The notes under the pieces are model-generated. The model was not told the origin of the DNA. It worked only from the letters and a program-made list of their open reading frames with translations, and ran no database searches. Shown here piece by piece: positions 1 to 64,000 of a DNA stretch of 64,000 bases. Origin of the DNA: an archaeon (lineage in GTDB: Archaea; Nanobdellota; Nanobdellia; Woesearchaeales; GW2011-AR9); assembly GCA_030704845.1 (NCBI GenBank), contig JAUYKZ010000023.1, positions 14,262 to 78,261 of the forward strand. Reading direction: 5' to 3'. A program made the position numbers and the translations under genes. Positions within the stretch are counted from its first letter, which is position 1; the number at the start of each line of letters is the position of its first letter.

Positions 1-13
1 AAGAATTTGGAAG

Positions 14-946
14 TCATATTAATCCGTTCTCGTTTAATTCTTCAAGTGCTCCAATCATTGCTAATGGAAACATCACGGTAACATCTCCGATAACTGTAGC
101 AACATCAGATTCATCTTTAACTTTACCCCATGATTTAGCCTCTTCCGTAGTTGCTCCAGACATACTTCCCGAAGTTTTATGAGCTGTAGTGATGTAAACT
201 GCATAATTTGCTCCGCCGTTAAGTAAAGTACAAAGGATGGCATGATGTTTACTGATAGATCCACCTAAGGCGATTACTCCTTTTTTCTCATCTTGAGATG
301 TGGTGAATAAGATGTTCCCAAAATCTTTGACTACATCAATAATAAAATCTGAATGGGTTTGCTGGAATAAGTAAAGGTGAAATCCGAATGCTCCATCGGT
401 GATAGCCGGACAAAAAATTGGAACATTATTTTTAGCTGCTTGATAAAGTATGGAATTTTCATCATCTAGCAATAATCCAATTTCTCTAAGAAGTTCTGAT
501 ACAGCCCATCTTTTCTGTTTTTGGTATAATTTATCTAAAACAGGTCTCACCCAATCCTCAAAATTCATATAACTCTCGTTTTTAATAAGAATATTTCCAA
601 CTCGGTTGATGCCTTTTTCATGTAATTCTACATCGTCTGCAGAAAATGTTCCGAGGGAGAATTTTTCTCCGGTAGATTTCATGATATCTTCTTCAATTCC
701 ACCAACAGTTGTCACGATAACATCGGCCATTTTTAATTTAATTAACTGAGCGAAAAATCCTCTTAATCCAGAAGTAACCATATTAGATGTAAAAGTAAGA
801 TAAATCTTGGCAGAATTCTTTTTCATTTTTACGATGACTTCAGAAGCTTTTTGTAATTCTACGCTTTGGTAGCCAATATTACCATATGATTTAACTAAAT
901 CTTTAACCGTAATTCCTTTTGTCCATTGAAAATCTGTAACATTCAT
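14..946 (-). CDS. dys: deoxyhypusine synthase
   Basis: Whole-length resemblance to DHS. It has the GGSISKHH motif and a C-terminal SWGKV lysine motif that lines up with the catalytic-lysine region of eukaryotic/archaeal DHS. The stop codon is TGA. Confidence 0.8.
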   Translation of the reverse strand: MNVTDFQWTKGITVKDLVKSYGNIGYQSVELQKASEVIVKMKKNSAKIYLTFTSNMVTSGLRGFFAQLIKLKMADVIVTTVGGIEEDIMKSTGEKFSLGTFSADDVELHEKGINRVGNILIKNESYMNFEDWVRPVLDKLYQKQKRWAVSELLREIGLLLDDENSILYQAAKNNVPIFCPAITDGAFGFHLYLFQQTHSDFIIDVVKDFGNILFTTSQDEKKGVIALGGSISKHHAILCTLLNGGANYAVYITTAHKTSGSMSGATTEEAKSWGKVKDESDVATVIGDVTVMFPLAMIGALEELNENGLI

Positions 947-1074
947 GATATTTACCTTTAATTATTTTTTAACACTTCAAAACAACCTACTAATAACTAT
1001 TAAGAAAAAGAATTTGTCCTAACTTCCAGATTTTCTAACTGAATCCATTTTATCTGTAAATATGCGTTTTATTA

Positions 1075-1791
1075 TTAAATGTATCGTCTGATTTTTATAA
1101 ATGCTTTTGCTTCAAGCTGTCTGATTCTTTCCCTACTCACGTTGTATTGATTTCCAAGTTCTTCTAAGGTAACTCCTTCTTCACCATCTAAACCAAGGCG
1201 CCTTATAACGATATCTCTGCTACGTTCATTTAAATCAATTTCTGCCATAACCCTAATCAAGCGAATCTTATACCGCTCAGAATCATCCACGCCTTCTGTG
1301 AGAAGTGTGTAAGGGTCAGTATTATTGGATGATATTTTTTCATATCTTTCTGTTCTTCCACTCTCGCCAACTAGTTGATCTAAAGATAACTGAATTTGTT
1401 CAGCTAGGATTATTTCCAATACTTCATCTAAGGGAATATCTAATCTTTCAGATATTTCATTAGGTGTTGCGTCGGTTCCAACTCTTGAACGTCGACTATG
1501 AAATTTTCTTCTAGATCTTGTATCTCCGGAAAGCCCACCTATCTTTCTTAATCCATTATAAATTCCTTTTAAGATATATGGTTTTGCATAAGTGACAAAT
1601 TTTGCAATTGTAGGATCATATTTTTTTGCAGCTTCAACTAATTCAAGAATAGCTTCAGCTTTAACATCTTCGAATGCAGAATGATCTGGTAGAATAAATT
1701 TTTTGACGTACGATGTAGCAAAACCTAGGTGATCTGCAGGATTAGATGAGTAGTCTCTGTCTTCAGTAGATTTTTTAACACTTTTAGTCAT
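1075..1791 (-). CDS. sigma-70 family RNA polymerase sigma factor (bacterial type)
   Basis: Region 2 is present (EAILELVEAAKKYDPTIAKFVTYAKPYILKGIYNGL, which matches the EGNxGLMKAVEKFDPxxGxKFSTYATWWIRQ pattern). Region 4 HTH is present (VTLEELGNQYNVSRERIRQLEAKAFIKIRRY). At 238 aa it is the size of a group 3 or FliA-like sigma. Confidence 0.7.
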   Translation of the reverse strand: MTKSVKKSTEDRDYSSNPADHLGFATSYVKKFILPDHSAFEDVKAEAILELVEAAKKYDPTIAKFVTYAKPYILKGIYNGLRKIGGLSGDTRSRRKFHSRRSRVGTDATPNEISERLDIPLDEVLEIILAEQIQLSLDQLVGESGRTERYEKISSNNTDPYTLLTEGVDDSERYKIRLIRVMAEIDLNERSRDIVIRRLGLDGEEGVTLEELGNQYNVSRERIRQLEAKAFIKIRRYI

Positions 1792-1850
1792 TTTAACCGC
1801 AGGGCGGTGCCTACTTTTAAATGTTTTCTCTGTTTTTAGAAATATTCATT

Positions 1851-2228
1851 TTAATACTTACAACCGGAAAACTGGGATAGTTCTTCTATAGTTTGATATC
1901 CTTCATAAAAAGTTTCATCAATTTCCCAGGTAGGGAAATATTTTATATCTTTATCATCGCAAAGTTGTTCTTCTACTTCGGTTCCGTCGCAATCAACATA
2001 TTTATGTTTAAGATAATTCCAACCTTCTCCAAGAGTTTTTTTCTGTTCTTTACAAGGCATGCACCAACTCGCCCCATACATTACCGCTTTTTCAGCTAGA
2101 CATTGACCGAATTGAATTTCTCTTTCTGATTTTGAGAGTGGTTTTTCTTGAGTTGCCCCACATCCTAAGGTTAGAAGAAATGCTAAACCAACTCTTTTTA
2201 TTGTATCCATCAAATTATATATACTCAA
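1851..2228 (-). CDS. secreted thioredoxin-fold protein (CxxC, lipoprotein-like signal)
   Basis: N-terminal hydrophobic signal ending in LGCG. It has a WCMPC redox motif. The true start is possibly the internal Met at MDTIKR. Confidence 0.5.
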   Translation of the reverse strand: MSIYNLMDTIKRVGLAFLLTLGCGATQEKPLSKSEREIQFGQCLAEKAVMYGASWCMPCKEQKKTLGEGWNYLKHKYVDCDGTEVEEQLCDDKDIKYFPTWEIDETFYEGYQTIEELSQFSGCKY

Positions 2229-2316
2229 CGCTAAATGAAATTTGGAACTTAATTCATTTAGCGTTTGTATATACCAACGAAAAGTTCACAAAAATACTTT
2301 TCGTTCAGTATATATT
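2217..2316. repeat. Copy A of a perfect ~97-bp inverted repeat; partner at 28751-28847
   Basis: Read directly: atatactcaacgctaaatgaaatttggaacttaattcatttagcgtttgtatataccaacgaaaagttcacaaaaatacttttcgttcagtatatat. Its reverse complement appears at 28751-28847. Each copy contains two internal hairpins flanked by TATATA. Confidence 0.8.
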
Positions 2317-2422
2317 AAAGACTGCATTTAAGAGTTTTGTTAATAGGGTATATTCTAAAAGACCATTAGATGTTTCAGATGTTTCCAAAATCTTTATATC
2401 TATGCCATTTATTCTTTAAGAA

Positions 2423-3223
2423 ATGAATCTTGTCGATATACATTGCCACTTGAATCATGCAGCTTACAAAGATGATTTAGATGAAGTTCTTGAAAGAGCA
2501 AAAAAAGCAGGCATGAAAGCATTAGTTGTATCTGGAGTTAATCCAGTTTCTAACAAGGAAGTTTTGGCTTTGGCAAAAAAATATCCAATTATTAAAGCGT
2601 CTTTAGGAGTTTATCCTATTGACGCATTAGGTTTAGCTGAGGAAGAAATTGGTTTACCTCGCCAGACAGTTCCAATAAATTTAGATGAAGAATTTACATT
2701 CATTGAAGAAAATATTGATCAGGTTATTTCTATTGGTGAAATTGGGATGGATTTTCATTGGGCTACTAAGGAAGATACTTACGAAAAACAAGCAGAAAAT
2801 TTTAGGAAAATTATTCAATTTGCAATTAAAATTAAGAAACCAATCGTAATTCATTCGAGAAAAGCTGAAAGAGAATGTTTAGAAATTCTTGAACAAGAAG
2901 TTCACGGAGAAATTCCAATCGTGAATCATTGTTTTTCTGGAAAGAAAAATTTGATTAAAAGATCAGCTGAACTTGGTCATTATTTTTCAATTCCACCGAA
3001 TGTTCTTCGTTCGCAGAGTTTCCAGACGTTAGTTAAGATGGTTGATCTTAAACAACTTCTTACAGAAACGGATTCACCATATTTAAGTCCTTTCCCAGAT
3101 CAAAGAAATGAGCCAGTAAATGTAATTGAATCGATTAAAAAAATAGCAGAGATTAAAGAGATTTCTGTCGAAGAAGCTGCAGAAGCTGTCTGGGAAAATT
3201 ATGTAAAGGTTTTTGGCGAATAA
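2423..3223 (+). CDS. tatD: TatD family hydrolase/deoxyribonuclease
   Basis: MNLVDIHCHLNH start and metal-binding His/Asp pattern typical of TatD (ETDSPYL near the C-terminus). TAA stop. Confidence 0.8.
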   Translation: MNLVDIHCHLNHAAYKDDLDEVLERAKKAGMKALVVSGVNPVSNKEVLALAKKYPIIKASLGVYPIDALGLAEEEIGLPRQTVPINLDEEFTFIEENIDQVISIGEIGMDFHWATKEDTYEKQAENFRKIIQFAIKIKKPIVIHSRKAERECLEILEQEVHGEIPIVNHCFSGKKNLIKRSAELGHYFSIPPNVLRSQSFQTLVKMVDLKQLLTETDSPYLSPFPDQRNEPVNVIESIKKIAEIKEISVEEAAEAVWENYVKVFGE

Positions 3224-3257
3224 AATGTTTGATAATTAATTATAATTAATTTTAATT

Positions 3258-4526
3258 CTACCTGGGCAATCTTCCATTTTCAGTTAAATCATTCACTAGA
3301 AATCTTCCAATGACATAATCCGGAACATATAATAAATGGGCAATAACTTCTTTGAGCCCATAAGAATCTTTATAATTTACGATGGCTTGAATTTGTTCAT
3401 CATTGAACGAAAAATCAGCGAAAAATCTTTTTGCATATTCATATTCTTCTTTTTTTCTCTTTTCAAAATCATGCCACTTATGATGAAGACGTAAATTATA
3501 TTTTCTGACGATTCCGTCAAAAATATTCATCAGATGTTTCTCTTTAGGATTTCTATTAGTTACTTGCCAAACAGCTTCTTTTTCCATTGCATATTTCTTA
3601 AATGCTAATTGAATCATGGTTTTTGTATCTTCAATACCTTTAGATAAACATCGATCAGAAATAATCAAATGAGCCTCATAAGTTGCTTTAGCACATCTCT
3701 TAAACAGCAATTCGGTCGGATTTAATGATCGTGAATGAACCATGTGTTTCCCATATTTATGTAGAATATATTGTTTGGTATTATTAAGAATGAATAGACT
3801 TTTGAAACAAGAATAAATTCTTTTTTCATTGTCGTGTTTTTCTAAAGTTAAAATATTATGCATTCTATCAGCCAATTTTACTCTAATAGCTATCTCTTTG
3901 ATATCATCATCTGTAGACCTAAATATTTGACCAATGGAGCGGAGATAAAAATCTCTTTTATGTCTAGTCAGAAGTTTTGTTACAGAGATAATTATTTTAA
4001 CAGCTTCTTTAAGATTTGTTTCATTTCGGACAAAATCAAACAATTCTTCTTCTAACTCTTCAAATAACTCTTCTTCGTATCTATCTAAATTTTTAATTTT
4101 ATTTATTTTCTTACCTTTTTTATACAAATCAACTTTTTCTTCTACTAAATCATGGATTATGCCGATACATAAAGTAATTTCATCAGTTATCCCGGCTTGT
4201 TTTAAAGCAAGAACTGTATTTATTGGGTGAAGAAAAGAAGGTTCACCATTTTTACGTAACGGAAGTTGGGCGTATGTTTCTCTGGTTATTTGGTAAAGGT
4301 ATGAAAAAAGGGGAAAGAAAGGAGATTTTTTTTGAATTAGTTCTTCCGGCAGAAGAATTTTAGGATTAGCTTTCCATAGCTTTAAGTGATGATACTCTTT
4401 ATATTCAGCTGATAGTTTACGTGCAAAAGCCATTCTTTGCCTTGGATTAATCGAATGATTTAAAAGTTTCGCCAGATTTTTCTCAAAATGCGTTTTAAGG
4501 CAAAAAAGAAGTATGGGGAATATCAA
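3258..4526 (-). CDS. HD-domain protein resembling the SpoT/Mesh1 (p)ppGpp hydrolase domain, with insertion and C-terminal extension
   Basis: Contains LHPINTVLAL...IGIIHDLVEE and RVKLADRMHNILTL. This matches the RelA/SpoT HD hydrolase signature (HP...HD...KLADRLHNMRT). Confidence 0.55.
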   Translation of the reverse strand: MIFPILLFCLKTHFEKNLAKLLNHSINPRQRMAFARKLSAEYKEYHHLKLWKANPKILLPEELIQKKSPFFPLFSYLYQITRETYAQLPLRKNGEPSFLHPINTVLALKQAGITDEITLCIGIIHDLVEEKVDLYKKGKKINKIKNLDRYEEELFEELEEELFDFVRNETNLKEAVKIIISVTKLLTRHKRDFYLRSIGQIFRSTDDDIKEIAIRVKLADRMHNILTLEKHDNEKRIYSCFKSLFILNNTKQYILHKYGKHMVHSRSLNPTELLFKRCAKATYEAHLIISDRCLSKGIEDTKTMIQLAFKKYAMEKEAVWQVTNRNPKEKHLMNIFDGIVRKYNLRLHHKWHDFEKRKKEEYEYAKRFFADFSFNDEQIQAIVNYKDSYGLKEVIAHLLYVPDYVIGRFLVNDLTENGRLPR

Positions 4527-4868
4527 ACTAGAAGATGCCCATTTTGTGAACGTTTAGCGACCCATGAAAACTCTCAGGGGGTAGGTGTATGTCACCAACA
4601 TTCTGAACAAAAACTGGATGAAATTAAATGTACTTGTGGCAGTTGGTTGGAGACTAAATCCGGTAAATTTGGGCCTTATTTTAATTGTCTTCGTTGTGGG
4701 AATATTTCTTACCAGAAAGGAATGGAGATGAAATCTATAACTATGAAAGATGTTCCAAAGAAGGTTGTTATTGAAGTGAAGAAGCCTTCCTTAACTACAA
4801 GAACATTTACAACTAAATCAGAACCAAAGGAAATCACGATAAGTACTAATGACGTGGAATACTTTTGA
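4488..4868 (+). CDS. zinc-ribbon protein (C4, topoisomerase-type zinc finger-like)
   Basis: CPFCE...CHQH and CTCGS...CLRCG cysteine pairs. Confidence 0.35.
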   Translation: MRFKAKKKYGEYQTRRCPFCERLATHENSQGVGVCHQHSEQKLDEIKCTCGSWLETKSGKFGPYFNCLRCGNISYQKGMEMKSITMKDVPKKVVIEVKKPSLTTRTFTTKSEPKEITISTNDVEYF

Positions 4869-5012
4869 GTGTTTAAAGATTCATCAATACCCCATTACCA
4901 CAACATTTATATCTTTCTTCAATAAGTGATTATCATTATACTAAAAAATTTCGATAGGAATTTTTAAGGCGTACAATACCCCGACCATTTAGGTCGAAAT
5001 TTTTGGTATCAC

Positions 5013-5089
5013 AAAAATCTGCTGTAAGGGAAAGTGTTTGTTCATATTCCATCCTTTAGGGTGGAGTAGAACACTTTCAGCAGATTTTT
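5013..5089. repeat. long imperfect intergenic palindrome (nested stems; inner arms GAAAGTGTT / AACACTTTC)
   Basis: aaaaatctgctg...cagcagattttt outer arms with nested gaaagtgtt...aacactttc. Lies between the zinc-ribbon and NYN genes. Confidence 0.5.
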
Positions 5090-5112
5090 TATGATTCAAA
5101 GAGGTAATTATT

Positions 5113-5634
5113 ATGACTACATTAGTAAATCAATCAGTTGCAATTCTTTGTGATGGAAACAATATCGAAAGAAGTATCCATGAACAAGCCGGAAATAATC
5201 GAACCATGATTAATTTTGACAAACTTATCCCCCGCTTATTGAATAACCGCGGTTTAAATCGGCTAATTTATTTCAGGGAAGGATTACAAATCTCTGAAAA
5301 ATTAGCTGGAAGGTTATACGACAAATATTACGGTTCAGTTTTGCCATGTCATAAATCTGCAGACATTCCATTAACAATTAAAGCAACTCAATTATCATCA
5401 AAAGTTGATACGATTATTATTCTATCTGGAGATTCAGATTACGTTGAACTCGTTCGCCATTTAAGGGGTGAAGGTGTTCGGGTAGAAATTGCTGCAGTCG
5501 AAAAGACAACGGCTAAAATTCTTATCGACGAAGCAGATCATTTTCATCCAATTACTCGGGAAGATTGGTTTGTTTATGCACCTACCCGAAAATCGTTGTC
5601 GGATAAATCACCTACAAAACCTGATCGGAAATAG
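5113..5634 (+). CDS. NYN/LabA-like nuclease domain protein
   Basis: VAILCDGNNI ... ILSGDSDYVELVRHL pattern of NYN (LabA) domains. TAG stop. Confidence 0.55.
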   Translation: MTTLVNQSVAILCDGNNIERSIHEQAGNNRTMINFDKLIPRLLNNRGLNRLIYFREGLQISEKLAGRLYDKYYGSVLPCHKSADIPLTIKATQLSSKVDTIIILSGDSDYVELVRHLRGEGVRVEIAAVEKTTAKILIDEADHFHPITREDWFVYAPTRKSLSDKSPTKPDRK

Positions 5635-5675
5635 TTATTGATCCTTTGATCATTCGATGGTAATATAATTTAGAA

Positions 5676-6440
5676 TCATGAAGATGGTAACATAATCTCT
5701 TCTTCATCTTCCCATTTTTCTACATATTCTTCTTCAAATTGTTCGTGATTAAAATAATGTAAGAATTGCCACCAACGTTGGTGGAATTGAGTTTTATTAA
5801 ACCTCTCGCTGGTTTTTAGTCTATTGATTAGTTCCTTCGCTTTTTTATGTGGGTCTTTACTGTAATTCACAAATCTAAATGTTCTTTCAGCAAGAGAAAT
5901 CGCCATTACTTCTTGCATGGTTGAATCATAATCCATTATATTTTTATCTTCATGAACATATGGGAAGGTAATGTAATGTAATGCATGTCCAGTTTCATGT
6001 ATTACAACTCGATATAATTCTCTCCAAGGAGATTTGTCATTTATTTTAATGTATGACCCATTACCATATTCATGTTTACCAACTATAGTTAATCCTAATT
6101 TGGTATTAATATCTTTACTCTTTTCATCAAATAATTTACCATCTTGAAAATTGATGTTTTTTAGAGATTCTTCAATTGTTCTTTCTACTAATGTCTTATC
6201 TTTATGAACATATTCTTCAAAAAATGGCCTATACAGTTTACTCAGAAAAGATATAGTTGGTTCAATGGCAAGACAAATTTTATCTGATGGTCCAACATCA
6301 TATCTTGGTATATAAACTAAACCATGTCTTGTCTTGGGATCTCTATGAAGACTAAGGATAAGATCGGTAACTTCTGCATATTCTTCGGAATTTGGATCTT
6401 TTTCAAAACGAGAATATGTTACTTTTCCTACTTCTTCCAT
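5676..6440 (-). CDS. putative zinc metallopeptidase (HExxH)
   Basis: VVIHETGHALHY motif. No other family assignment is possible by eye. Confidence 0.4.
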   Translation of the reverse strand: MEEVGKVTYSRFEKDPNSEEYAEVTDLILSLHRDPKTRHGLVYIPRYDVGPSDKICLAIEPTISFLSKLYRPFFEEYVHKDKTLVERTIEESLKNINFQDGKLFDEKSKDINTKLGLTIVGKHEYGNGSYIKINDKSPWRELYRVVIHETGHALHYITFPYVHEDKNIMDYDSTMQEVMAISLAERTFRFVNYSKDPHKKAKELINRLKTSERFNKTQFHQRWWQFLHYFNHEQFEEEYVEKWEDEEEIMLPSS

Positions 6441-6505
6441 ATCTATGGGGTATAGTCGCTTCTTTTATATAGGTAGGGTATTAAAGGTATATTCATGGTA
6501 TATTC

Positions 6506-7018
6506 ATGGAAATATTAGAAGAAATGCTTAGAACTTTTCTTATAGGAAAAGGTGATTTAGCAGGATATTTGCCATTATCTTATATTGAAGAAGAAAACAA
6601 TTCACTGTTTAGAGAATTGGAAGAAAATCCGGGATTTAATAATTGGGCTTTGGAAGAAGTTAAAGCAGTATACAATTTAATAATTCCTTTTGTTAAAAAA
6701 GAAGAAGAAGTGTTTATAAAAATTCATTCTCTTGCTATGAAATCTGGAATTGAAATAGCTTTGACTGATGAAGCATACTGCGCTGCTGTACGTGAAACAT
6801 TTCTAACAAGAGAAGAATTCGTTAATCATAGAATTGGCATGCTTGATTTATCAAATAATCTTATAACTGAACTTTATGAGGCATGTAGAAATGCTGGTCC
6901 TTTCGGTGATGTTTTAGCGGAGATTTATCATTCAATTATTGAACAAAGCCCCGGTGTTAATATTGATGAACATCTTCCTAAAATAGACAGTATTGCAGAC
7001 AGAATCTATGGTAAGTAG
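6506..7018 (+). CDS. hypothetical protein
   Basis: Long ORF with coding-like composition. No recognisable motif. Confidence 0.3.
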   Translation: MEILEEMLRTFLIGKGDLAGYLPLSYIEEENNSLFRELEENPGFNNWALEEVKAVYNLIIPFVKKEEEVFIKIHSLAMKSGIEIALTDEAYCAAVRETFLTREEFVNHRIGMLDLSNNLITELYEACRNAGPFGDVLAEIYHSIIEQSPGVNIDEHLPKIDSIADRIYGK

Positions 7019-7089
7019 AATTAATAATTGTTCTGAGTAACTAGGTGTAACTAATCTTTATATAATCTGTTTTATATTTTAGATTTAAC

Positions 7090-8091
7090 ATGGTTAAAGC
7101 AGGAATTATCGGGAGAGGTTTAATCGGTTCTGAGTTATATAAACGATTGATTAAAAAAAAATGGGATGTTGTTGGGGTTGCTAACAGAAGTGGTTTTTCC
7201 AAGAATTCATCCGCAACTGGAGCTGTAATTCCTATAGCCGTAAGATATGATACCCCCTCCGAGGTAATGGATGCTTTCTTTAAAGAAGATGTTGATGTAA
7301 TGTTTTTAGCTATTCCAACTCTTGACGATGGCCAAATTGCACAGGAATACATTAAAGATAGTATCTCTGCGGGTATTCCGATTGTAACTTGTGAAAAGGG
7401 AGCATTGGGAAATTATTTTAATGAAGTGTTTAATCCAGAAATGCTAGGATATAGTGCTGCTGTCGGTGGTGGAACCAGACTTCTTAGATATGCCAGAACA
7501 CAATGTGGCGGGCAGGTTGAGGAGATCCATGCCGTTGTTAACGGAACATTAAATTATATTTTTGAAGGTCTAAGTAATGGTCGAAGTTTGGGGGAAGTTG
7601 TTGACGAGACAATCGGGTTAGGTTATGCTGAACCGGGTACAGAAAACCCGTTAGATGTATTAAATAAAGAAGCGGTTGGAGATGTACCGATGAAGGCGGC
7701 TATCTTGTACAATGTTTGTGGATTAACTGAAAATAAAATTAGGGCTAAAGACGTCGAAAGAAAAGAGTTATCTGATAAAGATTTATCTAGTTTAGTAAGG
7801 GAAGCAAAAAAACGTAGATATATAGTTTCTTTTACAAGAGATGGCCGAGTGGAGGATGTAATTGGTGGATTTAAATGTCAAATTGGTGAATGGAGAATAT
7901 CTGCCGGATTTAAAAATATAGACGAGAATCCTTTATATCATTCTTTAATGCCGGAAGGTGTTAACAATGCTTTGTTAATTTCTGAGGGTAGATATGGAAA
8001 AGATGGACATTACAAAGTTTCTGGTCCTGGAGCAGGAGCAGCTCCAACGGCATCAGCGATGATTAAAGATGCAGTTGATTTGTTGAAGTAG
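7090..8091 (+). CDS. homoserine dehydrogenase family protein
   Basis: N-terminal Rossmann GIIGRGLIGS. It has the VVNGTLNYIF and GLGYAEPGTENPLDV segments characteristic of homoserine dehydrogenase. Confidence 0.6.
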   Translation: MVKAGIIGRGLIGSELYKRLIKKKWDVVGVANRSGFSKNSSATGAVIPIAVRYDTPSEVMDAFFKEDVDVMFLAIPTLDDGQIAQEYIKDSISAGIPIVTCEKGALGNYFNEVFNPEMLGYSAAVGGGTRLLRYARTQCGGQVEEIHAVVNGTLNYIFEGLSNGRSLGEVVDETIGLGYAEPGTENPLDVLNKEAVGDVPMKAAILYNVCGLTENKIRAKDVERKELSDKDLSSLVREAKKRRYIVSFTRDGRVEDVIGGFKCQIGEWRISAGFKNIDENPLYHSLMPEGVNNALLISEGRYGKDGHYKVSGPGAGAAPTASAMIKDAVDLLK

Positions 8092-8095
8092 AATC

Positions 8096-8233
8096 TGCTC
8101 TTTCCACTGGTGTGTTCACCAGTGGTTTATATCAAGTTGAACATTGGTAGGAAAGAGCATGGTCACAAATTCGACCAGAGCGAAGCGAACATGCCACCGG
8201 TCTATTGACCGGTGGTGGTCGAATTTGTTTGAC
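8096..8233. repeat. two adjacent intergenic stem-loops (tgctctttcc...ggaaagagca with inner ccactggtg/caccagtgg; gtcacaaattcgacc...ggtcgaatttgtttgac with inner ccaccggtc/accggtgg)
   Basis: Read directly. Sits between the homoserine dehydrogenase and IMPase genes. The spurious minus-strand ORF 8116-8319 overlaps it. Confidence 0.5.
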
Positions 8234-8294
8234 AATTTTTTTGAACTGATTTTATTCAGAAAACCTTTTATACTCACTTCCTTCCAGAATTTAA

Positions 8295-9083
8295 ATGGTT
8301 GAAAGATTAGATGTGGCAAGAAACGCAGCTATTCTTGCGGGAGAATTAATTCTGAAGAGATATTCTGAGAATGATTTCACAGTTAAACTTAAATCTGGAA
8401 AAGAAGATTTTGTTACGGAAGTTGATTTTCTTTCAGAAAAAATGATTATTGAAGAAATTAAACGTTATTTTCCTGACGATGGAATCATTGCAGAAGAAAG
8501 TGCAAAATGCGAAATTTTGGATAAAGAGTTCGTTTGGTTGATTGATCCATTAGATGGTACTCGTGGTTTTATTCGAGGTAATGGTCATTTTGCGATACAT
8601 ATCGGACTTCTTCATAAAAATAAACCAATTATGGGGGTAGTTTATGCACTAATAAGTAAAAAGTTATATTATGCAGAAAAAGGTAAGGGAGCATTTTGTA
8701 ACGATGAATCAATTTTAGTTTCACAACATAGAGGAGATAAACTACGTTTAGTTTCTAGTGGCAGAATTGTTAAAAATAAAAAATTACAAGATATCTATAA
8801 TAAAATTCCTCATTCTGCAATTATTTTTCAGGGGGGTTCCGGATTAAAAATATGTGGTATTGCTGAAGGAAAATATGACGTAGTTATTACTGAAGCTAAT
8901 AGTTATAATGAATGGGATTTATGTGCCCCTTCAATAATCTTGGAAGAAGCTGGCGGAATCATGACCACGTTAGATGGAAAACAGATAAAATATAATCGTG
9001 GGTCGATGGATTATAATCAAATGATTATCATTTCTAACGGGGAAGTACATCAAGAAATTTTACGATTGTTAAGGGAATCTTAA
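8295..9083 (+). CDS. inositol monophosphatase family protein (IMPase/FBPase/CysQ-like)
   Basis: WLIDPLDGTRGFIRG metal-binding motif and a C-terminal WDxxA-like segment. Confidence 0.7.
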   Translation: MVERLDVARNAAILAGELILKRYSENDFTVKLKSGKEDFVTEVDFLSEKMIIEEIKRYFPDDGIIAEESAKCEILDKEFVWLIDPLDGTRGFIRGNGHFAIHIGLLHKNKPIMGVVYALISKKLYYAEKGKGAFCNDESILVSQHRGDKLRLVSSGRIVKNKKLQDIYNKIPHSAIIFQGGSGLKICGIAEGKYDVVITEANSYNEWDLCAPSIILEEAGGIMTTLDGKQIKYNRGSMDYNQMIIISNGEVHQEILRLLRES

Positions 9084-9122
9084 CCAAACCTTTTTAAAGA
9101 GAACGTCTTCTTAAGATGTCAT

Positions 9123-9200
9123 AGCGGGGTGGGGCAGTAAGGAGTGCCCGCCGGGCTCATAACCCGGAGGTCGGAGGTTCAAATCCTTCCCCCGCTACCA
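9123..9200 (+). tRNA. initiator tRNA-Met (CAU), archaeal type, CCA encoded
   Basis: agcggggtggggcagtaaggagtgcccgccgggctcataacccggaggtcggaggttcaaatccttcccccgctacca. A1:U72 pair, three G:C pairs closing the anticodon stem, anticodon CAT, T-loop ttcaaat. A possible TATA-like ttttaaag lies about 28 nt upstream. Confidence 0.8.
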
Positions 9201-9388
9201 TTTTCTAACTGTTTGGACAACTACCACAACGGGAACCACCTTGCCATCTTCCGCAACAGGATATTTTTCTTTTAGGTCTAGAATATGTGTTATTTGAAGA
9301 ATAATGGGTGGAGGGGGTACTATTCCCAGCGTAGTATGATGCCATAGAAGATTCATAAATCATAATTAAGTAGATGAAGGATTACTAT

Positions 9389-9934
9389 TTAAAGTTTCTT
9401 TAACAATTTTCCTAAAATTTTGAAATCTTGTTCCATTTCCTGCTTTATAGTAGGAAACCTCATCGCTGCAGAAGGGTGATAAGTTACAAAATATTTTTTA
9501 GAAATAGTTTTTCCATGTATCTCGGTTATTTTACCTTTACCTATCATGGAAAATAATGCGCTTTTTCCAAGAAGAATAATTAATTTAGGTTTGATTACTT
9601 CAATTTGCTTATCTAACCATAATTCTCGGCATGTTTTTAATTCTTTATTTGATGGGTTTCTATTTTTTGGCGGATGACATTTGACAGCTCCGGTGATGAA
9701 AGTATCTTTTCTAGAAATCCCAGCTAGGTTTATCATTTCATCCAGAACTGTTCCAGATTTTCCAAAAAAAGGAAGACCTTGCCGATCTTCTTCAACTCCC
9801 GGAGCTTCACCGATTAACATTATTTTAGAAGTATTCATTCCTTCACCGGGAACAGTTAAAGTTCTTCCTTTCCATAATGGGCAGGAAGTACATTTCCTGA
9901 TACCTTCCGCTAATGAGAAAATTGTTTGAGTCAT
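9389..9934 (-). CDS. udg: uracil-DNA glycosylase, family 4
   Basis: GEAPGVEEDRQGLPFFGKSG motif and an N-terminal CTSCPLW Fe-S cysteine cluster. Confidence 0.75.
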   Translation of the reverse strand: MTQTIFSLAEGIRKCTSCPLWKGRTLTVPGEGMNTSKIMLIGEAPGVEEDRQGLPFFGKSGTVLDEMINLAGISRKDTFITGAVKCHPPKNRNPSNKELKTCRELWLDKQIEVIKPKLIILLGKSALFSMIGKGKITEIHGKTISKKYFVTYHPSAAMRFPTIKQEMEQDFKILGKLLKKL

Positions 9935-9943
9935 GTTTAAGGA

Positions 9944-10372
9944 TTAAATATCAATCAGAACTTTTGCTCTCCATCCACCCCTAATTTTTTTAACTTCAAA
10001 CATATGCATGGTAATAGCTTTAACATCAACTTTCGGGCCATGTTTTTTATGATCAAGTATATCTCCTTTAGCTTTACATTCAAGTTCATATCCGTCCGTT
10101 ATTTCAGTAATCTTAATCTTGAACTTATTAAAAATCAGAAGATCGGCATCTTTATGAAAAACTAAATCATCAAGGAAATCAAATAGCAATTTATCGATGG
10201 TTTTATTTTTTCCAGTAATTGTAATCTCTTGGTTACCTTTTATCGAAGAGATATCAACTTGGGTTTCTTCAAGAGCTAGAGCACATTGTTCAAATAATCC
10301 TTCTAAAGTTGGTGCTTCCGCTTCAAAAAGGACGTCGGCGGTATGATCAATGAATGTGTAATGTGCTTTCAT
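9944..10372 (-). CDS. archease (tRNA-splicing ligase activator)
   Basis: MKAHYTFIDHTADVLFEAEAPTLEGLFEQCALAL matches the conserved archease N-terminus. About 140 aa. Confidence 0.7.
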   Translation of the reverse strand: MKAHYTFIDHTADVLFEAEAPTLEGLFEQCALALEETQVDISSIKGNQEITITGKNKTIDKLLFDFLDDLVFHKDADLLIFNKFKIKITEITDGYELECKAKGDILDHKKHGPKVDVKAITMHMFEVKKIRGGWRAKVLIDI

Positions 10373-10490
10373 GGTTGTTTAATTTGGTTTTTTTAATTTC
10401 TTAATTTGATTAGTTTGTATTTCAGTTAAGATTTAAAATATTTCTTTATTTATTACTATTTAAATTTTTATTTAACTCTTTCGTTTTTAT

Positions 10491-11558
10491 TTAAGCATGA
10501 TAATTCTTATCTTTTAATAATTCCTGTTGCCATGGACGCATAACATCTAATGATTCTTTAACAACACTTTGTAGAATCTGATCACTGCTAACGAGAAGGT
10601 GTCTTTTAATTCCTAATCCGTTGGCGATAGCATTTCTTTGTTCAGTTAATTTATCAATTCTTTCAGCTTGTTCCAAGGTTAACCGTTTTCTAGGTTTTTT
10701 TGGATATTCCTCTTCTAACTGCTTAGCTTTTTCAACAGCCATTTTCAATTCTGTATCATTTTGGCGAACAATAGGATGAACACCATGTAATGATTTCCAA
10801 GAGTAAGGGGAATTTTTTGCGAAAGAAATTAATTGCTCGTTACGCATAATCATGAATACGGGTTTATCTACTTGTTGAGCCATCCTTTTTCTGATATCAA
10901 ATAAGGTATGTAAAACTGATCTTTGTTGAGGGGTGAGACTTCTTGCACCAGCAAGATCTAAATAATTTTGTTCATTGTATGAAAATTCAACATTTTCGAT
11001 ATGCTGGCATTCTTCTTGTACCCAATGTAACCTTCCTTTTTCTTCCAGCTCTATCTCTAATTTATCTTTTAATTCTAACAAGTTAGCTGTATCACCAATA
11101 GCATATTCAAGCATTTCTTTAGATAACGGTCTTCTTGTCCAATCAACTCTCTGAAACTTTTTTTCGGTAGATATACTAAAATATTCTTCCAATAATGAAC
11201 CCAATCCTACTTTTTCTTTACCAAGGAATAATGCTGCTAATTGGGTATCATAAACATTCTTTGGTCGACAATTAAATTGAGAATTAATTATCCTAAAATC
11301 AAAACTCACATCATGGAATACTTTTTGGACAGACTGATTTTCAAACAATTCCAGTAGCGGTTTAATAGATGAAATAGCTATAACATCAACAACCCAATTC
11401 GTAGTATAAGTAGAAATTTGAATTAAAGAGATATACATGCCGTAATGATGGAGGTTATTCTCACATTCTATATCGATGGCTAGAATCTTCTCTTTGTTCC
11501 AGATTTCAATTGCTTCCTGGAGCTGTTTTTCTGTTGTAATATAGGTACATAAAACCAT
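10491..11558 (-). CDS. RNase D-like 3'-5' exonuclease (DEDDy) with HRDC-like C-terminus
   Basis: ILAIDIECENNLHHYGMYISLIQIS exo motif I, a later YAIGDTANLL motif, and a C-terminal helical HRDC-like region. Confidence 0.6.
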   Translation of the reverse strand: MVLCTYITTEKQLQEAIEIWNKEKILAIDIECENNLHHYGMYISLIQISTYTTNWVVDVIAISSIKPLLELFENQSVQKVFHDVSFDFRIINSQFNCRPKNVYDTQLAALFLGKEKVGLGSLLEEYFSISTEKKFQRVDWTRRPLSKEMLEYAIGDTANLLELKDKLEIELEEKGRLHWVQEECQHIENVEFSYNEQNYLDLAGARSLTPQQRSVLHTLFDIRKRMAQQVDKPVFMIMRNEQLISFAKNSPYSWKSLHGVHPIVRQNDTELKMAVEKAKQLEEEYPKKPRKRLTLEQAERIDKLTEQRNAIANGLGIKRHLLVSSDQILQSVVKESLDVMRPWQQELLKDKNYHA

Positions 11559-11642
11559 TATAGATAAAGAACAGGTATTCCTTTATAATATTTTATGCTC
11601 TAGAGCTGATTTTCAAAAATTTAAAGATTTAATGAAATCGGT

Positions 11643-12440
11643 CTAACTTTTTTTGATAACGTAAAATATCTCATTTGTAAACTCTATAATCTGATGAACA
11701 TACCCTTTTCTTTCACATAACCATTCGACCCAGTTCCTTCTTGGGGCAGTCATTTTTTTCCCGCTCATGGTTCTGGTAGCAAAACTCATTATCATATATT
11801 TAGCTGGAATTTTTTCTAGAAGATTCTCAGTAATTTTATGTCCTTTACCCCTATCAAGCACATCAGTCATTTTTAATAAGAAACAAACATCGACCTTAGG
11901 CAGAATATCATTAACAATATCTTTAACTTCAGCTCTACCTTTGAAAGAACTATTTTTCTTTTCAAGGATCTTAAAATATTTTTGAATAAATTCGATTTCT
12001 TCAGAACTAATATCATAAGCATGATATTCTAGTTCTTTAAGTTTCATGAATAGGTATGAAAACGGATTTAATCCACATCCCAGATCAAGAATGGTTTTCG
12101 GTTTACCAGTTATCGTAAAGATTTTCTGATATAAATCTTCATAAATTAATAATCGTTCTTTAGTTGATGAATGAGTGGTAAGAATTTCTTTTATTCTACC
12201 TTCACTTAGAAGCTGTTCCCGTTCTTTTTTGTTTTCATCACGGAACAATCCATAAACTCTTCTTAAGATAGTTCTAATGTCTTTGATAATAATTCTATAA
12301 TCTTTAGATTTGACATTTAATTTGGTAAGGTCAATTCTTGGATGCTGTTTAAGATATTTTTCTAACTCTGTTTTAACGAACTGATCGCTGATTGATGAGA
12401 GTTCTTTCTTTTTCTTAATTTCTTGGATGAATTCTTCCAT
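11643..12440 (-). CDS. class I SAM-dependent methyltransferase (tentatively 16S rRNA m7G1405 Rmt/ArmA-like family)
   Basis: ILDLGCGLNPFSY SAM-binding motif. The preceding HSSTKERL...LYQKIF segment recalls the FmrO/Rmt family. That assignment is a guess. Confidence 0.45.
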   Translation of the reverse strand: MEEFIQEIKKKKELSSISDQFVKTELEKYLKQHPRIDLTKLNVKSKDYRIIIKDIRTILRRVYGLFRDENKKEREQLLSEGRIKEILTTHSSTKERLLIYEDLYQKIFTITGKPKTILDLGCGLNPFSYLFMKLKELEYHAYDISSEEIEFIQKYFKILEKKNSSFKGRAEVKDIVNDILPKVDVCFLLKMTDVLDRGKGHKITENLLEKIPAKYMIMSFATRTMSGKKMTAPRRNWVEWLCERKGYVHQIIEFTNEIFYVIKKS

Positions 12441-12477
12441 ACATCTAAAGAAAGAAGAATCTGCTTAAAAATCTGTT

Positions 12478-12618
12478 GGGTCTCTTGGCTAATATGAAAC
12501 CCTCTTTATCTTTTGTATTAGCGCCCTGTCGGAGACGAGGCGGGTACTCGTAAGAGTACGATATCCGCCGTGCTCTAATACAAAGATTATTGAGGGTTTC
12601 ATATTAGCCGGGTCTCTT
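12478..12618. mobile_element. MITE-like element: 18-bp perfect terminal inverted repeats, 9-bp flanking direct repeats, GC-rich hairpin core
   Basis: The flanks both read gggtctctt (12478-12486 and 12610-12618). The TIRs are ggctaatatgaaaccctc (12487-12504) and gagggtttcatattagcc (12592-12609). The interior forms nested stems, including gtactc-gtaa-gagtac with a GNRA-type loop. Confidence 0.5.
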
Positions 12619-12996
12619 ATTCATTGATAAAGCAATTAAATAAATTAAGCAAAGCTTCTCTTCAACGAATCTCTAGCACATTGGAAAGCCGAGGTTAAAT
12701 ATCCGAAATCAGATGTTCGTTACACAAAAGCAGGATTTGAACCATTAACAGAGACCATAATCAGAAATGATAAAATCGGCATTATCATTTGGAGTGATAA
12801 ACCTCTTGGTATTATCATCCACCAAAAAGAAGCTGCTGAATCTTATGATCAATTTTTTAAAATAATGTGGAGTACTGCAATTCCTTAGATTATTCAAGTA
12901 ATATTGTTAAACTTTGTTTAGGATATATTAAACAATTCGTTTCTACTAAATTCAATTTCCGCTACTTTTTTAAACAATAACATAATCTAAGTATTT

Positions 12997-13635
12997 ATGG
13001 GTTGGTTTCATAAATTATCACATTTTCTTTGGAAGGATACTTCTATTTGGAGTTGGATTGCCAATATCTTAATTGCTTTCCTTGTAATTCGTTTTTTATT
13101 CTACCCAGTTCTAGGAGTTCTCCTTGGTACTAGTTTCCCTGTTGTAGCAGTAGTTAGTGAAAGTATGGAACACGGATTACATAACGATGTTCTTTGTGGA
13201 CAATCATTTGATACGTTTCATGAATCATTTGATAATTATTGGGGTATTTGCGGTTCATGGTATGAACAGATTGGAATAACAATGGAACAGTTTAAACAAT
13301 TTCCATTTAAGAATGGGTTCAATAAAGGCGATGTAATAGTTTTATGGAGAGCAAATAGAAATAATCTTGAGGTCGGCGATATTTTAGTTTTCCAAGCAAA
13401 TAAAAATCAACCGATTATCCACCGGATGGTTGCTGTTACTGAAAAAGATGGAAATCTCTTTTATCAGACGAAAGGCGATCATAACGCTAGAAGTATTGAA
13501 TCTGGGTTAGATGAGACGCATATTAGTGAAGATCGTGTTTATGGGCAAGCTTTATTTAGGATACCTTATCTTGGATGGGTTAAAATTTTAGTTGTAGAAC
13601 TTCTTAAACCGTTTGGGATAGTTATTGAGCGGTGA
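12997..13635 (+). CDS. signal peptidase I, archaeal/ER Sec11 type
   Basis: N-terminal TM segment, the SESMEH catalytic-serine box and a GDHN box. Confidence 0.65.
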   Translation: MGWFHKLSHFLWKDTSIWSWIANILIAFLVIRFLFYPVLGVLLGTSFPVVAVVSESMEHGLHNDVLCGQSFDTFHESFDNYWGICGSWYEQIGITMEQFKQFPFKNGFNKGDVIVLWRANRNNLEVGDILVFQANKNQPIIHRMVAVTEKDGNLFYQTKGDHNARSIESGLDETHISEDRVYGQALFRIPYLGWVKILVVELLKPFGIVIER

Positions 13636-13646
13636 TTTTGTTTCAT

Positions 13647-14000
13647 TTATTTCTGTTTCTCAAATGGTATTAATTTAGCTGAATATTTTTTTAAAAAGTA
13701 TTCTGCCCAAACTTCTCTATCAATGCCGATTTGATCTGCATGAATCCAATATCCATTTACATCTTCGGTAAACTGAGGATGTTGCGTGAGAGTGATAACC
13801 ACGGACCAGATTATTTTATCTTTATCATCTGGATTGAAAATACTTAATTGGTCTCCATCTACCAGAATATGTAGTCTTTCATACGACCATCTATCCTTAA
13901 AAAAAATATATTGAGAATCTTGAAAAGCCCAATATCCGCCTTCAGTACCGGTTTCAGAATGTAAATGCAATTTCCCTTCTAAAGAATTATCGTTGGTCAT
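13647..14000 (-). CDS. hypothetical protein
   Basis: ORF only. Confidence 0.3.
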   Translation of the reverse strand: MTNDNSLEGKLHLHSETGTEGGYWAFQDSQYIFFKDRWSYERLHILVDGDQLSIFNPDDKDKIIWSVVITLTQHPQFTEDVNGYWIHADQIGIDREVWAEYFLKKYSAKLIPFEKQK

Positions 14001-14031
14001 ACCTTATTTTAAATCTGTTAAAACATATACT

Positions 14032-14111
14032 AAAGTGCCAAAGCTTTCGAACTTATTTTTGGCACTTTATATATATAAAATGCGTTAATATATTAGAAAT
14101 CTAACGCATTT
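14032..14111. repeat. two intergenic hairpins (aaagtgcca...tggcacttt; aaaatgcgttaa...taacgcatttt)
   Basis: Read directly. The second shares its arms with the palindrome at 25380-25455. Confidence 0.5.
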
Positions 14112-14161
14112 TAGTATATAAATGTTGTGTTAACGAGATATACCCAAAAGCGTTATCGTCA

Positions 14162-14809
14162 TTACATGAAATGTTCTAATACCCTGGTTAATAATGATTT
14201 TGGTCTTTCACCATTTAATATTCTTACAGTTTCTATCGAAAAATTAGGAAGTTGTATGTATCCTTTATTTTTGTATTCATCAATTTGTTTTAAAGAAATT
14301 TCTATATCCTCGTGTGGAACTTTACTAAAATATATAGTTTCTACATCGAATCCTATCTGTTGTATCTGATAAGCATGCAAAGCCCCTACGATGGCATGAG
14401 TACTTTCATTATTCCTGGCTGCATTATACATAGAAAGACTTCTAAGAAAACTAAGAGCACAGAAATAATCTTTTATTTGTTTATAATGGACGCTTTCGGG
14501 GTTTAGATCTCCCATATTTAAACGATTACTGGCTAGATTCTGTAACTCGTAGATTTCATTATTTTCTATAGGGGCCATTTCTATACCTTTTTTATCTAAA
14601 TGTTTAGCTATCGACCAAAAGAAACGAAGGCAATGTGATTGTTCAAAATCCAATATATCTGGGGGAATTGTTAATAAACCCTCGATTGAAAATCTAGTTT
14701 CTAAAGATACTTTGGATTCGAGTGGTATCTTTTTTACGTAATCTATAACTTTCGGGTAATTCTTATCTCTATCGCTATGACATACTCCCACCACTGTTAA
14801 TTTTGTCAT
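14162..14809 (-). CDS. hypothetical protein
   Basis: ORF only. Confidence 0.3.
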   Translation of the reverse strand: MTKLTVVGVCHSDRDKNYPKVIDYVKKIPLESKVSLETRFSIEGLLTIPPDILDFEQSHCLRFFWSIAKHLDKKGIEMAPIENNEIYELQNLASNRLNMGDLNPESVHYKQIKDYFCALSFLRSLSMYNAARNNESTHAIVGALHAYQIQQIGFDVETIYFSKVPHEDIEISLKQIDEYKNKGYIQLPNFSIETVRILNGERPKSLLTRVLEHFM

Positions 14810-14994
14810 CTTAATTTTCTAAAGAAGTCTTTTTTATTAAAACTTTTTCTGTGATGAGCACTATAAATTCATTAGATTAACAGTTGGGATAGAATATTGC
14901 ATGCCTAGTTAATAAATTATGTAACAATAGACCCTATTTCAATTAACTTTATAAAGCCGATTAGAGTTCCCCTCTTAATCGGAGGTGAACTTTT

Positions 14995-15306
14995 ATGTTC
15001 TGTCCTGAATGTGGTTCTATTCTAAGGCCAAAAGAAAAAGCAGGTAAAAGGATTCTTTTTTGTAGCTGTGGTTATACTAAAAATTCCGAAGGAGAAGCTG
15101 TATCGATAACAGAAAAGAGTAATGAAGGAAAAAAGATTGAGATTATTGAAAAATTAAACGCAAATCCGAAAATTAAAATGAAGTGTGAGAAATGTGGTCA
15201 CGGAGTAGCAACGTATTGGACCCAGCAAACACGAGGAGCAGATGAACCAGAGACAAGATTCTTCCGTTGTGAAGATTGTGGTCATACTTGGAGGGAATAT
15301 GCGTGA
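14995..15306 (+). CDS. tfs: RNA polymerase subunit M / transcription factor S (RpoM/TFS)
   Basis: N-terminal CPECGS...CSCG zinc ribbon. C-terminal TFIIS-type ribbon CEKCGH...YWTQQTRGADEPETRFFRCEDCGHTW. A GGAGGTGA Shine-Dalgarno sits 7 nt upstream and a TATA-like ctttataaag further up. Confidence 0.8.
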   Translation: MFCPECGSILRPKEKAGKRILFCSCGYTKNSEGEAVSITEKSNEGKKIEIIEKLNANPKIKMKCEKCGHGVATYWTQQTRGADEPETRFFRCEDCGHTWREYA

Positions 15307-15803
15307 AATCTTCCCAAGAAGCACTTGCTTCAGTTCTTCAATCGTCTGAATATTCTTCGTGGAAGGAAGAACATCCTGGTTCTTACCTTTCACATTTTTT
15401 TTGTGCTCTTTCTTCTGCAATGGAACAGAAAAGTCCTTGGGAAATAGGTTTCTATGATCCTAATGATGGAAAAATAACTATTTTTATTGCTGAGAATGAA
15501 ATCCTGGTTAAACCAGAAGACCAAATTTTTCAAAAAGAAAAACAAGATGTTGAAGAATTACCATTTGATAAAGTGTCAATCTCATTAGATAAAGCAGAGG
15601 ATTTGTTTAAAGAAAATGCGGGTAATTTATTTCCCGAAGAAAGTTGGGGCGACGGATTTATTGTCCTTCAAACCTTACAAGGAAAAAATCTTTGGAATTT
15701 TACATTTATAACAAAATCACTTAAATTCATAAATGCAAAAATAGATGCTTCATCTGGAGAAATAGTTAGCCATGATTTGGTAGAAGTTGTTCAAAGGAAG
15801 TAA
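15276..15803 (+). CDS. hypothetical protein (true start probably the internal Met near 15420)
   Basis: The ORF overlaps the tfs 3' end. Coding-like. Confidence 0.3.
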   Translation: MWSYLEGICVKSSQEALASVLQSSEYSSWKEEHPGSYLSHFFCALSSAMEQKSPWEIGFYDPNDGKITIFIAENEILVKPEDQIFQKEKQDVEELPFDKVSISLDKAEDLFKENAGNLFPEESWGDGFIVLQTLQGKNLWNFTFITKSLKFINAKIDASSGEIVSHDLVEVVQRK

Positions 15804-16110
15804 ATCTGCGATTAATTCTTGATAGTTTTAATCTTAGGTTAATTAATTTGTGTGTAGTGTAAAATAACAACAACAATGGGTAGTAACCCGTTATGTTTTT
15901 TCAATAGTGGTATCGGGTTTGAGAATATAGTTTCAACTCTAGTAGTCTTTATTAAGGTGGTAGCTTCTCTATTAAAACGATAGATGTTAGGAAAAAGGGG
16001 TGGTCGATGTCACATGGCAGCAATATCTTATAAAGCAATGATGGGTAGTAAAAAACTTGATTCTTTTTTTAGTCGAGAACAGAAAGAAGAAGAGGAATGA
16101 ATTTCATTCC

Positions 16111-16860
16111 TTATTTTTTCTTCAAATTAATTCTATAAAATTCTCTTGCTTGTTCTTTAGATGATTCTAAACTTTTTCCTGCATTTAAATAGGTGACATT
16201 AACTCCCGCATTCTCAAATATTTTTCTGAATTCTTCACTTTCATAATGAGCTTTAATTCTTAATTGAAATTCTAAATTTTCAAATATACAATTGTCATCT
16301 TTTTCTCGTTCAGAAACTCTTCTTATAGCTTCTTCTGCATCTTTAATTGTTGGAACAATTAAAAAGTCCATTGGATGTTTCATGCAAAAAGTATTTCCTG
16401 GAATTGCTAAAATTTCTTCAACGCTAAATTCTTCTCCTCTATCTAAAGCACTTTGTCGTTGATAAACTATTGTTGTTGAAAGTGATCTGCTTTGAAAAAT
16501 GTTAATTCCATTTTCTAATGCCGGAAGAATTACTCCTTCATATAATATTCTTCTATCAAGGGCATATGCGTCTGCAACTGCTTGAGGGCTGTAATCTCTT
16601 CCATTTCTAGAAATTAATTCTTCTCTAATATATCTTCCAACCCCACTAAAAGTTGGCTCAGAAGTGATTACGATATCAAAATTACCAATAATCTCTTTAT
16701 GGTCTGGATGATGATTATTCTTCTCCCAGAATTCATGGACGTCAAATACTCTTTTTCCTTCCTTTTTTGCTTCTTGAATAAATTCGTTAAGAAAAACACC
16801 TTTGCCAACGCCATCTAATCCATCAATAACTACAAACTTGCCTCTTTCCATTCTATCCAC
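16111..16860 (-). CDS. tmk: thymidylate kinase-like dNMP kinase
   Basis: GKFVVIDGLDGVGKG P-loop in the dTMP kinase arrangement and a DRR segment. Sits next to folA and thyA. Confidence 0.5.
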   Translation of the reverse strand: MDRMERGKFVVIDGLDGVGKGVFLNEFIQEAKKEGKRVFDVHEFWEKNNHHPDHKEIIGNFDIVITSEPTFSGVGRYIREELISRNGRDYSPQAVADAYALDRRILYEGVILPALENGINIFQSRSLSTTIVYQRQSALDRGEEFSVEEILAIPGNTFCMKHPMDFLIVPTIKDAEEAIRRVSEREKDDNCIFENLEFQLRIKAHYESEEFRKIFENAGVNVTYLNAGKSLESSKEQAREFYRINLKKK

Positions 16861-16870
16861 CCTTTTTTTA

Positions 16871-17410
16871 TTATCTTCTAGTTTTAGTATAAGTCACAAA
16901 TGAATACTCTTTCTCGATAGGAATCCCATCTTTATTAAATTCTGTTTCTCCATAATCTACTGGTACCCCTTGCCATTCATGGTGATTAATCGGTGGGAAG
17001 AAAGCATCACCATCAGTTACAACTCTTTTAACATGAGTAATCTCTAATTTTGTTGCTAACGGCATTGTATCTCTATAAACAGTTTCTCCTCCAATGATGT
17101 ATACTAATGGCGGATTTTCTCCGATTAAAGGTGCTTTATCGGCTTCTGCAAGAGCTTCTTCAAGACTATGCGCGATGTAAATGCCATTATCTCTAAAATC
17201 TGGATTGCTTGTCATAACAATATTATGTCGGCCTTGTAATGGTCGAAATTTATTTGGAATTGATTCATAGGTATTTCGTCCCATGATTACTGGATGTCCT
17301 AAAGTTAATTCTTTAAATCGAGTTAAATCTTCAGGAATTCTCCACGGCATTTGACCATTTATTCCAATTACATTATTAATTGACACTGCTGCAATTAGTA
17401 CTAAGTCCAT
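16871..17410 (-). CDS. folA: dihydrofolate reductase
   Basis: MDLVLIAAVSINNVIGINGQMPWRIPEDLTRFKELTLGHPVIMGRNTYESIP aligns closely with the canonical DHFR N-terminus. Confidence 0.8.
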   Translation of the reverse strand: MDLVLIAAVSINNVIGINGQMPWRIPEDLTRFKELTLGHPVIMGRNTYESIPNKFRPLQGRHNIVMTSNPDFRDNGIYIAHSLEEALAEADKAPLIGENPPLVYIIGGETVYRDTMPLATKLEITHVKRVVTDGDAFFPPINHHEWQGVPVDYGETEFNKDGIPIEKEYSFVTYTKTRR

Positions 17411-17425
17411 TTTATTCCTCTAAAT

Positions 17426-18292
17426 CTATACCGCTATTTTAAAATCTATCTTTAGTTGTGGATTGTAACCAACAAGTTTTGAATCAGTAAATTCCCAATT
17501 AAATATTGAACTAAAACTTTCAGTATCTATCCTTGGTAGTTCCCCGGGTTTTCTACTTAATTGTTCCTTAGCACCTTCAAAATGATTTTCATAAATATGA
17601 ACATCAGCTAAGAATCCAGTTAAAATTCCTTCTTCTAATCCGGATTCCTTTGCTAAGAGATGAAGTAGTAATCCATAACTTGCAATATTGAATGGTAAGC
17701 CAAGCATTGTATCAACAGATCGTTGATTCCATAGAAGATTTACTTTACCTTCCGAGGTCGTAACTTGAAATCCATAATGACACGGGGGTAAGGCCATCTG
17801 AGATAATTGTGCTGGATTCCAGGAATTAACAATCATTCTCCTATCATTTGGATTATTTTTAAGTGTTTCAACTAAAGTTGCAAGTTGATCTATTCCTTGT
17901 CCAGAATAATCTGCATCTGGTCCTTTATATTCTGCACCAAAATGGCGCCATTGAAATCCATATATCGGTCCAAGATCATTCTCTTGCATCATTCTATTTT
18001 TTGATTCCTCGTCATGAGCATAAGGAACTTTTTTAGGATTACACCATTCATCCCAAATCTTATTTTTTCTCTCTTGTAACCATCTTTTATCGGTAAGACC
18101 TTTTATAAAAAATTCTAATTCGGATTTAACAAGTTGAAATGGAACTCTTTTTGTTGTAAGAATTGGAAAACCTTTCTTCATATCATGTTTAAAGATTCTA
18201 CCGGAAACTAAATAAGTGTCAATGCCCGTTCTATTTTCTTTTCTTTCACCAGTTTTTAGAATGTCTTTTACCAGATTTAAGTATTGTTCCAT
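17426..18292 (-). CDS. thyA: thymidylate synthase (ThyA type)
   Basis: MEQYLNLVKDIL start, an ALPPCHYGFQV active-site cysteine motif, and ThyA-like similarity throughout. The ORF in the track extends 16 codons further upstream. Confidence 0.8.
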   Translation of the reverse strand: MEQYLNLVKDILKTGERKENRTGIDTYLVSGRIFKHDMKKGFPILTTKRVPFQLVKSELEFFIKGLTDKRWLQERKNKIWDEWCNPKKVPYAHDEESKNRMMQENDLGPIYGFQWRHFGAEYKGPDADYSGQGIDQLATLVETLKNNPNDRRMIVNSWNPAQLSQMALPPCHYGFQVTTSEGKVNLLWNQRSVDTMLGLPFNIASYGLLLHLLAKESGLEEGILTGFLADVHIYENHFEGAKEQLSRKPGELPRIDTESFSSIFNWEFTDSKLVGYNPQLKIDFKIAV

Positions 18293-18377
18293 AAAATCCC
18301 CCCTTCTACAAAACGATAATATTCCATTCTTTAAATACATTTATCATCTCAATACTCACCTTTGAAAGACAATAATC

Positions 18378-18388
18378 CATTTAAATAA
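18378..18388 (+). promoter_or_regulatory. putative archaeal TATA box (catttaaataa) about 26 nt upstream of the ATG at 18409
   Basis: TATA-like element at the spacing expected for a leaderless archaeal transcript. The same spacing recurs at 31760 and 54611. Confidence 0.35.
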
Positions 18389-18408
18389 CTCCTCTCGGAA
18401 GTAGAAAC

Positions 18409-19434
18409 ATGATTATTGGTGTTATAGGTAAATATGCTTCGGGGAAGGATTGTGTAGCTAAAACTTTAGAGAATCAAGGATTTATTCATTATTCTTTATC
18501 AGATGAAATTAGAGCGGAAGCTAAGCAAAGGAAACTTAAAATTACAAGAGACGTTTTAATTAATCTTGGCAATGAACTAAGAGAAAAATTCGGTCCATCT
18601 ATTCTTTCTGAAAGAATTCGTTCAAGAATTCACGGGAACAGAAATTATGTTCTTTCTTCTATCAGAAATGTTGAAGAGGTAAATGCTTTACTAGATCTTC
18701 CAGAATTTGTTTTAATTAGAGTTGAAGCAGATGCAAAGAAAAGATTCGAATGGCTTAATAAAAGAGCTAGGGAAGAAGATCCTAAGACTTTCAAAGAATT
18801 CCAAGAGAAAGAGAAATTGGAATCTAGTTCTGATCCAAACAAACAACAGTTGCACAAAGTAATGAAACTTGCAAAAATAGTTATTAAAAATGAAGGAAGT
18901 TTGGAAGATTTAAATAATAAAACTTTACGTATGTTTAATAATCTTAAACGGAAATATCATAAACGGCCCAGTTGGGACGATTATTTCATGGGAATCGTTG
19001 AAGCAGTTTCTACTAGAGCAACATGTGACCGCGGGAGAACAGCGGTTGTTTTAGTTAAAGATAAAATAATAATTGCAACTGGTTATGTTGGTTCACCAAT
19101 GGGTATGCCACATTGTGATGATGTTGGTCATCAGATGAAGAAAATAATTCATGAAGATGAAAGAATTTCTCAACATTGTGTGAGAACAAATCATGGGGAA
19201 GTTAATGCTATTTCTCTTGCTGCAAGAAATGGTGTTTCAACGGAAGGAGCAACGTTATATTGTAAACTTGAACCTTGTTACACCTGCGCTAAGATGCTTA
19301 TTAATTCGGGGATTATAAGAGTTGTCTGTCAGAAATTATATCATGCAGGACAAGATTCGCGAGAATTGTTTAAGATGGCAAAAATCCCGGTGACCGTTCT
19401 TCAAGATACTGTTGAAGGATATTCTAATCAATGA
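18409..19434 (+). CDS. bifunctional P-loop nucleotide kinase-like domain fused to dCMP deaminase
   Basis: N-terminus has GVIGKYASGKD, a Walker A in a small NMP-kinase/dephospho-CoA-kinase-like fold. C-terminus has HGEVNAI and LEPCYTCAKMLINSGI, the zinc-binding motifs of deoxycytidylate deaminase. Confidence 0.6.
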   Translation: MIIGVIGKYASGKDCVAKTLENQGFIHYSLSDEIRAEAKQRKLKITRDVLINLGNELREKFGPSILSERIRSRIHGNRNYVLSSIRNVEEVNALLDLPEFVLIRVEADAKKRFEWLNKRAREEDPKTFKEFQEKEKLESSSDPNKQQLHKVMKLAKIVIKNEGSLEDLNNKTLRMFNNLKRKYHKRPSWDDYFMGIVEAVSTRATCDRGRTAVVLVKDKIIIATGYVGSPMGMPHCDDVGHQMKKIIHEDERISQHCVRTNHGEVNAISLAARNGVSTEGATLYCKLEPCYTCAKMLINSGIIRVVCQKLYHAGQDSRELFKMAKIPVTVLQDTVEGYSNQ

Positions 19435-19663
19435 TTTTTAATATTTTATCTCTACTTTTCATTCCACTTTTGATTTCAACAGATAAACCAAATTCTTTCT
19501 TAAGAAATTTAATTAATTCCTGATTTGCTTTATTCTTATCCGGGATAGATTTTAGATATATTCTTACTTTATCACCTTCAATAACAATTTCATTCCTTCC
19601 AGAGTTTGGAATGACTCTTACTGAGAGTAAATTATTCTTAAAAAGAGAGTCTAGGTTTATCAT
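19424..19663 (-). CDS. DUF167/YggU family protein
   Basis: LSVRVIPNSGRNEI...LKSIPDKNKANQELIKFL pattern of the YggU family. Confidence 0.45.
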   Translation of the reverse strand: MINLDSLFKNNLLSVRVIPNSGRNEIVIEGDKVRIYLKSIPDKNKANQELIKFLKKEFGLSVEIKSGMKSRDKILKIID

Positions 19664-19961
19664 TTTGTAATATGAAATGGTACATTATGCAAGGTTCCCT
19701 AGATTCATTTAATCCTTCATAACGATCTCGAAGTATATATCCGAAGGGATAGTGTACATTATTTAGAATGTATCTTCTTGCTTCATCACTTAACGGTCCT
19801 TCTGACTTTCTTTCACAGATTCTTAAGCGGTAATCTTGATGGTTAACTTCTTCAGTGATATCAAGAATGCTCTGTTTAAGAGTTATAGTCTTATTTCTTA
19901 GCTGGTAAGCACCACAACCAGCAATAATCGAAGCAAGAGCTAATACTGCCACTTTATTCAT
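19638..19961 (-). CDS. hypothetical lipoprotein
   Basis: N-terminal signal with AGCG lipobox-like cysteine. Confidence 0.3.
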   Translation of the reverse strand: MNKVAVLALASIIAGCGAYQLRNKTITLKQSILDITEEVNHQDYRLRICERKSEGPLSDEARRYILNNVHYPFGYILRDRYEGLNESREPCIMYHFILQNDKPRLSF

Positions 19962-20054
19962 AGCTGTTTTTGAGCACTTCTTCTATATAAATTTATATCC
20001 TTTTTTAGAAGAGGAATCTTTAAAAAGAATGAAGGCTGGTAAGTCTCGGGGGGT

Positions 20055-20699
20055 ATGGGAGAGATAAAAATAACTCTAGAGACCTTGTACGATATTCTTA
20101 GGAATGAGAAGAAGCGTGAAGATCTTCAGGAACTGGAAACGACATTCTTTATAGATGTAATCGCATACCTTAACGAAAAGAAAAGTCTCCTTACTAGTAA
20201 ACAAGGAAGCGATGATTTATTTGCGGCTGGTGAAAGAGATAAACTAGAGTATGAATTAAGAAGCATTCAAAAAATCTTGAAAGAGATTTATGAAAAAAGG
20301 GAAAAGAAAATTATCGAGATTGCTTTGAATAGAAGTAGGACGGGGTCAGATATAATTGATACTAGTTCAATGTTGCTTGAAGAGAAAACGTTTTATGACC
20401 GGGTATTAAAAATTCTTGATCTTCATCGTCAAGGCGTGTTATTACAATTATTCAGAGGAAAATTTCCGGATATCACTGAAGAAGAACATCGAAGAGTTAG
20501 TCCTCTGTCAGAGATTGAATCTGTTTCTTCGCCATTAACATCGGACGGTTTAGCTCGGATTAGATTTCTTCGTGCTGTACCAAGTTTTGTTTGGAAGGAT
20601 ATGAAGGTTTACGGACCTTTTGAAATCGGCGAGATTACCGAGATTTTTCCAGAAGTAGCCGATTTGTTGGTAAGGAAGGGAAGAGCTCAGAAGTTGTGA
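20055..20699 (+). CDS. hypothetical protein (weak resemblance to a GINS subunit helical domain)
   Basis: LQELETTFFIDVIAYLNEK is loosely like the LQPLPxDFY...Y helix of GINS. Speculative. Confidence 0.25.
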   Translation: MGEIKITLETLYDILRNEKKREDLQELETTFFIDVIAYLNEKKSLLTSKQGSDDLFAAGERDKLEYELRSIQKILKEIYEKREKKIIEIALNRSRTGSDIIDTSSMLLEEKTFYDRVLKILDLHRQGVLLQLFRGKFPDITEEEHRRVSPLSEIESVSSPLTSDGLARIRFLRAVPSFVWKDMKVYGPFEIGEITEIFPEVADLLVRKGRAQKL

Positions 20700-20735
20700 G
20701 GAAACTACGTTAATTATTTAAAAAACGGGTCTTTT

Positions 20736-21401
20736 TTGAGTTCTATGAAAAAAATCATTACTGCAGACAATACAGAAACTTTCCTAAATGAAGAAGTTGG
20801 AGAGACATACCATTCTCATACCGGCGCAGTTGATGAAGCTCTGAAAAAGTATGCTATCCCTTGCAAGATTGCTGAGAAAGCTAAAACCGGGAAATTAAGA
20901 ATTCTGGACGCATTCTTTGGGATGGGATATAATTCTGCGATGGCTATCGATATCGCTTTAAAAGAAAATCCTGATTGCGTGATTGAAGTTTTTGGGTTAG
21001 AATTTGATCCAGAAATTATTAAGAAAATTCAGGAAGTAAACCCGCCAATTGATTTTTTTAAACATTACAAAAAACTTTCACCTACATCTCTAGAATTTAA
21101 GGAAGGTAATGTTACGGTTAAAATCTTACTTGGTGATGCTCGTGAAACGGTAAAAACTTTAACTGACGATTCTTTTGATGCCGTATTCTTTGATCCATTT
21201 TCTCCAAAGACAGCTCCGGAAATGTGGACGAAAGAATTATTTGAAGATGTTTATCGAATAATGAAAACCTCAGCTAATTTTGCTACTTATTCTTGTGCTA
21301 GAATGGCTAGAGATAATATTAGTGCAGCAGGTTTAATGTATGACGATGGCCCAATAGTTGGCAGAAGAGGACCTGGAACGATAGCTATGAAATGGATTTA
21401 G
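20736..21401 (+). CDS. MnmC-like SAM-dependent methyltransferase domain protein (DUF752)
   Basis: ILDAFFGMGYN ... FDAVFFDPFSPKTAPEMWTKELFEDVYRIMK matches the MnmC methyltransferase-domain signature (DxFSPxxNPELWT). TAG stop. Confidence 0.5.
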   Translation: MSSMKKIITADNTETFLNEEVGETYHSHTGAVDEALKKYAIPCKIAEKAKTGKLRILDAFFGMGYNSAMAIDIALKENPDCVIEVFGLEFDPEIIKKIQEVNPPIDFFKHYKKLSPTSLEFKEGNVTVKILLGDARETVKTLTDDSFDAVFFDPFSPKTAPEMWTKELFEDVYRIMKTSANFATYSCARMARDNISAAGLMYDDGPIVGRRGPGTIAMKWI

Positions 21402-21491
21402 AGAATAATAAAGTTTATTAATTGATTATTTTCTAATAGAATAAGATATTTCTTTATTGATGGATAGAAATGTCTTAAAAATGTTTTAAAA

Positions 21492-22025
21492 ATGGAGAGG
21501 TCAATTACAATGAAAAAACTACAAACATTAGCAATGATTTTAGGAATGGGTTTATCAGGATGTCAAGAAAAGGTTGATGTATCAAGTAAACCTACAGTGG
21601 AAGAATCAGATAAATCAGCTTACTCTTTATCTGAAAAAGTTGGATTTCAATATGACGTTGAAGGCGATGGAGGGGATTATTCCTTTAAGATCACTGGTTC
21701 TGGTTCCGAAATTACCTCCAGCCTTTTAATTAGCACTGGTAGAAGTGATGGATTGAGGTTATATGTATTATCTATAGATAGCAATAATGATGGTAAATTA
21801 GATTATGTTTATTATTCCGATCAGGTATTAGGATTAGATGTTTTCATACATGGACGTCTGGAAAATAATTCCAGAATCGTTAATGGCAATATGAATCCCA
21901 AGGAAGTAGAAACAATTTACCGAAGAGCATCTAAAAGGTATCTTGATTTCAAAAAGAATCATGGTATTGAAGAAAAAATATCTGCTTATAATCCTTCAGA
22001 ATTGATGAGAGTAAAAGAGTTTTAA
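21492..22025 (+). CDS. hypothetical lipoprotein
   Basis: Signal peptide with LSGC lipobox. Confidence 0.35.
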   Translation: MERSITMKKLQTLAMILGMGLSGCQEKVDVSSKPTVEESDKSAYSLSEKVGFQYDVEGDGGDYSFKITGSGSEITSSLLISTGRSDGLRLYVLSIDSNNDGKLDYVYYSDQVLGLDVFIHGRLENNSRIVNGNMNPKEVETIYRRASKRYLDFKKNHGIEEKISAYNPSELMRVKEF

Positions 22026-22036
22026 TTTTTTTACTT

Positions 22037-22630
22037 TTATTTTTTTTTGTTTCTTCCTCTCATCCTAACTTCTTCCAATCTATCTAGAATTTCTTTTCCG
22101 TTAGGATTATTTTCAGAATATCCTTGCAGAACATTTTCAAATAAGCCGGGAAGTTCGTAATGAGTACTTTCCAATGTTCTTTCAAGTAAAAACAAATCAA
22201 CAGCTTTATCTTCAGTTTTTTCTGAGAAAAATGATAAACCAAAATCAATAAAATGAAGAGCTCTATTTTCCTTATGAACAATCATGTTTGAAGTTGTTAA
22301 ATCGCCATGGATAATTCCGTTGGTATGTAACTCAGCTACTCTTAGACCAATCTCGCGAGAAAATGTATGGTCCATTACATCTTTCAGTTTTTCACCAGGT
22401 ATGAAATCCATCACGATGGACATTCTTTCATCGGAAAAATTCTTTAAATGTGGGGCTGGAAAATTAGTTTCTGCAAGTCTTCCAAGAACCTTAGCTTCTC
22501 TTCTGGTTCTAAATTTACGAAGAGATTCATCTAAATGGGGATAACGATATTTTTTACTGAACCTTTCTTTTATAACATCATTATGATCTTTGTATAGTAC
22601 AGCTTCCGCACCTTGAGCAATTTTAAGCAT
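22037..22630 (-). CDS. bud32: Bud32/PRPK kinase (KEOPS complex)
   Basis: Minimal RIO-like kinase of about 200 aa with an IIHGDLTTSNMIV catalytic loop. Confidence 0.7.
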   Translation of the reverse strand: MLKIAQGAEAVLYKDHNDVIKERFSKKYRYPHLDESLRKFRTRREAKVLGRLAETNFPAPHLKNFSDERMSIVMDFIPGEKLKDVMDHTFSREIGLRVAELHTNGIIHGDLTTSNMIVHKENRALHFIDFGLSFFSEKTEDKAVDLFLLERTLESTHYELPGLFENVLQGYSENNPNGKEILDRLEEVRMRGRNKKK

Positions 22631-22784
22631 AGAAGGAAAGAATAGACTTATTCTTTATAAATTATACTCAAAAACAAAAAAACTCTTAATTTATGTATGA
22701 AAATAAGTGGGTAGAAGTTTTCCTAGTTTTTGGTATCCCAAAGTGCGGTCATAAAAAAGAACTTTCCACACTTTGTTGATATTG

Positions 22785-23174
22785 TTAATCCGTTAGTGCA
22801 AAATAAAGAATTGTTCTGGTATCATCAGGTACAAACCCAACGAATGAATAAAGAAATTTACGGTCATTTTCAGATGGTTCCTTACCGGGAAAACAGGTTT
22901 CTTCTAAAAGTTTAACTCCGCCGCCAATTATGCCAATCACAATATCGCCCTTTTCATTTTCAGGGAATACTTTTCCACGAATAAGGTCGGTAGCATCGGT
23001 CTTTTCTACACTTATGGGGAGATATCTTTCCATAAAATATTCTAATGGGATTGCTGTAGCACATCCATACTCTCGATGAACATCTGCAGTAAAACTGGAA
23101 ACTCTTTCAATCACATCAGAGGAATATCCAGAAAAACCAACAATCCCTGATGCTAAAATGATTTGAGTTAACAT
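22785..23174 (-). CDS. hypothetical protein (possible KEOPS partner such as Cgi121, by adjacency only)
   Basis: ORF. No motif recognised. Confidence 0.25.
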   Translation of the reverse strand: MLTQIILASGIVGFSGYSSDVIERVSSFTADVHREYGCATAIPLEYFMERYLPISVEKTDATDLIRGKVFPENEKGDIVIGIIGGGVKLLEETCFPGKEPSENDRKFLYSFVGFVPDDTRTILYFALTD

Positions 23175-23220
23175 ATTTACTTAGTTTAGTCTCCTTTTTA
23201 AAAAGGTTATGATAAATATG

Positions 23221-23547
23221 TTATAATTTGCTTAAAACAGTATCTATCTTCTGTTTTAACATTGGTTTTGGAGAAAATCCTACAATTCTATCTGTTTCCT
23301 CGCCTTTATTGAAAATTATAAGGCAAGGTATTCCAGTAACCATCATGTTACCTGCAACTTGCGGATATTCTTCAGTTGAAATCTTTGCGAATTTTAATTT
23401 TCCTTCGTATTCTTTACTTACCTCTTCAAAGATTGGAGTAAGCATTTTACATGGACCACACCATGATGCCCAGAAATCTACGATAACTGGCAAATTTGAT
23501 TCAAGAACCTCTTTTTGAAAACTTTCCTCAGTTAATTCCATGACCAT
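23221..23547 (-). CDS. trxA: thioredoxin
   Basis: [17 protein letters not shown] active-site motif. 108 aa. Confidence 0.8.
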
Positions 23548-23667
23548 TTTAATTACCTCAATAGCTTGGAAACTTGCTTCCTTTTAATTGTTTTTCTATT
23601 GGGAATATCTTGTTGAGGGACCATCATCGCCGTAATCTTTATAAACAAATCTTTCCTAGTAAATGAC

Positions 23668-24801
23668 GTGATGGATGTGAAAATAAAGTATCTTGTACTT
23701 TTGGTCTTATTTTTATCACTTTTATCAACCTCTGCTTTGGCAGTTGAAAATGATTGTTTATACTACTTTTATGGAAAAAATTGTGTGGAATGTAATGATG
23801 CGGAAAAATATATCGATTCTTTAATAGTTAAATATCCTTCTTTAAATTTACAGAAATATGAAGTGTATCATAGCCCAAGTAATGAAAAATTACTTGATGA
23901 TTATTTCGAACATTTTTCTGTTGAGAAAAACTCTCGGGGAGTTCCCGTAGTTTTCATGCATGGAAGTTATCTAATTGGTAATGATTCAATCAGACAATAT
24001 TTGGATGGTTCCATCAGAGAAAACAATAATGTAGCTTGTCCTTCTTTAACAGACTCATTTGCTATTGGTTTAGTTGGATCAAAACAACCTTATCATGTTC
24101 TTGACACAATCTCATTTACTTTAATTGCCGGGTCTGCAATTCAAGATAGTACTTCAATGGCAATTCTTGCTGTTCTACTTATTTTCCTTCTTTTACTAAG
24201 CGTAGTTAAAGATAAACAGAAAAGTATTCAGTTGGGAGTTTTATTTGTAATGATGATTGTTGGATTAAATTTATTATTTGGGTTAGGTTTATTTAGAGAA
24301 TTTGCTTCTTCATCAATCTCAAGATATTTTGCTAAATTAATTGGTTTAATTGCCGTTTCTTTAGGTGCGGGCGGAATTTACGCTTTCTTCCAGCATAAAC
24401 CATCATTCATTAGCGAAGAATCTCGAGAACGGTTATTGAATAAATTAAGATTTTTTAGAACTCCCGGCGGAGTTGTTATCCTCGGATTTGTTACAGGTTT
24501 ATTTTCGTTAGGTTTGAGAAGTGAAGGTTTCATGACTTTGCAAAGTATTTCTATTAACAATGCAGCTGCATTAGCAGCTTTGCCCATGTTAATATTTTAT
24601 GCGATAATCTTTTCTGTTCCTTTTATTTTATTAATAGTTGCGATGTATAACATAAAAAAACATCTTGAACATAGAGCTAAGATTAAAGGAAAAGATTATG
24701 TAGATAAAGTTTTAATTTGGAACGAGCATCATCATCAAGTTCTTAATTTTGTTGTTAACGCAATCGTATTTGTGGTTGGTGTTGGATTATTAGTTGTTTA
24801 A
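23668..24801 (+). CDS. polytopic membrane protein with N-terminal thioredoxin-like CxxC domain (possible thiol-disulfide oxidoreductase)
   Basis: Signal peptide, then YFYGKNCVEC, followed by multiple hydrophobic helices. Confidence 0.35.
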   Translation: MMDVKIKYLVLLVLFLSLLSTSALAVENDCLYYFYGKNCVECNDAEKYIDSLIVKYPSLNLQKYEVYHSPSNEKLLDDYFEHFSVEKNSRGVPVVFMHGSYLIGNDSIRQYLDGSIRENNNVACPSLTDSFAIGLVGSKQPYHVLDTISFTLIAGSAIQDSTSMAILAVLLIFLLLLSVVKDKQKSIQLGVLFVMMIVGLNLLFGLGLFREFASSSISRYFAKLIGLIAVSLGAGGIYAFFQHKPSFISEESRERLLNKLRFFRTPGGVVILGFVTGLFSLGLRSEGFMTLQSISINNAAALAALPMLIFYAIIFSVPFILLIVAMYNIKKHLEHRAKIKGKDYVDKVLIWNEHHHQVLNFVVNAIVFVVGVGLLVV

Positions 24802-24802
24802 A

Positions 24803-25285
24803 TCAATTTAAATAATGGTCTTGTGAGTGTAAATCGGGTTTATTTTTTTCAGATATTGTTATGTTTACTTTTACTTTTGTTCCAGGTATTCTAGATCTTC
24901 TTAATGATAATACTTTTGTTTTAAACCTATATATTCCATCAACTTTCTCACCTTGATTTAATTCTAGAAATCCGCCATCAGAACATGCTGGTCGATTATC
25001 ATTACCAACTGAACAAAGGGAGTAAGATACAGATAAATCATCTGTTAGGTAAGAATCAGGGATTGTAAGATTAATTTTTCCTGCCACTTTGTAAACATCT
25101 CCATTTAAACGGCACATTTCTACATCTGAAGAGATATTTTCTAACCCTTCTTTATCTCCTTTAGTGGTTGTAATATCTTCGATACATTCGGTAGTTACAG
25201 CTACGGCTGGTTTAACGTCATCTGCGTTTGCATGGCAGGTATAAGTAGCTAGTAGGATTCCAATGGCAAGTTTTTTTGATATCAT
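24803..25285 (-). CDS. hypothetical secreted protein
   Basis: Signal peptide. Cys-containing. Confidence 0.3.
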   Translation of the reverse strand: MISKKLAIGILLATYTCHANADDVKPAVAVTTECIEDITTTKGDKEGLENISSDVEMCRLNGDVYKVAGKINLTIPDSYLTDDLSVSYSLCSVGNDNRPACSDGGFLELNQGEKVDGIYRFKTKVLSLRRSRIPGTKVKVNITISEKNKPDLHSQDHYLN

Positions 25286-25379
25286 TTTTCTTTCAATTCT
25301 CCATTATGCAAAAATTGCCAGAAAACCATTGACTTTAGTCAATGATGGTTGGCACATTTTTCTAGCTATTTTGCATCCT

Positions 25380-25455
25380 AAAAATGCGTAATTTAAATAC
25401 CGTCTTTTTCAAACCTTACCTTCAAGGCAAGGTAAGACGGTTTAACGCATTTTTA
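25380..25455. repeat. intergenic nested palindrome with arms taaaaatgcgtaa / ttaacgcattttta
   Basis: Read directly. Inner stems are taccgtctt/aagacggt and ccttacc/ggtaagg. Confidence 0.5.
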
Positions 25456-25492
25456 TGATTTTTTTAAATTCTTCTGTGATTTTTGTTCAATT

Positions 25493-26911
25493 CTAATCTT
25501 TATCGCAGATGCCTTCATACTCATTAAACATCCTGGTTACATCTTCTCTAGTAAATTTTCTGGGGTCAGGATTTATTTGATATCTAAAACTATTAACTAT
25601 GTTATCTACACAATTTCTATCAAAATATCCCAGATTTAAAGATCTCATCATAATTTCAAATTGTTTTTGCATACCTTCTTTAGATTGGTATTGATCAATG
25701 GTTTCTAAATATTTTTCCATTTCAGAAAAGGTTGTAATTCCACGTACTGCAAAATTTTTTACAATCTGATAGGGGTTTGGATAATTACTAATCCTATCAA
25801 TAAATGCTATTGGAAGTTCAATCCCAATGTTTAAAAGATCATTCATTCCTTTTAAATTTGATTTCCCAGATTTCTCTAAAAACTCTTTAAGGCATTCTTT
25901 CTCATTATTACATTGAGCAACATAGGTGCAATCACTTGATTCTAAGTGTCTTGATATTGAATATAATTTTAACGATTCTGGATTGATATTTCCATCTTCT
26001 TTCTTTTCAAAATCAAAATCTAACAATTTTCTATCACAAGAATAAACTTTTCTCCCGGGAAGGGAATAAGCAGCAACATTTGCTAAGTTTAATTCTCTGT
26101 CTCGACCTTCTCCGGCATTACAACTTGCAAATAAAACTATGGCGTCTTTATCAAATAATTTCTCGTAAGGTGAAAGAATTCTTATTAATTGATCCCAATG
26201 GATTATGATTTCATCTTCTCTTGTTTTTCCTTCAAAAGTTATTTCTTGTATATCTGTTATCAAAGAATATCTGCTACCGTGAGCTCCAAAAACAAGTCCA
26301 GCAACTTTTCCTTTCATTTTTCCTTTAACTATTGCTTCTCCATTTCTAAACAGTTCATTTATCGAAAATTCTATCATGGCTTTTCTTAATTCTTCTTTAC
26401 CACTAACCTCGTAAAGTACAACTCTATATCTATCTAAAAGGTCTTTAATTTTATCGGTTTTTTCTTCTAAAGGATGAATCCTAAATGGTAGACTGTGGTC
26501 ATATTTGCCCATGATAAACAATATCGTTGGTTTCTCAAGATCTTCTAATGGTCGTTTATTTAATGCTTCTAACACCTTCATAGAATATCTTTGGGGGTTA
26601 ATTATGAAATGGTTTGAATATAGGTTGCTTGTTAGTTTATCATATGCTCTAAACTCTTCCAAGTCCATGTTTTCGATAATTTCTTCTAGTTCTTCTCTTA
26701 CTTCTGAACTATATTCTTTGTCATAATTAGCTTGTTCTTCGATTTTTGTTTGGTAAAAGTTTAATAAATCATTTTTTGACAATTCAAGAACTCGAGTTTC
26801 ATATCTTTCTGCACTATTAAGATGTTGCACTGGAGCAGCGCATCCACTAAGAACTGTTGCGGCAGAAAGTACTAGGTTGCAGAGAGTTTGTTTAAGATTC
26901 ATTTTAATCAT
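25493..26911 (-). CDS. hypothetical lipoprotein (472 aa)
   Basis: Signal with LSGC lipobox. No domain recognised. Confidence 0.35.
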   Translation of the reverse strand: MIKMNLKQTLCNLVLSAATVLSGCAAPVQHLNSAERYETRVLELSKNDLLNFYQTKIEEQANYDKEYSSEVREELEEIIENMDLEEFRAYDKLTSNLYSNHFIINPQRYSMKVLEALNKRPLEDLEKPTILFIMGKYDHSLPFRIHPLEEKTDKIKDLLDRYRVVLYEVSGKEELRKAMIEFSINELFRNGEAIVKGKMKGKVAGLVFGAHGSRYSLITDIQEITFEGKTREDEIIIHWDQLIRILSPYEKLFDKDAIVLFASCNAGEGRDRELNLANVAAYSLPGRKVYSCDRKLLDFDFEKKEDGNINPESLKLYSISRHLESSDCTYVAQCNNEKECLKEFLEKSGKSNLKGMNDLLNIGIELPIAFIDRISNYPNPYQIVKNFAVRGITTFSEMEKYLETIDQYQSKEGMQKQFEIMMRSLNLGYFDRNCVDNIVNSFRYQINPDPRKFTREDVTRMFNEYEGICDKD

Positions 26912-27992
26912 CTACCTCATATTCTCGGCCATTTATTTCTTCAATTAATCTTACCGCTCTTTCAACATTGTTTTTCCGATCTGCATCTTTATATCCCCTA
27001 AATGAATCAACAAAGTTCTTTAGAGAGACTTCAGCTTGAAGATCAAAGTATAAACTTCTCTTATTGTTCTTTTCAATAAAATCAAAAAATTCTTGAGCCA
27101 TCTCTGGGTTCTCTACTCCAGTTCTAGCTAAATATCTAATGGTGTGTATTCCCTCATTATCAAATTCACGGATAATTTCGTAGGTCTCAGAATCATTCTT
27201 GGAAGAACTTAATCCTTCCATAATCATTTCAAAATTCTCTTTCAGATCTGAGTGAGAATCAGTTTCCATTAAATCTTTTAGTTCATCAAGAGCATCTCTT
27301 GCTAAAGCTACCTCTTTTTTAAGATCATCGTCGGTCTTAAGATATTCATGAATTGTTTTAGAGATTTCATAGGCAAAGAATTTGCTGGTTTTTTCTATAC
27401 ATTCCTCAGCTCTTCTCCAGTTTCCTGAATTAAGACCAATTGCTTCCATGTAATTTGGATCAGAGGATTTTTTTCTTGATTCCCCTACTACTTTTAGAAA
27501 ATCATATAATTTCTGTTTTCTGCGTGGATTACAAATGGATTCGTGAATAAAGCTGTTATTATATCCACTAGATTCAAAGAATTTATCAATTCCATCTTGC
27601 GTGGCTATTGGCGTTTCTTCATTATCGATATCAATTATGATTGGTAGTTGTTCTTTTCCAAACAAACCATATCTGTTCAAACAAACAATTTTAAAATCAG
27701 GCAATTCATCCAGACAAGCTTCTACTTCATCCTCAAGATCTTCGAAGGTTTTTGGTTTTTCTTCTTCCAGCTCTGGAATAATTCCTAATGGGTATAACTT
27801 TCTGGCTTTCTCCATGTTCCTTCGCAGATTCTCATTAATAAAAGGTTTTTTTGGGGTGGTACTACTTTCATAAACAATTTCTGGAGCAGGTTCATAGTTA
27901 TTAGCTGGTCTTGTTGGTGGTCTGTAAAGTCCTAAGGCTAAGAAAGCTGCTGCGCCTAGTCCAAGGATTCCAGTAGCTGTACGTTTATTCAT
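26904..27992 (-). CDS. hypothetical membrane-anchored/secreted protein
   Basis: N-terminal hydrophobic segment. Overlaps the downstream lipoprotein gene by 8 nt, suggesting an operon. Confidence 0.35.
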   Translation of the reverse strand: MNKRTATGILGLGAAAFLALGLYRPPTRPANNYEPAPEIVYESSTTPKKPFINENLRRNMEKARKLYPLGIIPELEEEKPKTFEDLEDEVEACLDELPDFKIVCLNRYGLFGKEQLPIIIDIDNEETPIATQDGIDKFFESSGYNNSFIHESICNPRRKQKLYDFLKVVGESRKKSSDPNYMEAIGLNSGNWRRAEECIEKTSKFFAYEISKTIHEYLKTDDDLKKEVALARDALDELKDLMETDSHSDLKENFEMIMEGLSSSKNDSETYEIIREFDNEGIHTIRYLARTGVENPEMAQEFFDFIEKNNKRSLYFDLQAEVSLKNFVDSFRGYKDADRKNNVERAVRLIEEINGREYEVDD

Positions 27993-28310
27993 CTTTAATC
28001 TCCAATTTTAGAATAGACTTCTTATCTACAAGCAGAATTCCTTTTCCCATAGCTGTAGCAACTTCTAAACACCTAACTTTGGTATTCTCATCCCAGTCTA
28101 GATTGCGAACTATATCGATAGGTAAAGAAAGCTTGTACTGGTGCTTGTTTTTAGTAATTTTACGTTCCATGAGTAATTATTGAGTAATCAAAGTGCCTAT
28201 TTTATAAGTGTTTCCATGTAGATTTACTAAAATCCAAAATATCAAAAAATCAAGATGATTAACGAAAGTCTTATATATCTTGATATATATTCGATATCAA
28301 TTGATACAAA

Positions 28311-28622
28311 ATGTCTACTCAAATATTACAATTCAAAGATACTGAAGTTCTAAAAAAGGATGATGACCAGATTAAAAGATATCCCAACTTAAATACTGTT
28401 TTAATGGTAGAAGATTTTCTTAAAGAGCATAGAGATATGCCTATGAAAATCTCTGAAATCAGAAAAAATCTTCCTAAACAAGTTATGAATCAAACACTGC
28501 AAGTAATTCTAGAGTATCTCTGGAGAAGCGGAAAAATTATATATGGTCCGAAGGGTGTCCAGTGGATTTATTCAGAACCTCAACATCTAAAGAAGATGTT
28601 TGATGATACTTTGGAGATTTAG
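28311..28622 (+). CDS. hypothetical protein (possible winged-helix fold)
   Basis: ORF only. Confidence 0.25.
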   Translation: MSTQILQFKDTEVLKKDDDQIKRYPNLNTVLMVEDFLKEHRDMPMKISEIRKNLPKQVMNQTLQVILEYLWRSGKIIYGPKGVQWIYSEPQHLKKMFDDTLEI

Positions 28623-28750
28623 TAAAATGTTTGTTGGCAAGGAAGTAAGGGTTCTTTTGAAAGGTCAAGCTAAAGAAAGTTTTCTTGAATTAAAAAAAAG
28701 AGATGATAAAGAATCCCAAACTCTTCTAAACTCTATTAATAGAATTAGAG

Positions 28751-28847
28751 ATATACTGAACGAAAAGTATTTTTGTGAACTTTTCGTTGGTATATACAAA
28801 CGCTAAATGAATTAAGTTCCAAATTTCATTTAGCGTTGAGTATATAT
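28751..28847. repeat. Copy B (reverse complement) of the 97-bp repeat at 2217-2316
   Basis: atatactgaacgaaaagtatttttgtgaacttttcgttggtatatacaaacgctaaatgaattaagttccaaatttcatttagcgttgagtatatat. This is an exact reverse complement of copy A as far as I can read. Confidence 0.8.
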
Positions 28848-29015
28848 TAAAAGATAACCCTCAGTTTGGTGATCCGATTACTAAAAAATTAATCCCATTA
28901 AAGCTTAAACAGCAGGGGATACAAAATCTTTATCGTGTTGAATTATCTAACTATTGGAGATTACTTTACACTCTTGAGGGAACCAAGGTTGAGATATTTG
29001 CTTTTGTCTTGAGTA

Positions 29016-29723
29016 TTGTTGATCACAAAGAATATGATAAATTATTTGGTTACAAGAAATATTAAAATGCCAACATCTCCAGAAATTAAGACAGTATTCA
29101 CTCTTTTAGAGAAAACACATCCCAAAACAATGCTAGAGCAAATGGCCGGAAGTAGTCCATTTCAAATGTTAGTGGCCACTTTACTTAGTGCCAGAACTAA
29201 AGATCTAACTGTAATTCCTATCGTTAAAGATCTATTTAAAAAGTATCCTACGCCTAAGAATTTTCTTAAAATTTCAGTAACTGAACTTGAAAAAAAATTC
29301 TATAAAATTGGTTTTTTCAGAGTTAAAGCAAAGAACGTAAAAAAGCTAGCTGAAACTTTAGTTGAAAAATACGATAGCAAAGTCCCAGATACTCTGGAGG
29401 AATTAATTTCATTACCAGGGATAGGAAGAAAAACCGCGAATTGTATGTTGAATTATGCTTTTAATAAACCGGCAATTGCGGTAGATATTCACGTTCATAG
29501 AATTTCTAACAGACTCGGTTGGATTAATACTAAAACCCCGGAGAAGTCTGAAGAAGCATTAGAGGAGGTTATTCCAAAAGATGAATGGATTAACGTAAAT
29601 AAACTTCTTGTAGGTCATGGACAAACTATATGTACGCCGATTAATCCGAAGTGTAATGTTTGTCAGGTTAAGAAATATTGTAAATATGGAAAAAATAAAT
29701 TTGAAGAATCTAAAACTATTTAG
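29016..29723 (+). CDS. nth: endonuclease III (HhH-GPD DNA glycosylase, Fe-S)
   Basis: LPGIGRKTANCML helix-hairpin-helix and a C-terminal CTPINPKCNVCQVKKYC Fe-S cluster loop. The start may be the Met at about 29067. Confidence 0.75.
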   Translation: MLITKNMINYLVTRNIKMPTSPEIKTVFTLLEKTHPKTMLEQMAGSSPFQMLVATLLSARTKDLTVIPIVKDLFKKYPTPKNFLKISVTELEKKFYKIGFFRVKAKNVKKLAETLVEKYDSKVPDTLEELISLPGIGRKTANCMLNYAFNKPAIAVDIHVHRISNRLGWINTKTPEKSEEALEEVIPKDEWINVNKLLVGHGQTICTPINPKCNVCQVKKYCKYGKNKFEESKTI

Positions 29724-30330
29724 GGTTGTTGATATATATCTCGCTGGCTCCACCGCGGATATCCTTCAAGCTGATTCTCATTCGTTCGATTCTGTTTTCA
29801 ATAGTTTCTAATGACGATTTAAGGTGACATTTTCTTGCAATATCTCGATGATATAATGCTTTATAATTACTCATCTCTTTTGAACATTTGAACCAATATT
29901 TTGTCGCTTCACCGAGAGAATTTTGTAATTCTCTTATTCTCCGATCATGGATTGTTCCTTTCCTAGAAACAATTTCTAATAATTTACTTGCGTACGGTTC
30001 TTCACCAAAATGAGGAACAGTAATTGTAGCTAAAGTATCTAATAAAACGAGAAGTCTTTCAACTTCTGCTTCACGTTGTCTTGTATCTGGACGGCTTATT
30101 GCATATCCTACTTTATTATTAAGAAACTGCCTAAGTTCTGAGGCATCTTTGGGACTGTTTATAGCAATTCCTGGAATCGTGTAATCTAATATGGCTCTTT
30201 CACAGACACCATACCAATCTTCGGGGATGTAATATTTTCTCTCTTTTTCAAAATGTCTTGCTTCAACGAAAATTTCGTCTTCTATAATTTCTTCTACAGA
30301 ATTTCCAGGTATAACCATTGGCGGCATCAT
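29716..30330 (-). CDS. hypothetical protein
   Basis: ORF only. Confidence 0.3.
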   Translation of the reverse strand: MMPPMVIPGNSVEEIIEDEIFVEARHFEKERKYYIPEDWYGVCERAILDYTIPGIAINSPKDASELRQFLNNKVGYAISRPDTRQREAEVERLLVLLDTLATITVPHFGEEPYASKLLEIVSRKGTIHDRRIRELQNSLGEATKYWFKCSKEMSNYKALYHRDIARKCHLKSSLETIENRIERMRISLKDIRGGASEIYINNPK

Positions 30331-30358
30331 TATTCAGGCTATAAATTAAGATCTATTT

Positions 30359-30601
30359 TTAAGATTTCTGGATAATTTGTACAATTCTTACTATTGCTGC
30401 AATTGTCCAAATACCATTAAGAATGAAAAACGGCCAGGATACGAGAATATACGCATAATATGACAGAAGAAATGCACCGACAACATTTATTAAATTATAA
30501 CTTAGTGTATCCTTATCAATCTTTGTAAATTCACTAATTATGAAGCCAACCAAAATAAAAACAATACCGCTAATACCAATTAATAAAGTATAATCTATCA
30601 T
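30359..30601 (-). CDS. small membrane protein
   Basis: Two hydrophobic helices. Confidence 0.3.
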   Translation of the reverse strand: MIDYTLLIGISGIVFILVGFIISEFTKIDKDTLSYNLINVVGAFLLSYYAYILVSWPFFILNGIWTIAAIVRIVQIIQKS

Positions 30602-31188
30602 CTTTTCACCTTTTTTTGAGTTTTAACTAATTTAATAAATTCTTGTCCTAGTGCATGAACCAATCTTCTTTGTTTTTCGGAAGTTTCAAGAAGAGTAGTT
30701 AGATGTTTCTTATGGGAGAGTTCCATAAACTGCAATGAATTTTCTAAGGATAATTCTTTTTCAAGAAGACCATTTACTACTTCATATTTTTTGAATAACA
30801 TCCTCATGCCAGTTTGAGATATTTTTACTTCATTGATAATATTTTTCATACTTAATACATCGTCATTGAGTAAACGATTAGTTATTTGTTTTGATTTGCT
30901 AGCGTCATCTCTGAAAATAGTTAATTTTAAATCTACTAAATATCTTGAATAATAATGAAGTTTCTCGTTAATAATCTGAGACGCATGGATTGAAGGAATA
31001 ATATCTTGAAGATCTTTCAGATGATTATTTATTTCAGTTTTAGTTTTATCTGATAAATTCTGTAAAAAAGGAAGATGTTTGTTTGTATTAGCTCGAATTG
31101 GTTTAATCCAACTATTTTGGAATTCTTTAAGATTTTCTTGAACATTTTGAAGAGATCTAATCTCTTGCTTTGCATCTCTTAAATTCAT
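30598..31188 (-). CDS. hypothetical protein (helical)
   Basis: ORF. Overlaps the downstream gene by 4 nt. Confidence 0.3.
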   Translation of the reverse strand: MNLRDAKQEIRSLQNVQENLKEFQNSWIKPIRANTNKHLPFLQNLSDKTKTEINNHLKDLQDIIPSIHASQIINEKLHYYSRYLVDLKLTIFRDDASKSKQITNRLLNDDVLSMKNIINEVKISQTGMRMLFKKYEVVNGLLEKELSLENSLQFMELSHKKHLTTLLETSEKQRRLVHALGQEFIKLVKTQKKVKR

Positions 31189-31301
31189 GACTGGAACAAC
31201 GGGAAATTCGTTTATAAAGGTTTGTGTTGTTTATAATTAAGCAAACTTTATATATCATCACTTCTCCCAGCTTATAAAACGAACTAAAAGGTGGTTAACT
31301 C

Positions 31302-31709
31302 ATGGCAATCGTTAAAATAAATTTACATAGAGTCTTAGCTGAAAGAAATCTTGATGCTAAAGGTGGACAAGTAAACGTAAATAATAATGTTTCTATTAAA
31401 GATATTGAAGATATTGACTTCTCAGTACCCGGAAAAAAAGGCCTAAAATTCAATTTTGCATTCCATTGCAATTATAAACCTGATCTTGGAAAAATAGAAG
31501 TTGAAGGGCAAGTTCTTTATGTTGGGGAAGAAAGTAAAATTGATGAAGTTAAGAAAGGATGGGATACAAATAAACAAATTCCTCGTGATGTAACTGAAGA
31601 AATAATCAATGCAGCTCTTCATAAAGGAAACGTACAGGCAATTAAAGTTAGTGAAGAAGTAAATTTGCCTAGCCCATTACCGTTGCCTAAAGTTAGACAA
31701 GGTGAATAA
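31302..31709 (+). CDS. hypothetical protein
   Basis: ORF only. Confidence 0.3.
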   Translation: MAIVKINLHRVLAERNLDAKGGQVNVNNNVSIKDIEDIDFSVPGKKGLKFNFAFHCNYKPDLGKIEVEGQVLYVGEESKIDEVKKGWDTNKQIPRDVTEEIINAALHKGNVQAIKVSEEVNLPSPLPLPKVRQGE

Positions 31710-31759
31710 ATTTTTCCTTTTTTTAAAACCTTTTTTTTAATGTTTCTTATACCATAATC

Positions 31760-31769
31760 TTTATATAAA
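31760..31769 (+). promoter_or_regulatory. putative TATA box (tttatataaa) about 26 nt upstream of the CDC48 ATG
   Basis: Read directly. An A-rich BRE-like tract lies upstream. Confidence 0.35.
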
Positions 31770-31789
31770 TGCTCATCTAAAAAATCCTT

Positions 31790-34717
31790 ATGATTCCGGC
31801 CGAAATAAGACTAAAAGTCATGGAAGCTGTACAAGACGATGTTAACAAAGGAATCGTTAAAATGGATTCTAATTATATGCGCCAGATTGAAGTTAATCCG
31901 GGCGATATTGTAGAAGTTGAAGGAGAACGTAAAACGGCTGCAATCGTTGACAGGGCTTATCCGGGAGATATTGGTCTTAACATTCTAAGGATGGATGGAA
32001 ATATCCGTAAAAACGCTAGAACCTCTATTGGAGAGCTAGTTAAAGTAAGGAAAGCTAAAGTTAAACCGGCACAAAAAGTTTCTATTGCTCCAATGAATAA
32101 AGGGGTTGTCATAAAAGCGTCTCCTCACATCTTTAAACATGGTCTACTTGGGAAAGCTGTAGTGAAAGGAGATATTGTATCCTTAGGTGGTGTAAGAAAA
32201 AGAGATTCATTCCAACACGGGGATATGAATAATATTCTTTCAATCATGGAAAACCAATTTGCTAGTTTCGGATTTGGCGATTTAAAATTTATTGTAACTG
32301 ATTCTAATCCTAAAAAGGAAATTGTAATTATTACTCAAGATACAGAAGTAGAATTTAATCCGCATCCAGTTGAGGTAAATGAAGATGAAGGATTAAAATT
32401 AGGTATTAATTATGAAGATATCGGTGGTTTAAGCGATGAAATAAAAAAAGTAAGAGAGATGGTTGAATTACCATTAAATCATCCCGAAGTCTTTGAACGT
32501 CTTGGAATCGAACCGCCAAAAGGAGTTCTTCTTCATGGCCCACCCGGTACTGGTAAAACCTTACTTGCAAAAGCGGTAGCATCAGAAACAAATTCTCATT
32601 TCATACTTATCAATGGTCCAGAAATTATGAGTAAGTTCTATGGAGAAAGTGAGCAAAATTTAAGGAAGAAATTTGAAGAGGCCGAACAAAATGCTCCTTC
32701 AATAATTTTCTTTGATGAAATTGATGCGATAGCTACAAAACGTGAAGAAACTAAAGGTGATGTTGAAAAAAGAGTTGTAGCTCAGCTTCTCGGATTAATG
32801 GATGGTCTAAAAAATAGAGGGAAGGTTATCGTAATTGCTGCAACAAATATTCCTAATCAACTTGATCCGGCTCTTCGTCGTCCGGGAAGATTTGATCGAG
32901 AGATAGAGATTGGTGTTCCTGATAAAAATGGAAGATTAGAAATTTTAAAGATTCACACGAGGAATATGCCGTTGTTGGGTTCTCTTTATGGAGATATATT
33001 AATCAAAGAGATTCCTAATAGTCTGAAGAGAAAAAAGATTAATTTAGATAATCAACTTAATGATAATCAGATAAAAGTAACAGCAGCCATGGAGAAAATT
33101 GAAAAAATTAAAATTAAAAAAAGAAGTAAAGAAGAAGAACTTAAAAATTCAGAAAATGAGCTTAAAAATTTAAAATGTGAATTTGAAGATTTAAATAACA
33201 AAAAAGATAAAGCTGATGAGAATCTAATGTATAAAATTCTAGAGAAAATAAACGGACTAAATAGAAATATCCAAGAAAAAATAACAAAAATAAGCCAAGT
33301 AATTGAAGAAATAGAAATAATACATCTAGAATTAACTAAATATTCAGAAGAGATTGTTAATTTAAATTTATTAATTGAAGAATTTGAAAAAGAAAAAGAG
33401 AATATTAAATATATTCAGAAGGAATTAGGTAGTTCTATTGTAACATTACATAATCTTGCGGAAGAATTAAAAATTATTGATGATGCTAAACATCAACATT
33501 CTATCAAGGATCCCGCATATCACATTTTTGATAACAGGGCGAGTTCTTATTATACACAATTAGATAAACTTGATTTAGTTAAAGATATAATTGAGAAAGC
33601 AAGAAGAGCAGGTATACCCAGAGATCAGTTTGAAATAGCCAAAATTACTCATGGGTTTGTCGGTGCAGACTTAAGTGCTTTAGCTAAAGAAGCAGCGATG
33701 ATTGTCTTACGAAGAATTCTTCCAGAGTTAAAAGTTGAAGGTATCGGCGAAGATGTTCCAATTCCGAAAGAAATTCTTGAAAAGATTATAATTACTCAAA
33801 AAGATTTCCTTGAATCATTAAAAATGGTTCGTCCAAGTGCAATGAGGGAAGTTTTTGTTGAAACTCCTGATGTTTCGTGGAATGATATCGGCGGTCTTGA
33901 TGATGTTAAAGAAAAATTAAAAGAAGCAGTTGAATGGCCGTTAAAAAAACCAGAAGTCTTTAAACGGATGGGTATCCGTCCTCCGCGTGGAATTTTGTTA
34001 TATGGTCCACCTGGAACGGGTAAAACATTACTCGCGAAAGCTGTCGCCAAGGAAAGCGAAGCAAATTTCATTCTAATCAATGGTCCAAGTTTACTAAGTA
34101 AATGGGTTGGCGAATCTGAGAAAGCTGTCAGAAAAATTTTTCAGAAAGCTCGACAAACAGCTCCGACCATTCTATTCTTTGACGAAATTGATGCGTTGGT
34201 TCCTAGAAGGGGCCCAAGTAGTGATTCTAGAGCGAATGAGAAGGTTGTTAATCAAATGTTAACTGAGATGGACGGTCTAGAAACATTGAATGATGTTGTT
34301 GTAATTGCTGCAACAAATAGACCGGATATCGTTGATCCAGCTTTGTTACGACAAGGAAGATTTGATCGAATAATTTATACTCATGCTCCTAATGAAGAAA
34401 CAAGGAAACAAATTTTTGAGATATACGTTGGAAAAATGCCAATTAGCGAAGATGTTGATGTGGCTGTACTTGCAGCAAGAACTGAAGGATATGTTGGAGC
34501 TGATATCGAAGGTGTTTGCAGAGAAGCAGCAATGATTGCTTTACGTAGAAGTATGTCTGCAAAAAAAGTCTCCATGGACGATTTTGAAGAAGCATTAGAT
34601 GTTGTTCACGCGTCTGTTGATGATGAAACTATTAAGACGTATGAAGATATGGATAAGTATTTCTCAACTGCAAGATCTAGAGAAATTAAAGAAGAAAAAG
34701 CAAGTTATGTTGGGTAG
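31790..34717 (+). CDS. cdc48: CDC48/VCP-like AAA+ ATPase with a coiled-coil insertion of about 220 aa in D1
   Basis: N-domain, then two Walker A boxes ([15 protein letters not shown] twice) with DEID Walker B motifs and arginine fingers. Between [12 protein letters not shown] and [10 protein letters not shown] (about 32975-33643) lies a K/E/N/I-rich coiled-coil segment that typical CDC48 proteins lack. TAG stop. Confidence 0.8.
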
Positions 34718-34755
34718 AAGATTAAATATATTGACCTTTTTTAAATCGTTATAAT

Positions 34756-35283
34756 TTAACCCATATGTTCAATAGATTTATTGTTAAATTTGATCTTTTT
34801 ACCATAAAGAGCTATTCCATGGTTAAAATATTTCTTACCTTGAATATCAACATCATGCCAACGTTCAGCTAATTCTTTATATGTTAAATAAGCCAATTTA
34901 AATGATGAGGGGTCATCAAAATAGATTTTATTTTTATCATATCCGACTGCTACGGCGTAATGCCCATCTGCCCAATCATTTTTCCAATCAACTCGGTTTT
35001 TATTCGTCCAAGCTTGTAGTAATAAGATAATTGGGATTTTTTTATCGAGATATTTTTTAATTTCTAGAATATCCATACTTCTCGAGACCGATTTTAAACC
35101 ATATTTCTTAGCTGTTTTAAGAATTCCAGGAATTGGCGTTCCTTTTTTTGTAGTCCCAACGCTTTTCATAAGAATGTCTTCCCTAACTTCAATTCCATAA
35201 TAAACAAGGACTGATTCGAGAGCGATTGCACCACAATCAAAATTAAAGGTTTGCCGTAATCCTGGCAATTCAAGTAGCTTCAT
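34756..35283 (-). CDS. C39-like papain-fold cysteine peptidase domain protein
   Basis: QTFNFDCGAIALESVLVYYG catalytic-Cys motif and a downstream GHYAVAVGYD His motif. Confidence 0.45.
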   Translation of the reverse strand: MKLLELPGLRQTFNFDCGAIALESVLVYYGIEVREDILMKSVGTTKKGTPIPGILKTAKKYGLKSVSRSMDILEIKKYLDKKIPIILLLQAWTNKNRVDWKNDWADGHYAVAVGYDKNKIYFDDPSSFKLAYLTYKELAERWHDVDIQGKKYFNHGIALYGKKIKFNNKSIEHMG

Positions 35284-35327
35284 ATAGTAAGGGAAATAAA
35301 AAACGGATATAAATCTTTCGAAGAGGC

Positions 35328-36569
35328 TTATACAAAAATATGTTTCAAATGATGTTTTCGTTTAATTTTTATCTCGGGAGTATACTTTTCTAGAACCAAT
35401 TGTTTACTTCTGATACCTTTCTTCTTGAAAATGAATTCTTGTACGCGCATATTATCGAATAAATAGTACTTATAATGGGTATTACTTAAATCTTCAACGA
35501 AATGTATGCCTCCTTTTACTTTATCAAAGAGAATTGTAAAAATGGCAGCAAATATCCCGATGGCCACTTGAGTATAAGTTGCATTTGTTCCAATGATCCC
35601 AATATTAGGAATAGTATTGAAATAGTAAATTCTTCTATTTGAATATTCTAAATAAACTCCGATACTATCTGATCCTTCCAGAATTTCTTGTCTATTATCA
35701 CTGAGAACTAAATCTTTTAGACCTATTTTCTGTTTGTTTTCATATAAATTAATCAAACGATTCATGGTTTTAATATTTACTGCATAGATAAACTGTGAAG
35801 GGATGTTATATTTTTGGGCGAGAGTTACATTCTCTTCATGAAGAACAGTAAATCCTTCAGGGTATTTCTCTAATTTAAGGAACGGTTTAAGAAACGATTC
35901 CATGTTGACTCTATTCTCTAAAGCATTTGGATATAATGGTTTAACTTGATCTCGTCCAAGCATTTTACCGGATGGATCACGAACACATTCAACGAGATAT
36001 TCTTGCCTTGACCAAGTCATCATAGGTTTCCAACCACTACAAATCACTGATGTATCATATTCAAAATGAACAATCTCTTTTGGCACGCCAAACTTTTCAA
36101 TTCCATGTTGAACCCACATATTGACAACCCCCGGATTCATTCCAGTACAAAGAATGTGTGGAGCTTTATTTAATTTATTTTTACGTTTAAGAACATTAAA
36201 TATCAACTCGGTAACGTTCATCTTGGTATCGTTCATTGCCGTATTAATGTAAGAAACTCTTGCTTTGTTTGTAGCTTCAATGATTGGTATTGTATTCATA
36301 TCGGTAATATCTAAAACTATGCTGATTTTGTATTTTTTAAGAAGATTAAGATATTCTTTTTCTTTCTCTGGCAGTTTGATCTCTTTTTTAACGAAAGTAT
36401 ATCTTAATTCTTTATGGTTAATGTATTGATCCGATAGAACTTGTTTATTTTTATCAACTAGAATTAATTTATTGAATAAATCTCTGTGATGAACTAATGA
36501 ATGTAAAAATGCATTAGCAACTCCCCCAGATGCACCAATAACTAATAAATTTGGTTTTGTCATACTCAA
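35328..36569 (-). CDS. saccharopine dehydrogenase-fold NAD(P) enzyme, homospermidine synthase-like
   Basis: LLVIGASGGVANAF Rossmann start. ILCTGMNPGVVNMWV resembles the CGANPGxVS motif of bacterial homospermidine synthase and carboxynorspermidine dehydrogenase. Confidence 0.4.
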   Translation of the reverse strand: MSMTKPNLLVIGASGGVANAFLHSLVHHRDLFNKLILVDKNKQVLSDQYINHKELRYTFVKKEIKLPEKEKEYLNLLKKYKISIVLDITDMNTIPIIEATNKARVSYINTAMNDTKMNVTELIFNVLKRKNKLNKAPHILCTGMNPGVVNMWVQHGIEKFGVPKEIVHFEYDTSVICSGWKPMMTWSRQEYLVECVRDPSGKMLGRDQVKPLYPNALENRVNMESFLKPFLKLEKYPEGFTVLHEENVTLAQKYNIPSQFIYAVNIKTMNRLINLYENKQKIGLKDLVLSDNRQEILEGSDSIGVYLEYSNRRIYYFNTIPNIGIIGTNATYTQVAIGIFAAIFTILFDKVKGGIHFVEDLSNTHYKYYLFDNMRVQEFIFKKKGIRSKQLVLEKYTPEIKIKRKHHLKHIFV

Positions 36570-36621
36570 CTCTTTTTTTAATTATTGATAAAGAATAAAT
36601 TCAATTATTTAAAGGTTATTA

Positions 36622-39258
36622 TTAAACGGTATCCGGAATTTCTTTCTTCAACCATCTTTCTATCAGTAAATAAACAATATATAATATCGCACAAGCAAGA
36701 AGCATTATTCCCCAATCAATTAAAGCAAGAGCTTCTGTTTTGAATATTTTACTTAATGGAGTATAAATAACACTTAATTGTAATAATAAAGATCCAACTA
36801 CAGCCGCTATCAACCATTTATTACTAAAAATACTTAAGCCATAATCTTTTCTAATTGTGTGAATTCTAACCATTTCAAATAAAACCAAAGTAGTGAAAGC
36901 AATCGTTTGAGCTTTAGCTGGAGTAGACCCTTGGTATAACCAGAAGAGAATGATAACTCCTACACCCATCAGTAAACCGTATGCAATGATGTCCCAACGA
37001 AGTTCTCTTGATAAGATGCTTTCTCTCGGTGGACGAGGTTTTCTCATCATGATTCCTTTTGAATGCGGATCTAGACCAAGAGCCGTAGCAGGAAGACCAT
37101 CGGTAACTAAATTAACCCACAGAATCTGAATTGCTGTTAGAGGTAAAGGTAATCCGATTAAAGATGCAAATAAAATCACAGCAATTTCTCCAAGATTACT
37201 TGAAAGAAGATAATTTACAAATTTACGAATGTTATCAAAGATTCCTCTTCCTTCTTCGATTGCATTAACGATTGAAGTGAAATTATCATCAGTAAGAATC
37301 ATGTCTGAAGCTTCCTTGGCAACATCTGTTCCAGTTATACCCATAGAAACACCAATATCAGCTTTCTTTAACGCAGGTGCATCATTAACGCCGTCACCGG
37401 TCATGGCAACTATATGTCCATTTTTCTGTAATGCATCAACGATATCTAATTTATGTTCGGGATTTACTCTGGCAAAAATATTGATATCTTTGATATCTTT
37501 CTCTAAATTTAATTTTTCAATGTCGACTCCCGAAACAGCTCTTCCGAAAATTCCCAATTCTTTAGCGATAGCTTGAGCGGTGATAAGATGATCACCAGTA
37601 ATCATGATTACTCTGATTCCTGCATCTTGACATCTTTTTATTGAATCTTTAACTTCTTCCCGAGGCGGATCAATCATCGCTTGTAATCCTACAAAAATCA
37701 TTCCTTTTTCTGCATCTTCCGTTTTTTTGAATCCTTCGTTATATGCAAACCCTAACACTCTAAGAGCTTTTTTTGCAAACATTTCATTCTGGGCAAGAAT
37801 TTCTTTTTTCTTACCTCGATCTAAACGCACAACTTTTCCACTAATCAATATTTGATCACAAAGATCAATTACAATATCTGGTGCTCCTTTAGTGTAAGAT
37901 AATTTTTTCTTTCCTTGATGAATTGTAGTCATCATTTTTCTTTCAGAAGTGAAAGCTATTTCATCAATTCTTTTTTCTTGACCTAAAAGATCTTTTTGGA
38001 TAAATCCAGCTTTCTCTGCCGAAACTATCAGAGCTGCTTCGGTAGGATCTCCAATAACTTCTCTTTCACCTTTTCCAGCCGATTGAAATTTAGCGTCATT
38101 ACATAATGAACCTATTTTTAACAGTAAATGTAACGGATTAGGATTAGCGAGTTTATTGTTAACCAGAAATTTACCTTCTGGTGAATATCCCGATCCGGTT
38201 ACTTTATAGATATTATTATCTGCCCAAATCTCTTGAACAGTCATTTGATCGTGAGTTAAAGTGCCGGTTTTATCAGTACAAATTACATTCACGCTACCTA
38301 ATGTTTCAACTGAAGGAAGTTTTCTAACTAGAGAATTCTTTTTTGCCATTCTCTGGACACCGATAGATAAAGCAATAGTTATTACAGCCGGTAATCCTTC
38401 TGGAATAGCGGCTACAGCTAAAGCAATTGCAGTAAGTAATGTTTCAGAGAAACTATCTCCGGCAAGAAGTCTTACAATAAATACCACAACAGCAACAGCA
38501 ACTACGGCAATTGTAAGATATTTACCTAAATCACGTAACTTTTGTTGTAACGGTGTTAATTGCTGCTGACTTTGGGTTATTAATGTAGCAATTTTTCCAA
38601 TTTCACTTTGCATACCTGTTCCGGTAACAACGGCTGTTGCTCTACCTTGGGTAACTATCGTTGATGAAAAGACCATACTTTTACGGTCTCCTAACGCTGT
38701 TTTTTTTGCAGACAATTCTAAGTTTTTACGTACCGGTTGAGATTCGCCAGTTAAGGAACCTTCTTGAGTTTGCAAATTATGGATTTCAATAAGTCTTGCA
38801 TCAGCTGGAACTCTATCTCCGGTTTCTAAGAAAACGATGTCTCCCGGAACAAGGTATCTACTTTCAATTTTAATTTCTCTTCCATCTCTCAGAACTTTTG
38901 CTTTCTGGGAAGTCATTCTTTGAAGGGCTTCAATGGCTTTCTCGGCTCGATATTCTTGTGAGAATCCCAGAATTGCATTGACAATGATTATAACGCCAAT
39001 AACTGATGCATCGATATATTCACTTAAAGCAATTGATATACCTAAGGCTACTATTAAAATCCAAACTAATGGACTTGAGAATTGACTAAATAGAATTTTT
39101 AACGGACCGATACCTTCTTCACGTTTAATCTCATTTAAGCCATATTTATGAAGTCTTTCTTCAGCTTCATGGCCGGATAAACCTTTTGTTGAAGTCTTTA
39201 ATTGTTTTAGAATATCATCTGCAGAAAGCGTATATAATAGTGAATCCTCTTTTGTCAT
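36622..39258 (-). CDS. P-type cation-transporting ATPase (type II, Ca2+-ATPase-like)
   Basis: CTDKTGTLT phosphorylation motif, TGDHLITA, GDGVNDAPALKKADIGV hinge, and about 10 TM helices. Confidence 0.85.
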   Translation of the reverse strand: MTKEDSLLYTLSADDILKQLKTSTKGLSGHEAEERLHKYGLNEIKREEGIGPLKILFSQFSSPLVWILIVALGISIALSEYIDASVIGVIIIVNAILGFSQEYRAEKAIEALQRMTSQKAKVLRDGREIKIESRYLVPGDIVFLETGDRVPADARLIEIHNLQTQEGSLTGESQPVRKNLELSAKKTALGDRKSMVFSSTIVTQGRATAVVTGTGMQSEIGKIATLITQSQQQLTPLQQKLRDLGKYLTIAVVAVAVVVFIVRLLAGDSFSETLLTAIALAVAAIPEGLPAVITIALSIGVQRMAKKNSLVRKLPSVETLGSVNVICTDKTGTLTHDQMTVQEIWADNNIYKVTGSGYSPEGKFLVNNKLANPNPLHLLLKIGSLCNDAKFQSAGKGEREVIGDPTEAALIVSAEKAGFIQKDLLGQEKRIDEIAFTSERKMMTTIHQGKKKLSYTKGAPDIVIDLCDQILISGKVVRLDRGKKKEILAQNEMFAKKALRVLGFAYNEGFKKTEDAEKGMIFVGLQAMIDPPREEVKDSIKRCQDAGIRVIMITGDHLITAQAIAKELGIFGRAVSGVDIEKLNLEKDIKDINIFARVNPEHKLDIVDALQKNGHIVAMTGDGVNDAPALKKADIGVSMGITGTDVAKEASDMILTDDNFTSIVNAIEEGRGIFDNIRKFVNYLLSSNLGEIAVILFASLIGLPLPLTAIQILWVNLVTDGLPATALGLDPHSKGIMMRKPRPPRESILSRELRWDIIAYGLLMGVGVIILFWLYQGSTPAKAQTIAFTTLVLFEMVRIHTIRKDYGLSIFSNKWLIAAVVGSLLLQLSVIYTPLSKIFKTEALALIDWGIMLLACAILYIVYLLIERWLKKEIPDTV

Positions 39259-39344
39259 GTACTTCTCTCTATTTGGGAAGGGGCGGGATTATAAAAAGGT
39301 TTGGTTGGATAAGGTTTTTATAGAATACCCTATTTCTAAATAAT

Positions 39345-39608
39345 ATGGACTTATACCAAAAAGTGGAAGAGTATTTTGTAAGTAGAGCTGAAGAAGCTCC
39401 TGACCAAGGAAGTCCAGAATATTTTAGAGCAGCGTTCAATGTTGCTTTAGAAGCTGGAATATCTATTGATGAATTGGCTATTAAAGTTGATGTAGCAAGA
39501 CCTACAATAGAAAGATGGCGCGATGGTAAAACATATCCTCAAGGGTTATTTCGACCTTCGATTCTAGAACAATTAGCTATTCATCCAAGATTATCTAGAA
39601 TGGAATGA
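39345..39608 (+). CDS. small helix-turn-helix protein
   Basis: RPTIERWRDGKTYP HTH-like segment. Confidence 0.25.
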   Translation: MDLYQKVEEYFVSRAEEAPDQGSPEYFRAAFNVALEAGISIDELAIKVDVARPTIERWRDGKTYPQGLFRPSILEQLAIHPRLSRME

Positions 39609-40546
39609 GCATCGGCGGTTCTTAGATATTCACTAATTTCTTTATTTTCTTTATTTAACAAGAATTTCATCATAAGAGATTTTTTTTCTTGATTACTTAC
39701 TCTAGCTATTCTATCAACTAGAATTAAACCGTAAGGGTATCCCAAGAATAAAGCATCATTACTATTGTTTATCAGTGAGGGAAGAATTTCTTCGTTACCT
39801 TCAAACCTAAATACATGTTTGGCTTGCGAATGTAATTTAACGAAAGACGTTTTATCATTTATCTTATACTTCCAGCAATTTTCTGGACCTAATTTGTTTA
39901 ACAGAACTACTGGAGAATTTCCAGAAGTTGTGAACAGTGAGGATGATTTAGCTAAAGCCCCGGCTAAATTTGTTAATTGTGCTAGATATTTTTCTTCATT
40001 CTTGTATGTTGATTCAAGAATTCCATCTAGAAGAACAGTGGAATATTTAGATGCCAATTTTATTTCAGCAAACCTTCTGGCCATTGAAGCTATCTTAGTT
40101 ATTGAAGCTCTTTCATTGCCGGTTTTAATAGAATTATCATTGGATGAAATGTAAAGATCTTCCTCATCGACCAATTTTTCAGTTAAAGGAAATATTTTTG
40201 AAGAGTAATATAAATCATCATTTTTCCATTCGGCTTTCGTGAATAGATAGAACTCATGTTTTTCGATACTTTTTTCAGGGAATGTAACTGCGGCAATTCT
40301 GATAAAAGATAGACAAAAGTTTCCTGAGGAAAGAATTTCTGCGTTTCCACCATCAATGAAAGTTATTTTCTGGTTACTGGGTAGAATTTGTAGAAAGTTA
40401 TTCTCTTTGATGGGGTATGTTGAATTGTTAAGGATAAGTGCATCTTCTTTAGTAAAATTAGAGAGAACTTTCTTTATTTCTGAAGAAATTTCTTGAATCA
40501 TTACTTTGGGAGGTAATGATTTTATTAATAATGATTTAGGTTGCAT
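39581..40546 (-). CDS. hypothetical protein (possible RNase-H-like/NurA-like fold)
   Basis: ITFIDGGNAEIL and VLLDGIL segments are reminiscent of NurA. Speculative. Confidence 0.25.
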   Translation of the reverse strand: MQPKSLLIKSLPPKVMIQEISSEIKKVLSNFTKEDALILNNSTYPIKENNFLQILPSNQKITFIDGGNAEILSSGNFCLSFIRIAAVTFPEKSIEKHEFYLFTKAEWKNDDLYYSSKIFPLTEKLVDEEDLYISSNDNSIKTGNERASITKIASMARRFAEIKLASKYSTVLLDGILESTYKNEEKYLAQLTNLAGALAKSSSLFTTSGNSPVVLLNKLGPENCWKYKINDKTSFVKLHSQAKHVFRFEGNEEILPSLINNSNDALFLGYPYGLILVDRIARVSNQEKKSLMMKFLLNKENKEISEYLRTADAHSILDNLG

Positions 40547-40549
40547 AGT

Positions 40550-41212
40550 TTAATCATTATTTACTGGAATCGGGATTGGTTGTGGTGTTGGTTGCGGTAG
40601 AAGTGACAACACTTTTTCTTTAATTCTTTGGTAGATTGGTTTTCTGTCTTTAATTGGTGGTTTGCCAATTGTGCTTTCTAGATAATTTCTTGCAGTATCA
40701 AAAATATAATACAAATATACGAAAGTTCCTGCAAGTTTTCCTGCAGTTTGTACTTCTTCTGGATAAGTAATTCCATCTGGAGTAATTATTGGGATCTCTT
40801 GTCCTGAGATAAGGCAGTAAGATTCATAAGCTAGCCCTGAAATTCCAATTGATAGAAACAAAACTCTTGACGCTTTGGAATCTTTTTGAGAAACCGCACA
40901 ACCATTTTCCATCAGTTTCAGTTCCAGGTTTCTTTTATCTTCAATCTTTTTAAGATAAGGTTTATATGTTGCAATTGCAATAGCTGCAATAAGTGCACCA
41001 GCACCCATCGTTGTTCCATTGTCGGTATAATATCCTAGAATCATATCATATATACCAACTCCAAGGAAAGAAATGCTAGAAGTTTTAGAACATAATGTTG
41101 CAAGATCCCATTTATCATATCCCTGTTTATATGCCTTATCAACTACTTTCTGGGTTCCATCAAGAACTATTTCATCTAGATTTCTTAGAGCTTGAACTGG
41201 ATTTAGTTTCAT
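40550..41212 (-). CDS. hypothetical membrane protein with Pro-rich tail
   Basis: Hydrophobic segments. C-terminal PQPTPQPIPIP. Confidence 0.3.
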   Translation of the reverse strand: MKLNPVQALRNLDEIVLDGTQKVVDKAYKQGYDKWDLATLCSKTSSISFLGVGIYDMILGYYTDNGTTMGAGALIAAIAIATYKPYLKKIEDKRNLELKLMENGCAVSQKDSKASRVLFLSIGISGLAYESYCLISGQEIPIITPDGITYPEEVQTAGKLAGTFVYLYYIFDTARNYLESTIGKPPIKDRKPIYQRIKEKVLSLLPQPTPQPIPIPVNND

Positions 41213-41266
41213 AACTTAAAATTAAGATAATCACTTTATAAAAGTTTCTTAGATGTTTTAGAAAAA

Positions 41267-41337
41267 GCCCTCGGCGAGAATTGAACTCGCGACCTTGTCC
41301 TTACCAAGGACACGCTCTACCACTGAGCCACGAGGGC
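41267..41337 (-). tRNA. tRNA-Thr (GGU)
   Basis: Minus strand reads gccctcgtggctcagtggtagagcgtgtccttggtaaggacaaggtcgcgagttcaattctcgccgagggc. Cloverleaf with anticodon loop ttGGTaa. No encoded CCA. Confidence 0.8.
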
Positions 41338-41390
41338 ATGCATTGGCAGAGAAAGGTTTCTTATTTAAAGATTACTGTTTTTATATCATA

Positions 41391-41462
41391 AAAATTCTGG
41401 AAAGTGTCACACCCACCATAAATAGTGTGGTTTGATTTGACACTTTCTAAACCCAGAATTTT
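41391..41462. repeat. intergenic nested palindrome (aaaattctgg/ccagaatttt outer; gaaagtgtca/tgacactttc inner)
   Basis: Read directly. Lies between the two tRNA genes. Confidence 0.5.
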
Positions 41463-41534
41463 TAGGATGCCAAAAATGTCTTCCTAAATGGTTGTATTTT
41501 AAACACAGCGACATTTTTGTGCATAAAAAAGAGT

Positions 41535-41668
41535 GTCGGGGAAGGGATTCGAACCCTCGAACCCACTAAGAGACAGGATATCTTCCAAGGAAGCCAATTA
41601 TCAATAATTGGTGCCTCATCCATGTGGACTTAAGTCCTGCGCATTTGACCGGACTTTGCTACCCCGAC
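41535..41668 (-). tRNA. tRNA-Leu (UAA) with intron of about 49 nt at position 37/38
   Basis: Minus strand reads gtcggggtagcaaag...gcaggacttaag[intron tccacatggatgaggcaccaattattgataattggcttccttggaagat]atcctg-long variable arm-gagggttcgaatcccttccccgac. The acceptor and T arm are canonical. After intron removal the anticodon stem is cagga/tcctg with loop cTTAAga. The intron carries its own ccaattat/ataattgg hairpin. Confidence 0.55.
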
Positions 41669-41712
41669 AACAAGTATATGCTCAGATTAATAACTCATTT
41701 ATAAATTCTTTC

Positions 41713-42693
41713 CTATAGCTTAAGCAAATTTGAGAAATAGTGACAATCTTGGTAAGTAAGTCTACCTAAATTATGATTAAAACTAATCAATCTTCTCATC
41801 CTGGAGATCATTGAACCATAATCATCAATCTTCTTATTTTTTTGTAATAAATCGTCTAACATTCCATTTAATTCTGCCTTTCTATCTGATAATTGTAAAG
41901 CGGTTTCTATATTGTTGCTATGGAAGGCTTTTATTGTATCTAAGTAATAGGATTGTAATTTATGAATAGTTTCTTTAGTTTCCTTTTTGGTATTTTCATC
42001 ACATTTTAACATGGTTGCAATTTGGCATATCCGTTTAATCTCTTCCGATAATCCTTCTAGATAAAATCCTGCCAAAAGATAGTTATGAAGTTCAATTGAG
42101 TTCATTTGTAAATTTTTAAGGGAACTTAAAGGGTTATCTAAATTAAAAAGGACTCCGCGGTATAATAAAAGATATAATCGATCAACATAATGATCTCTTT
42201 CAATAATATTATCGTGGATTTCAGGGGTAAAACTTTCCTGAACTTCCTTAAACATGGCTCTAAGAACAACATCCATCTTTTGTAAGGTTTCCTTTACAGA
42301 AACCTTATCCATGCTTAGAAAATCTTTTGCAATTAAAGAATCTGGAGTTTGATCCATTACTTCGAGGGCTATTAGATTATTAAATACGGTTTGTAGATTT
42401 TTAATATTAGTTCTTACTTCTTCTCCTTTCAAAGTGATTTTTCTACAATTAAGAACATAAGCAGAATTAACTTCCCGTTGAACTCTCTTTAATGGTTTCT
42501 TATCAACCATGATAACTGTTTCTTTTTCAACTTTATCTGCTTGGTTACCTTTTCTACTTAAAATGAGGTTAGGGCCACTTTCTTCTATGTGGACTAAATC
42601 ACCCTTTTCTAACTTATTTTGTTTAATCCACGGTTTAGGTAGAGAAACAACATAACTATTTTTCCCGAAAGCAATTAGTTTTCTATATTCCAT
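41713..42693 (-). CDS. PhoU-domain regulator with N-terminal AbrB/SpoVT-type DNA-binding domain
   Basis: N-terminal YVVSLPKPWIKQNKLEKGDLV swapped-hairpin motif, followed by two PhoU-like helical repeats. Confidence 0.5.
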   Translation of the reverse strand: MEYRKLIAFGKNSYVVSLPKPWIKQNKLEKGDLVHIEESGPNLILSRKGNQADKVEKETVIMVDKKPLKRVQREVNSAYVLNCRKITLKGEEVRTNIKNLQTVFNNLIALEVMDQTPDSLIAKDFLSMDKVSVKETLQKMDVVLRAMFKEVQESFTPEIHDNIIERDHYVDRLYLLLYRGVLFNLDNPLSSLKNLQMNSIELHNYLLAGFYLEGLSEEIKRICQIATMLKCDENTKKETKETIHKLQSYYLDTIKAFHSNNIETALQLSDRKAELNGMLDDLLQKNKKIDDYGSMISRMRRLISFNHNLGRLTYQDCHYFSNLLKL

Positions 42694-42818
42694 CTGAATT
42701 CATTTTCCACAACATATGCACGGTTGCAGATACATATGTTTAATAGAGTGGGTGATATATAAATCTTATGTTGATAATGTGAAAAGTATTAAATACCATT
42801 AAAAATACATTCCGAGAT

Positions 42819-43637
42819 ATGGGTATACAAAAGGGGTTTCAACATGCCTGGAAAGCTGTACGTAAACATAAAATTCTATTCATATCTCTCTTTATTCTTC
42901 AAATCATTTATTTCATCGTAGCAGCAAGTGTTCTTTTACATTATCAGGTAAAAATTCTAGAAAATGTTGAAGGAGTTACAACGCCGTTAGGTCAAGCAAA
43001 TTACGATGAAAATGCCTTACAAGAAGGAAATCCTTTCCTTGCAGATAGTGGACAGGTTTATTCACAATATCTTTCACTTAAAACAAATATTACTTGGCTT
43101 GGTTGGTCTGAATTTTTATTATTTATCATCTTTAATGGATTATTATGGATTGGCAGCCATCACCTACTAAAGAAACAAACAATTAAAGATTCAATTAATC
43201 AGTGTGGAAGGTTTGCTTTAAGTTCCGGATTATTTGTTGTTTTCTTTGCCTTGATTTCAACTTTCTTAATTAAAACATTTTATTGGGTTGAGGTTTCTCA
43301 AGGGTCTTTCAGTCAAAGTGGAGATGCTTTAGGAATTCTGTTTTTTGTATTATATTTCTTTTTATCTTGTTCCTTTGCAGTTCTTCCTGGAAGTTGGAAA
43401 GGTTTCTCAAAAAGATTTTTTAATGCTTCATTTGGAAATTTTTTTAGAAATGTAGGTGTATTTGTTTTGTTTACAGCAATTTACATTTCTCTTCTGATTG
43501 CAATATTCTACCTTACGGAAGATTCAGCCATGTTTAGTTATGCCTTGCTGATTGTCCTATTAATTATGCTCCTAATGACTTTCTTACGTTTAGTATGGAT
43601 ATCTATTGTTCAACACTATGAAAAAGATCATAATTGA
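42819..43637 (+). CDS. polytopic membrane protein, unknown function
   Basis: Multiple TM helices. Confidence 0.35.
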   Translation: MGIQKGFQHAWKAVRKHKILFISLFILQIIYFIVAASVLLHYQVKILENVEGVTTPLGQANYDENALQEGNPFLADSGQVYSQYLSLKTNITWLGWSEFLLFIIFNGLLWIGSHHLLKKQTIKDSINQCGRFALSSGLFVVFFALISTFLIKTFYWVEVSQGSFSQSGDALGILFFVLYFFLSCSFAVLPGSWKGFSKRFFNASFGNFFRNVGVFVLFTAIYISLLIAIFYLTEDSAMFSYALLIVLLIMLLMTFLRLVWISIVQHYEKDHN

Positions 43638-43989
43638 TACTAATGCTTTGATGGCAATAAGCGAACTTTCGTTAGACATATTTACGGCTATCAATGATTT
43701 TTGTGACTTTACATATTCTCTTCATATTTTGGAAGGAACAATAAAAGAACTTGAAAAGATAAAAGAAGAACAACGTGGGAAATTTAAAATGGCGGCTTCA
43801 TTAGCTTTACAATTACTGAAGGCTAAGAATGTTAAAGTTATTCCAAGCATGGGGCACGTTGATGACATTCTCGTAGAATATTCTAAGAAAAGTTATTTAG
43901 TTCTAACTCAGGATGTTGGATTGAAGAAGAGGTTACATAAGCCTTACTTAACGATTAGACAAAAAAAGAAAGTTGTGATGGTAGATTAA
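43606..43989 (+). CDS. PIN-domain protein (Fcf1/NOB1-like small nuclease)
   Basis: KIIIDTNALM N-terminal acidic motif and a downstream VLTQD. Confidence 0.45.
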   Translation: MFNTMKKIIIDTNALMAISELSLDIFTAINDFCDFTYSLHILEGTIKELEKIKEEQRGKFKMAASLALQLLKAKNVKVIPSMGHVDDILVEYSKKSYLVLTQDVGLKKRLHKPYLTIRQKKKVVMVD

Positions 43990-43991
43990 TC

Positions 43992-44552
43992 TTAATCTTT
44001 AGAATTATAATACTTATATATCGGTTGTTGTTCTTTCACATTAACTTCTTTATTGGCATCTCTAGCTAGCACATACAACAAATCACTTAACCGATTGATA
44101 TATTTTAACAATTCTGGATTAAATGAAATCACGGAAGAAACTTTAACTAAAGATCTCTCTGCTCTACGTGTGATAACTCTGCATAGATGTAAGAAAGCAC
44201 TTTGTTTTGTTCCGCCAGGAATAACAAATTTTGTTGGCATCCCAAGTTTTTCATGTAACACATCAATTGTTTGTTCTAATTCTTCAACATGTTCCTTTGA
44301 TATTCTTGGAACAGTTTCATCTTCCAATAAACTTCCGCCAAGATCGGCACCAACTTGGAACAAATCATTCTGAATTTTTGTTAATGTTTCCCTTAATTTT
44401 TCTTCTTCAATGTAGCATAAAGTTAAACCAATGACAGAATTTAATTCATCTAAGGCCCCGAATGCTTCAATTCTTGGATCATCTTTAGGGATTAGTCCGC
44501 AACCAAAAAACATCGTAAGTCCACCATCCCCAGTTTTGGTATATATGCTCAT
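43992..44552 (-). CDS. ATP:cob(I)alamin adenosyltransferase, PduO type
   Basis: MSIYTKTGDGGLTMFFG...KDDPRIEAFGALDELNSVIGL matches the PduO/MMAB N-terminal consensus. Confidence 0.7.
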   Translation of the reverse strand: MSIYTKTGDGGLTMFFGCGLIPKDDPRIEAFGALDELNSVIGLTLCYIEEEKLRETLTKIQNDLFQVGADLGGSLLEDETVPRISKEHVEELEQTIDVLHEKLGMPTKFVIPGGTKQSAFLHLCRVITRRAERSLVKVSSVISFNPELLKYINRLSDLLYVLARDANKEVNVKEQQPIYKYYNSKD

Positions 44553-44553
44553 C

Positions 44554-46617
44554 CTACATCCCGTCGCCGATTGTAATCACTTGGTCTTCATAACTTCCAT
44601 CCCGGTAAATGGTTAACCCTTTACATTTCATCTTCCAGGCTAGCATGTAAGCATCTTCGACATCTTTAATTGCAGCCGTTCTAGGAAAATTAACCGTCTT
44701 TGAAATTGAATTGTCAACATGTTTCTGTAATGTTGCTTGCATTTTGATGTGCCATTCAGGTTTTATATCTTGAGCTGTGACAAAAACATCTCTTACATCT
44801 TTAGGAACTTCTTTGATATGTTGTACTCCACCCATTAAAGACAATTTTCTCATTAGTTCTGGGGAATAAAATCCTCTATCTTTTGCAACTTTTTCAAAGA
44901 CTGAATTGACTGTAATTAATTCATTACTGCTTAGCACAGTTCTTTGAAATGCTAAAGCAAATGCAGGTTCACAACCAGAAGTTGTATTTGCAAGAATACT
45001 TCTGGTACCTGTTGGCGATAAAGATATGCAACTCATATTTCTCATTTTTCTTCCTGCTTTTTCGTGATCTGAACCTTCCCAAGCTGGGCAAACACCTCTT
45101 TCTTCAGCAAGTTGAGAAGATTTCTCATAAACAGCATCTTTAAAGAACGACATCAATTTTTCAGCGATTGCTAATCCTTCTTCTGAATCATATTTAATAC
45201 CTAGCATGAATAACATGTCGGCAAATCCCATGATTCCAAGTCCAAACTTACGCGTTTTTTTGGTTTGTTCTTCAATTTTAGCTTTCGGATAACTATTCAT
45301 GTCAATCACATTGTCAAGAAAATGAACTGATATCTGGATAACTTCTCTTAATTTTTCCCAATCTAAATCTTTCCCAATAACAAATTTTGCAACGTCAATA
45401 CTACCCAAAGCACATCCTTCATTAGGTAATAATGGTGCTTCGCCACATTGATTTGTTGTTTCAATTTCTCCGAGATGTCTAGCAGGATGTTTTCGGTTAA
45501 TTTCATCGATAAAAATTAATCCTGGATCACCAGTTTTCCAAGCATTTTGAGTAATAACCGCGAAAACGTCTTTCGCTCTTAACTTCCCAACATATTTACT
45601 AGTGCGTGGATTTTTTAAGAAATATTCTCGATCTTCTTCAACTGATTTCATAAATCGGTCAGTTACAGCAACTGAAATGTTAAAATTCTTTAATGACCTT
45701 TTATCTCTTTTTGAATCAATGAATCTTAATATGTCTGGATGGTCAACTCTTAGCACAGCCATGTTTGCTCCAGGTCTTACTCCTCCTTGTTTGATAACGT
45801 CAAGAGCCGCATCATAAACTTTCAAAAATGCTAACGGACCGGAGGCAACCCCTAGATGGTGTTGTACCGGATCACCTTTAGATCTTAATCTAGAAAAAGC
45901 AAATCCAGTTCCGCTTCCTCGTTGATGAATGATTGCCGCATCACGAAGAGTTCCAAAAATTGAACGCATGTTATCTTCAATTGGAAGAACGAAACATGCA
46001 CTTAACTGCTGACTGTTTGTTCCAGCATTCATTAATGTTGGCGAGTTAGGTAAAAAATAAAGTTTGGAAAGAATCATATAAAATTGTTGTGATATTTCTG
46101 CAATCTGTTCTGAATTTTTCCGGTAATACTTATCCGCTTTTGCAATATTATTAGCAACTCTTTGGAGCATGCCTTCTGGATTTTCTTTAAGATTTCCAAG
46201 TTGATCTTTCATTAAATATCTTCTATCTAATATTTTTAATGCTTCATTGGTAAATGAATGATCTTCTTCACCGACATGTTGTTCGCCTAGAATTAATGCT
46301 CTTCTTGCTCTGGTTTCACTTCTGGTATGCCGATGTAGAATGTATGCTTTTGCAGTCTTAGCATGTCCCCTATCAATTAATGTTTTTTCAACTAGGTCTT
46401 GTACGTTCTCAACAGTCGGTTTAGAAAGTTGAAATTTTTCACCAATAATCCTTTCGATATCCCTCGCTAAAGCAAGGGCCAATACTTTATCATCACCACC
46501 TACTGCTTGAGCTGCTTTGAAGATTGCATCAGCAATTTTGTTTACGTTAAACGAGACAATTCTTCCATCACGTTTAGTTATTTCTTTTATTTGGAAACTT
46601 TTGTTATCTTCTGTCAT
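44554..46617 (-). CDS. ribonucleotide reductase catalytic subunit (class II-like) with N-terminal ATP-cone
   Basis: ATP-cone (IKEITKRDGRIVSFNVNKIADAI). It has LPNSPTLMNAGT, SACFVLPIEDN radical-Cys and NQCGEAPL motifs. No beta subunit gene is nearby, and an adenosyltransferase sits adjacent. Confidence 0.75.
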   Translation of the reverse strand: MTEDNKSFQIKEITKRDGRIVSFNVNKIADAIFKAAQAVGGDDKVLALALARDIERIIGEKFQLSKPTVENVQDLVEKTLIDRGHAKTAKAYILHRHTRSETRARRALILGEQHVGEEDHSFTNEALKILDRRYLMKDQLGNLKENPEGMLQRVANNIAKADKYYRKNSEQIAEISQQFYMILSKLYFLPNSPTLMNAGTNSQQLSACFVLPIEDNMRSIFGTLRDAAIIHQRGSGTGFAFSRLRSKGDPVQHHLGVASGPLAFLKVYDAALDVIKQGGVRPGANMAVLRVDHPDILRFIDSKRDKRSLKNFNISVAVTDRFMKSVEEDREYFLKNPRTSKYVGKLRAKDVFAVITQNAWKTGDPGLIFIDEINRKHPARHLGEIETTNQCGEAPLLPNEGCALGSIDVAKFVIGKDLDWEKLREVIQISVHFLDNVIDMNSYPKAKIEEQTKKTRKFGLGIMGFADMLFMLGIKYDSEEGLAIAEKLMSFFKDAVYEKSSQLAEERGVCPAWEGSDHEKAGRKMRNMSCISLSPTGTRSILANTTSGCEPAFALAFQRTVLSSNELITVNSVFEKVAKDRGFYSPELMRKLSLMGGVQHIKEVPKDVRDVFVTAQDIKPEWHIKMQATLQKHVDNSISKTVNFPRTAAIKDVEDAYMLAWKMKCKGLTIYRDGSYEDQVITIGDGM

Positions 46618-46622
46618 CAGAT

Positions 46623-49600
46623 TTAACTACACCCAGTTGTTTCTCCGCAAACTTCACATAACATGCATGTGCCATTTTGTCTTAATTGAGTTGCTCCGCA
46701 ACCACTACATTTCATGGTTGTATTTTTTGTTGAAACTATTCTGCTTGAGATTTCTTTTTTTACAGGTTCATTCGTTGATTTGATCTTAATACCCATGTCT
46801 TCAAAGTCACAAAGGAACTCTTGAAGTTCTGAGATTACAGGATGTCCCGGTACATTTAAACTTTCCCTTGCAATCTTAACTGGATCGGCTCCTTCTCTTA
46901 GACTGAAATTAACTCCATTAACAATGGTTTGCATCATTACTTGTTGTATTGGTGAGACCCAATCCATTGAGATTTCAATTCCCCCAATTATATTATTTTT
47001 AACTTCAGCAGTAAATATACATTTTTTACCAGCAAGTTTTACAACTTTTTTGTAATATGTTATTGGCGAAACTTCCAAAGGAGTTACAGTTTCTTCCGTT
47101 GATTTAGAGGTAAGTATATTCTTAAGCTGAGAGTTTTCTCCTAAAATCGAATTTAATGGTTGGCTTAATTTGCTTCCATCTCGGTAAAGAGCAACAGCTT
47201 TAATCATCAATTTCCAGGAATCATAGTATGCTTTTTTTATCTGTTCAACGGTCCATTCTTGAGGCATGTTAATTGTCTTAGAGATTGCACCAGAAACAAA
47301 TGGTTGAGTTGCCGCAAGCATATTTAGATGTCCATAAGGGTGGATATATCTTTTTCCGCCTTTACCACATTTATTAGCACAATCAAAGACTGGTAGATGT
47401 TCTTCTTTAAGATGCGGAGCACCTTCTAACATCATTGTTCCACAGATGTGTTTATTTGCTGCATCAATTTCTGTTTCTGTAAATCCAAGGGCAGTAAGGA
47501 AATTTCCTTGTTTTCCATTCATGATTCTATTATAGAAATCTTCTCCTAATGTCCATTGATTAAAGACATAACTAATATCCATGGAGTTTCCTAATTCTTT
47601 CTCTACTTTCATGATTTGCTGTTCACTAAATCCCTTAGCAGTTAAAGAATCAAGGTTAATGTAAGGGCTTCCATCAAGACTACCATTGCCAAGACAATAT
47701 TGAATAATATCTCTTGTTTGTCCTTCAGTATATCCTAATTTACGTAACGATTTTGGAACTGATTGATTAACAATCTTGAAATATCCACCACCAGCTAGTT
47801 TCTTGAATTTAACTAATGCATAATCCGGTTCAACACCGGTAGTATCACAATCCATAACTAAACCAATTGTTCCAGTTGGGGCGAGAACGGTTGTTTGTGC
47901 ATTTCTATATCCGTGATTTTCTCCTAACCGTAGAGCCTTATCCCAAGCGTTATGAGCGGCTTCTAGCAGTTCTTTAGGACAGAGAATTTGATCAAGCGCT
48001 AGTGGTTTGATTGTTAGATCTTCATAATCTTCTTCGGAGGCATTATAAGAAGCTCTTCGATGATTTCTGATTACCTTTAACATGTGTTCTTTGTTATCTT
48101 CATATCTCTCAAATGGTGCAAGGGCCGATGCTAACTCTGCTGAAGTAGCATAAGCATCACCAGTCATGATTGCTGTTAAGGCACCAGAAATTGTTCTTCC
48201 TTTATCACTATCATATGGAATTCCTTGTAACATTAACAATGAACCAACGTTAGCAAATCCTAACCCTAAAGTTCTGTATTCAAAACTTCTCATTGCAATT
48301 TGTTCAGATGGGAAATGGGCCATTAATACAGATAACTCTAATGCGATAGTCCATAATCTGATTGCATGTCGATATCCTTTAATATCAAAAATTCCAGTTT
48401 TATCTTCATAGAACTTTACTAAATTAATTGATGCAAGATTACAAGCAGTATCATCTAAAAAATTATATTCTGCGCAAGGATTACTTCCGTTAATTCTTCC
48501 TCCTTCAGGGCAAGTATGCCATTCATTGATGGTTGAATCATATTGTATTCCTGGATCGGCACTAGCCCATGCACAATAACCAATTTGATCCCACAATTCA
48601 TGTGCGGGGATAGTTTTCATTACACTCCCGTCAGTTCTTGCTTTTAATTCCCATGCTTCTCCATTTTCTAATGCTTCAAAGAATGAATTTGGAATTCTTA
48701 CAGAATTATTACTGTTCTGTCCAGATACTGTAACGTAAGCTTCAGATTCATAATGGGTATCGAATTCTTGAAGTGGTAAAGAATATCCTTGTTTTGCTAA
48801 TTCTAAAGCTCTAATAACATAATTTACCGGAATTTCGTCGTGTGAAGCAGCTTTGATTGCATTCTGTACTCCTAAATCATTTAATGGGTTTTCTTTACCT
48901 TGAGAAAGTTCGATAAGTTTGCCTAATCGTTTTTTTAGAATTTTACTTCCTGCAACCAAATCTGCAACTTTTTCTTCTTCTTTAACTTTCCACCAGATTA
49001 AACTTTCAATTTCGGGATGATCTAAATCTAATGAAATCATTTTGGCAGCTCTTCTAGTAGTTCCGCCAGACTTTATACTTCCGGCAGCGACATCAAATAT
49101 TTTAAGGAAACTCATTAACCCGCTACTTGTTCCTCCACCCGAAAGACGTTCACCTTTTCCACGTAATGCTGAGAAGTTACTTCCGGTCCCGCTACCATAT
49201 TTGAATATTCTTGCTTCTCTGATAAGTAAACTTAGAATTCCGCCATCACGAACTAAATCGTCATTTAATGCTTGAATAAAACAATTGTGTACAACAACCC
49301 CATTCCCCAAAAATTTTCCACTTTCTGTTTGAATGTCATATACATTCTTAATACCAATGCTTTCTATTGACATGATTTGTTCTTCTCTGATAAGTGGAAG
49401 ACATTTTGAACGTTGGACTAGTTTGTTGAGTAGTAGCAATTTATCATGTTTCTCCTCACTAATGAAACCAATTTGTTCGGAATATTGTTCACGAGCACTT
49501 CCATAAGCAATAATCACTTGATTTGTTCCTGCACGATTTTCTCGGCTATCAATATTCTTAGATATTCTTGCATAAATCCCAACAGAATTAAGCAATTGTA

Positions 49601-50987
49601 GCACGCCAAATGATAAATCATCTGAACTGGTCGTTAAGCAGATATCTCCCGAGTGTCTACTTTCATCTACTCTTATTCTAACACACCCATCGGCTTGGAA
49701 AAGGGTTTTAAGGAACTCTCGTTTTTCTTGAGGCGAGGAGTATACTATTTTCTTTGGAACTCGAGCTGTTCTACTTCTACTTTCTAGCAGTTCATATTCC
49801 TCAACAAAAGGATGTATCTTTTTCCCAGCTAGATGAACTCTTTTTCCATTTATATTATCACTTTTGGTATCAAATGTTGTAATCCAATAACTCACATCAT
49901 TACCAAAAACTTCCTTAATATCTTCTATTACTGATTCATGTTCGGAATCATTAATGGTTATTATCTCCATTCTCATTACGTTAGAATAAATTCCAACTGA
50001 GCCATCTCCGACAACCCATCCAGCTAATCTTGCTTTAGCTAAATCTCTACTGAAAACATTTTTTTCTTTAACATCAAGCATTAATGGTTGCTGAAGCCTA
50101 TGTCTTACTTTAACATCCTTAAGTTCCTTCCAAGTGTATTCACCATGCCATTTCTCTGCTGAGAGTACTACATGATCATTAGTTAAATCAATATAATTGC
50201 CATTTTTAAGAAGGACTCTAAATACTTCTTTTCTACCATTATCCTTAGTCGCTAGAATTTTTACAAAATCTTCTCCATCAAATACTTTAATTCCAGCTAA
50301 ATTATTTTCAACAATATCTCCAATATACATTGTGCCTTTTTCAGTATACAATTGTGTGTAATATTCTGCACACGCATGCGGTTGTGATCTAGAATATGCA
50401 TCTTTTGAGAATTCTAATCTCTTTGTGATTGGATCAACATAACTATGTCCTTGAGCAGGTCCAGTAATTCCATATGCCCAATGAAGACCAGTTGTAAACC
50501 ATTGCGGGCTGTTAGGAGCAGCAGATTGATTAATTATCATGTAAATCATTTCATCATAGAATGTTTGTGCATCATCTTCTGTTGCAAAATAATTAAATTT
50601 CTTCCCCCAATTCATCCAACATCCAGCAATTCTGTGAGCAACTTGTTTAATGCTGGTTTCACTGCCAGAAATAACTTTTCCATTTTCATCAAGAAGTAAT
50701 TCTCCATTCTCGTCACGTAAAGGCACTCCCGCTTTCCGGAAATATTTCTGAGCGAGAATATCGGTAGCTACTTGTGACCAGAAATCAGGGACTTCTACGT
50801 CATTCATTTCAAAAACAGTACTTCCATCTGGATTTTTAATAATAGAGGTTCTTCGTTCATAATTGAACATTTCTGCTGGTGGTGTATCTTCTTTAGTATA
50901 ATATCTTGGAATCTTTAATCCTTCTTGTTCAAGCATAATTTCCTCTTCTTCTTCACCCAGATTTGTTTTATTTTTCATTATAGCCAC
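46623..50987 (-). CDS. ribonucleotide reductase (class II-like, about 1085 aa extein) containing one LAGLIDADG intein; C-terminal zinc ribbon
   Basis: Extein motifs are CFIQALNDD radical-Cys, NPCAEYNFL...CNLASINL, and a terminal CSGCG...[13 protein letters not shown]. The intein spans residues 206-568 (about 363 aa). It begins CAEYY, ends VVHN followed by C, and has [11 protein letters not shown] and LFQADGCV endonuclease blocks. Confidence 0.8.
49284..50372 (-). other. intein with LAGLIDADG homing endonuclease inside the RNR gene
   Basis: The Cys1 ... His-Asn/Cys+1 splice junctions sit exactly at the RNR active-site cysteine codon (host context SQPHA|CFIQ). Coordinates were derived by residue counting. 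Confidence 0.7.
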
Positions 50988-51266
50988 CTCTTATGATTAG
51001 TTTGATTTTTTCTTGGAGTTGTTTAAGTCTATCAATTTGTTTATGTATACTTGCTTGTCATAAAATTGATATTCATTAGTTCATCATGTGAACAGAATGG
51101 ATAGTACATTAAAATCCCCCTTTTAACGTTAATATGACGAAAAATCCTGTTTAAATAGTTTTTAGTAATCTAATATGTGGTTTAAAGAAGTAGTTTCTGA
51201 TATCTTAGAGATGATAAGAAGTTATTAGAATTAGAGACATCTTTTTAGATGTTAAGATTTAATCAG

Positions 51267-51413
51267 AACTATTCGGCGCTGTCCAGAAAGTCATAAAAAT
51301 GTATACTGGGGCACGGCGCTCATTACGAGCTTCACTTCGTTTGCTCGTGCGCCTCGACTACGTCAGGGCGCCAGTATACAAAAAAGAGACTTTCTGGACA
51401 GCGCCAACTATTC
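51267..51413. mobile_element. second MITE-like element: 18-bp perfect TIRs, 8-bp flanking direct repeats, GC-rich core
   Basis: The flanks both read aactattc (51267-51274 and 51406-51413). The TIRs are ggcgctgtccagaaagtc (51275-51292) and gactttctggacagcgcc (51388-51405). The interior is GC-rich with nested stems. Confidence 0.5.
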
Positions 51414-51449
51414 GTTAACCTTTTAAATCATTTAATCTTTCTTACCATA

Positions 51450-51965
51450 ATGGTTACTTCAATCATCATTAAAAGCCTTTATTTTTTCTTACCGGTATAT
51501 TTTGCTAATATGGCTCCGGTATTATTCAAATGGTTACCTTTTAAGAAACCAATAAGTAAAAAAATGTTTGGTAAAAACAAAACGTGGAGAGGATTGATTG
51601 TGGCTATATTAGTTGGTGGAATTGTTTTCTGGGCACAGAAACTTCTTTTTAATGCTGGTTTTGTTTCCCTAGCTTTCATTGATTATCATGATTTCCCCAT
51701 ATACTATGGTTTTCTGTTAGGAATTGGAGCAATTTTAGGTGATCTTGTCAAGAGTTACTATAAACGTAAAGTAGGAATAAAACCGGGCGATTCTTGGTTA
51801 TTTTTTGATCAAGAAGATTTCGTGATTGGAGCATTTTTATTCTCATTATTTTATTATGTTCCGCCTATAGAAATTGTTTTTACATTATTCCTGGTAAGTC
51901 CATTTTTACATATGGCAGCAAATTATACCGGTCATCTTCTTGGAATTCGTGAAAAACCGTTATAA
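51450..51965 (+). CDS. carS: CDP-archaeol synthase (CarS, DUF46 family)
   Basis: About 170 aa and multi-TM. The GDLVKSYYKRKVGIKPGDSWLFFDQED region resembles the CarS cytoplasmic loop motif. Confidence 0.55.
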   Translation: MVTSIIIKSLYFFLPVYFANMAPVLFKWLPFKKPISKKMFGKNKTWRGLIVAILVGGIVFWAQKLLFNAGFVSLAFIDYHDFPIYYGFLLGIGAILGDLVKSYYKRKVGIKPGDSWLFFDQEDFVIGAFLFSLFYYVPPIEIVFTLFLVSPFLHMAANYTGHLLGIREKPL

Positions 51966-51998
51966 AAGTTTATAATAAATAGTTCATTCTAGGTTAAT

Positions 51999-52364
51999 AT
52001 GACTAAAAGTTTGACTGATATTATTAAAGATGCACCAGCAATTGCGGTGCCATTTGTAGCTCTTGGTGCAGGAGCATTATTTTATGCTTTTGATAATATT
52101 CTGGGAAATGATTCAACAGGGCTAGATTATTGCGTTGCGGCATCTTCGGGATTAATTGGAGCATTTCTCCCACGTAAATCACAGAAAATTGCTTCTTTAG
52201 TTACTATTGCAACAACACTTTCTCCAGAATTAATAGGTTTCTATACTAGCCAAGAACCAACGGGAGGAGAAGCTATAATTGCTGCTAAAGGTTTTCTTTT
52301 TGGGATGAGTTATGCTCTTACTAAAGTTTATCTTGGCATTATGGCCGTTTCTTCAAGGAAGTAG
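51999..52364 (+). CDS. small membrane protein
   Basis: Hydrophobic, Gly/Ala-rich helices. Confidence 0.3.
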   Translation: MTKSLTDIIKDAPAIAVPFVALGAGALFYAFDNILGNDSTGLDYCVAASSGLIGAFLPRKSQKIASLVTIATTLSPELIGFYTSQEPTGGEAIIAAKGFLFGMSYALTKVYLGIMAVSSRK

Positions 52365-52905
52365 ATCGTTTCTTTTTTCTAAACCATTTATATTGTTTAT
52401 AGAGTCCATATAAATTCATTACACCTGCGAAAGAAGCAGCTATCAAAGGAAGTTTAATTACAAGAATAATTAACACCCACGTTCTCGTGAAATAAGCTGG
52501 TGCTTCGAATTTGGTATAAAAATAAATCCCCTGAGATAATATAAAGAATAATACCGCAAGACTTGCAATGGAACTTTCTGAATAAGATGCTATTTTCAAC
52601 AACATCCCTAAATTAACCAATCTATCAACTAATAAATCAAATGATTTGCCTTCCGCTGTTGCGCCTTTAATTCTTGCTACGACTCCGTCTAAAGCATCAA
52701 GGAATAGATGAATTAAGACGAAAAGAAAGAATAACAGATGATTTTGAAATAGAAAATAAACCGCGAGTATACCAGCAAAAAGAGATGCGAAAGTCACCAT
52801 ATTTGCGGTAACACCTTTCTTAACAAGGTAGTGAGCTACTTTTTTCATCGGCTTCTCTTTTTTACGACGGAACCATGCCATAACTCTAGAGTTTAAATTA
52901 GCCAT
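52339..52905 (-). CDS. CDP-alcohol phosphatidyltransferase (archaetidylserine/inositol-phosphate synthase-like)
   Basis: DALDGVVARIKGATAEGKSFDLLVDR matches the D-G-x2-A-R-x8-G-x3-D-x3-D signature. Multi-TM. Confidence 0.7.
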   Translation of the reverse strand: MANLNSRVMAWFRRKKEKPMKKVAHYLVKKGVTANMVTFASLFAGILAVYFLFQNHLLFFLFVLIHLFLDALDGVVARIKGATAEGKSFDLLVDRLVNLGMLLKIASYSESSIASLAVLFFILSQGIYFYTKFEAPAYFTRTWVLIILVIKLPLIAASFAGVMNLYGLYKQYKWFRKKKRSTSLKKRP

Positions 52906-52944
52906 GGTAATATATATAAAGTATCACTATAAAAACGTTTCCAT

Positions 52945-53217
52945 ATGATGTTATATGATGCAGAAGTTCAGAAAGTATTGGATAAAATAAAAGAATCTAA
53001 TGCAAAAACCGTTTGCATTCAGCTACCGGATGGTATGAAACCTTATGCAAAAGAAATTGAAGAAAAGATTAGGGAAGAAACTGGAGCAAGAGTTTTAATC
53101 TGGCTTGGAAGTAATTTTGGTGCTTGTGATATTCCTTTAGGTTTAAATAAAATGGGAGTCGATCTTCTCGTCTCTTGGGGACATAACATTTTCCATAAAA
53201 AAATGGAGGGATGGTAG
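52945..53217 (+). CDS. dph2: Dph2 N-terminal segment (2-(3-amino-3-carboxypropyl)histidine synthase), ends at in-frame TAG
   Basis: VCIQLPDGM...VLIWLGSNFGACD...SWGHNIF aligns with the archaeal Dph2 N-terminus. Confidence 0.6.
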   Translation: MMLYDAEVQKVLDKIKESNAKTVCIQLPDGMKPYAKEIEEKIREETGARVLIWLGSNFGACDIPLGLNKMGVDLLVSWGHNIFHKKMEGW

Positions 53218-53220
53218 AAG

Positions 53221-53970
53221 ATGGAAACATTATTCTTAGAAGCGACTTATTCAGGAACCGTAGAATTATGTCCAGAGACTATTTCTTACCTAACGAAGAA
53301 AGGGTATACCAAGATTGGATTATATGCTTCCGTGCAGTTTGTTGGAAAACTGGAGACGGTAGAATCACAACTTAATGAACTAGGGGTCACTTCGGTTACA
53401 TCACGACCAGATAGAACTCACGTTAAAGGACAATTGTTAGGTTGCGACAATTATCATAATTCTTTAAATTTAGATAAAGATATTCAAGTTTACCTATATG
53501 TCGGCGATGGACGTTTTCATCCTCTAGCTTTAGTTTATGCTCAGAAGGATTCTAATGAGATGAAAGAAATTATTTGTAATGATCCCATTAATAAGAGGAT
53601 GGTTTTAATGGGAATAGAAGACATTTGTACTATTCTTAAAAAATATCGTGGGTCGTTGGTTAAATTCTTCACAGCTAAGATGGTGGGTGTTCTTATTACG
53701 ATTAAACCTGGGCAAGAACAATTTAAACCGGCTCTATTATTAGAGAAGAAATACCTCGATAAAAGGTTCTATTACTTTATTGACAATGTTATATCTTTTG
53801 ACCAGCTCGAAAATTTCAATTTTATCGACGTATGGGTCAATACTGCTTGTCCGAGGGTAGGATTTGACGACCAAGAGAAGTTTGTTAGAGGAGTAATTAA
53901 TCTAAATGATGCTCTCTCGGTCGAGGAGATCCTTGGAAAAGAGAGTGTATTTAATAAAAAAATCCAATAA
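53221..53970 (+). CDS. dph2: Dph2 remaining segment, same frame, ATG one codon after the TAG
   Basis: QLLGCDNYHN, VGDGRFHPLAL and VNTACPRVGFDD align with the Dph2 domain 2/3 cysteine motifs. Confidence 0.6.
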   Translation: METLFLEATYSGTVELCPETISYLTKKGYTKIGLYASVQFVGKLETVESQLNELGVTSVTSRPDRTHVKGQLLGCDNYHNSLNLDKDIQVYLYVGDGRFHPLALVYAQKDSNEMKEIICNDPINKRMVLMGIEDICTILKKYRGSLVKFFTAKMVGVLITIKPGQEQFKPALLLEKKYLDKRFYYFIDNVISFDQLENFNFIDVWVNTACPRVGFDDQEKFVRGVINLNDALSVEEILGKESVFNKKIQ

Positions 53971-54186
53971 TCTCTACTGAGGACAATTCTATATGGATTT
54001 TTAGTGTTCCCTATAATGGATTAAGATTCTAAACTCTGCACTCATATGAAACAATCATTGCTAAAAAGTTCTCGTCAGAGAGTCGTATTCTATCGACGAT
54101 AGGAGAAAGCTTTATATACAATGGTTGTTTAATTCACGTCGAAAGCTAGTCTTTCAAAATAAAAAAACAGAGAGGTGGGATGAAAT

Positions 54187-54570
54187 ATGGCTGAACTTGT
54201 AGCAAAAGTTGGACTTAAAAAAGAGCCTGGATTTCTCTATTTCCTAGACAAAGGCGGAAACGTTGCTCGAGCTCGTATGAGTCGAGTTAAAATGCGAGGA
54301 AAATCCAAGATCGAAGTAGTAGCAAAAGTAGGAGTTAAAAAAGTATCCGGATACCTTTACTTTATTGATAAGAAAGGTAATGTTTCAAGAGCAAAAATGG
54401 CTCGTGGAAGAAAATCTGGAAGCGGTAAGAAAAAAGTTGCTAAAAAGAAAGTAGCAAAACGTAAAGCTGCTCCAAAAAGAAAAGCTGCTAAAAAGAAATC
54501 GGTTAAGAGAAAAGCTGCTCCAAAAAGAAAAGTTGCTAAGAAAAAAGTAGCTAAGAAAAGAAAAAGATAA
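54187..54570 (+). CDS. lysine-rich small protein with a duplicated module of about 31 aa and a histone-H1-like KRKAAPKRK tail
   Basis: ELVAKVGLKKEPGFLYFLDKGGNVARARMSR is repeated as EVVAKVGVKKVSGYLYFIDKKGNVSRAKMAR. Tandem DNA repeats of agaaaagctgctccaaaaagaaaag encode the tail. Confidence 0.5.
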   Translation: MAELVAKVGLKKEPGFLYFLDKGGNVARARMSRVKMRGKSKIEVVAKVGVKKVSGYLYFIDKKGNVSRAKMARGRKSGSGKKKVAKKKVAKRKAAPKRKAAKKKSVKRKAAPKRKVAKKKVAKKRKR

Positions 54571-54610
54571 TTTTTTTTTCTTATTTTTTTTTAATTTTTT
54601 TAATAGTGAA

Positions 54611-54620
54611 TTTTATAAAA
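54611..54620 (+). promoter_or_regulatory. putative TATA box (ttttataaaa) about 26 nt upstream of the dus ATG
   Basis: Read directly. Confidence 0.35.
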
Positions 54621-54640
54621 AGATACATTAATTCTAGGTT

Positions 54641-55573
54641 ATGTTACCAAAATTTAGCAGTAAAGCTTTCCTTGCCCCTATGGCAGGTGTATCTGACCCA
54701 GCTTTGCGTCTAATCTGTAAAGAGCTTGGAGCAGGGTTAGTTGTCACAGAATTTACAAGTATTCATGCTATTACTGCTAAAAGGGATGATATCACTAAAT
54801 TTATTGAATTCTCTCCAAAAGAAAAGCCAATTTCGGTACAATTGTTTGGTTCAGATTTAGAAAAATTGAAACAAGCAGTTAAGATCGTTGAGCCACATTT
54901 TGATATTATTGATTATAACCTGGGTTGTCCAGCCCCCCATCTTACTCAACAGATGGCTTGTTCTGCTCTATTACAAGAACCAGAGTTAACAAGGAAAATC
55001 TTCAGAACAATGGTTAAAGCGACAAAAAAACCAATAACGATTAAGATAAGGTCGGGAGTTTCTTTGCCTGATAAGTGGAAAGAAATAGCTTTAATCGCAG
55101 AAGAGGAAGGTATAGCTATGATCACTTTCCATCCAAGAACTGTTAAACAAGGGTACTCTGGACAGGCCGATTGGTCTTTGATAACAGAATTGAAAGAATT
55201 GGTAAGTATTCCTGTCGTTGGTAATGGAGACGTGCAGACGCCCGAAGATGCTAAAAGAATGTTTGAAGAAACAGGATGCGATTATGTTATGATTGGAAGA
55301 GCTGCAGGTAAAAATCCGTTTATTTTTACTCAAATAAATGATTTTTTATCCACTGGATCTTATAAAGAAGTTGATCTAAAAGAAAGGATTATGGTATTCT
55401 TTAGATATCTTGAATATTCAAAAATGTATCCCACAATTAAATTTGTAAATATCCGCATGCAAGCTATGAATTTCACTAAAGGAGTCAAAGGTGGAAAAGG
55501 ATTACGGGAAAAGTTAATGAAGGCAAAGGATATTGAAGAGTTAAAAAGCATTTTGGAAGGTGCAATATTATAA
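54641..55573 (+). CDS. dus: tRNA-dihydrouridine synthase
   Basis: FLAPMAGVSDPALRLICKELGAGLVVTEF N-terminus of Dus TIM-barrel enzymes. A catalytic Cys lies in NLGCPAP. Confidence 0.75.
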   Translation: MLPKFSSKAFLAPMAGVSDPALRLICKELGAGLVVTEFTSIHAITAKRDDITKFIEFSPKEKPISVQLFGSDLEKLKQAVKIVEPHFDIIDYNLGCPAPHLTQQMACSALLQEPELTRKIFRTMVKATKKPITIKIRSGVSLPDKWKEIALIAEEEGIAMITFHPRTVKQGYSGQADWSLITELKELVSIPVVGNGDVQTPEDAKRMFEETGCDYVMIGRAAGKNPFIFTQINDFLSTGSYKEVDLKERIMVFFRYLEYSKMYPTIKFVNIRMQAMNFTKGVKGGKGLREKLMKAKDIEELKSILEGAIL

Positions 55574-56298
55574 TGAAAAAAGGACATCAACAGTACATTT
55601 TGGAAAAGGAATCGGTTAAACATCGAGTTCAAAAACTGTTAAGTAACCATGGTTATTGTTCACGAAGGAAAGCTGAAGATTTGATTAAAGATGGTCGAGT
55701 TACGGTAAATGGAAAGAAAATAACCATCGGCGATCAGGCAACCGAGAAAGATACGATAGCTGTTGATGGAAAAGTTGTTGGTAGGGAAAGGAAGGTATAT
55801 TTAATCTTTAACAAGCCAGTTGGATGTGTAACTGCGTTACGTGATCCTCAATATAAAACTGTAATGAGTTATATCTCCGTGAAGGAAAGAGTTTTTCCGG
55901 TCGGTAGATTAGATTATAACACTTCAGGATTATTATTATTGACAAATGATGGAGATTTTGCTAACAAAATTATGCATCCAAGTCATGAAATTAAAAAGAA
56001 ATATTTGGTAACCCTAGATGGTCCAATCGATAAAAAAGCTATCGATAATCTTCAGCACGGAGTACAGTTAGATGACGGTAAAACAAGACCTGTTAAAACT
56101 CATGTAGTTGAACCACATGTAATTGAGATAAGTATCCATGAAGGTAAAAATAGGATTGTTCGAAGAATGTTTACTGCTCTTGGTTACCGAGTAAAAGCTC
56201 TTAGTCGGGTAGCTGTGGGTAAATTATCTTTAGGAGATTTAAAAGTAGGTACGTATCGTAACCTTACCAAGAAGGATATTGATCGGATATTTATTTGA
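55573..56298 (+). CDS. pseudouridine synthase, RsuA/RluB family (S4 domain plus catalytic domain)
   Basis: N-terminal S4-like RVQKLLSNHGYCSRRKAEDLIKDGRVTVNG and the catalytic VGRLDYNTSGLLLLTNDGD aspartate motif. Confidence 0.7.
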   Translation: MKKGHQQYILEKESVKHRVQKLLSNHGYCSRRKAEDLIKDGRVTVNGKKITIGDQATEKDTIAVDGKVVGRERKVYLIFNKPVGCVTALRDPQYKTVMSYISVKERVFPVGRLDYNTSGLLLLTNDGDFANKIMHPSHEIKKKYLVTLDGPIDKKAIDNLQHGVQLDDGKTRPVKTHVVEPHVIEISIHEGKNRIVRRMFTALGYRVKALSRVAVGKLSLGDLKVGTYRNLTKKDIDRIFI

Positions 56299-56340
56299 GA
56301 TTTGGTAAAGTTTAAATAACCAATAACTTATTTTCAAAAT

Positions 56341-57042
56341 ATGAAAAAAATAATCATTCCTTGCGTGTTTTTACTCTTAGTTTTTATTGTGTCTTCTTGC
56401 TCAACTCAATTTGTTTGTTCAGATGGAAGTGTTACAGACTCTCCAGATAACTGTCAAGGAGCCGATGTACAGGATAATAGTGATGTTGTTCAAGCAGATG
56501 AAGTTGTAGGATTTCCTGGCGGATTAATGGAACTAATCCAGAAAGGTCAGAATGTTCAAAGTTTTACTTATGATTATAAAGAAATTAGTAAACCAAAAGA
56601 ACCAACTTATCCGTATAAAATTTATGGTTCTACTGTTAAAAGATATCTTCCAGTTAAAACTGGAATTCTTAACCAGAATGAACTGGATGTAATTATTTCT
56701 GACAGATTATCGAAAACATCTCTGGGATACTGTGAAAGTTTGAAATATTGTATTAAACAAGGCGAGATTGGTTCAGTTGATTTTAGTGAATACTATGTAG
56801 ATACCCCATTTGATTGGTTAGATAGAATTCAACGTGCAGAGATAGAAACTAAGAATGAAGAATTATTTGGACGTGGAGTTTGGAAAGTTATCGCAAATAA
56901 CGGCGAATTTACGATTTGGATTGAGAATTATTATGGTGTTCCATTGAAAGTATCTACAGTTTCTGAAACTTACGAATTTAGAAATCCCAAATTTAACACC
57001 ATTAAGAGTAATGATGTTGAGTTTGAGGAAATTTCTTCTTAA
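56341..57042 (+). CDS. hypothetical lipoprotein
   Basis: Signal peptide with SSCS lipobox. Confidence 0.35.
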   Translation: MKKIIIPCVFLLLVFIVSSCSTQFVCSDGSVTDSPDNCQGADVQDNSDVVQADEVVGFPGGLMELIQKGQNVQSFTYDYKEISKPKEPTYPYKIYGSTVKRYLPVKTGILNQNELDVIISDRLSKTSLGYCESLKYCIKQGEIGSVDFSEYYVDTPFDWLDRIQRAEIETKNEELFGRGVWKVIANNGEFTIWIENYYGVPLKVSTVSETYEFRNPKFNTIKSNDVEFEEISS

Positions 57043-57338
57043 TAATTTCTTTTATTCAATTGAATAAGTGGTTTCAGGCGATATCAACACTTCTTTGTTT
57101 TCATACCCGAGAAGATTATTTAATTGTTCCAGTGTTCCTTCATATCCAACAAGAACCATTTTTTTAGATTGGTCGGTTATTCTTACATCTGGAAGATTGA
57201 CCAATTTTTCAAGAAGAGTTTCTAGAGATAAATCTTTAGATTTAATTCTTAGAATGTAATTTTCCATAATCTGGTTTAGCTGTGATTTTATTTAAAGGTT
57301 CTTAAAATTTATAAACTACGCTAGATTCTCACCTTAAA

Positions 57339-57980
57339 ATGGATGATTATATTGAAATTTTTATCGATTCTCAGGATTTAATAACAAGTAGTCCTAACAT
57401 TCCATTTCAAAATAAATTGGATGAATTGATCCAGCGTATCGAGAAAGAAAATGCTTGTTCTATTCCAGCCTTAGGGTTAGAAGAAAACCTTCAAGGTTCG
57501 GTAACACTGGGAGTTAATGCTTGGATGCACCAATCTGTATTTGATGGAATGAGAACAGAATTGGAAGATACTTACGGTAATGTTCAAGTTAAAATAGCTA
57601 ACGTTCTTTTTGAGGTTAGATCTCGTGATTATGGTTTAACTAGAGATTTGGTTGGAAAGTTAAGAAAACGTAATATTGTAGTTGAAGGTTACTGGCTTAT
57701 TGATCTTAATAAAGCTAGATTTATTGACTGTTTATCAGATAGAACTTATAAAGATATTAAACAGATGGCTAATGAAAAAGAAAGATTCTGGTATCTTAGT
57801 TGTAGAGCTGAAAAGAGTTCATATTTTGAAGATTTGTTTGAAACTGAACTTGTTCCTTACAAGAATGGCGATGTGTTTTCTCCGCATGTGAATTTTGGTA
57901 TGATTAAAGGTTTTGTAATACCCGATGATCTTAAGAGGTATATTTCTGAAATTAATCTTTATAATGCCCATGGAATTTGA
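57339..57980 (+). CDS. hypothetical protein
   Basis: ORF only. Confidence 0.3.
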   Translation: MDDYIEIFIDSQDLITSSPNIPFQNKLDELIQRIEKENACSIPALGLEENLQGSVTLGVNAWMHQSVFDGMRTELEDTYGNVQVKIANVLFEVRSRDYGLTRDLVGKLRKRNIVVEGYWLIDLNKARFIDCLSDRTYKDIKQMANEKERFWYLSCRAEKSSYFEDLFETELVPYKNGDVFSPHVNFGMIKGFVIPDDLKRYISEINLYNAHGI

Positions 57981-58162
57981 GTTAAGAAAAAATTGAATGT
58001 CTTATTCTCCTAAAACTTCTAATACTTTTTTCTCTAGTCGTGTAAGTTTGACTTTTTCTAAATGGATGTTGGTACTATGATGTTCTGTTTCATTCGCCAG
58101 GTGTATTTTAAGTGGGCTAATATTGATAAACAAATAACTATTAAATTTAATCCCACGTTATA

Positions 58163-58203
58163 GGGGTGTCTACAAAAGCGAAAGATTTAAATATGTAGAC
58201 ACC
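58163..58203. repeat. hairpin ggggtgtctac-N21-gtagacacc, 12 nt upstream of the fic ATG
   Basis: Read directly. It has the same 9-bp stem as the hairpin starting at the fic stop codon (59107-59138). Confidence 0.5.
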
Positions 58204-58214
58204 TTTAAAATATT

Positions 58215-59108
58215 ATGTTTATAGAAATTAGAAAAAGAGGAAAGAGTAAAAAGTATTATCTTGTTCATTCATATAGAGAAAGTGGTAAAATCAAGAGAAT
58301 TTCTCGTTATCTTGGTTCTAATCTTAACGAGAATAAACTACTAGAATTAGAGAAAAGGGCAGAACAGCATATCTTGGAAGGAATAAAAGAAAGAAGTATT
58401 CTTGAGTTTGAGTTAACTAAAAAAGAGATTGAAGAGTATAAAAAGTATGAGACAGATATTGAAATAAAACATTTACAAACATTAAATTGGAAACGATTTA
58501 CTGAAACTTTTACTTATAACACAAATGCTATAGAGGGTTCAACTGTTGCCCTCTCTGAAGTTAAGGAATTGTTGAGTGGAGAAGAAGAACCTCAAGGTGC
58601 GGACGATATTGAAACTCTTAATGTAGCAAAAGCCGTTGAATATATTCAAAAATCTAAAGAAAAGATAACTTTGAATTTTATTAAGCATCTCCATTTAATT
58701 TGTTTTAAAGGAACTAAGGGGTTTGCGGGTAAGTTGAGAGAAGTAAATGTTGTAATTAGGGATAGTCAAGGAAATGTTGTTCATGAAGGAGCACCAATAA
58801 ATAAAGTAAGGAGTTTGGTTGAAGAGCTTTGTAATTGGTATATTAAACATAAAAATAAATATCCTCCGTTACTTCTTGCTGCCGTCATGCATAATCAGTT
58901 TGAGAAGATACATCCATTTCAAGATGGTAATGGAAGAGTCGGAAGATTATTATTAAATTATGTTTTGTTACAGCACAAATATCCTCCAATTAACGTTCGT
59001 TTACGAGATCGAATTAGGTATTACAAGTGTTTACAAGAATATGATCAAAAGAATGATATCAAGTCTACTTTGAAATTTTTGATTAGTGAATATAAAAAAC
59101 AGTTTTAG
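58215..59108 (+). CDS. fic: Fic/Doc family protein (putative AMPylase)
   Basis: HPFQDGNGRVGRLLLNYVL matches HPFx[DE]GNGRxxR. TAG stop. Confidence 0.75.
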   Translation: MFIEIRKRGKSKKYYLVHSYRESGKIKRISRYLGSNLNENKLLELEKRAEQHILEGIKERSILEFELTKKEIEEYKKYETDIEIKHLQTLNWKRFTETFTYNTNAIEGSTVALSEVKELLSGEEEPQGADDIETLNVAKAVEYIQKSKEKITLNFIKHLHLICFKGTKGFAGKLREVNVVIRDSQGNVVHEGAPINKVRSLVEELCNWYIKHKNKYPPLLLAAVMHNQFEKIHPFQDGNGRVGRLLLNYVLLQHKYPPINVRLRDRIRYYKCLQEYDQKNDIKSTLKFLISEYKKQF

Positions 59109-59138
59109 GTGTCTACGTTTGGATTATGTAGTCACCCT
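59107..59138. repeat. hairpin aggtgtctac-N12-gtagtcaccc followed by a T-run, starting at the fic stop codon
   Basis: Read directly. One mismatch relative to the upstream stem. Followed by cttttttagggg. Confidence 0.5.
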
Positions 59139-59278
59139 TTTTTAGGGGTGGGATTTCATAATAAGAAGGGTATGCCCCCGCCGTACAAAGGCGTCTTATT
59201 CTAAATCTCGATTAGAATGTGATGGTTGTAATTACAATTAAATTGTTGATGTATTTATATATTTCTATTCTGTCGAGG

Positions 59279-59569
59279 CTATTTCTTCATTTGTGTCTCA
59301 TCTGGTACAAATGTCGGGTTGTTAAATGGGTTTAGTATTTGTATTAATGTACCAAAATAACCTTTCTTTTTATCTAAATCTCCTCTGAATAATATAATCA
59401 AAGCGATAGCATTTGGAACAAGAAATTCGGAAAAATCCATGATATTATCAGCTAGAGAAATATCTGGATAAATTAGGGAAATAATGAATGAAGAAATAAA
59501 TGACCCTGTTGCAACTCTAAAAAAAATAATTCCCCACCTGAACCCCTTAAAGATCTGTTCTTCATTCAT
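59279..59569 (-). CDS. small membrane protein
   Basis: Hydrophobic ORF. Confidence 0.25.
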   Translation of the reverse strand: MNEEQIFKGFRWGIIFFRVATGSFISSFIISLIYPDISLADNIMDFSEFLVPNAIALIILFRGDLDKKKGYFGTLIQILNPFNNPTFVPDETQMKK

Positions 59570-60355
59570 TTATTCTTTGGAATTCTGCTTATATTAAAAA
59601 TTGTGTTTACACTTTCCAAAAACCGTTTTACAAACCACTTAAACAACCCCCTCTACTAACCCTGCATGGTAAAATACAAATTTACAACCCATGCGCGAGA
59701 ACTTCGTTATTGTGAAATCTGCGATTAACAACTTAGCTTCCATGAAACTATTCTATGTAAAATTTGCCTAAAAGAAGCTGTCTCAATAATGAAACGAGGT
59801 GATAATCGTGGATAAGATCATGGTGATCTCTCTCTTTATTGGAGCTTTAAGCATTCTTGGGAGTTATATTTTCCTGATTATATCTTTCTTAAGGAAGAAT
59901 TATTTTTCTAGTTCTAAATTTGGAGGATATAGGGTCTGAGACTGCAAAGAATAAAGGAATCGAGGTTCAAAAGCCGTTCCTACTTAATGTTTCAAACATT
60001 GAAGCTTTGAGCATACACACGGAGGTACACGACAATGGAAACGACAAATGAATTTAAGGAAAACATACACAGAAGCAGAGCTTCTGGTACATCCGAAAAT
60101 GAGTTTCGGAATGAACCAATAGTAGAAACACAGATTAGTAAGAGTAAGGATGGGAAGTACGTCTTGCATAAGACAATAATCACAGATATTAAACCGGTGG
60201 GGTATTATCAGAAGGTTATTGGGGGGGAGTAATTCCTCCTTTTAACCAACGAAAAGTTTATAAATAATGTCAACATTTAATGTTTACGATAAAACAGAGG
60301 CAGGTGAATAAGATGGCGAAAAGAGAGAAGAATAATGGTCTGAGGATAGATATAA

Positions 60356-60754
60356 ATGTTAAAAAAAAAGAATATAAAGTATTTGAAACTATTAACTTCA
60401 GAAGATATATTGGATATAACTATTCTGATAGAAACCAATGAAATCAAGAGATTTGCTATCAACTACAGAGCAAATATTCATGATGGATGGCGTGAGATTT
60501 ATCGGGTAGATAACTATCACGGCTATCTACATGAGATGAAATTTTGGCGAAATCAAGAACAAATAATTATCAAAGATAAAAATGGTTGGTCTTCAAAAGA
60601 TATTTTCAATTATTATATCGATGAGGTTACGGAAAACTTTCAAAGATATAGGATATATTTTGATAGAGCATTAAGACAAAATAGAACAGAAAGAAAAAAA
60701 AATGATAAAAATGAAACACGAATTAGAGAAGAAGGAACTAAAAAGAAAGGCTGA
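60356..60754 (+). CDS. hypothetical protein (first gene of a small overlapping operon; possibly starts at 60313 via an A9 tract)
   Basis: An upstream 43-codon ORF beginning at 60313 is in another frame. It overlaps this ORF at a run of nine A residues (60358-60366). Confidence 0.3.
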   Translation: MLKKKNIKYLKLLTSEDILDITILIETNEIKRFAINYRANIHDGWREIYRVDNYHGYLHEMKFWRNQEQIIIKDKNGWSSKDIFNYYIDEVTENFQRYRIYFDRALRQNRTERKKNDKNETRIREEGTKKKG

Positions 60755-61148
60755 ATCAATTAAAGGATTAGTTGATGATATACTTAGTGAAAAAATTGAT
60801 GTGCCAGATAACGCGTTAATTATAGATTTTGATGCAACTCAAAATATCTTTACTAAAAAAAGGATAGAGTTATTAGATACTATTAATTCTTACCAGCCGG
60901 CTTCTGTTCAAGAATTATCAGATCTTGTTAAGAGGAAAAAACAAGCGGTTGATAGAGATTTGAAGATGTTAGAAGAGTTTGATGTGATCACACTTGAAAA
61001 ACGAGGTAAGTTTACTGTACCAACTGTAAAAAGAGAGATTATAATACTCAGCATCAAGAAACCAAAACCACAAACAGAAATCATAATCAGTGCTGAGGTC
61101 TATGTTGATAGTATTAATATTAACAAAATAATGGAGATACCACAATGA
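60702..61148 (+). CDS. winged helix-turn-helix protein (MarR/ArsR-like)
   Basis: SVQELSDLVKRKKQAVDRDLKMLEEFDVITLEKRGK wHTH-like segment. Overlaps its neighbours. Confidence 0.35.
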   Translation: MIKMKHELEKKELKRKAESIKGLVDDILSEKIDVPDNALIIDFDATQNIFTKKRIELLDTINSYQPASVQELSDLVKRKKQAVDRDLKMLEEFDVITLEKRGKFTVPTVKREIIILSIKKPKPQTEIIISAEVYVDSININKIMEIPQ

Positions 61149-61402
61149 CTATTAAAAGAAAAGTAAAACGTGTTGTCGATGGAGATACTTTTGAAGTATT
61201 TAAAGCCGTTAGAGACAGCCATTTTATTCGGTTAGCTGGTGTTAACGCCCCTGAGAAATATCAGAAAGGGGGAATAGAGGCAACAAATAAACTAAGGCGT
61301 TTAATTGAGGGTAAGACTGTTACTTTAGTCCCCACAGGGAGGAGTTATGGTAGGTTGGTAAGTGATGTAAAAAGCAGTGGGAAAAAAGTAAATAAACTAT
61401 AG
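61145..61402 (+). CDS. truncated staphylococcal-nuclease-like (SNase/OB-fold) protein
   Basis: VVDGDTFEV...IRLAGVNAPEK corresponds to the DGDT...RLxGxDxPE core of thermonuclease. At 85 aa it lacks the C-terminal catalytic Arg/Tyr region. ATGA start/stop overlap with the upstream gene. Confidence 0.4.
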   Translation: MTIKRKVKRVVDGDTFEVFKAVRDSHFIRLAGVNAPEKYQKGGIEATNKLRRLIEGKTVTLVPTGRSYGRLVSDVKSSGKKVNKL

Positions 61403-61546
61403 GGTTTATGGGGGATGTACCAGAAGATGAGGGCGGCTGAGGAGAAGACGAGCAAGTGATAATGCAAGTTATGTTACTGGACAGACTTTATTTTTTGTAT
61501 ACTTGAGAGAATGTGGGTTGTGCGTCGAGATTTATAAAGCGCGTTG

Positions 61547-62425
61547 TTAGTACCGTCCCTTATCTTTGATGATGCCAGGGAGGTATGGTAGTTTCCGGTT
61601 AGAGTAAGTCATGTACGGTGATCTATATCCATCATCCCATGTATCTACCTTCGACTCATTATCTTTTGGCATACCAACAGCTACTCCGCGAGATGCTCTG
61701 CCGTTTATACCATAGTAACCATCAAAACTGAACCTGCTAATGGAGCCACGAGCAACAGGCCAGATCTTTTTATTTGGTGGCGGCAATAAAATCAGTGCTC
61801 TTTCATTACCTTCACGGATTTCTGGTGGCAGCTGTGCAAATGGTCTCGTGTACAAAAATTCAACAAGATCATCATTAAATCTATTCAATTCAACATATTC
61901 ATTAAGCGGAATTCCTGAAATTGAAAAATCTCGTCTATCGCTGAAGTTAAAAATTTTTTTATATCTATCCTTAGAATCATTCCACACTAAACCTTCCGGA
62001 TCAATATAAACAGTAAGTATGTCATCACTTCGTTTAACTGCTATGCTCATCCATTCACCATAATAATCTTCTTTTTCCATATCTTCGGCAACTATTTCCT
62101 GTTCTGCTGTTAATTTTTTTTCTAGATTTGCAATTAAAAAACCAAAGACTTCAGAAGGACGAGGATGACGCTCATAACCTTTATCGGTAAGACGAGCTAG
62201 GCTGGCATTGTAGGTAAAGACTTCTTTGAAATCTACATTACGACTATTACGAACTGCTTTCGGTTCAAAAGTTACACCATTGTAGAATGATTCAGTTTCA
62301 GCTGGTCCAGGTGATACCGAATGTAAAGGATCTTCACCCGTAACTATTGTATCTTCGAGAGATACATCTTTAGAAACTCGAAATTCTTTTCCATCCAATT
62401 CATCCAATAAATGTTTCAGTGCCAT
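61547..62425 (-). CDS. hypothetical protein
   Basis: ORF. Composition is somewhat more GC-rich than the backbone. Confidence 0.3.
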   Translation of the reverse strand: MALKHLLDELDGKEFRVSKDVSLEDTIVTGEDPLHSVSPGPAETESFYNGVTFEPKAVRNSRNVDFKEVFTYNASLARLTDKGYERHPRPSEVFGFLIANLEKKLTAEQEIVAEDMEKEDYYGEWMSIAVKRSDDILTVYIDPEGLVWNDSKDRYKKIFNFSDRRDFSISGIPLNEYVELNRFNDDLVEFLYTRPFAQLPPEIREGNERALILLPPPNKKIWPVARGSISRFSFDGYYGINGRASRGVAVGMPKDNESKVDTWDDGYRSPYMTYSNRKLPYLPGIIKDKGRY

Positions 62426-62547
62426 AACTTCTCTAAAAGAATATCTTGTTTTTAAACATATTGAAAGAATGTTCAGTTGTAAGCTAGTTTCAAAATATAG
62501 TATCCACTACATAAAACATTTTAAACAAGTACTTACGAATACCCATA

Positions 62548-63135
62548 ATGAAACTCACAACCCCCTTATTATATACTGCATTGACTTTATCTCCAGCGTG
62601 TACTGAGACAACATCGTACCAGAAAACTACAGTAGATGCTACTGCTGTAACAAAACCAGAAGTTCCTAAAGAGCGAACTATAGACGATCTCGTGAATATG
62701 AGAAAACAAGAAGCGAGAGATAAGAAAATTGGTGAGAAAGCCACAGTTATTTTACATCTACTGGGAGAAATTCGAGTTCCCCCTGAGTTTTATGCATTTG
62801 AAGCTGGCTCGTTAAGAATGGAGTGTGAGAGTAGTGCTTTTTATGCTGGTGGGTTGCGTGACCACGGTCATGAAATAAAATATAACGGAGAATTAGTTTT
62901 CTCTGATAAAGTCCTGATGAGCTATGATGGGGTTCTTCCTCAAGAGACTTCCGTTCAGATATATAATCCAAAACCTGGTGACTGGGAAAAAAGATTAGAA
63001 GAAATATATCAGAGTATTGAAGTAACTCCAGAGAAAATCGAAGAATCACTACAAAAAGGAAAGAGAAAACTAGAAAATGATAAACAAAGAGAGTTGATTA
63101 AGCTGTATGGATTAGAAGAATATTTTTCTGATTAG
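62548..63135 (+). CDS. hypothetical secreted protein
   Basis: Signal-like N-terminus. Confidence 0.3.
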   Translation: MKLTTPLLYTALTLSPACTETTSYQKTTVDATAVTKPEVPKERTIDDLVNMRKQEARDKKIGEKATVILHLLGEIRVPPEFYAFEAGSLRMECESSAFYAGGLRDHGHEIKYNGELVFSDKVLMSYDGVLPQETSVQIYNPKPGDWEKRLEEIYQSIEVTPEKIEESLQKGKRKLENDKQRELIKLYGLEEYFSD

Positions 63136-63298
63136 ATTACGGTGATCGATGATTGGTTTTAGTCAGTGTTGGTAGAGTGACAAAGAAATAGTGATTATGT
63201 ACAGTTTGTATCATATAATTCTAACTACAACTTAACCAGTTCACGGCCGATGATCTTCTTCGAGTACTTCGCAACCACGTTGAGCATGGTGCTGTACT

Positions 63299-63943
63299 TC
63301 ATGACGAAGAGTGGCGTGTCCTGCTCGTAACGACCGGGATGTTGAGAAAGCCACTCACGCAGGTACTTCGCGGCTCGGTAGCACGAGGTTCGAGGTACAT
63401 ACCCTGGCCATTACTGAACTCTCCGTACCACCCCGTGTCGTCGTCGAAGAGGTCGGAGAGCATCGAGCTGCCGCAGAGGTAGCGCCTCACCAGCACTTGG
63501 TTCAGGACGTTGGGTGCATCGCCACACACGCAATTGACCCCGCAGTGGCAGTCGGCAGGGCAGGACGCGCATGTTTCTCCGCCTCCGCACGCGCCATCGC
63601 CACAGCGGGGTCGCGGGATGCACGAATTGCCGACGCAGTCTTCGTTGGCGGCACACGTGTTAGGACAGCTTCCTCCGCAGCCGTCTGTCCCGCACTCCTT
63701 GTTAGCGCAGCTCCGGACGCAGCCTACACAGGTTCCGTTCAGGCAGCCATTGACACAGTCCTCGACAACGCGGACGTTCTGGCCACAGACATCGAATTCC
63801 CAGAGGTCACCCACGCCGCAGCGTCGACCCGCAATGTTCGGTGCGCAGTAGCCCGGTTGCCCTGGAGATCCGGTACAGGTGTGATCCTGATGACATTGGT
63901 AGTCCCATTCGCAGGGCGGAGTGCAGCGGCCACCCTGGCACAC
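63299..63943 (-). CDS. cysteine-rich repeat protein (CGDG/CxxC repeats), probably N-terminally incomplete at the window edge; GC-rich gene
   Basis: Repeated C-x-x-C-G-D-G-like units (RCGDGACGGGETCASC, CGTDGCGGSC). GC-rich codon usage unlike the rest of the window. The minus-strand frame is chosen over overlapping plus-strand ORFs because of the regular Cys spacing. Confidence 0.35.
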   Translation of the reverse strand: MCQGGRCTPPCEWDYQCHQDHTCTGSPGQPGYCAPNIAGRRCGVGDLWEFDVCGQNVRVVEDCVNGCLNGTCVGCVRSCANKECGTDGCGGSCPNTCAANEDCVGNSCIPRPRCGDGACGGGETCASCPADCHCGVNCVCGDAPNVLNQVLVRRYLCGSSMLSDLFDDDTGWYGEFSNGQGMYLEPRATEPRSTCVSGFLNIPVVTSRTRHSSS

Positions 63944-64000
63944 CCAACCTGGCCGGCATTCGTTATCGACGTTGCAGAGGGAGCACCAGTCGCCGAGTGG

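Follow-up and report, generated by a model that had tools for sequence, protein, structure and literature searches.

The cysteine-rich domain of NrdJ has been defined as an extension of 150-220 aa with six conserved Cys at its end (PMC5704485; Loderer et al. 2017). A tail-less NrdJd is always accompanied by a tailed NrdJd in the same genome (PMC5704485). Two described arrangements are of this kind: genomes with two NrdJd, one of them tailed (Frankia, some Alphaproteobacteria), and the split NrdJa and NrdJb of Pseudomonas aeruginosa, where a tail-less catalytic protein is accompanied by a separate cysteine-rich tail (PMC5704485). Here, a tail-less class II ribonucleotide reductase (RNR) and a separately encoded tail are likewise found together in DNA of a DPANN archaeon; the window, the whole stretch analysed, is 64,000 nucleotides (64 kb) long. 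Unlike the two-NrdJd genomes, the pair comprises different NrdJ lineages and not two NrdJd; unlike NrdJb, the tail belongs to a complete second reductase and is not a small protein. In contrast to all of these systems, the two genes are adjacent in one operon, and the tail-less member carries its only ATP-cone.

The operon consists of three co-directional ORFs that encode, in this order: a long reductase (nrdJ-long), a short reductase (nrdJ-short), and a PduO-type adenosyltransferase (Table 1). Sizes and positions confirm those given in the preliminary description. The gaps are 5 nt between the reductase genes and 1 nt between nrdJ-short and pduO, and both GC and GC3 are even throughout. The probable start of nrdJ-long is the ATG at 50978, with GAGGTG ahead of it, which yields a protein of 1451 aa and agrees with the gene call; the corresponding GenBank entry, MDP3990611.1, begins at a later Met. 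All three genes are already covered by the GenBank annotation. The parts are ordinary, and their pairing is moderately interesting. Comparison with syntenic relatives indicates that this genome has lost nrdR. The window also contains a thioredoxin gene.

Table 1. Features of the reductase operon and its surroundings; positions are counted from the first letter of the window.
Feature	Coordinates	Strand	Remarks
nrdJ-long (class II RNR), intein inside, without ATP-cone	46623..50987	minus	1454 codons from GTG
N-extein, class II N-terminal domain PF08471, up to ...SQPHA	50373..50978	minus	
Intein, 363 aa, CAEYY...VVVHN	49284..50372	minus	directly before the beta-A active-site Cys
LAGLIDADG motif 1, LAGWVVGD123GS	49998..50027	minus	Asp123 invariant in family
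LAGLIDADG motif 2, LFQAD228GC	49683..49712	minus	Asp228 invariant in family
C-extein, from the beta-A Cys (CFIQ)	46623..49283	minus	SNPCAEY thiyl Cys, beta-F Cys (DTACNLAS), APTGT; stop included
C-terminal extension, ~170 aa past the barrel, six-Cys end	46626..47141	minus	NrdJ cysteine-rich zinc-finger pattern (PMC5704485, PMC9669993)
Six-Cys array, C-x2-C-x10-C-x2-C-x2-C-x5-C, C-terminus of long enzyme	46626..46709	minus	
nrdJ-short, 687 aa: ATP-cone, all-alpha domain, barrel	44554..46617	minus	GenBank MDP3990610.1
ATP-cone of short NrdJ, aa 12-100	46318..46584	minus	profile match
PduO-type ATP:cob(I)alamin adenosyltransferase, 186 aa	43992..44552	minus	GenBank MDP3990609.1
nrdR remnant (MYYPFCSHDE...)	51041..51109	minus	full NrdR gene at that place in syntenic relatives, upstream of nrdJ-long
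Thioredoxin gene	23221..23547		

Judged by sequence, both reductases are class II NrdJ enzymes. The barrel profile PF02867 matches with E 9e-117 in the long protein and E 7e-132 in the short one, and the NrdJ equivalog model TIGR02504 scores 538.8 and 670.3 bits, respectively, against a cut-off of 399.95 bits. In alignments to T. maritima NrdJ and of the two paralogues, the finger-loop Cys of each (SNPCAEY in the long enzyme, TNQCGE in the short, both fitting N-x-C-x-E) coincides with the thiyl Cys of Thermotoga maritima NrdJ, C322. The redox Cys of beta-A and beta-F are also present in both proteins: C206 and C486 in the long enzyme (extein numbering), C208 and C402 in the short. Both barrels end in xYRDGS with a single Tyr, and the class I YY pair is absent. 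The glycyl-radical motif RVxGY occurs in neither reductase nor in any window ORF of at least 200 aa; among the ORFs scanned in the 64-kb window, none matches PF00268 (NrdB) and none is of NrdD size. Together, these observations bear out the earlier class-II-like assignment, and the earlier PduO call holds as well: the third ORF matches Cob_adeno_trans (PF01923) over its full length (E 3e-53, 180.8 bits, cut-off 24) and TIGR00636 (PduO_Nterm) at 184.6 bits against a cut-off of 108.45. Its N-terminal TKTGDGGLT suits the N-terminus of this family. Unlike family members in a diol or ethanolamine utilisation cluster, it is a stand-alone protein linked to nrdJ. Adenosylcobalamin dependence of both reductases is predicted from this neighbouring gene.

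The long ORF contains Ribonuc_red_2_N, the RNR barrel, LAGLIDADG_3 and Intein_splicing in profile searches. Without the intein, the extein is 1091 aa long (1088 aa from the ATG) and aligns, gap-free over the junction, with the solved NrdJ 7B9P/7B9Q (1144 bits) and with ~95 intein-free homologues. All three active-site Cys are kept in 95/95 long-family sequences, in which the SNPCAEY-type finger loop is invariant (95/95), and the six-Cys array is found in 119/120 long-family homologues. The C-terminus agrees with the published definition of the NrdJ cysteine-rich domain, making it a putative zinc finger. These features identify a bacterial-type NrdJ that has the full set of catalytic residues and lacks an ATP-cone. 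The closest described type is NrdJd of Stackebrandtia nassauensis (PMC5704485; 7B9P/7B9Q), with which the extein aligns end to end and shares the PF08471 N-terminus, the three active-site Cys, the six-Cys array and the lack of an ATP-cone; it differs from this type in its DPANN origin and in having its gene interrupted by an intein. Of the NCBIfam models, PRK06556 and TIGR02504 are above their cut-offs, and PRK07562 falls under its own because of the intein insertion.

The short enzyme is assigned to the archaeal/Thermotoga type of NrdJ, with an ATP-cone, as in Thermoplasma acidophilum NrdJ (PMC9669993), and an intact radical site (N389-Q-C391-G-E393). Its best solved relative is T. maritima NrdJ (PDB 1XJE, 394 bits), with which it shares the Cys of beta-A, finger loop and beta-F. 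Unlike full-length T. maritima NrdJ, which has a cysteine-rich tail (PMC5704485), the short enzyme ends with the barrel: 12 aa follow YRDGS, and there is no C-terminal Cys. The tail is absent in all 121 close homologues. At ≤56% identity, nearly all relatives stand alone and have a CxxC or six-Cys tail; the short enzyme has lost the C-terminal Cys tail kept by its unpaired relatives. A second difference from T. maritima NrdJ is that the clade can lose the beta-F Cys, a residue type that PMC9669993 describes as conserved in class I and class II enzymes alike. NQCGE is kept in 121/121 sequences, the beta-A Cys in 119/121 and the beta-F Cys in 85/121; in the other 36/121 the latter is Ile, Ser, Val or Ala, the result of several independent losses. 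With this loss in 30% of the family, simple re-reduction of a beta-A/beta-F disulfide is disfavoured as a universal mechanism, and the tolerance suggests that the short clade may depend on a non-thiol reductant or on the tail of its partner.

The pairing is conserved. In 18/18 related Woesearchaeota/Nanoarchaeia loci with enough sequence (15/15 tandem-clade loci with upstream DNA and 3/3 loci picked from the long gene), the first gene of the pair encodes an NrdJ with a Cys tail but no cone, and the second an NrdJ with a cone but no tail. The order is the same in loci whose first gene is a different NrdJ of 670 aa (L006, L085, L091). Downstream of the short gene, PduO is found in 17 tandem-clade loci and in L162, and an adenosyltransferase of some type in all related loci whose sequence continues that far; in L163 a CobA-type enzyme replaces the PduO type, and L164 is left out of this count because its sequence ends inside the short gene. 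In a few loci (L004, L016, L162, L164), the reductase genes are separated by a further gene or by a gap of 0.3-4.5 kb. The long and short enzymes share 23-33% identity and, from these comparisons, represent old, distant lineages with complementary accessory modules. The earlier suggestion of sub-functionalisation is plausible, although it is too weak a description of such a pair. The recent acquisition suggested in its place is contradicted: the order is kept clade-wide, both genes are similarly diverged, and the intein has the GC and GC3 of its host gene.

The explanation that best joins these data, functional coupling of the reductases included, is that in this DPANN (Woesearchaeota/Nanoarchaeia-like) archaeon the locus is probably a self-contained operon for adenosylcobalamin-dependent dNTP synthesis. 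If so, the mechanism would involve: adenosylation of salvaged cobalamin for both reductases by PduO, a role that would follow from its family membership; a long enzyme that would be self-sufficient; and a short, ATP-cone-regulated enzyme that for turnover would depend either on mixed oligomers, in which its neighbour lends the cysteine-rich tail, or on a non-thiol reductant. Taken separately, the proposal that the reductases are coupled in this way, and not merely redundant, is tentative and stands at a little under an even chance. It is favoured by the absence of a tail in all 121 short homologues, the tailed neighbour in 18/18 loci, and the retention of gene order despite the partner swap. 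Against it count the 23-33% identity, at which mixed oligomers are not a given; the failure of an isolated tail domain to rescue a truncated NrdJ (PMC5704485); the intervening gene or gap in the four loci named above; and the thioredoxin encoded in the window, a possible direct reductant for the short enzyme. The same thioredoxin gene fits a possible, if not favoured, alternative in which the two proteins are independent NrdJ isozymes, one unregulated and one regulated by ATP/dATP via its cone, that share an operon only for co-expression with PduO; the short enzyme would then be re-reduced directly by a thioredoxin-like protein or small thiol, with neither a physical nor an electron link to the long one. 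Complete radical sites in both window copies, the distance between their lineages, the genes that intervene in some loci, and the activity of truncated NrdJ with DTT in vitro (PMC5704485) are consistent with independence. It leaves unexplained why tail loss is confined to the one clade in which a tailed neighbour is always present, why the cone/tail complementarity survives a change of partner type, and why the beta-F Cys is dispensable.

Dispensability of the beta-F Cys is accommodated if the short clade gave up disulfide chemistry for a class-III-like single-Cys mechanism in which formate or some other small molecule is the reductant, making tail and beta-F Cys needless. In class III RNRs, which use formate, the beta-A Cys is the only one conserved (PMC9669993), and the short clade combines repeated beta-F Cys loss (36/121) and the lack of any tailed member (0/121) with retention of the beta-A Cys (119/121) and NQCGE (121/121). 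The beta-F Cys nevertheless persists in the window copy and in 70% of the clade, the class-III-type Met-Gly-Cys finger-loop motif is absent, the strict adjacency to a tailed partner is given no reason, and the literature consulted on these RNRs offers no class II biochemical precedent; this mechanism is improbable. The relaxed beta-F constraint and missing tail could also mark the short protein as a non-catalytic regulatory subunit, a carrier of the operon's sole ATP-cone that modulates the long enzyme, and protein-level regulation might matter more because nrdR has been lost. This is very improbable: conservation in the short family is 98-100% for NQCGE, YRDGS, the beta-A Cys and the PTGT phosphate loop, against a background of 25% of columns at this level, and the protein scores above the NrdJ equivalog cut-off. 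Scarcely any credence attaches to the earlier version of events, in which the intein splits the codon of the thiyl-radical Cys and the second NrdJ was acquired or duplicated recently. Its reading of the site may have been prompted by the likeness of the intein start, CAEYY, to the SNPCAEY finger loop, and it is refuted by alignments with T. maritima NrdJ and of the two paralogues: the junction corresponds to the beta-A redox Cys (T. maritima C134, E. coli C225; SACFV in the paralogue), and the radical Cys is whole, 270 residues downstream of the intein site. Conservation of the pair across the clade and uniform GC and GC3 over the operon also stand against it.

Returning to the coupled reductases, a stronger form of the proposal is unlikely. 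In this form, the tail-less, cone-bearing NrdJ and its obligatory tailed neighbour would constitute a two-protein (heteromeric or electron-sharing) class II RNR, in which one gives the zinc-finger tail and the other ATP/dATP control, and the beta-F-less ~30% of the clade would use a reduction route undescribed for class I/II. If true, that route would draw on thiols from the partner's tail or on a class-III-like small reductant. The DPANN cassette represents a natural experiment, in that cone-less tailed and cone-bearing tail-less reductases are kept together through partner swaps, which bears on whether class II RNRs share reducing tails or regulation between polypeptides. The locus also suggests that very small archaea of this kind keep a full B12-activation-plus-reduction module for DNA precursors.

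The catalytic Cys of RNRs are classic intein sites, and the host of PI-PfuI is the RNR gene of Pyrococcus furiosus. Here, the intein is inserted in-frame at a conserved host site, over which intein-free homologues are colinear. Apart from the identity of the interrupted Cys, the preliminary description had this element right: a LAGLIDADG intein of exactly 363 aa in the first RNR, the host context SQPHA/CFIQ (the slash marks the insertion point), and the correspondence of this context to SACFV in the paralogue. The splice-junction residues are complete, comprising C1, block B (T64-N-D-H67), H362-N363 and the +1 Cys of the C-extein (CFIQ); both LAGLIDADG Asp are intact. These splicing blocks and both catalytic Asp are unchanged across 10 members of the intein family. 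PF14528 (LAGLIDADG) reaches 50.7 bits (cut-off 22.5), and PF14890 (Intein_splicing) 29.5, under its cut-off of 35.8. After translation, the intein would self-excise by way of C1, TxxH, HN, and the host beta-A Cys as +1 nucleophile; from intein chemistry, only the spliced long protein could be active.

An AF2 model of the intein (pLDDT 70, some low-confidence segments) resembles the TliVMA intein, PI-PfuI, PI-SceI and I-DmoI. Foldseek retrieves full intein-endonucleases with E 1e-16 to 1e-11, led by PI-PfuI (PDB 1DQ3), the TliVMA intein (7QSU) and PI-SceI, and I-DmoI with a TM of about 0.7. The window intein shares with the three top matches a Hint splicing domain and a two-motif LAGLIDADG endonuclease; unlike them, it is smaller, and the identity is only 13-17% over the Foldseek alignments. 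It is most closely related to uncharacterised RNR inteins of metagenomic origin, which occupy the same [SH]A/CF site. At the DNA level, the endonuclease would cut intein-free alleles around CAACCGCATGCG/TGTTTTATTCAAGC, after which the element would be copied in. Such activity, already raised in the preliminary description, is plausible: the endonuclease domain compared with the L002 intein gives pN 0.10 and pS 0.89. Across the intein, pN is 0.10 against pS 0.82-0.89, with equal values for endonuclease and splicing domains, and the intein is under purifying selection. Between relatives, intein identity is 72-84% and extein identity 67-84%. Its distribution is sporadic; among the top 120 long homologues, 94 are without any intein and 13 have one at the [SH]A/CF site. 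A related intein is present at [SH]A/CF in dozens of 50%-identity cluster representatives, and the window intein is a member of a widespread family at this RNR site. Some other long-family members have a different intein at the radical Cys (SNP/C[AS]EY), where the window gene has none.

Three closely packed open reading frames on the minus strand (43992..50987), separated by 5 nt and 1 nt, encode two NrdJ-type ribonucleotide reductases and a PduO-type adenosyltransferase. PduO-type enzymes adenosylate cob(I)alamin. Pfam domains in the long reductase are the class II N-terminal domain, LAGLIDADG_3 and the reductase barrel (E 9e-117), with an Intein_splicing match that falls below threshold. By NCBIfam, the two reductases exceed the cut-off of the NrdJ equivalog model, and the third protein that of PduO_Nterm. 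These matches, together with the reading-frame coordinates, bear out the preliminary description of tandem reductases, a PduO gene and an intein. The parts of the operon are unremarkable, belong to known families and already have annotations: MDP3990611/610/609, consecutive GenBank entries from an "archaeon" MAG, are named there as a pair of adenosylcobalamin-dependent reductases plus an adenosyltransferase. The long frame more probably starts at the ATG at 50978, which follows GAGGTG, than at the GTG; an independent gene call of 1451 aa agrees.

The preliminary description allowed that an RVxGY motif or an NrdB partner would change the class assignment. Both reductases lack RVxGY and the class I Tyr-Tyr pair, no window reading frame carries a glycyl-radical motif, and NrdB, NrdD and NrdG are absent from the window frames scanned, those of NrdB or NrdD size being other things; the class II assignment therefore stands within these 64 kb. 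The idea that a cobalamin riboswitch, or an RNA of another known family, precedes the operon is rejected, as Rfam gave no match there when the whole window was searched at gathering thresholds, nor in 50900..51500 at E<=1.

Coordinates of the operon, its intein and neighbouring features in the window
Feature	Position	Strand	Description
long nrdJ	46623..50987	-	1454 codons counted from GTG
intein	49284..50372	-	long-frame residues 206-568, 363 aa; starts CAEYY, ends VVVHN, followed by CFIQ
short nrdJ	44554..46617	-	687 aa; Pfam ATP-cone, all-alpha domain, barrel (E 7e-132)
adenosyltransferase gene	43992..44552	-	186 aa; Pfam Cob_adeno_trans
nrdR stub frame	51041..51109	-	MYYPFCSHDELMNINFMTSKYT, then stop; MYYPFCSHDE against MYCPFCSHEE of related locus L002
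palindromic element	51275..51405		131 nt, GC-rich; perfect 18-bp terminal inverted repeats GGCGCTGTCCAGAAAGTC
dNTP-metabolism cluster	16111..19434		thymidylate kinase, DHFR, thymidylate synthase ThyA, kinase-dCMP deaminase fusion
thioredoxin gene	23221..23547		about 4 kb beyond the dNTP cluster
tRNA match	41534..41668	-	135 nt; consistent with an intron-containing archaeal tRNA
normal tRNA	41266..41337		adjoins the intron-containing tRNA

The intein does not interrupt the thiyl-radical cysteine, as had been proposed. In these enzymes, the thiyl radical is located on the finger loop and the two reducing cysteines lie on strands beta-A and beta-F (PMC9669993). Alignment of the short NrdJ with T. 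maritima NrdJ equates SAC with Tm C134, NQCGE with Tm C322 and EGC with Tm C333, and alignment of the paralogues places HA|CFIQ of the long enzyme on SACFV of the short one and SNPCAEY...TACNLAS on TNQCGE...EGCALGS. Taken with the roles of these cysteines, the alignments therefore put the insertion just before the beta-A redox cysteine, C225 in textbook E. coli numbering. The literature searched gave nothing usable on PDB 7B9Q or on T. maritima Cys322 numbering; the basis for equating residues is therefore the alignments, together with that textbook numbering. Intein splicing employs the +1 cysteine as nucleophile; because that residue is here the beta-A cysteine, the host's own redox cysteine is the splice nucleophile.

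The resemblance of the intein start, CAEYY, to the finger-loop CAEY is treated as coincidence; inteins of the finger loop start CVTGDT and belong to a different family. Two further sites in the long-NrdJ family, the radical cysteine itself (SNP|C[AS]EY) and APTG|T, are occupied by unrelated inteins. Carriers at these sites include the homologous proteins P0012, P0023, P0043, P0070, P0077, P0088, P0101, P0106 and P0110, among others, and some genes of the family (about 1800 aa) hold two inteins. When 1.8 billion cluster representatives were searched exhaustively with HMMER, dozens of ribonucleotide reductases from several NrdJ lineages proved to carry, at the same site ([SH]A|CF), a related intein that is 30-42% identical to the one in the window. 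By sequence relationship, the window intein is one more member of this widespread reductase intein allele.

With the intein removed, the extein shows no gap at the junction when aligned with 7B9P/7B9Q, a solved NrdJ (1144 bits), or with some 95 homologues of 1040-1130 aa that have no intein. The splicing residues (C1, T64-x-x-H67, H362-N363 and the +1 Cys) are all present and, like the LAGLIDADG aspartates D123 and D228, unchanged in all nine homologous inteins aligned. Both features that the preliminary description singled out for checking, the splice junctions and the catalytic aspartates, are thus intact, and a degenerate or mini-intein is rejected given complete splicing blocks, both endonuclease motifs and purifying selection. 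Because a sequence search against solved structures gave weak matches (best E 6e-5), a fold search was needed: the AF2 model (pLDDT 70) as a whole matches the TliVMA intein, PI-PfuI and PI-SceI, and its central domain matches I-DmoI.

Relative to the L002 intein, non-synonymous divergence is 0.10 per site in the endonuclease and splicing domains alike, with synonymous sites saturated (0.82-0.89). Among relatives, identity is 72-84% for the intein against 67-84% for the extein, so that conservation of the intein equals or exceeds that of its essential host. Intein and extein have the same GC and GC3, on which recent horizontal arrival of the intein is rejected. Among the best 120 long-enzyme homologues, 13 carry this intein (counting the GenBank copy of the same gene) and 94 have none. 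Such a profile, judged from sequence, marks an element that has long been resident, is maintained and is probably still homing. LAGLIDADG enzymes home into alleles without the intein, and the predicted target here would be the intein-free allele with CAACCGCATGCG|TGTTTTATTCAAGC.

Over barrel segments, the long and short enzymes are just 23-33% identical. The long NrdJ is bacterial-type, has no ATP-cone, and is extended at its C-terminus by about 170 aa that end in C-x2-C-x10-C-x2-C-x2-C-x5-C, the pattern that Loderer et al. (PMC5704485) describe for the cysteine-rich zinc-finger domain. This six-cysteine pattern is found in 119 of 120 homologues, and all three active-site cysteines in 95 of 95. 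The short NrdJ is archaeal/Thermotoga-type, has an ATP-cone, and ends, without cysteine, 12 residues past YRDGS; so do all 121 of its close homologues (63-92% identity, Woesearchaeota/Nanoarchaeia). Among relatives at <=56% identity, which come from bacteria and other archaea, nearly all have a CxxC-type or six-Cys tail; these relatives stand alone, without PduO. These statements on tails derive from the homologue sequence sets, the per-locus regex measure being unreliable for many loci.

The active site of the short clade is unevenly conserved. The NQCGE finger loop is invariant and the beta-A cysteine is retained in 119/121. The beta-F position (window C402) is Cys in 85/121 and Ile in 31, with Ile, Ser, Val or Ala together accounting for 36/121; the losses are several and independent, with no co-varying column. 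Across about 100 tail-bearing relatives this position is always Cys. An additional, nearly invariant cysteine of the clade, C549 in G-C-E-P, corresponds to Ile in tail-bearing relatives. That the radical site is invariant is informative, since just 25% of columns in the short-clade alignment are at least 98% conserved.

The pairing of the two reductases is a property of the clade. In a sample of loci drawn from species-representative genomes and metagenome contigs, a cone-less, Cys-tailed NrdJ directly precedes the tail-less NrdJ in 15/15 tandem-clade loci (Woesearchaeota/Nanoarchaeia relatives of the short enzyme) with upstream sequence, and the order is identical in three more loci picked via the long gene. 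PduO follows the short gene in 17/17 tandem-clade loci and in L162; locus L164 stops inside the short gene. At least 31 pairs of long and short homologues come from entries with an identical size of longest contig, a proxy only, which agrees with co-location. As order and pairing are clade-wide, the suggestion that the second reductase is a recent acquisition is thus unsupported, and with GC and GC3 uniform as well its recent horizontal arrival is rejected.

Some loci vary in their parts. The first gene is usually of the long type; in L006 (7883..9895), L085 and L091 its place is taken by another kind of NrdJ, of 670 aa and without ATP-cone, 40% identical to the short enzyme, preceded by NrdR and ending in a 74-aa tail with six Cys (CPDCEAPLTISEGCYTCVQCGSSACSI). 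In L163 (11307..11930), a CobA/CobO/BtuR-type adenosyltransferase (PF02572) occupies the PduO position, a non-orthologous replacement with function kept. L164, otherwise syntenic with the window, has a 1498-aa frame (9266..13762), with no Pfam match on record, between long and short nrdJ.

In class II enzymes, C-terminal cysteines re-reduce the beta-A/beta-F disulfide. The tailed long enzyme would be self-sufficient, and the short, cone-bearing one may leave its re-reduction to the tail of the neighbour or to a reductant other than a thiol. That the two are functionally coupled in some way is a tentative reading, close to an even call. Tail-less NrdJd is restricted to genomes also holding a tailed NrdJd, and in tetramers one subunit's tail is able to reduce another's active site; a truncated enzyme was not rescued by an isolated tail domain, and TCEP acts solely via the tail (PMC5704485).

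That the two NrdJs are instead independent isozymes is a somewhat weaker possibility. Use of a class-III-like reductant by the short enzyme, in a clade with a relaxed beta-F cysteine and a retained beta-A cysteine, is unlikely. A purely regulatory short subunit is less likely still; it has the ATP-cone, and its invariant finger loop suggests that it is probably catalytic. Coupling aside, the clade-wide pair of tailed, cone-less and tail-less, cone-bearing NrdJ, the latter with a dispensable beta-F cysteine, is worth following; no description of such pairing in these archaea was found in the literature searched.

The surroundings are archaeal (33% GC; CDP-archaeol synthase, diphthamide synthase, CDC48, an intron-containing tRNA). 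At E<=0.001, Pfam matches nothing in three sizeable frames of 377, 472 and 362 aa within 23668..27992. Syntenic relatives have a gene for an NrdR-like repressor (zinc ribbon and ATP-cone) between carS and long nrdJ, of which only the first ten codons survive in the window; nrdR appears, from this remnant, to have been deleted from the genome, leaving a stub. Adjoining it is a palindromic element bordered by the direct repeat GAATAGTT, with a predicted RNA fold of -74.7 kcal/mol (z = -8.2), no Rfam match and just one copy in the window, which resembles an insertion of MITE type and is placed between carS and long nrdJ. The dNTP-metabolism cluster and thioredoxin gene lie 20-28 kb from the operon.

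Follow-up and report, generated by a model that had tools for sequence, protein, structure and literature searches.

The carS locus and element E2

The DNA analysed here is a 64-kb stretch (the window) of an archaeal contig, in which a 462-nt gap separates a class II ribonucleotide reductase gene (46623–50987, minus strand) from carS (51450–51965, plus strand), the gene for CDP-archaeol synthase (CarS; Pfam PF01864). The gap houses a 131-bp element, hereafter E2 (51275–51405, core on the plus strand), made of 18-bp terminal inverted repeats around a hairpin-forming interior and flanked by a direct repeat. The terminal inverted repeats, GGCGCTGTCCAGAAAGTC, occupy 51275–51292 (plus strand) and 51388–51405 (minus strand, reading GACTTTCTGGACAGCGCC on the plus strand) and are complementary over 18/18 bp; two matches were observed against 0.01 expected in shuffled sequences, and none of 100 shuffles gave both. 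The direct repeat AACTATTCG is exact over 9 nt (51267–51275 and 51406–51414). Since the last G of its left copy, AACTATTC(G), doubles as the first base of the left terminal repeat, the duplication may be counted as 8 or 9 bp.

The interior of E2 is a set of nested palindromes with a GC fraction of 0.52, against approximately 0.33 for the window. Folded as RNA it reaches −72.2 kcal/mol (z = −10.5), and the opposite strand −69.9 kcal/mol. The terminal repeats form the outer stem P1, the left one being its 5′ arm, and are separated from a second stem, P2, by two A-rich internal loops that appear in the fold: ATAAAAA (51293–51299), unpaired in the minimum-energy structure, and AAAAAAG (51381–51387). 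The two arms of P2, TGTATACTGG (51300–51309) and CCAGTATACA (51371–51380), pair with each other and are supported by covariation. They enclose a Y-shaped conserved core (51310–51370, plus strand; covariance-model score of 83 bits, with covariation) in the order G-GC-AC, P3 (GGCGC...GCGCC, with a 5′ bulge and, distally, a variable hairpin), UC, P4 (GAC-UAC-GUC) and AGG-GC-G. Two sequence motifs mark this core, GCACGGCG at 51311–51318 and CGCCTCGACTACGTCAGGGCGC at 51350–51371. The original prediction of a mobile element had thus described the locus well: its perfect 18-bp terminal repeats, its GC-rich nested-hairpin interior and its placement in the gap upstream of the CDP-archaeol synthase gene were all borne out, and the 8-bp direct repeat it reported is real, with the reservation on length given above.

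Immediately downstream of the right duplication copy (51406–51414), of which the TATTCG part is collinear with relatives that do not carry the E2 insertion, lies the carS promoter (51415–51429, plus strand), consisting of a BRE-like TTAAC and the TATA box CTTTTAAATC. This promoter is conserved in the carS relatives L126–L132. Its TATA box stands at −30 from the ATG, matching the genome-wide TATA peak, and was left intact by the insertion; the ATG itself is 45 nt from the end of E2. An identical sequence is present in L125, an independent assembly of the same sample, so E2 is not an assembly artefact. The terminal repeat of E2 also occurs, unchanged or nearly so, in L118, L120B and L125.

Several other features of the window were recorded. 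A tandem pair of ribonucleotide reductase genes (44554–50987, minus strand) includes a larger member (1454 aa) with a LAGLIDADG intein. Downstream of carS, a Dph2-like diphthamide-synthesis gene (52945–53970, plus strand) is interrupted by one in-frame TAG (53215–53217), leaving ORFs of 90 and 249 aa; the second assembly L125 has the same interruption. A 238-aa ORF (1075–1791, minus strand) matches bacterial sigma-70 regions 2, 3 and 4 (Pfam, region 4 E = 7e-15) on what is otherwise a DPANN archaeal contig, and the same gene is found in the independent assembly L322. Towards the end of the window (63235–64000) the GC content rises from about 30% to about 60%, over a Cys-rich minus-strand ORF that has no Pfam match; an independent Logan contig of the same sample stops at 63272. 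The segment may represent a chimeric join, a repeat or an island acquired horizontally.

A sister element and the extent of the family

A second element, E1 (123 bp, 12487–12609, core on the minus strand), lies elsewhere in the window. Its terminal repeats are GGCTAATATGAAACCCTC, and it is flanked by the direct repeat GGGTCTCTT (12478–12486 and 12610–12618). The neighbouring gene codes for an FmrO-like methyltransferase (11643–12440, minus strand); its TATA box (ATTTTTAAGC on the minus strand) is at 12463–12472 and its ATG is 47 nt from the end of E1. E1 and E2 had been taken to share their organisation and not their sequence, and on that basis to be two independent instances. The common organisation holds, and the remainder does not. 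E2 (plus strand) and E1 (minus strand) have in common GCACGGCG and a 22-nt block, CGCCTCGnCTnCGnCAGGGCGC, so that the shared core can be written GCACGGCG ... CGCCTCGnCTnCGnCAGGGCG; each common motif occurs exactly twice in the window, where 0–0.09 occurrences are expected. A single covariance model, built from eight cores, scores E2 at 83 bits and E1 at 81 bits, while the rest of the 64 kb does not exceed 12 bits with filters off. The outer 18-bp stems and the distal hairpins are unlike in sequence between the two elements, and their pairing is kept. Judged by these shared sequences, E1 and E2 are two members of one family, not independent inventions, and as homologues they do not provide independent evidence when both are counted.

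Pattern and covariance-model searches recovered at least about 20 relatives of E2 in low-GC DPANN metagenome-assembled genomes (MAGs) and metagenomes. More specifically, a core-motif scan of species-representative genomes gave at least six true members in four low-GC MAGs (32–36% GC, labelled Methanosarcinales), most of the matches listed from that scan being chance matches in GC-rich bacteria. A stricter two-motif pattern gave eight metagenome loci, inside which the covariance model found extra copies. Copies can be clustered: two in the 64-kb window, three in 12.4 kb of L120 and two in L121. A 6-kb extension of the contig (L322) held no further copy. For CarS and for the FmrO-like gene product beside E1, the best named relatives are from Nanoarchaeota and Woesearchaeota. 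Three scans of viral contigs and a phage blastn search returned chance matches or none, with no family member in viral contigs or phage records, and a virus or plasmid origin was dropped.

Family members are about 120–170 bp long and follow one plan. The terminal inverted repeats (stem P1) measure 17–20 bp and begin with GG, commonly as GGnnnnGTCC(A/G)GAA; repeats related to those of E2 were found in 13 other copies. Inside P1 come A-rich internal loops, which are conserved at the P1/P2 position across the family, and then P2, often TGTATAC/GTATACA. The centre is a three-way junction composed of G-GC-AC, P3, UC, P4 and AGG-GC-G, in which P3 is a GGCG helix with a 4–6-nt 5′ bulge and a variable hairpin of three classes, and the 3-bp P4 varies between GAC/GUC, GUC/GAC and GGC/GCC, one copy having a 45-nt insertion in the P4 loop. 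When 20 cores were aligned, 92.4% of pair cells held standard pairs against 30–48% in slid-partner controls, and 105 double-sided changes were counted. The terminal repeats of E1 and E2 diverge widely between subfamilies and the interior is the conserved part; the usual MITE pattern is one of conserved terminal repeats rather than a conserved interior.

Some members depart from this plan. L005, L099 and L122 have no terminal repeats, and the core-bearing copies without terminal repeats at L117 (8560–8740), L123 (980–1090) and L119 (2530–2720; L119b) are bounded by longer direct repeats of 21, 14 and 13 bp, within a range of 12–21 bp. These longer repeats are unexplained by a 9-bp staggered-cut model, and one simple transposase model may not cover all members. 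Members that have no terminal repeats or that bear 12–21-bp direct repeats may be decayed or rearranged copies.

Two AT-rich imperfect palindromes of about 95–125 bp were also seen in the window, at 41365–41488 and 14025–14119. The former lies between two tRNA genes and holds TTCTGG/CCAGAA, which resembles the family terminal repeats; both may be decayed hairpin elements.

Evidence for mobility

E2 is an insertion that generated a target duplication of 8–10 bp (mode 9), the signature of a staggered cut, and it has moved recently. A copy at L118 is identical to E2 at 130 of 131 positions and has other flanks and another duplication, GAGGATTT(G) in place of AACTATTC(G); from this near-identical copy at another locus with a different 9-bp duplication it follows that the family moved recently. 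Across the family, exact duplications of 8–10 bp, unrelated in sequence and symmetrically placed, flank 10 of the 14 copies that bear terminal repeats. In L120, element B duplicated CTATCGAAC, a 9-mer that had already been duplicated by its neighbour, element A (CTATCTAAC/CTATCGAAC), so that one site was used twice.

In the relatives L316–L320, E1 is absent from the orthologous position, and both flanking homology blocks abut there. Relatives whose FmrO is 84% and 79% identical have an 80-nt divergent spacer that reads ...TTTAAAAAAgtagcggaaACCCA(G/A)CAG(A/G)TTTTTAAGC...ATG, compared with which the window is longer by 471 nt; E1 and its duplication account for part of these, and other DNA for about 337 nt. 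This last segment (12619–12955, next to E1) is likewise missing in the relatives, where the divergent promoters stand 18 nt apart; by eye, one of its reading frames resembles a fragment of a protein gene. It suggests that the same promoter spacer received a second insertion.

At carS, TATTCG|TTAACCTTTTAAATC marks the exact start of homology between the window and its relatives, a point within the right copy of the duplication. No clean empty site for E2 was found among the carS relatives, which carry other members or remnants at that promoter. A different family member or remnant is present upstream of the conserved carS promoter in each related strain, which indicates repeated insertion at this site. 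In L126–L131, where CarS is 85% identical, the sequences differ over the 100–250 nt upstream of carS: L126, L127, L130 and L131 retain the right half of an E2-like element, and in L128 and L129 a P4-less core in the opposite orientation is joined to the same right-end remnant. The pattern suggests that family members replaced one another, or recombined, at this one site.

A strong intergenic hairpin such as E2 could in itself be an intrinsic terminator, or a palindrome that either arose by chance or is a native regulatory feature upstream of a promoter. That explanation is almost certainly wrong, already refuted as it is by copies at unrelated loci: both terminal-repeat matches arose in 0/100 shuffles, the sequence belongs to a family spread over several genomes, different loci show different duplications, and relatives have orthologous sites from which the element is absent.

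E2 has the attributes that mark out a MITE (miniature inverted-repeat transposable element), being small (131 bp, well under approximately 600 bp), bounded by terminal repeats, associated with variable duplications, non-coding and multicopy; presence/absence polymorphism is seen in the absence of E1 from relatives. The only ORF inside E2 is not conserved. The length of P3 differs by 8 nt between E1 and E2 and insertions of at least 40 nt occur elsewhere; as these differences are not multiples of three, E2 is non-coding. We therefore find the original prediction of a non-autonomous and recently active transposon upheld by the terminal repeats, the duplications, the L118 copy, the roughly 20 relatives in related genomes, the absence of E1 in relatives and the lack of conserved coding capacity. 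Among 40 window ORFs searched with Pfam, none matched a transposase, an integrase or a reverse transcriptase, terminal repeats formed no long-range pair in any family locus examined, and no autonomous insertion sequence (IS) with the family terminal repeats was found in the window, the family loci or the viral contigs. As no transposase was found in the sequences searched, the MITE label is founded on anatomy and mobility. Overall, E2 is very probably a copy of a non-coding hairpin MITE or foldback DNA transposon family of low-GC Woesearchaeota/Nanoarchaeota-like DPANN archaea.

Position relative to promoters

Copies of the family almost always sit next to promoters, which are preserved, and the branched hairpin is conserved. 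At 11 of 13 insertion loci one end of the element is 42–49 nt upstream of the ATG that opens an ORF of 50 codons or more. Besides the 45 nt of E2 and the 47 nt of E1, the distances are 46 nt at L111, 48 nt at L118, 47 nt at L059, 46 and 49 nt on the two sides of the L114 element, 42 nt at L119a, 46 nt at L120B, 45 nt at L120C, 47 nt at L121a and 45 nt at L121b. A TATA-like hexamer begins at +14 to +18 from an element end in 13 of 14 copies. An alignment of the targets shows 4–7 mostly A-rich nucleotides between the duplicated 9-mer and the BRE/TATA of a leaderless gene. Random intergenic positions of the window satisfy the ATG criterion in 3.8% of cases and the TATA criterion in 9.8% (p < 1e-12). 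In about half of 55 window ORFs a TATA-like hexamer is found at −32 to −27 from the ATG, a peak that is the signature of leaderless genes. The exceptions to the rule are L018 and L124, which lie away from promoters.

Such a distribution could also arise from essentially random insertion followed by survival, if the position at −45 were the sole harmless place between the end of the upstream gene, or a divergent promoter, and the BRE/TATA. Some loci fit this description: at L119a, L121a and L121b the upstream gene ends 4–11 nt from the element, leaving no other harmless place there, and the L114 element occupies the whole gap between two divergent promoters. At several loci, however, 290–660 nt of spacer are free on the other side. 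E2, L111 and L120C have about 300–510 nt of free spacer opposite, yet their start codons are 45–46 nt from one end; the 387-nt spacer of E1 consists mostly of the 337 nt of extra DNA that relatives do not have. In addition, the distance from duplication to TATA is 4–7 nt in nearly all copies and not a mere minimum, the identical 9-mer was used twice in L120, and independent insertions struck the carS promoter in three different lineages. Survival after random insertion is for these reasons the less likely account, though still a serious one. The fixed −45 spacing in spite of free spacer, the re-used 9-mer and the recurrent insertions at carS are read here as target-site choice, and from the positions of its copies the family shows an apparent preference for promoter-proximal targets.

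Nature of the conserved core

The three-way junction raises the question of what is under selection. Its strong covariation together with conserved unpaired nucleotides, its GC-rich composition in an AT-rich genome, the persistence of core-bearing copies that have no terminal repeats and the occurrence of the same 21-nt motif in another structured region of other Nanoarchaeota MAGs would all suit a functional structured RNA, either a small RNA or a ribozyme-like module, that travels with the mobile hairpin or was exapted from it. Against this reading, E2 has no match at the gathering threshold or at E values up to 10 in Rfam 15, whose families include small ribozymes, SRP RNA, RNase P and sRNAs. 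G-U pairs are nearly absent and strand-symmetric: six on the top strand against nine bottom-strand equivalents (A-C), among 505 Watson-Crick pairs. Folding energies favour neither strand consistently across copies, the core occurs in both orientations with respect to the neighbouring gene (10 to 3), and the elements lie upstream of promoters, outside transcripts. An internal promoter was considered from reading of the sequence and rejected, since transcripts started from the A-rich loops, which look like TATA boxes, would begin within the core. The strand-symmetric stems, the equal folding and the mixed orientation argue for constraint on folded DNA over transcribed RNA, and an RNA function is in our view unlikely.

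Known RNA classes were also considered. Reading of the sequence led us to drop a hammerhead (E2 has no CUGAUGA/GAAA core), as well as a K-turn or box C/D, an H/ACA, a BHB intron motif and a tRNA-like fold. ARAGORN called no tRNA on E2, and at the gathering threshold Rfam matched only three tRNAs in the window. One Rfam tRNA match of 135 nt (41534–41668, minus strand; 45.7 bits) was not called by ARAGORN and is probably an intron-containing archaeal tRNA.

A 21-nt motif, CGCCTCGTCTGCG(T/C)CAGGGCG, accompanied by GGCAC, was observed in a different GC-rich structured region in L009, L022, L077, L043 and L100, which are Nanoarchaeota and Woesearchaeota MAGs. The conserved structured region is about 100–330 nt long, and a 101-nt piece of it from L043 folds at −55 kcal/mol (z = −5.6). 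An SRP RNA origin of the motif was dropped after three Rfam E-value scans without an SRP, RNase P or other match. An RNA not described before, and related to the MITE core, may be encoded there.

The element might alternatively be moved by a structure-specific enzyme, such as a HUH nuclease or a recombinase working on a folded strand or cruciform, that recognises the Y-shaped hairpin instead of carrying out DDE cut-and-paste. Precedents exist in the T-shaped ends of parvoviruses, recognised by Rep proteins, and in folded attC sites, recognised by IntI. The junction is conserved while the terminal repeats diverge, its stems are perfectly Watson-Crick on both strands, and the members that have no terminal repeats bear other direct repeats, all of which would agree with such an enzyme. 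The variable 8–10-bp duplications that abut the terminal repeats are, however, a staggered-cut signature that HUH, IS200/IS605-type and attC systems are not known to leave, and no gene for an enzyme of this sort was found by Pfam among the 40 window ORFs. We regard this route as very unlikely. Classification of E2 among IS200/IS605, REP/RAYT or other HUH elements was likewise rejected, as it has terminal repeats and duplications, and integron attC sites were rejected because the family occurs as single copies at promoters, flanked by duplications, with no integrase in the window.

Proposed mechanism

Taking E2 as a member of a MITE family moved by staggered cutting, we propose that a transposase encoded elsewhere would act in trans, recognising the terminal repeats and making a staggered cut of approximately 9 bp. 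A DDE enzyme of the IS1 or IS256 sort is a lead only, drawn from the 8–10-bp duplication and the GG termini; the autonomous partner would then encode a DDE transposase and have GGnnnnGTCCAGAA-type repeats and a 9-bp duplication at its borders. Targets might be chosen through the architecture of the promoter, whether DNA bent by TBP/TFB or the A/T-rich box itself. A role of the junction core at the DNA level is suggested by the Watson-Crick pairing that its stems maintain on both strands; the transposase or a host factor could bind it in the form of a folded strand or a cruciform.

A bolder version of this scheme, which we put forward tentatively as a possibility, is that of a promoter-homing transposon. 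Its machinery would read the core promoter (TBP/TFB-bent DNA or BRE/TATA) and insert just upstream of the footprint of the pre-initiation complex, and the Y-shaped junction, not the terminal repeats, would be what it recognises.

The family has practical consequences as well. Its members stand at a fixed position relative to the TATA box and so offer a natural marker of core promoters in unculturable organisms, and they probably give rise to polymorphism in promoter regions and to breaks in assemblies. Should target choice be enzymatic, the family would also give a handle on how a transposase senses the archaeal transcription initiation complex.

Comparison with known systems

To our knowledge, neither definition by a junction core nor a fixed insertion at −45 has ever been described for archaeal MITEs. 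A non-exhaustive full-text literature search returned no description of a junction-defined MITE family or of a fixed promoter-upstream insertion, and neither a three-way-junction family nor a fixed promoter spacing figures in the passages of PMC10969869 or PMC11602168 that were consulted. Archaeal MITEs are known from Sulfolobus (SM1–SM4), Halobacterium, Haloquadratum and others (PMC10969869). In a 2024 prokaryotic census, a Woesearchaeal genome is among the most MITE-dense archaea, with 105 per Mb (PMC11602168), so MITEs in Woesearchaeota are not new; DPANN genomes are tiny, yet one of them ranks this high among those reported there. The E2 family resembles archaeal MITEs in being non-coding and multicopy, in size (about 80–190 bp for the known elements), in its terminal repeats and duplications and in its presumed mobilisation in trans. 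It differs from them in conserving an asymmetric GC-rich three-way junction and not its terminal repeats, which vary from one subfamily to another, in its concentration at about −45 from start codons and in having no known parent IS. Two features appear to be new: the definition of a family by its GC-rich three-way junction, conserved where the terminal repeats are divergent, and the sharp fixing of insertions at one position upstream of archaeal core promoters. A conserved branched core with divergent ends also calls into question the view that terminal repeats define a MITE family.

Among bacterial hairpin MITEs, the closest likeness is to the Correia elements of Neisseria and to ERIC of enterobacteria, which are 100–155 bp long, form long hairpins and are mostly intergenic. 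Correia elements are bacterial, make a TA duplication, have terminal repeats that are conserved, and contain sigma-70 promoters as well as an IHF site. We know of no fixed distance between them and a core promoter element. They are predominantly found immediately upstream of genes (PMC10969869).

With regard to ends and duplications, the 8–10-bp duplication and GG ends of the E2 family are reminiscent of IS1 and IS256 of the ISfinder family tables; E2 itself begins GGCGCTG. Both IS families make 8–9-bp target duplications and have ends starting with GG (GGnnnTG for IS1). Unlike them, several subfamily ends of the E2 family misfit GGnnnTG, and no transposase gene or matching full-length IS was found in the sequences searched.

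In its shape, a long stem ending in a branched junction whose structure is conserved more than its sequence, the family resembles the T-shaped hairpins of parvoviruses (AAV ITR) and attC sites. These are recognised by HUH Rep proteins or by IntI and are not known to leave a target duplication, and the E2 family differs from them in having no array, cassette, or Rep or IntI gene. Lastly, the yeast retrotransposons Ty3 and Ty1 (TFIIIB, Pol III) and Tf1 of S. pombe offer a functional analogy only, that of integration at a fixed short distance upstream of a TBP-defined start. They are retrotransposons with known tethering proteins, whereas the host here is archaeal and the mechanism is deduced from insertion positions. 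If the promoter-homing scheme proves true, the E2 family would give archaea their first equivalent of Ty3-like promoter-tethered integration, and would be a MITE identified by its folded core.

Follow-up and report, generated by a model that had tools for sequence, protein, structure and literature searches.

In archaea, the synthesis of diphthamide on EF-2 begins with a step carried out by Dph2, the radical-SAM 2-(3-amino-3-carboxypropyl)histidine synthase. The archaeal Dph2 proteins whose structures have been solved, from P. horikoshii (3LZC and 3LZD), Ca. Methanoperedens nitroreducens (6BXM) and Methanobrevibacter smithii (6Q2D), are single chains that pair into homodimers, and the Fe-S motif of the P. 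horikoshii enzyme (PhDph2) is made up of Cys-59, Cys-163 and Cys-287 and is not a CX3CX2C motif (PMC11048331). In eukaryotes, the enzyme is a Dph1-Dph2 heterodimer, that is, two polypeptides from two genes, and these are full-length paralogues that arose by duplication, each with a cluster motif of its own (PMC11048331).

A third arrangement has been described in DPANN archaea, where one gene encodes the N-terminal domain of Dph1/2 and another gene the C-terminal domain. Narrowe et al. (2018, Genome Biol Evol 10:2380; PMC6143161) report such split Dph1/2 in DPANN including Woesearchaeota, and warn against the use of Dph2 as a single-copy marker. Dombrowski et al. (2019; PMC6349945) name Parvarchaeota, Pacearchaeota, Woesearchaeota and Altiarchaeota as carriers of the split, and Podar et al. 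(2013, Biol Direct 8:9; PMC3655853) describe a split Dph2 (Nst 222 / Nst 440) in the nanoarchaeon Nst1, a DPANN archaeon with several split genes. Constant position of the break, variable architecture of the junction, selection on both pieces and a 1+2 division of the cysteines between them are not mentioned in the accessible parts of the first two papers, and gene insertions or a hairpin element at the junction are not covered in those of the three. Dph2 is not the only divided protein in these organisms. Reverse gyrase, AlaRS, RNA polymerase B and others are split in Nanoarchaeota (PMC3655853), and all of these are cases of fission in genome-reduced DPANN in which the halves are retained and are presumed to reassemble.

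The locus dealt with here lies in a 64,000-nucleotide stretch of archaeal DNA, called the window below, which has a GC content of 33.7% and also encodes CarS and CDP-alcohol phosphatidyltransferase, both of them archaeal lipid enzymes. Together with the titles of the related genomes given below, these features point indirectly to a DPANN archaeon of woesearchaeal type. The locus concerns the same protein in the same two-gene layout and the same broad lineage as the split Dph1/2 of DPANN, and nothing essential differs; it is a normal member of the published set, and the split itself is already known. Like Nst1, the window has two genes for Dph2, but the locus numbers suggest that the halves are far apart in Nst1 whereas they are separated by only 3 nt in the window. 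With the single-chain archaeal enzymes the pair shares the fold, a colinear sequence and the ligands corresponding to C59, C163 and C287, and it differs from them in being two chains, broken about 90 residues into the sequence. The eukaryotic heterodimer is likewise composed of two chains; in contrast to Dph1 and Dph2, however, those of the window are complementary fragments of one protomer. Many of the splits in N. equitans are lineage-specific and unlinked, whereas the Dph2 split extends over at least 72 species genomes and its halves are mostly linked.

Two colinear pieces of one Dph2

The two genes (Table 1) are read in one common frame, and the ATG of dph2-C stands one codon past the TAG of dph2-N, whose product ends with ...GHNIFHKKMEGW. 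Other gene callers start dph2-N at its second Met (52948), which gives 89 aa, and public data contain each product as a protein in its own right (P0001 of 249 aa and P0121 of 89 aa). When compared with PF01866 (Diphthamide_syn; cut-off 33.2 bits), the N-piece covers profile positions 1-58 with 40 bits and the C-piece positions 65-287 with 116 bits, and a continuous reading through the TAG covers positions 1-287 with 166 bits. The two therefore represent colinear halves of a single Dph2, and the preliminary description, in which same-frame ORFs divided by a TAG and followed one codon later by an ATG together made up Dph2, is confirmed on this point. TIGR00322 (cut-off 35 bits) gives the same picture with 68 bits for the N-piece, 115 for the C-piece and 190 for the fused reading. 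The NCBIfam archaeal equivalog TIGR03682 (arCOG04112) is not reached: with 195.1 bits the fused reading stays just below the cut-off of 202.8, and the separate pieces score 55.7 (N) and 131.9 (C). This shortfall, together with the failure of automated equivalog naming, is ascribed to a split gene in a divergent lineage; judged from the sequences, the lineage of the window is divergent from the characterised Dph2 proteins.

Table 1. Features of the dph2 locus, in window coordinates
Feature	Position	Strand	Remark
TATA-like A/T-rich stretch (TAATATATATAAAG)	52908..52921	+	24-37 nt upstream of the dph2-N ATG; read from the sequence
dph2-N	52945..53217	+	90 aa, N-terminal Dph2 piece; span includes the stop codon
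Cys61 codon of N-piece (GACD)	53125..53127	+	First [4Fe-4S] ligand, equivalent to PhDph2 Cys59; 3lzc alignment
SD-like GGAGGG in the last dph2-N codons	53205..53210	+	11-16 nt upstream of the dph2-C ATG; putative role
TAG stop of dph2-N	53215..53217	+	Genuine terminator; the orthologous stop varies among relatives
AAG intergenic spacer	53218..53220	+	3 nt, from dph2-N to dph2-C
dph2-C	53221..53970	+	249 aa, C-terminal Dph2 piece; span includes the stop codon; protein opens METLF...
Cys75 codon of C-piece (LLGCD)	53443..53445	+	Second [4Fe-4S] ligand, equivalent to PhDph2 Cys163; 3lzc alignment
Cys210 codon of C-piece (NTACPR)	53848..53850	+	Third [4Fe-4S] ligand, equivalent to PhDph2 Cys287; 3lzc alignment

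Sequence alignments of the pieces to the PDB lead to the Dph2 entries 6bxm, 6q2d and 3lzc. In these alignments the break is flanked by the strands ...DLLVSWGH on the N side and TLFLEA on the C side, and together with the secondary structure predicted in the models they locate it to a loop at the surface of domain 1, which connects beta-3 with beta-4. This loop is prone to indels: across three solved Dph2 families it is 4-7 residues shorter than in the window. The preliminary description had the junction aligning without a gap to a loop of Dph2; only the absence of a gap does not hold.

The split junction across relatives

How far does this architecture extend? DNA of 79 GTDB species genomes, all DPANN-type MAGs, was searched by tblastn for both pieces; their record titles read Woesearchaeota, Nanoarchaeota, Nanoarchaeia, Pacearchaeota or Nanobdellota, and some are bins auto-labelled 'uncultured Methanosarcinales'. 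Both pieces are present in 72 of the 79, always with the N-piece upstream of the C-piece on the same strand, and in nearly all 72 the break falls at one position or a few residues from it. The N-pieces of these genomes are 42-79% identical to that of the window. The same division appears at the protein level, where the best 120 homologues of the C-piece have 235-269 aa (from 100% down to 62% identity) and the best 120 of the N-piece, all of them free-standing, have 84-103 aa. An exhaustive HMMER search was made against 1.84 billion representatives of 50%-identity clusters. Of its best 150 matches, about 145 have the size of a C-piece or less and align from their own N-terminus on, at identities that go down to about 30%; only five among these 150 are full-length (284-324 aa), the first of them at E ~1e-23. 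The split is thus seen in more than 100 protein clusters and hundreds of metagenomic proteins, and protein searches and sister loci gave no intact dph2 orthologue among close or moderately distant relatives.

Although the position of the break is constant, the junction itself is variable. Over 73 junctions, the window included, the N-gene ends with TAA in 43, with TGA in 18 and with TAG in 12. In 38 of them the halves are adjacent, with a spacing from -10 to +14 nt; 1 nt is the most frequent spacing (17 cases), and TGG-TAA-G-ATG is the commonest form. The frame offset is +1 in 17, +2 in 13 and 0 in only 8 of these adjacent junctions, so that 30 are out of frame. In the remaining 35 the halves are 40-2139 nt apart, and many of the gaps hold unrelated genes; accessory genes have repeatedly been inserted at the N/C junction in relatives. 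An SD-like word is found 4-18 nt 5' of the C start in 29 of 35 adjacent loci; at random positions its frequency is about 12%. Most of the family could not make a fused chain at all, as 30 of the 38 adjacent pairs are out of frame and the halves lie far apart in 35 genomes, and since frame, stop and spacing all vary, the in-frame geometry of the window is incidental. The locus is almost certainly what it looks like in its relatives, namely two separately translated genes of the ordinary split Dph2 of DPANN, in which the in-frame TAG has no particular meaning.

The competing explanation with most in its favour is programmed recoding, by which the TAG would be read through, either by near-cognate suppression or as pyrrolysine, and the main product would be a fused Dph2 of 341 aa. 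The window and its nearest sisters do have their halves in frame and one codon apart, and the halves share a frame at seven other adjacent junctions. The family speaks against it, not only by the out-of-frame and distant junctions but also by the stop, whose identity is not conserved (TAA, TGA or TAG in the family, and TAA in the sisters L083-L085), and by the conservation of a downstream ATG with an SD-like motif. As the ATG follows the TAG by 3 nt, there is no room for a dedicated recoding signal outside the coding sequence. In the 64-kb window, a small part of the genome, only ordinary tRNAs and no tRNA-Pyl or other suppressor tRNA were found. Selection for read-through was also sought in an excess of in-frame junctions and was rejected, since the 8 observed among 38, with about 12.7 expected, are no enrichment. 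Finally, TAG is an ordinary stop in this DNA: in a mechanical set of non-overlapping ORFs it ends 20 of 72, beside 35 with TAA and 17 with TGA. Global reassignment of TAG is rejected on the same count; the preliminary description had rightly considered it unlikely, and the three stops which it quoted as examples (5632-5634, 8089-8091 and 34715-34717) are all TAG. Programmed recoding is therefore regarded as highly improbable.

Probable function of both halves

If the two pieces are translated separately, are both needed? Both are under strong purifying selection: by the Nei-Gojobori method, against three sisters, dN/dS is 0.06-0.23 in the N-piece and 0.07-0.10 in the C-piece. The three ligands of the [4Fe-4S] cluster are distributed over the two of them, one in the N-piece and two in the C-piece, as assigned by alignment to 3lzc, in which chain position 95 minus a tag of 36 residues gives residue 59, followed by Asp60. 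All three cysteines are invariant: C61 in 70 of 70 N-pieces, C75 in 76 of 76 C-pieces and C210 likewise in 76 of 76. When the pieces are folded alone, the N-piece reaches a pLDDT of 82.7 and the C-piece 75.8, and for each the top 15 fold matches in the PDB are all archaeal Dph2, with TM(query) of 0.60-0.68 for the N-piece and E down to 1.6e-12 for the C-piece. Both therefore look like functional genes, of which an active product is predicted.

It might be argued that the C-piece alone is a working enzyme and the 90-aa ORF a dispensable relic. There are indeed six distant loci (L073, L074 and L076-L079) in which no N-piece was found within 3 kb of the C-piece, even by HMM search, and in these the C-piece begins at the same residue as elsewhere; a seventh locus without an N-piece match, L064, is cut by a contig end. 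In Nst1, the halves are unlinked too, yet both are retained (PMC3655853). The N-piece has been kept in 72 genomes at 42-79% identity and with the low dN/dS given above, and it holds the invariant Cys of GACD, one of just three ligands of the Dph2 cluster. That the N-piece is dispensable is thus extremely unlikely.

Even less can be said for the idea that a recent nonsense mutation has made dph2 a pseudogene, or is making it one, in the genome of the window. A single in-frame stop in a colinear Dph2 reading would look just so, but the same break is found in 72 other genomes and hundreds of metagenomic proteins, dN/dS is not relaxed, the catalytic cysteines are invariant, and in most genomes the downstream piece has an ATG and an SD-like signal of its own; the probability left to this explanation is negligible. 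General decay of the genome was also considered and rejected. Pfam scans of the neighbours and of all closely abutting ORF pairs in the window revealed no other pair belonging to one family, so that the other abutting pairs are of different families and not the many interrupted genes which had been proposed as a sign of decay.

A sequencing or assembly error, with a sense codon truly present at 53215-53217 in an intact gene, is a general possibility with nothing beyond that in its support, and the closest sisters leave it practically no chance. Their N-pieces, from independent JGI, ENA and Logan assemblies, are 90-96% identical to that of the window, and the order of genes is the same (CarS, a 121-aa ORF, CDP-alcohol phosphatidyltransferase, dph2-N, dph2-C and Dus). 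At 93% nucleotide identity there are three assemblies of independent origin, which differ in sample and source (JGI 3300004210, ENA ERZ27293400 and JGI/Logan 3300025150); all have the identical junction ...ATGGAGGGATGG-TAG-AAG-ATG, including the preceding TGG, and one Logan contig encodes products of 89 aa and 249 aa that are identical to those of the window. An identical junction in independent assemblies rules out an error for practical purposes. A group of sisters at 80% identity has TAA-AAA-ATG, the TAA of L083-L085 being at the same place, and one further sister has TAG-AAA-ATG. Since sister junctions have either TAG or TAA, it is the stop as such that has been kept, not TAG specifically.

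The preliminary description had left several of these explanations side by side, and it is partly supported as a whole. A fresh nonsense mutation and a sequencing error are refuted by the breadth of the split and by the sister assemblies, and read-through is both unneeded and not conserved in a family with three stops and three frames, in which even a close sister has TAA. Supported is the option to which it leaned, a diphthamide synthase in two parts whose downstream start is closely coupled, and the comparison with orthologues in sister genomes, which it had proposed, indeed finds them split at the same junction.

Proposed expression and assembly of the split enzyme

The two genes would have originated by a single early split of dph2 in a DPANN lineage, in the surface loop of the first domain. 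How may they be expressed now? The A/T-rich stretch TAATATATATAAAG lies within a divergent intergenic region of 39 nt and is a possible archaeal promoter for a bicistronic transcript of dph2-N and dph2-C, and a gap of 3 nt between the halves has no room for a separate promoter outside the coding sequence of dph2-N; the two are presumably co-transcribed. Ribosomes would stop at the TAG, and the C-piece would be started from its own ATG, served by the GGAGGG that sits within the final dph2-N codons ATG GAG GGA TGG. Such a layout, with an SD-like word in the last codons of the upstream gene, is classic for translational coupling of two subunits and favours it here as well, and coupling might keep the output of N- and C-piece at about 1:1. 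The position of the TAG in the same frame is an accident of a 3-nt spacer that was inherited in a small sub-clade.

The two polypeptides are supposed to join non-covalently. In the model of the isolated C-piece, confidence is low for residues 1-7 (the strand at the break), for the C75 loop (63-83) and for the stretch beside C210 (211-219). These are regions that would be expected to depend on the partner chain and the cluster, which is suggestive and no more. The model of the N-piece contains only three main strands, from which it follows that the C-piece probably donates a strand to the sheet of the N-piece. As the ligands of the [4Fe-4S] cluster are divided 1+2 between the chains, the enzyme should be able to work only as an N+C complex: C61 from the N-piece with C75 and C210 from the C-piece would make up the [4Fe-4S]/SAM site, and neither piece would be active by itself. 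The expected quaternary form of split Dph2 is then (N+C)2, compared with the homodimer of the single-chain enzyme. For the Dph2 of the window, co-transcription, coupling, heteromeric assembly and activity are all inferred from sequence and models.

One more feature was encountered at the junction of relatives. At least seven of their genomes, outside the window, carry a conserved element of two hairpins between the N- and C-piece. It has no Rfam match at E<=1 and no other copies in 86 loci, and its readings as a known RNA and as a mobile, dispersed repeat were rejected; in the window no such element is present, allowing up to 3 mismatches. TAG is the leakiest of the stop codons, and a spacer of one codon characterizes a sub-clade that comprises the genome of the window, L080-L086 and L007. 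One can imagine that in this sub-clade a low level of read-through yields a minor, covalently fused Dph2 beside the two-piece enzyme, as a step to re-fusion, and that the hairpin element regulates the downstream half where it is present, but this conjecture is very unlikely to be correct.

The ordinary split Dph2 has practical consequences. The locus should be annotated as two genes, for the N-terminal and C-terminal subunits of Dph2, and not as a pseudogene or an artefact of a frameshift or stop, and Dph2 is unsafe as a naive single-copy marker of completeness in DPANN genomes. The comparative picture changes nothing known in kind. The family nevertheless provides a clean natural case of protein fission across an active site, in which the linkage of the halves is freely variable.

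A conserved hairpin element at the Dph2 junction

In at least seven related loci, the stretch between the stop of dph2-N and the start of dph2-C, which encode the N-piece and the C-piece of the split Dph2, carries a conserved element of 60-90 nt that is confined to this junction. It contains a hairpin with compensatory changes in the arms, followed by CTCTTTGGnTGnTAAnCTTTGTAAAGnTTA, which makes up a second hairpin of 8 bp, and next by a diverged second copy of the dph2-N tail (for example, FNKKVGW*) placed directly before the downstream ATG. RNAalifold pairs 20 positions of the element, with double changes in 5 of these pairs. The element gave no match in Rfam, and a search for further copies yielded none elsewhere in the related loci and none in the window. 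Alternatively, it could be a small ORF containing Cys.

Runs of N, either masked sequence or scaffold gaps, lie in or beside the junction in two of the public assemblies. An apparent frameshift of the N-piece in one of them, L038, is produced by such a run and is an assembly artefact, not biology.

Positions of features in the related loci (numbered within each locus) and in the window
Feature	Locus	Position	Strand
Junction element	L019	2865-3000	
Junction element	L068	253-389	
Junction element	L026	2874-3000	
Junction element	L023	2915-3000	
Junction element	L040	2888-2984	
Junction element	L008	2717-2796	
Junction element	L015	~2181-2320	
Run of N	L038	~2868-2880	
Run of N	L008	~2740-2750	
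Inserted family A gene	L005, L011, L015, L027, L044, L066		
Inserted UDG gene	L020, L034, L035, L052, L057		
Inserted HicB-like gene	L004, L028, L029, L034, L043		
Inserted YhcG/DUF1016 gene	L011, L051		
Inserted NYN gene	L069		
Inserted 2'-5' RNA ligase-like gene	L070		
Inserted M23/LysM gene	L018		opposite
Inserted gene of no named family	L022, L029		
tRNA-Thr	window	41266-41337	
Rfam tRNA match	window	41534-41668	-
127-aa ORF	window	54187-54570	+
85-aa ORF	window	61145-61402	+

Other features of the window

Just downstream of dph2-C lies a 127-aa ORF with no match in Pfam, in which an internal tandem duplication (VAKVGLKKEPGFLYFLDKGGNVARARM / VAKVGVKKVSGYLYFIDKKGNVSRAKM) is followed by a tail very rich in lysine with repeated KRKAAPKRK motifs; the close sisters L083-L085 have a 117-aa ORF at the equivalent position. 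Farther along, an 85-aa ORF, which shares 4 nt with the end of the HTH ORF before it, matches only positions 2-66 of the 107 in the SNase (staphylococcal nuclease) profile; possibly, it encodes a nuclease domain that is short or has been truncated. About 200 nt from the tRNA-Thr gene, Rfam matches a tRNA of 135 nt at 45.7 bits; ARAGORN reported no tRNA there, and the match is probably an archaeal tRNA with an intron.

Distant relatives and their labels

In the most distant relatives (L073, L074 and L076-L079; 36-39% identity), which are Nanobdellota/Nanoarchaeota bins, the C-piece starts at the same residue as in the other relatives, at position 2209 of L079 and at about 3001 of the rest. No N-piece was detected within 3 kb of these C-pieces, even with an HMM. 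Presumably, their dph2 halves are unlinked, as in Nst1, a nanoarchaeon with the two halves as separate genes (PMC3655853).

Many bins with a split Dph2 of woesearchaeal type (for example, L002-L006, L010 and L011) are titled 'uncultured Methanosarcinales archaeon'. Judged by the genes that these bins carry and by how similar they are to bins of Woesearchaeota/Nanoarchaeota, this looks like default or mislabelled taxonomy.

Genes inserted between dph2-N and dph2-C

In many of the 35 genomes with separated halves, unrelated accessory genes are tightly wedged at the Dph2 junction, often overlapping the dph2-N stop and ending at the dph2-C start. Genes from a number of different families are inserted at this one junction, nucleases and a toxin-antitoxin component among them. 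Across the related loci, the Dph2 junction behaves as a recurrent insertion site.

Follow-up and report, generated by a model that had tools for sequence, protein, structure and literature searches.

The best described small DNA-coating proteins that resemble the protein reported here are Sul7d (Sso7d) and Cren7 of the Crenarchaeota. These are tiny, very basic, all-beta, characteristic of their clade and encoded by stand-alone genes. Sul7d and Cren7 bind DNA via a three-stranded sheet carrying basic and hydrophobic residues, within an SH3-like barrel of five strands. A different group, comprising linker histones, Hc1 and Hc2, the H1-like proteins of Burkholderia and the C-terminus of mycobacterial HupB, is recognized by tails of a particular composition with low-complexity repeats. 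Beta-propeller blades form a further point of comparison, including those of PQQ/BamB and Beta-prop_YycP proteins and of small propellers built from two-blade subunits.

We analyzed a 64,000-nt stretch of archaeal DNA, referred to here as the window, which encodes a 127-aa protein that belongs neither with Sul7d and Cren7 nor with the H1-like-tail proteins; of the features that would mark membership there, only the tail composition is present. Sul7d and Cren7 provide the nearest functional analogy, as the window protein is likewise tiny (its core is about 8 kDa), very basic, predicted to be all-beta, characteristic of its clade and encoded by a stand-alone gene, and we infer by analogy that it may act in a similar manner, although fold comparison did not detect their SH3-like barrel in it. 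The tail shares its composition and low-complexity repeats with the H1-like-tail proteins, is likewise predicted to be disordered, and probably increases affinity for polyanions. The likeness is nevertheless compositional only: the core of the window protein is predicted to be all-beta rather than a winged helix or HU fold, and the tail is dispensable in most members of the two-module family. With beta-propeller blades the protein shares a spacing of 40 aa and a hairpin signature of the form G-aromatic-L-Y-F-x-D-x-x-G, and adjacent blades match it weakly in both sequence and structure, but it differs in having three predicted strands per module and not four, a copy number fixed at two, and extreme charge.

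The gene is an ATG-initiated reading frame of 127 codons, and its coordinates agree with those assigned by the first-pass annotation of the window (Table 1). Lys and Arg account for 50 residues (39%), against five Asp and Glu (4%), and the protein has by far the highest basicity among the 83 non-overlapping ORFs of the window. The 76-aa core formed by the two modules carries a charge of about +15, and the tail contributes about +28.

Table 1. Features of the gene and its flanking signals in the window.
Feature	Position	Strand	Basis or property
BRE/TATA promoter element of archaeal type (putative), GAAAGC TTTATATA	54105..54118	+	Sequence
Stem-loop GAAAG-CTAGT-CTTTC at predicted 5' end of transcript	54141..54155	+	Sequence, leader comparison
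Shine-Dalgarno region GAGAGGTGGGATGA	54170..54183	+	Sequence
Coding sequence	54187..54570	+	127 aa, pI 11.75, net charge about +44
Module 1 (aa 1-36)	54187..54294	+	Alignments, AlphaFold models, hhalign
Module 2 (aa 41-76)	54307..54414	+	Alignments, AlphaFold models, hhalign
K/R/A-rich tail (aa 77-127), predicted disordered	54415..54567	+	Composition, pLDDT
Two tandem units of 48 nt (16 aa), KRKAAPKRKAAKKKSV and KRKAAPKRKVAKKKVA	54457..54552	+	38/48 nt identical
Oligo-T run directly 3' of the stop codon, archaeal terminator-like	54571..54601	+	Sequence

The two modules are clearly related to one another. Residues 2-36 and 42-76 are identical at 21 of 35 positions (60%), and the best-offset score of the 76-aa core was reached by none of 5000 shuffles. 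A profile comparison of the two halves, based on 32 relatives, gave an hhalign probability of 99.8% and an E value of 1.1e-29. Identity between the modules is 62% in the DNA and falls to 40% at third codon positions, which indicates an old duplication with conservation at the protein level; a recent duplication of the module DNA is ruled out by the third-position figure. Both modules are already present in all relatives. Judged from these comparisons, the duplication is ancient and has been maintained by selection on the protein. The first-pass annotation had described modules of about 31 aa duplicated at both DNA and protein level. The duplication stands at the protein level, whereas its trace in the DNA is weak, and the modules are in fact about 36 aa long with an offset of 40 aa.

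Structure prediction with AlphaFold2, using an alignment of 65 sequences, gives pLDDT values of 94-95 for residues 1-76 except in the linker between the modules. The predicted core is all-beta at pLDDT 90-95, with six strands and no helices. Each module contributes three strands, at residues 2-6, 16-20 and 26-30 in module 1 and at residues 43-46, 56-60 and 66-70 in module 2. The invariant residues in the alignments are L17, Y18, F19, D21, K22, G24, V26, M31 and R33 for module 1, and V45, K52, G55, L57, Y58, F59, D61, G64, A69, M71 and R73 for module 2. A model of the core alone has a mean pLDDT of 86.9 and a pTM of 0.70. The tail is predicted at pLDDT 51-73 with no secondary structure, and the model as a whole bears out the original description of a beta-rich repeat followed by a basic, disordered tail.

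Searches for a described relative of this fold were negative. A Pfam scan of the window protein gave no match at E values up to 10, and scans of the protein and its relatives against Pfam, NCBIfam and PHROGs returned only sub-threshold matches or matches of unknown function. PDB sequence searches gave no match, whether queried with the protein alone or with a profile of its family, and Foldseek found no significant structural neighbor. The module, which had not been recognized at first reading, is thus equally unfamiliar to Pfam, NCBIfam, the PDB and the fold libraries. Homology to a known ribosomal protein or to a domain of non-DNA function, looked for as evidence against a chromatin role, was not found. 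For ribosomal proteins there was no Pfam, NCBIfam or PDB sequence match, and ribosome chains appeared in Foldseek only at E ≥1.6; the fold and PDB libraries searched include archaeal ribosome structures. Neither the winged-helix domain of linker histones (Pfam Linker_histone) nor the archaeal histone and Alba folds were found: the latter two gave no Pfam match, and the model is all-beta. Fold comparison did not recover the five-stranded SH3-like barrel of Sul7d and Cren7. Cold-shock/OB-fold and TRAM domains gave no Pfam match, and no OB, CSD or TRAM entries appeared in the fold searches. Some relatives carry a faint precomputed match to PF27482 (Beta-prop_YycP), and PQQ_2/BamB, DUF5050 and TIGR03300 BamB match below threshold. 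The likeness to adjacent propeller blades is consistent but statistically insignificant, and we rejected PF27482, a faint match to Beta-prop_YycP, as a functional label. No known DNA- or RNA-binding domain showed homology or a similar fold. The fold would therefore seem to be one that is predicted with confidence and for which no solved relative was found.

The protein belongs to a large and strongly conserved family of which no description was found. A word-indexed search returned 1,371 relatives at E ≤0.01. Over the two modules, the best 120 of these show 58-80% identity, and all source names among them read "hypothetical protein" with an origin in Woesearchaeota, Nanoarchaeota or Nanoarchaeia MAGs. 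When 1.84 billion cluster representatives were searched exhaustively with a profile, 1,164 clusters (at 50% identity) matched at E ≤0.001, including 441 at E ≤1e-10. In a collection with a single genome for each prokaryotic species, at least 468 matches were confirmed, and almost all of the top 80 are labelled Woesearchaeota or Nanoarchaeota; DPANN homologues, for which the first-pass annotation had proposed a search, are therefore abundant. Literature searches did not find a description of the two-module family. Over the same genome pairs, the median identity of the family protein is 71%, compared with 61% for Dph2, 56% for CarS and 37% for the phosphatidyltransferase. Matches in viruses were restricted to two partial hits on viral contigs, with none in cultured phages or plasmids, and we rejected a mobile-element origin on these grounds.

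A typical family member has 75-100 aa, two modules and a C-terminus of the form ...MARGR(K). The signature V-x-K-x-G-[VI]-K-[KR]-x-x-G-[YFW]-L-Y-F-[VIL]-D-K-x-G-[ND]-[VI]-[AS]-R-A-K-M-[AS]-R occurs twice in family members, the window protein among them; this protein keeps all invariant positions, and more than 100 members share 59-80% identity with it. Exactly two modules are present in 334 of the 356 relatives fetched. Apparent one-module relatives proved to be truncated or frameshifted, or to have one divergent half. The few relatives with 3, 4, 5 or 7 modules are long, and their modules tend to fall into adjacent pairs. From the sequences, it is the pair and not the single module that is the unit of the family. 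Some relatives are fusion proteins. Zinc ribbons recur among the fusion partners and an ASCH domain occurs once. Membrane-anchored partners are OmpA carrying a transmembrane segment, DoxX-like proteins and further transmembrane proteins; the others are a nitroreductase-like domain, a HIT hydrolase and a combination of GAF and RING domains.

Members of the family are also found in bacteria. A search seeded with a GC-rich member retrieved about 90 proteins of 100-150 aa, and the named proteins of this clade come from Myxococcales, Polyangia and Kofleriaceae MAGs. The divergent Myxococcota clade is represented by L094 (3282-3683) and by P0173, P0190, P0298, P0307 and P0345, and all of the sequences inspected consist of two modules and a tail of PAKK/AKKA type. 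One gene of this clade lies between those for DNA polymerase III delta-prime and a PhoH-like protein. A separate bacterial copy of 77 aa, 66% identical to the core of the window protein, occurs on contig JAQUNG010000020.1 (L078, 3081-3314) and again in L079. The L078 copy is located immediately upstream of TilS and FtsH, and has a sigma-70-type promoter (TTGACA-N17-TAAGAT), a Shine-Dalgarno site and a rho-independent terminator formed by a GC-rich hairpin and a run of T. This copy suggests that the gene passed between archaea and bacteria fairly recently.

The tail of the window protein is 51 aa long and contains 29 Lys and Arg and no acidic residue. Its repeats had been described as tandem units of 25-39 nt. 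Tandem Repeats Finder instead reports an array at 54432-54556 with a period of 48 nt (16 aa), 2.6 copies and 79% matches, and with sub-periods of 15 and 18 nt. The array, together with the close identity of its two 48-nt units, points to a recent expansion of the tail. Most relatives have a short tail or none, and among those fetched, the count of tails of at least 20 residues with K+R ≥35% was 100/147. Tails rich in Lys, Arg, Ala and Pro recur on the same two-module core in archaea and bacteria. The comparison with histone H1 made in the first reading holds for composition, as the tail is K/A-rich and predicted to be disordered. It does not extend further: the tail, which is the chief chromatin-like trait of the protein, is absent in most relatives, and the Burkholderia H1-like model NF038053 (hist_H1_lk_Burk) scores only 11.1 bits (E 0.35) on the window protein against a cutoff of 80. 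Neither NF038053 nor the second bacterial H1-like model, NF038052 (Hc2), reaches its curated cutoff on this protein. With one relative of the Myxococcota clade, the NCBIfam H1-like models give an E value of 5e-6 and 26.8 bits, also below the curated cutoff.

The signals flanking the gene are conserved across the 92 homologous loci that we compared. Most of the loci have the GAAAGNTTTAWATAC element upstream of their copy of the gene, and TATA-like elements are present in 74. A Shine-Dalgarno motif of GGAGG/GAGGTG type occurs in 87 of the 92, and the purine-rich ribosome-binding site previously noted upstream of the window gene was confirmed (Table 1). On the downstream side, five or more T residues fall within 45 nt of the stop codon in 86 loci. 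Clustering of all flanking ORFs from the 92 loci revealed no universal neighbor and no conserved operon partner. With promoter, Shine-Dalgarno and terminator signals of its own and no universal neighbor, the gene reads as an independent, free-standing monocistronic unit. The same signals suggest high expression, and the protein is probably abundant.

Between promoter and start codon, many relatives share a structured leader. The stems begin 29-32 nt past the TATA element, and stems of at least 7 bp are found in 45% of leaders compared with 18% of shuffles. Stem-loop leaders occur in L012, L020, L022, L027, L029, L033, L034, L037, L043, L044, L052, L053, L060, L067 and L071, among others. The stem sequence varies by subclade (GAAAAC/GTTTTC, GAAAG/CTTTC, TAAGAC/GTCTTA), and by sequence these differences look compensatory. 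The stem-loop could serve as a stabilizer of the mRNA or as an autoregulatory site.

The commonest neighbors of the gene encode CDP-archaeol synthase, Dph2 and CDP-alcohol phosphatidyltransferase, each in about 20 of the 92 loci, and this neighborhood is limited to a subclade that includes the window locus. Genes for Dus and an S4-domain pseudouridine synthase lie nearby in the window and in some relatives, again only in subclades. No ribosomal-protein family is prominent among the 25 most frequent neighbor clusters, for which Pfam was run on the clusters shared with the window, and ten small ORFs of the window that we examined include no histone or Alba gene.

Other features of the window were recorded in the course of this analysis. 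The Dph2 gene (PF01866) is split by an in-frame TAG into a 90-aa N-terminal part (52945-53217) and a 249-aa C-terminal part (53221-53970), both on the forward strand. A split after ...EGW is also found in 13 related loci, in various frames and with TAA, TGA or TAG stops, and in some of them inserted sequence sets the two parts up to 1.4 kb apart. Because the split is common to these loci, we regard Dph2 as a conserved split gene; a pseudogene and stop-codon read-through are both ruled out by its recurrence. A full-length Rfam tRNA match spans 135 nt at 41534-41668 on the reverse strand, has no ARAGORN call and adjoins a tRNA-Thr at 41266-41337. It is probably an intron-containing archaeal tRNA. 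A possibly mobile or defence-type cluster occupies 58215-61402 on the forward strand. It starts with a gene for a Fic/DOC protein (58215-59108), followed by overlapping genes for DUF7718 (60356-60754) and an HVO_A0114 helix-turn-helix protein (60702-61148), and ends with a short staphylococcal-nuclease-like ORF (61145-61402). The end of the window, at 63250-64000, has 53-64% G+C compared with about 34% elsewhere and contains a cysteine-rich ORF on the reverse strand that seemingly runs past the window end, with no Rfam match. Horizontal acquisition or an assembly chimera are possible explanations for this G+C-rich end.

With a core charge of about +15 and polycationic tails that recur on this core, the simplest explanation is that the core acts on a polyanion and that extra charge is advantageous. 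Since the family occurs in both archaeal and bacterial cells, its partner is likely to be a universal one such as DNA or RNA. Judging from sequence and predicted secondary structure, the 127-aa protein probably binds DNA or RNA, and the proposal that it is a chromatin protein is a plausible and reasonable hypothesis. The reading that we favor, tentatively, is of a small and probably abundant nucleic-acid binder with a DNA-architectural role. Each module of about 36 aa would form a three-stranded antiparallel beta-meander. If strands 2 and 3 pair as a hairpin in the register that we assume (20-26, 18-28, 16-30), residues L17, F19, A27, A29 and M31 would lie on a hydrophobic face together with their module 2 equivalents, and these five residues are invariant or nearly so. 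The hydrophobic faces of the two modules would then pack to give the compact 76-aa core. On the same register, the opposite face would present Y/F16, Y18, V26, R28 and K/R30, with K7, K11 and K12 alongside. Conserved aromatic and basic residues of this sort commonly mark nucleic-acid contacts, and this face on each module may be the surface that contacts nucleic acid. The disordered K/R/A tail would raise non-specific affinity for polyanions in the manner of H1-like tails. Among possible targets, coating or bending of double-stranded DNA as a nucleoid-associated protein (NAP) would be somewhat likelier than RNA binding. By analogy, the Myxococcota proteins also speak for DNA, as all those inspected have H1-like tails typical of nucleoid proteins. 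Against this reading, most family members lack the tail, and no known DNA-binding domain was matched by sequence or fold. Histones and Alba are reported for Woesearchaeota (PMC6136690), so the protein would be an additional chromatin component and not the sole one, with no empty niche to fill.

A possible if somewhat unlikely alternative is that the protein recognizes RNA, either as a chaperone or in association with the ribosomes of its lineage. Single-stranded RNA or rRNA would be contacted by aromatic and basic residues of the beta-sheet, as in cold-shock-domain and TRAM proteins, and the stem-loop in the 5' leader might let the protein control its own mRNA. The conserved Tyr and Phe residues that the alignments place beside Lys and Arg on beta-strands would resemble RNP-type surfaces, and the high conservation, small size and basicity of the family are also typical of ribosomal proteins. 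A leader that stays structured across subclades while its stems differ is in keeping with RNA, as are the fusion of one relative to an ASCH domain and the proximity in the window and some relatives of the Dus and pseudouridine synthase genes, whose products modify tRNA and rRNA. That linkage is nevertheless restricted to subclades, residence in a ribosomal-protein operon was not seen in the 92 loci, and neither sequence nor fold comparison, archaeal ribosome structures included, matched a ribosomal protein or an RNA-binding domain. Myxococcota have a standard set of ribosomal proteins, so the tailed versions found there are unlikely to replace a missing one. Among the fusion partners, zinc ribbons and the ASCH domain are compatible with binding to nucleic acid or another polyanion. 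A generic module for binding or oligomerization would account equally well for the fusions to OmpA, membrane proteins, the HIT hydrolase, the nitroreductase-like domain and GAF plus RING.

A generic module of this kind could be a two-blade fragment of beta-propeller type that self-assembles into rings or binds proteins or other ligands, and not primarily nucleic acid; we consider this decidedly unlikely. The weak matches to PF27482, PQQ_2/BamB, DUF5050 and TIGR03300 do point consistently to blades, and 40 aa is a usual length for a blade. Some relatives have 3, 4, 5 or 7 modules, and an interaction module would be a natural partner in the fusions with membrane proteins, the HIT hydrolase and GAF plus RING. 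All of the blade matches are below significance, however, and three strands are predicted per module where a blade has four. The two-module unit is also nearly invariant and is modelled as a monomer at pTM 0.70, and a propeller fragment would leave the extreme positive charge and the recurrent polycationic tails unexplained. It is extremely unlikely that the protein is a peripheral membrane protein whose basic and aromatic residues dock on acidic archaeal lipids. CDP-archaeol synthase and CDP-alcohol phosphatidyltransferase genes adjoin the gene in about 22 of 92 loci, including the window, and several relatives have the module pair beside transmembrane segments. Against this, the lipid-gene neighborhood is confined to one subclade, the protein has no amphipathic helix or known lipid-binding domain, and homologues occur in bacteria, whose lipids differ from those of archaea. 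Nucleic-acid binding with a DNA-architectural role also has a bolder form, which we regard as very improbable, in which the two-module core is a new chromatin fold class of DPANN archaea and some bacteria. Blade-like modules would assemble into a propeller- or pinwheel-like ring whose polycationic rim and tails wrap DNA, giving a nucleosome-like, non-histone particle. The C-terminal domain of gyrase A, a DNA-wrapping beta-pinwheel, would be comparable in principle.

Few uncultured archaea are as widespread as the Woesearchaeota and their relatives, and a large share of their small proteins lacks an assigned function. The family described here is among the best-conserved small proteins of Woesearchaeota and has neither a Pfam model nor a solved relative; the window protein itself is short and should be soluble. 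Should the family prove to be a major binder of DNA or RNA, it would represent a new structural class among nucleoid and RNA-chaperone proteins, and this in a lineage for which attention has gone only to histones and Alba. It would also exemplify the passage of a protein of this type between archaea and bacteria.
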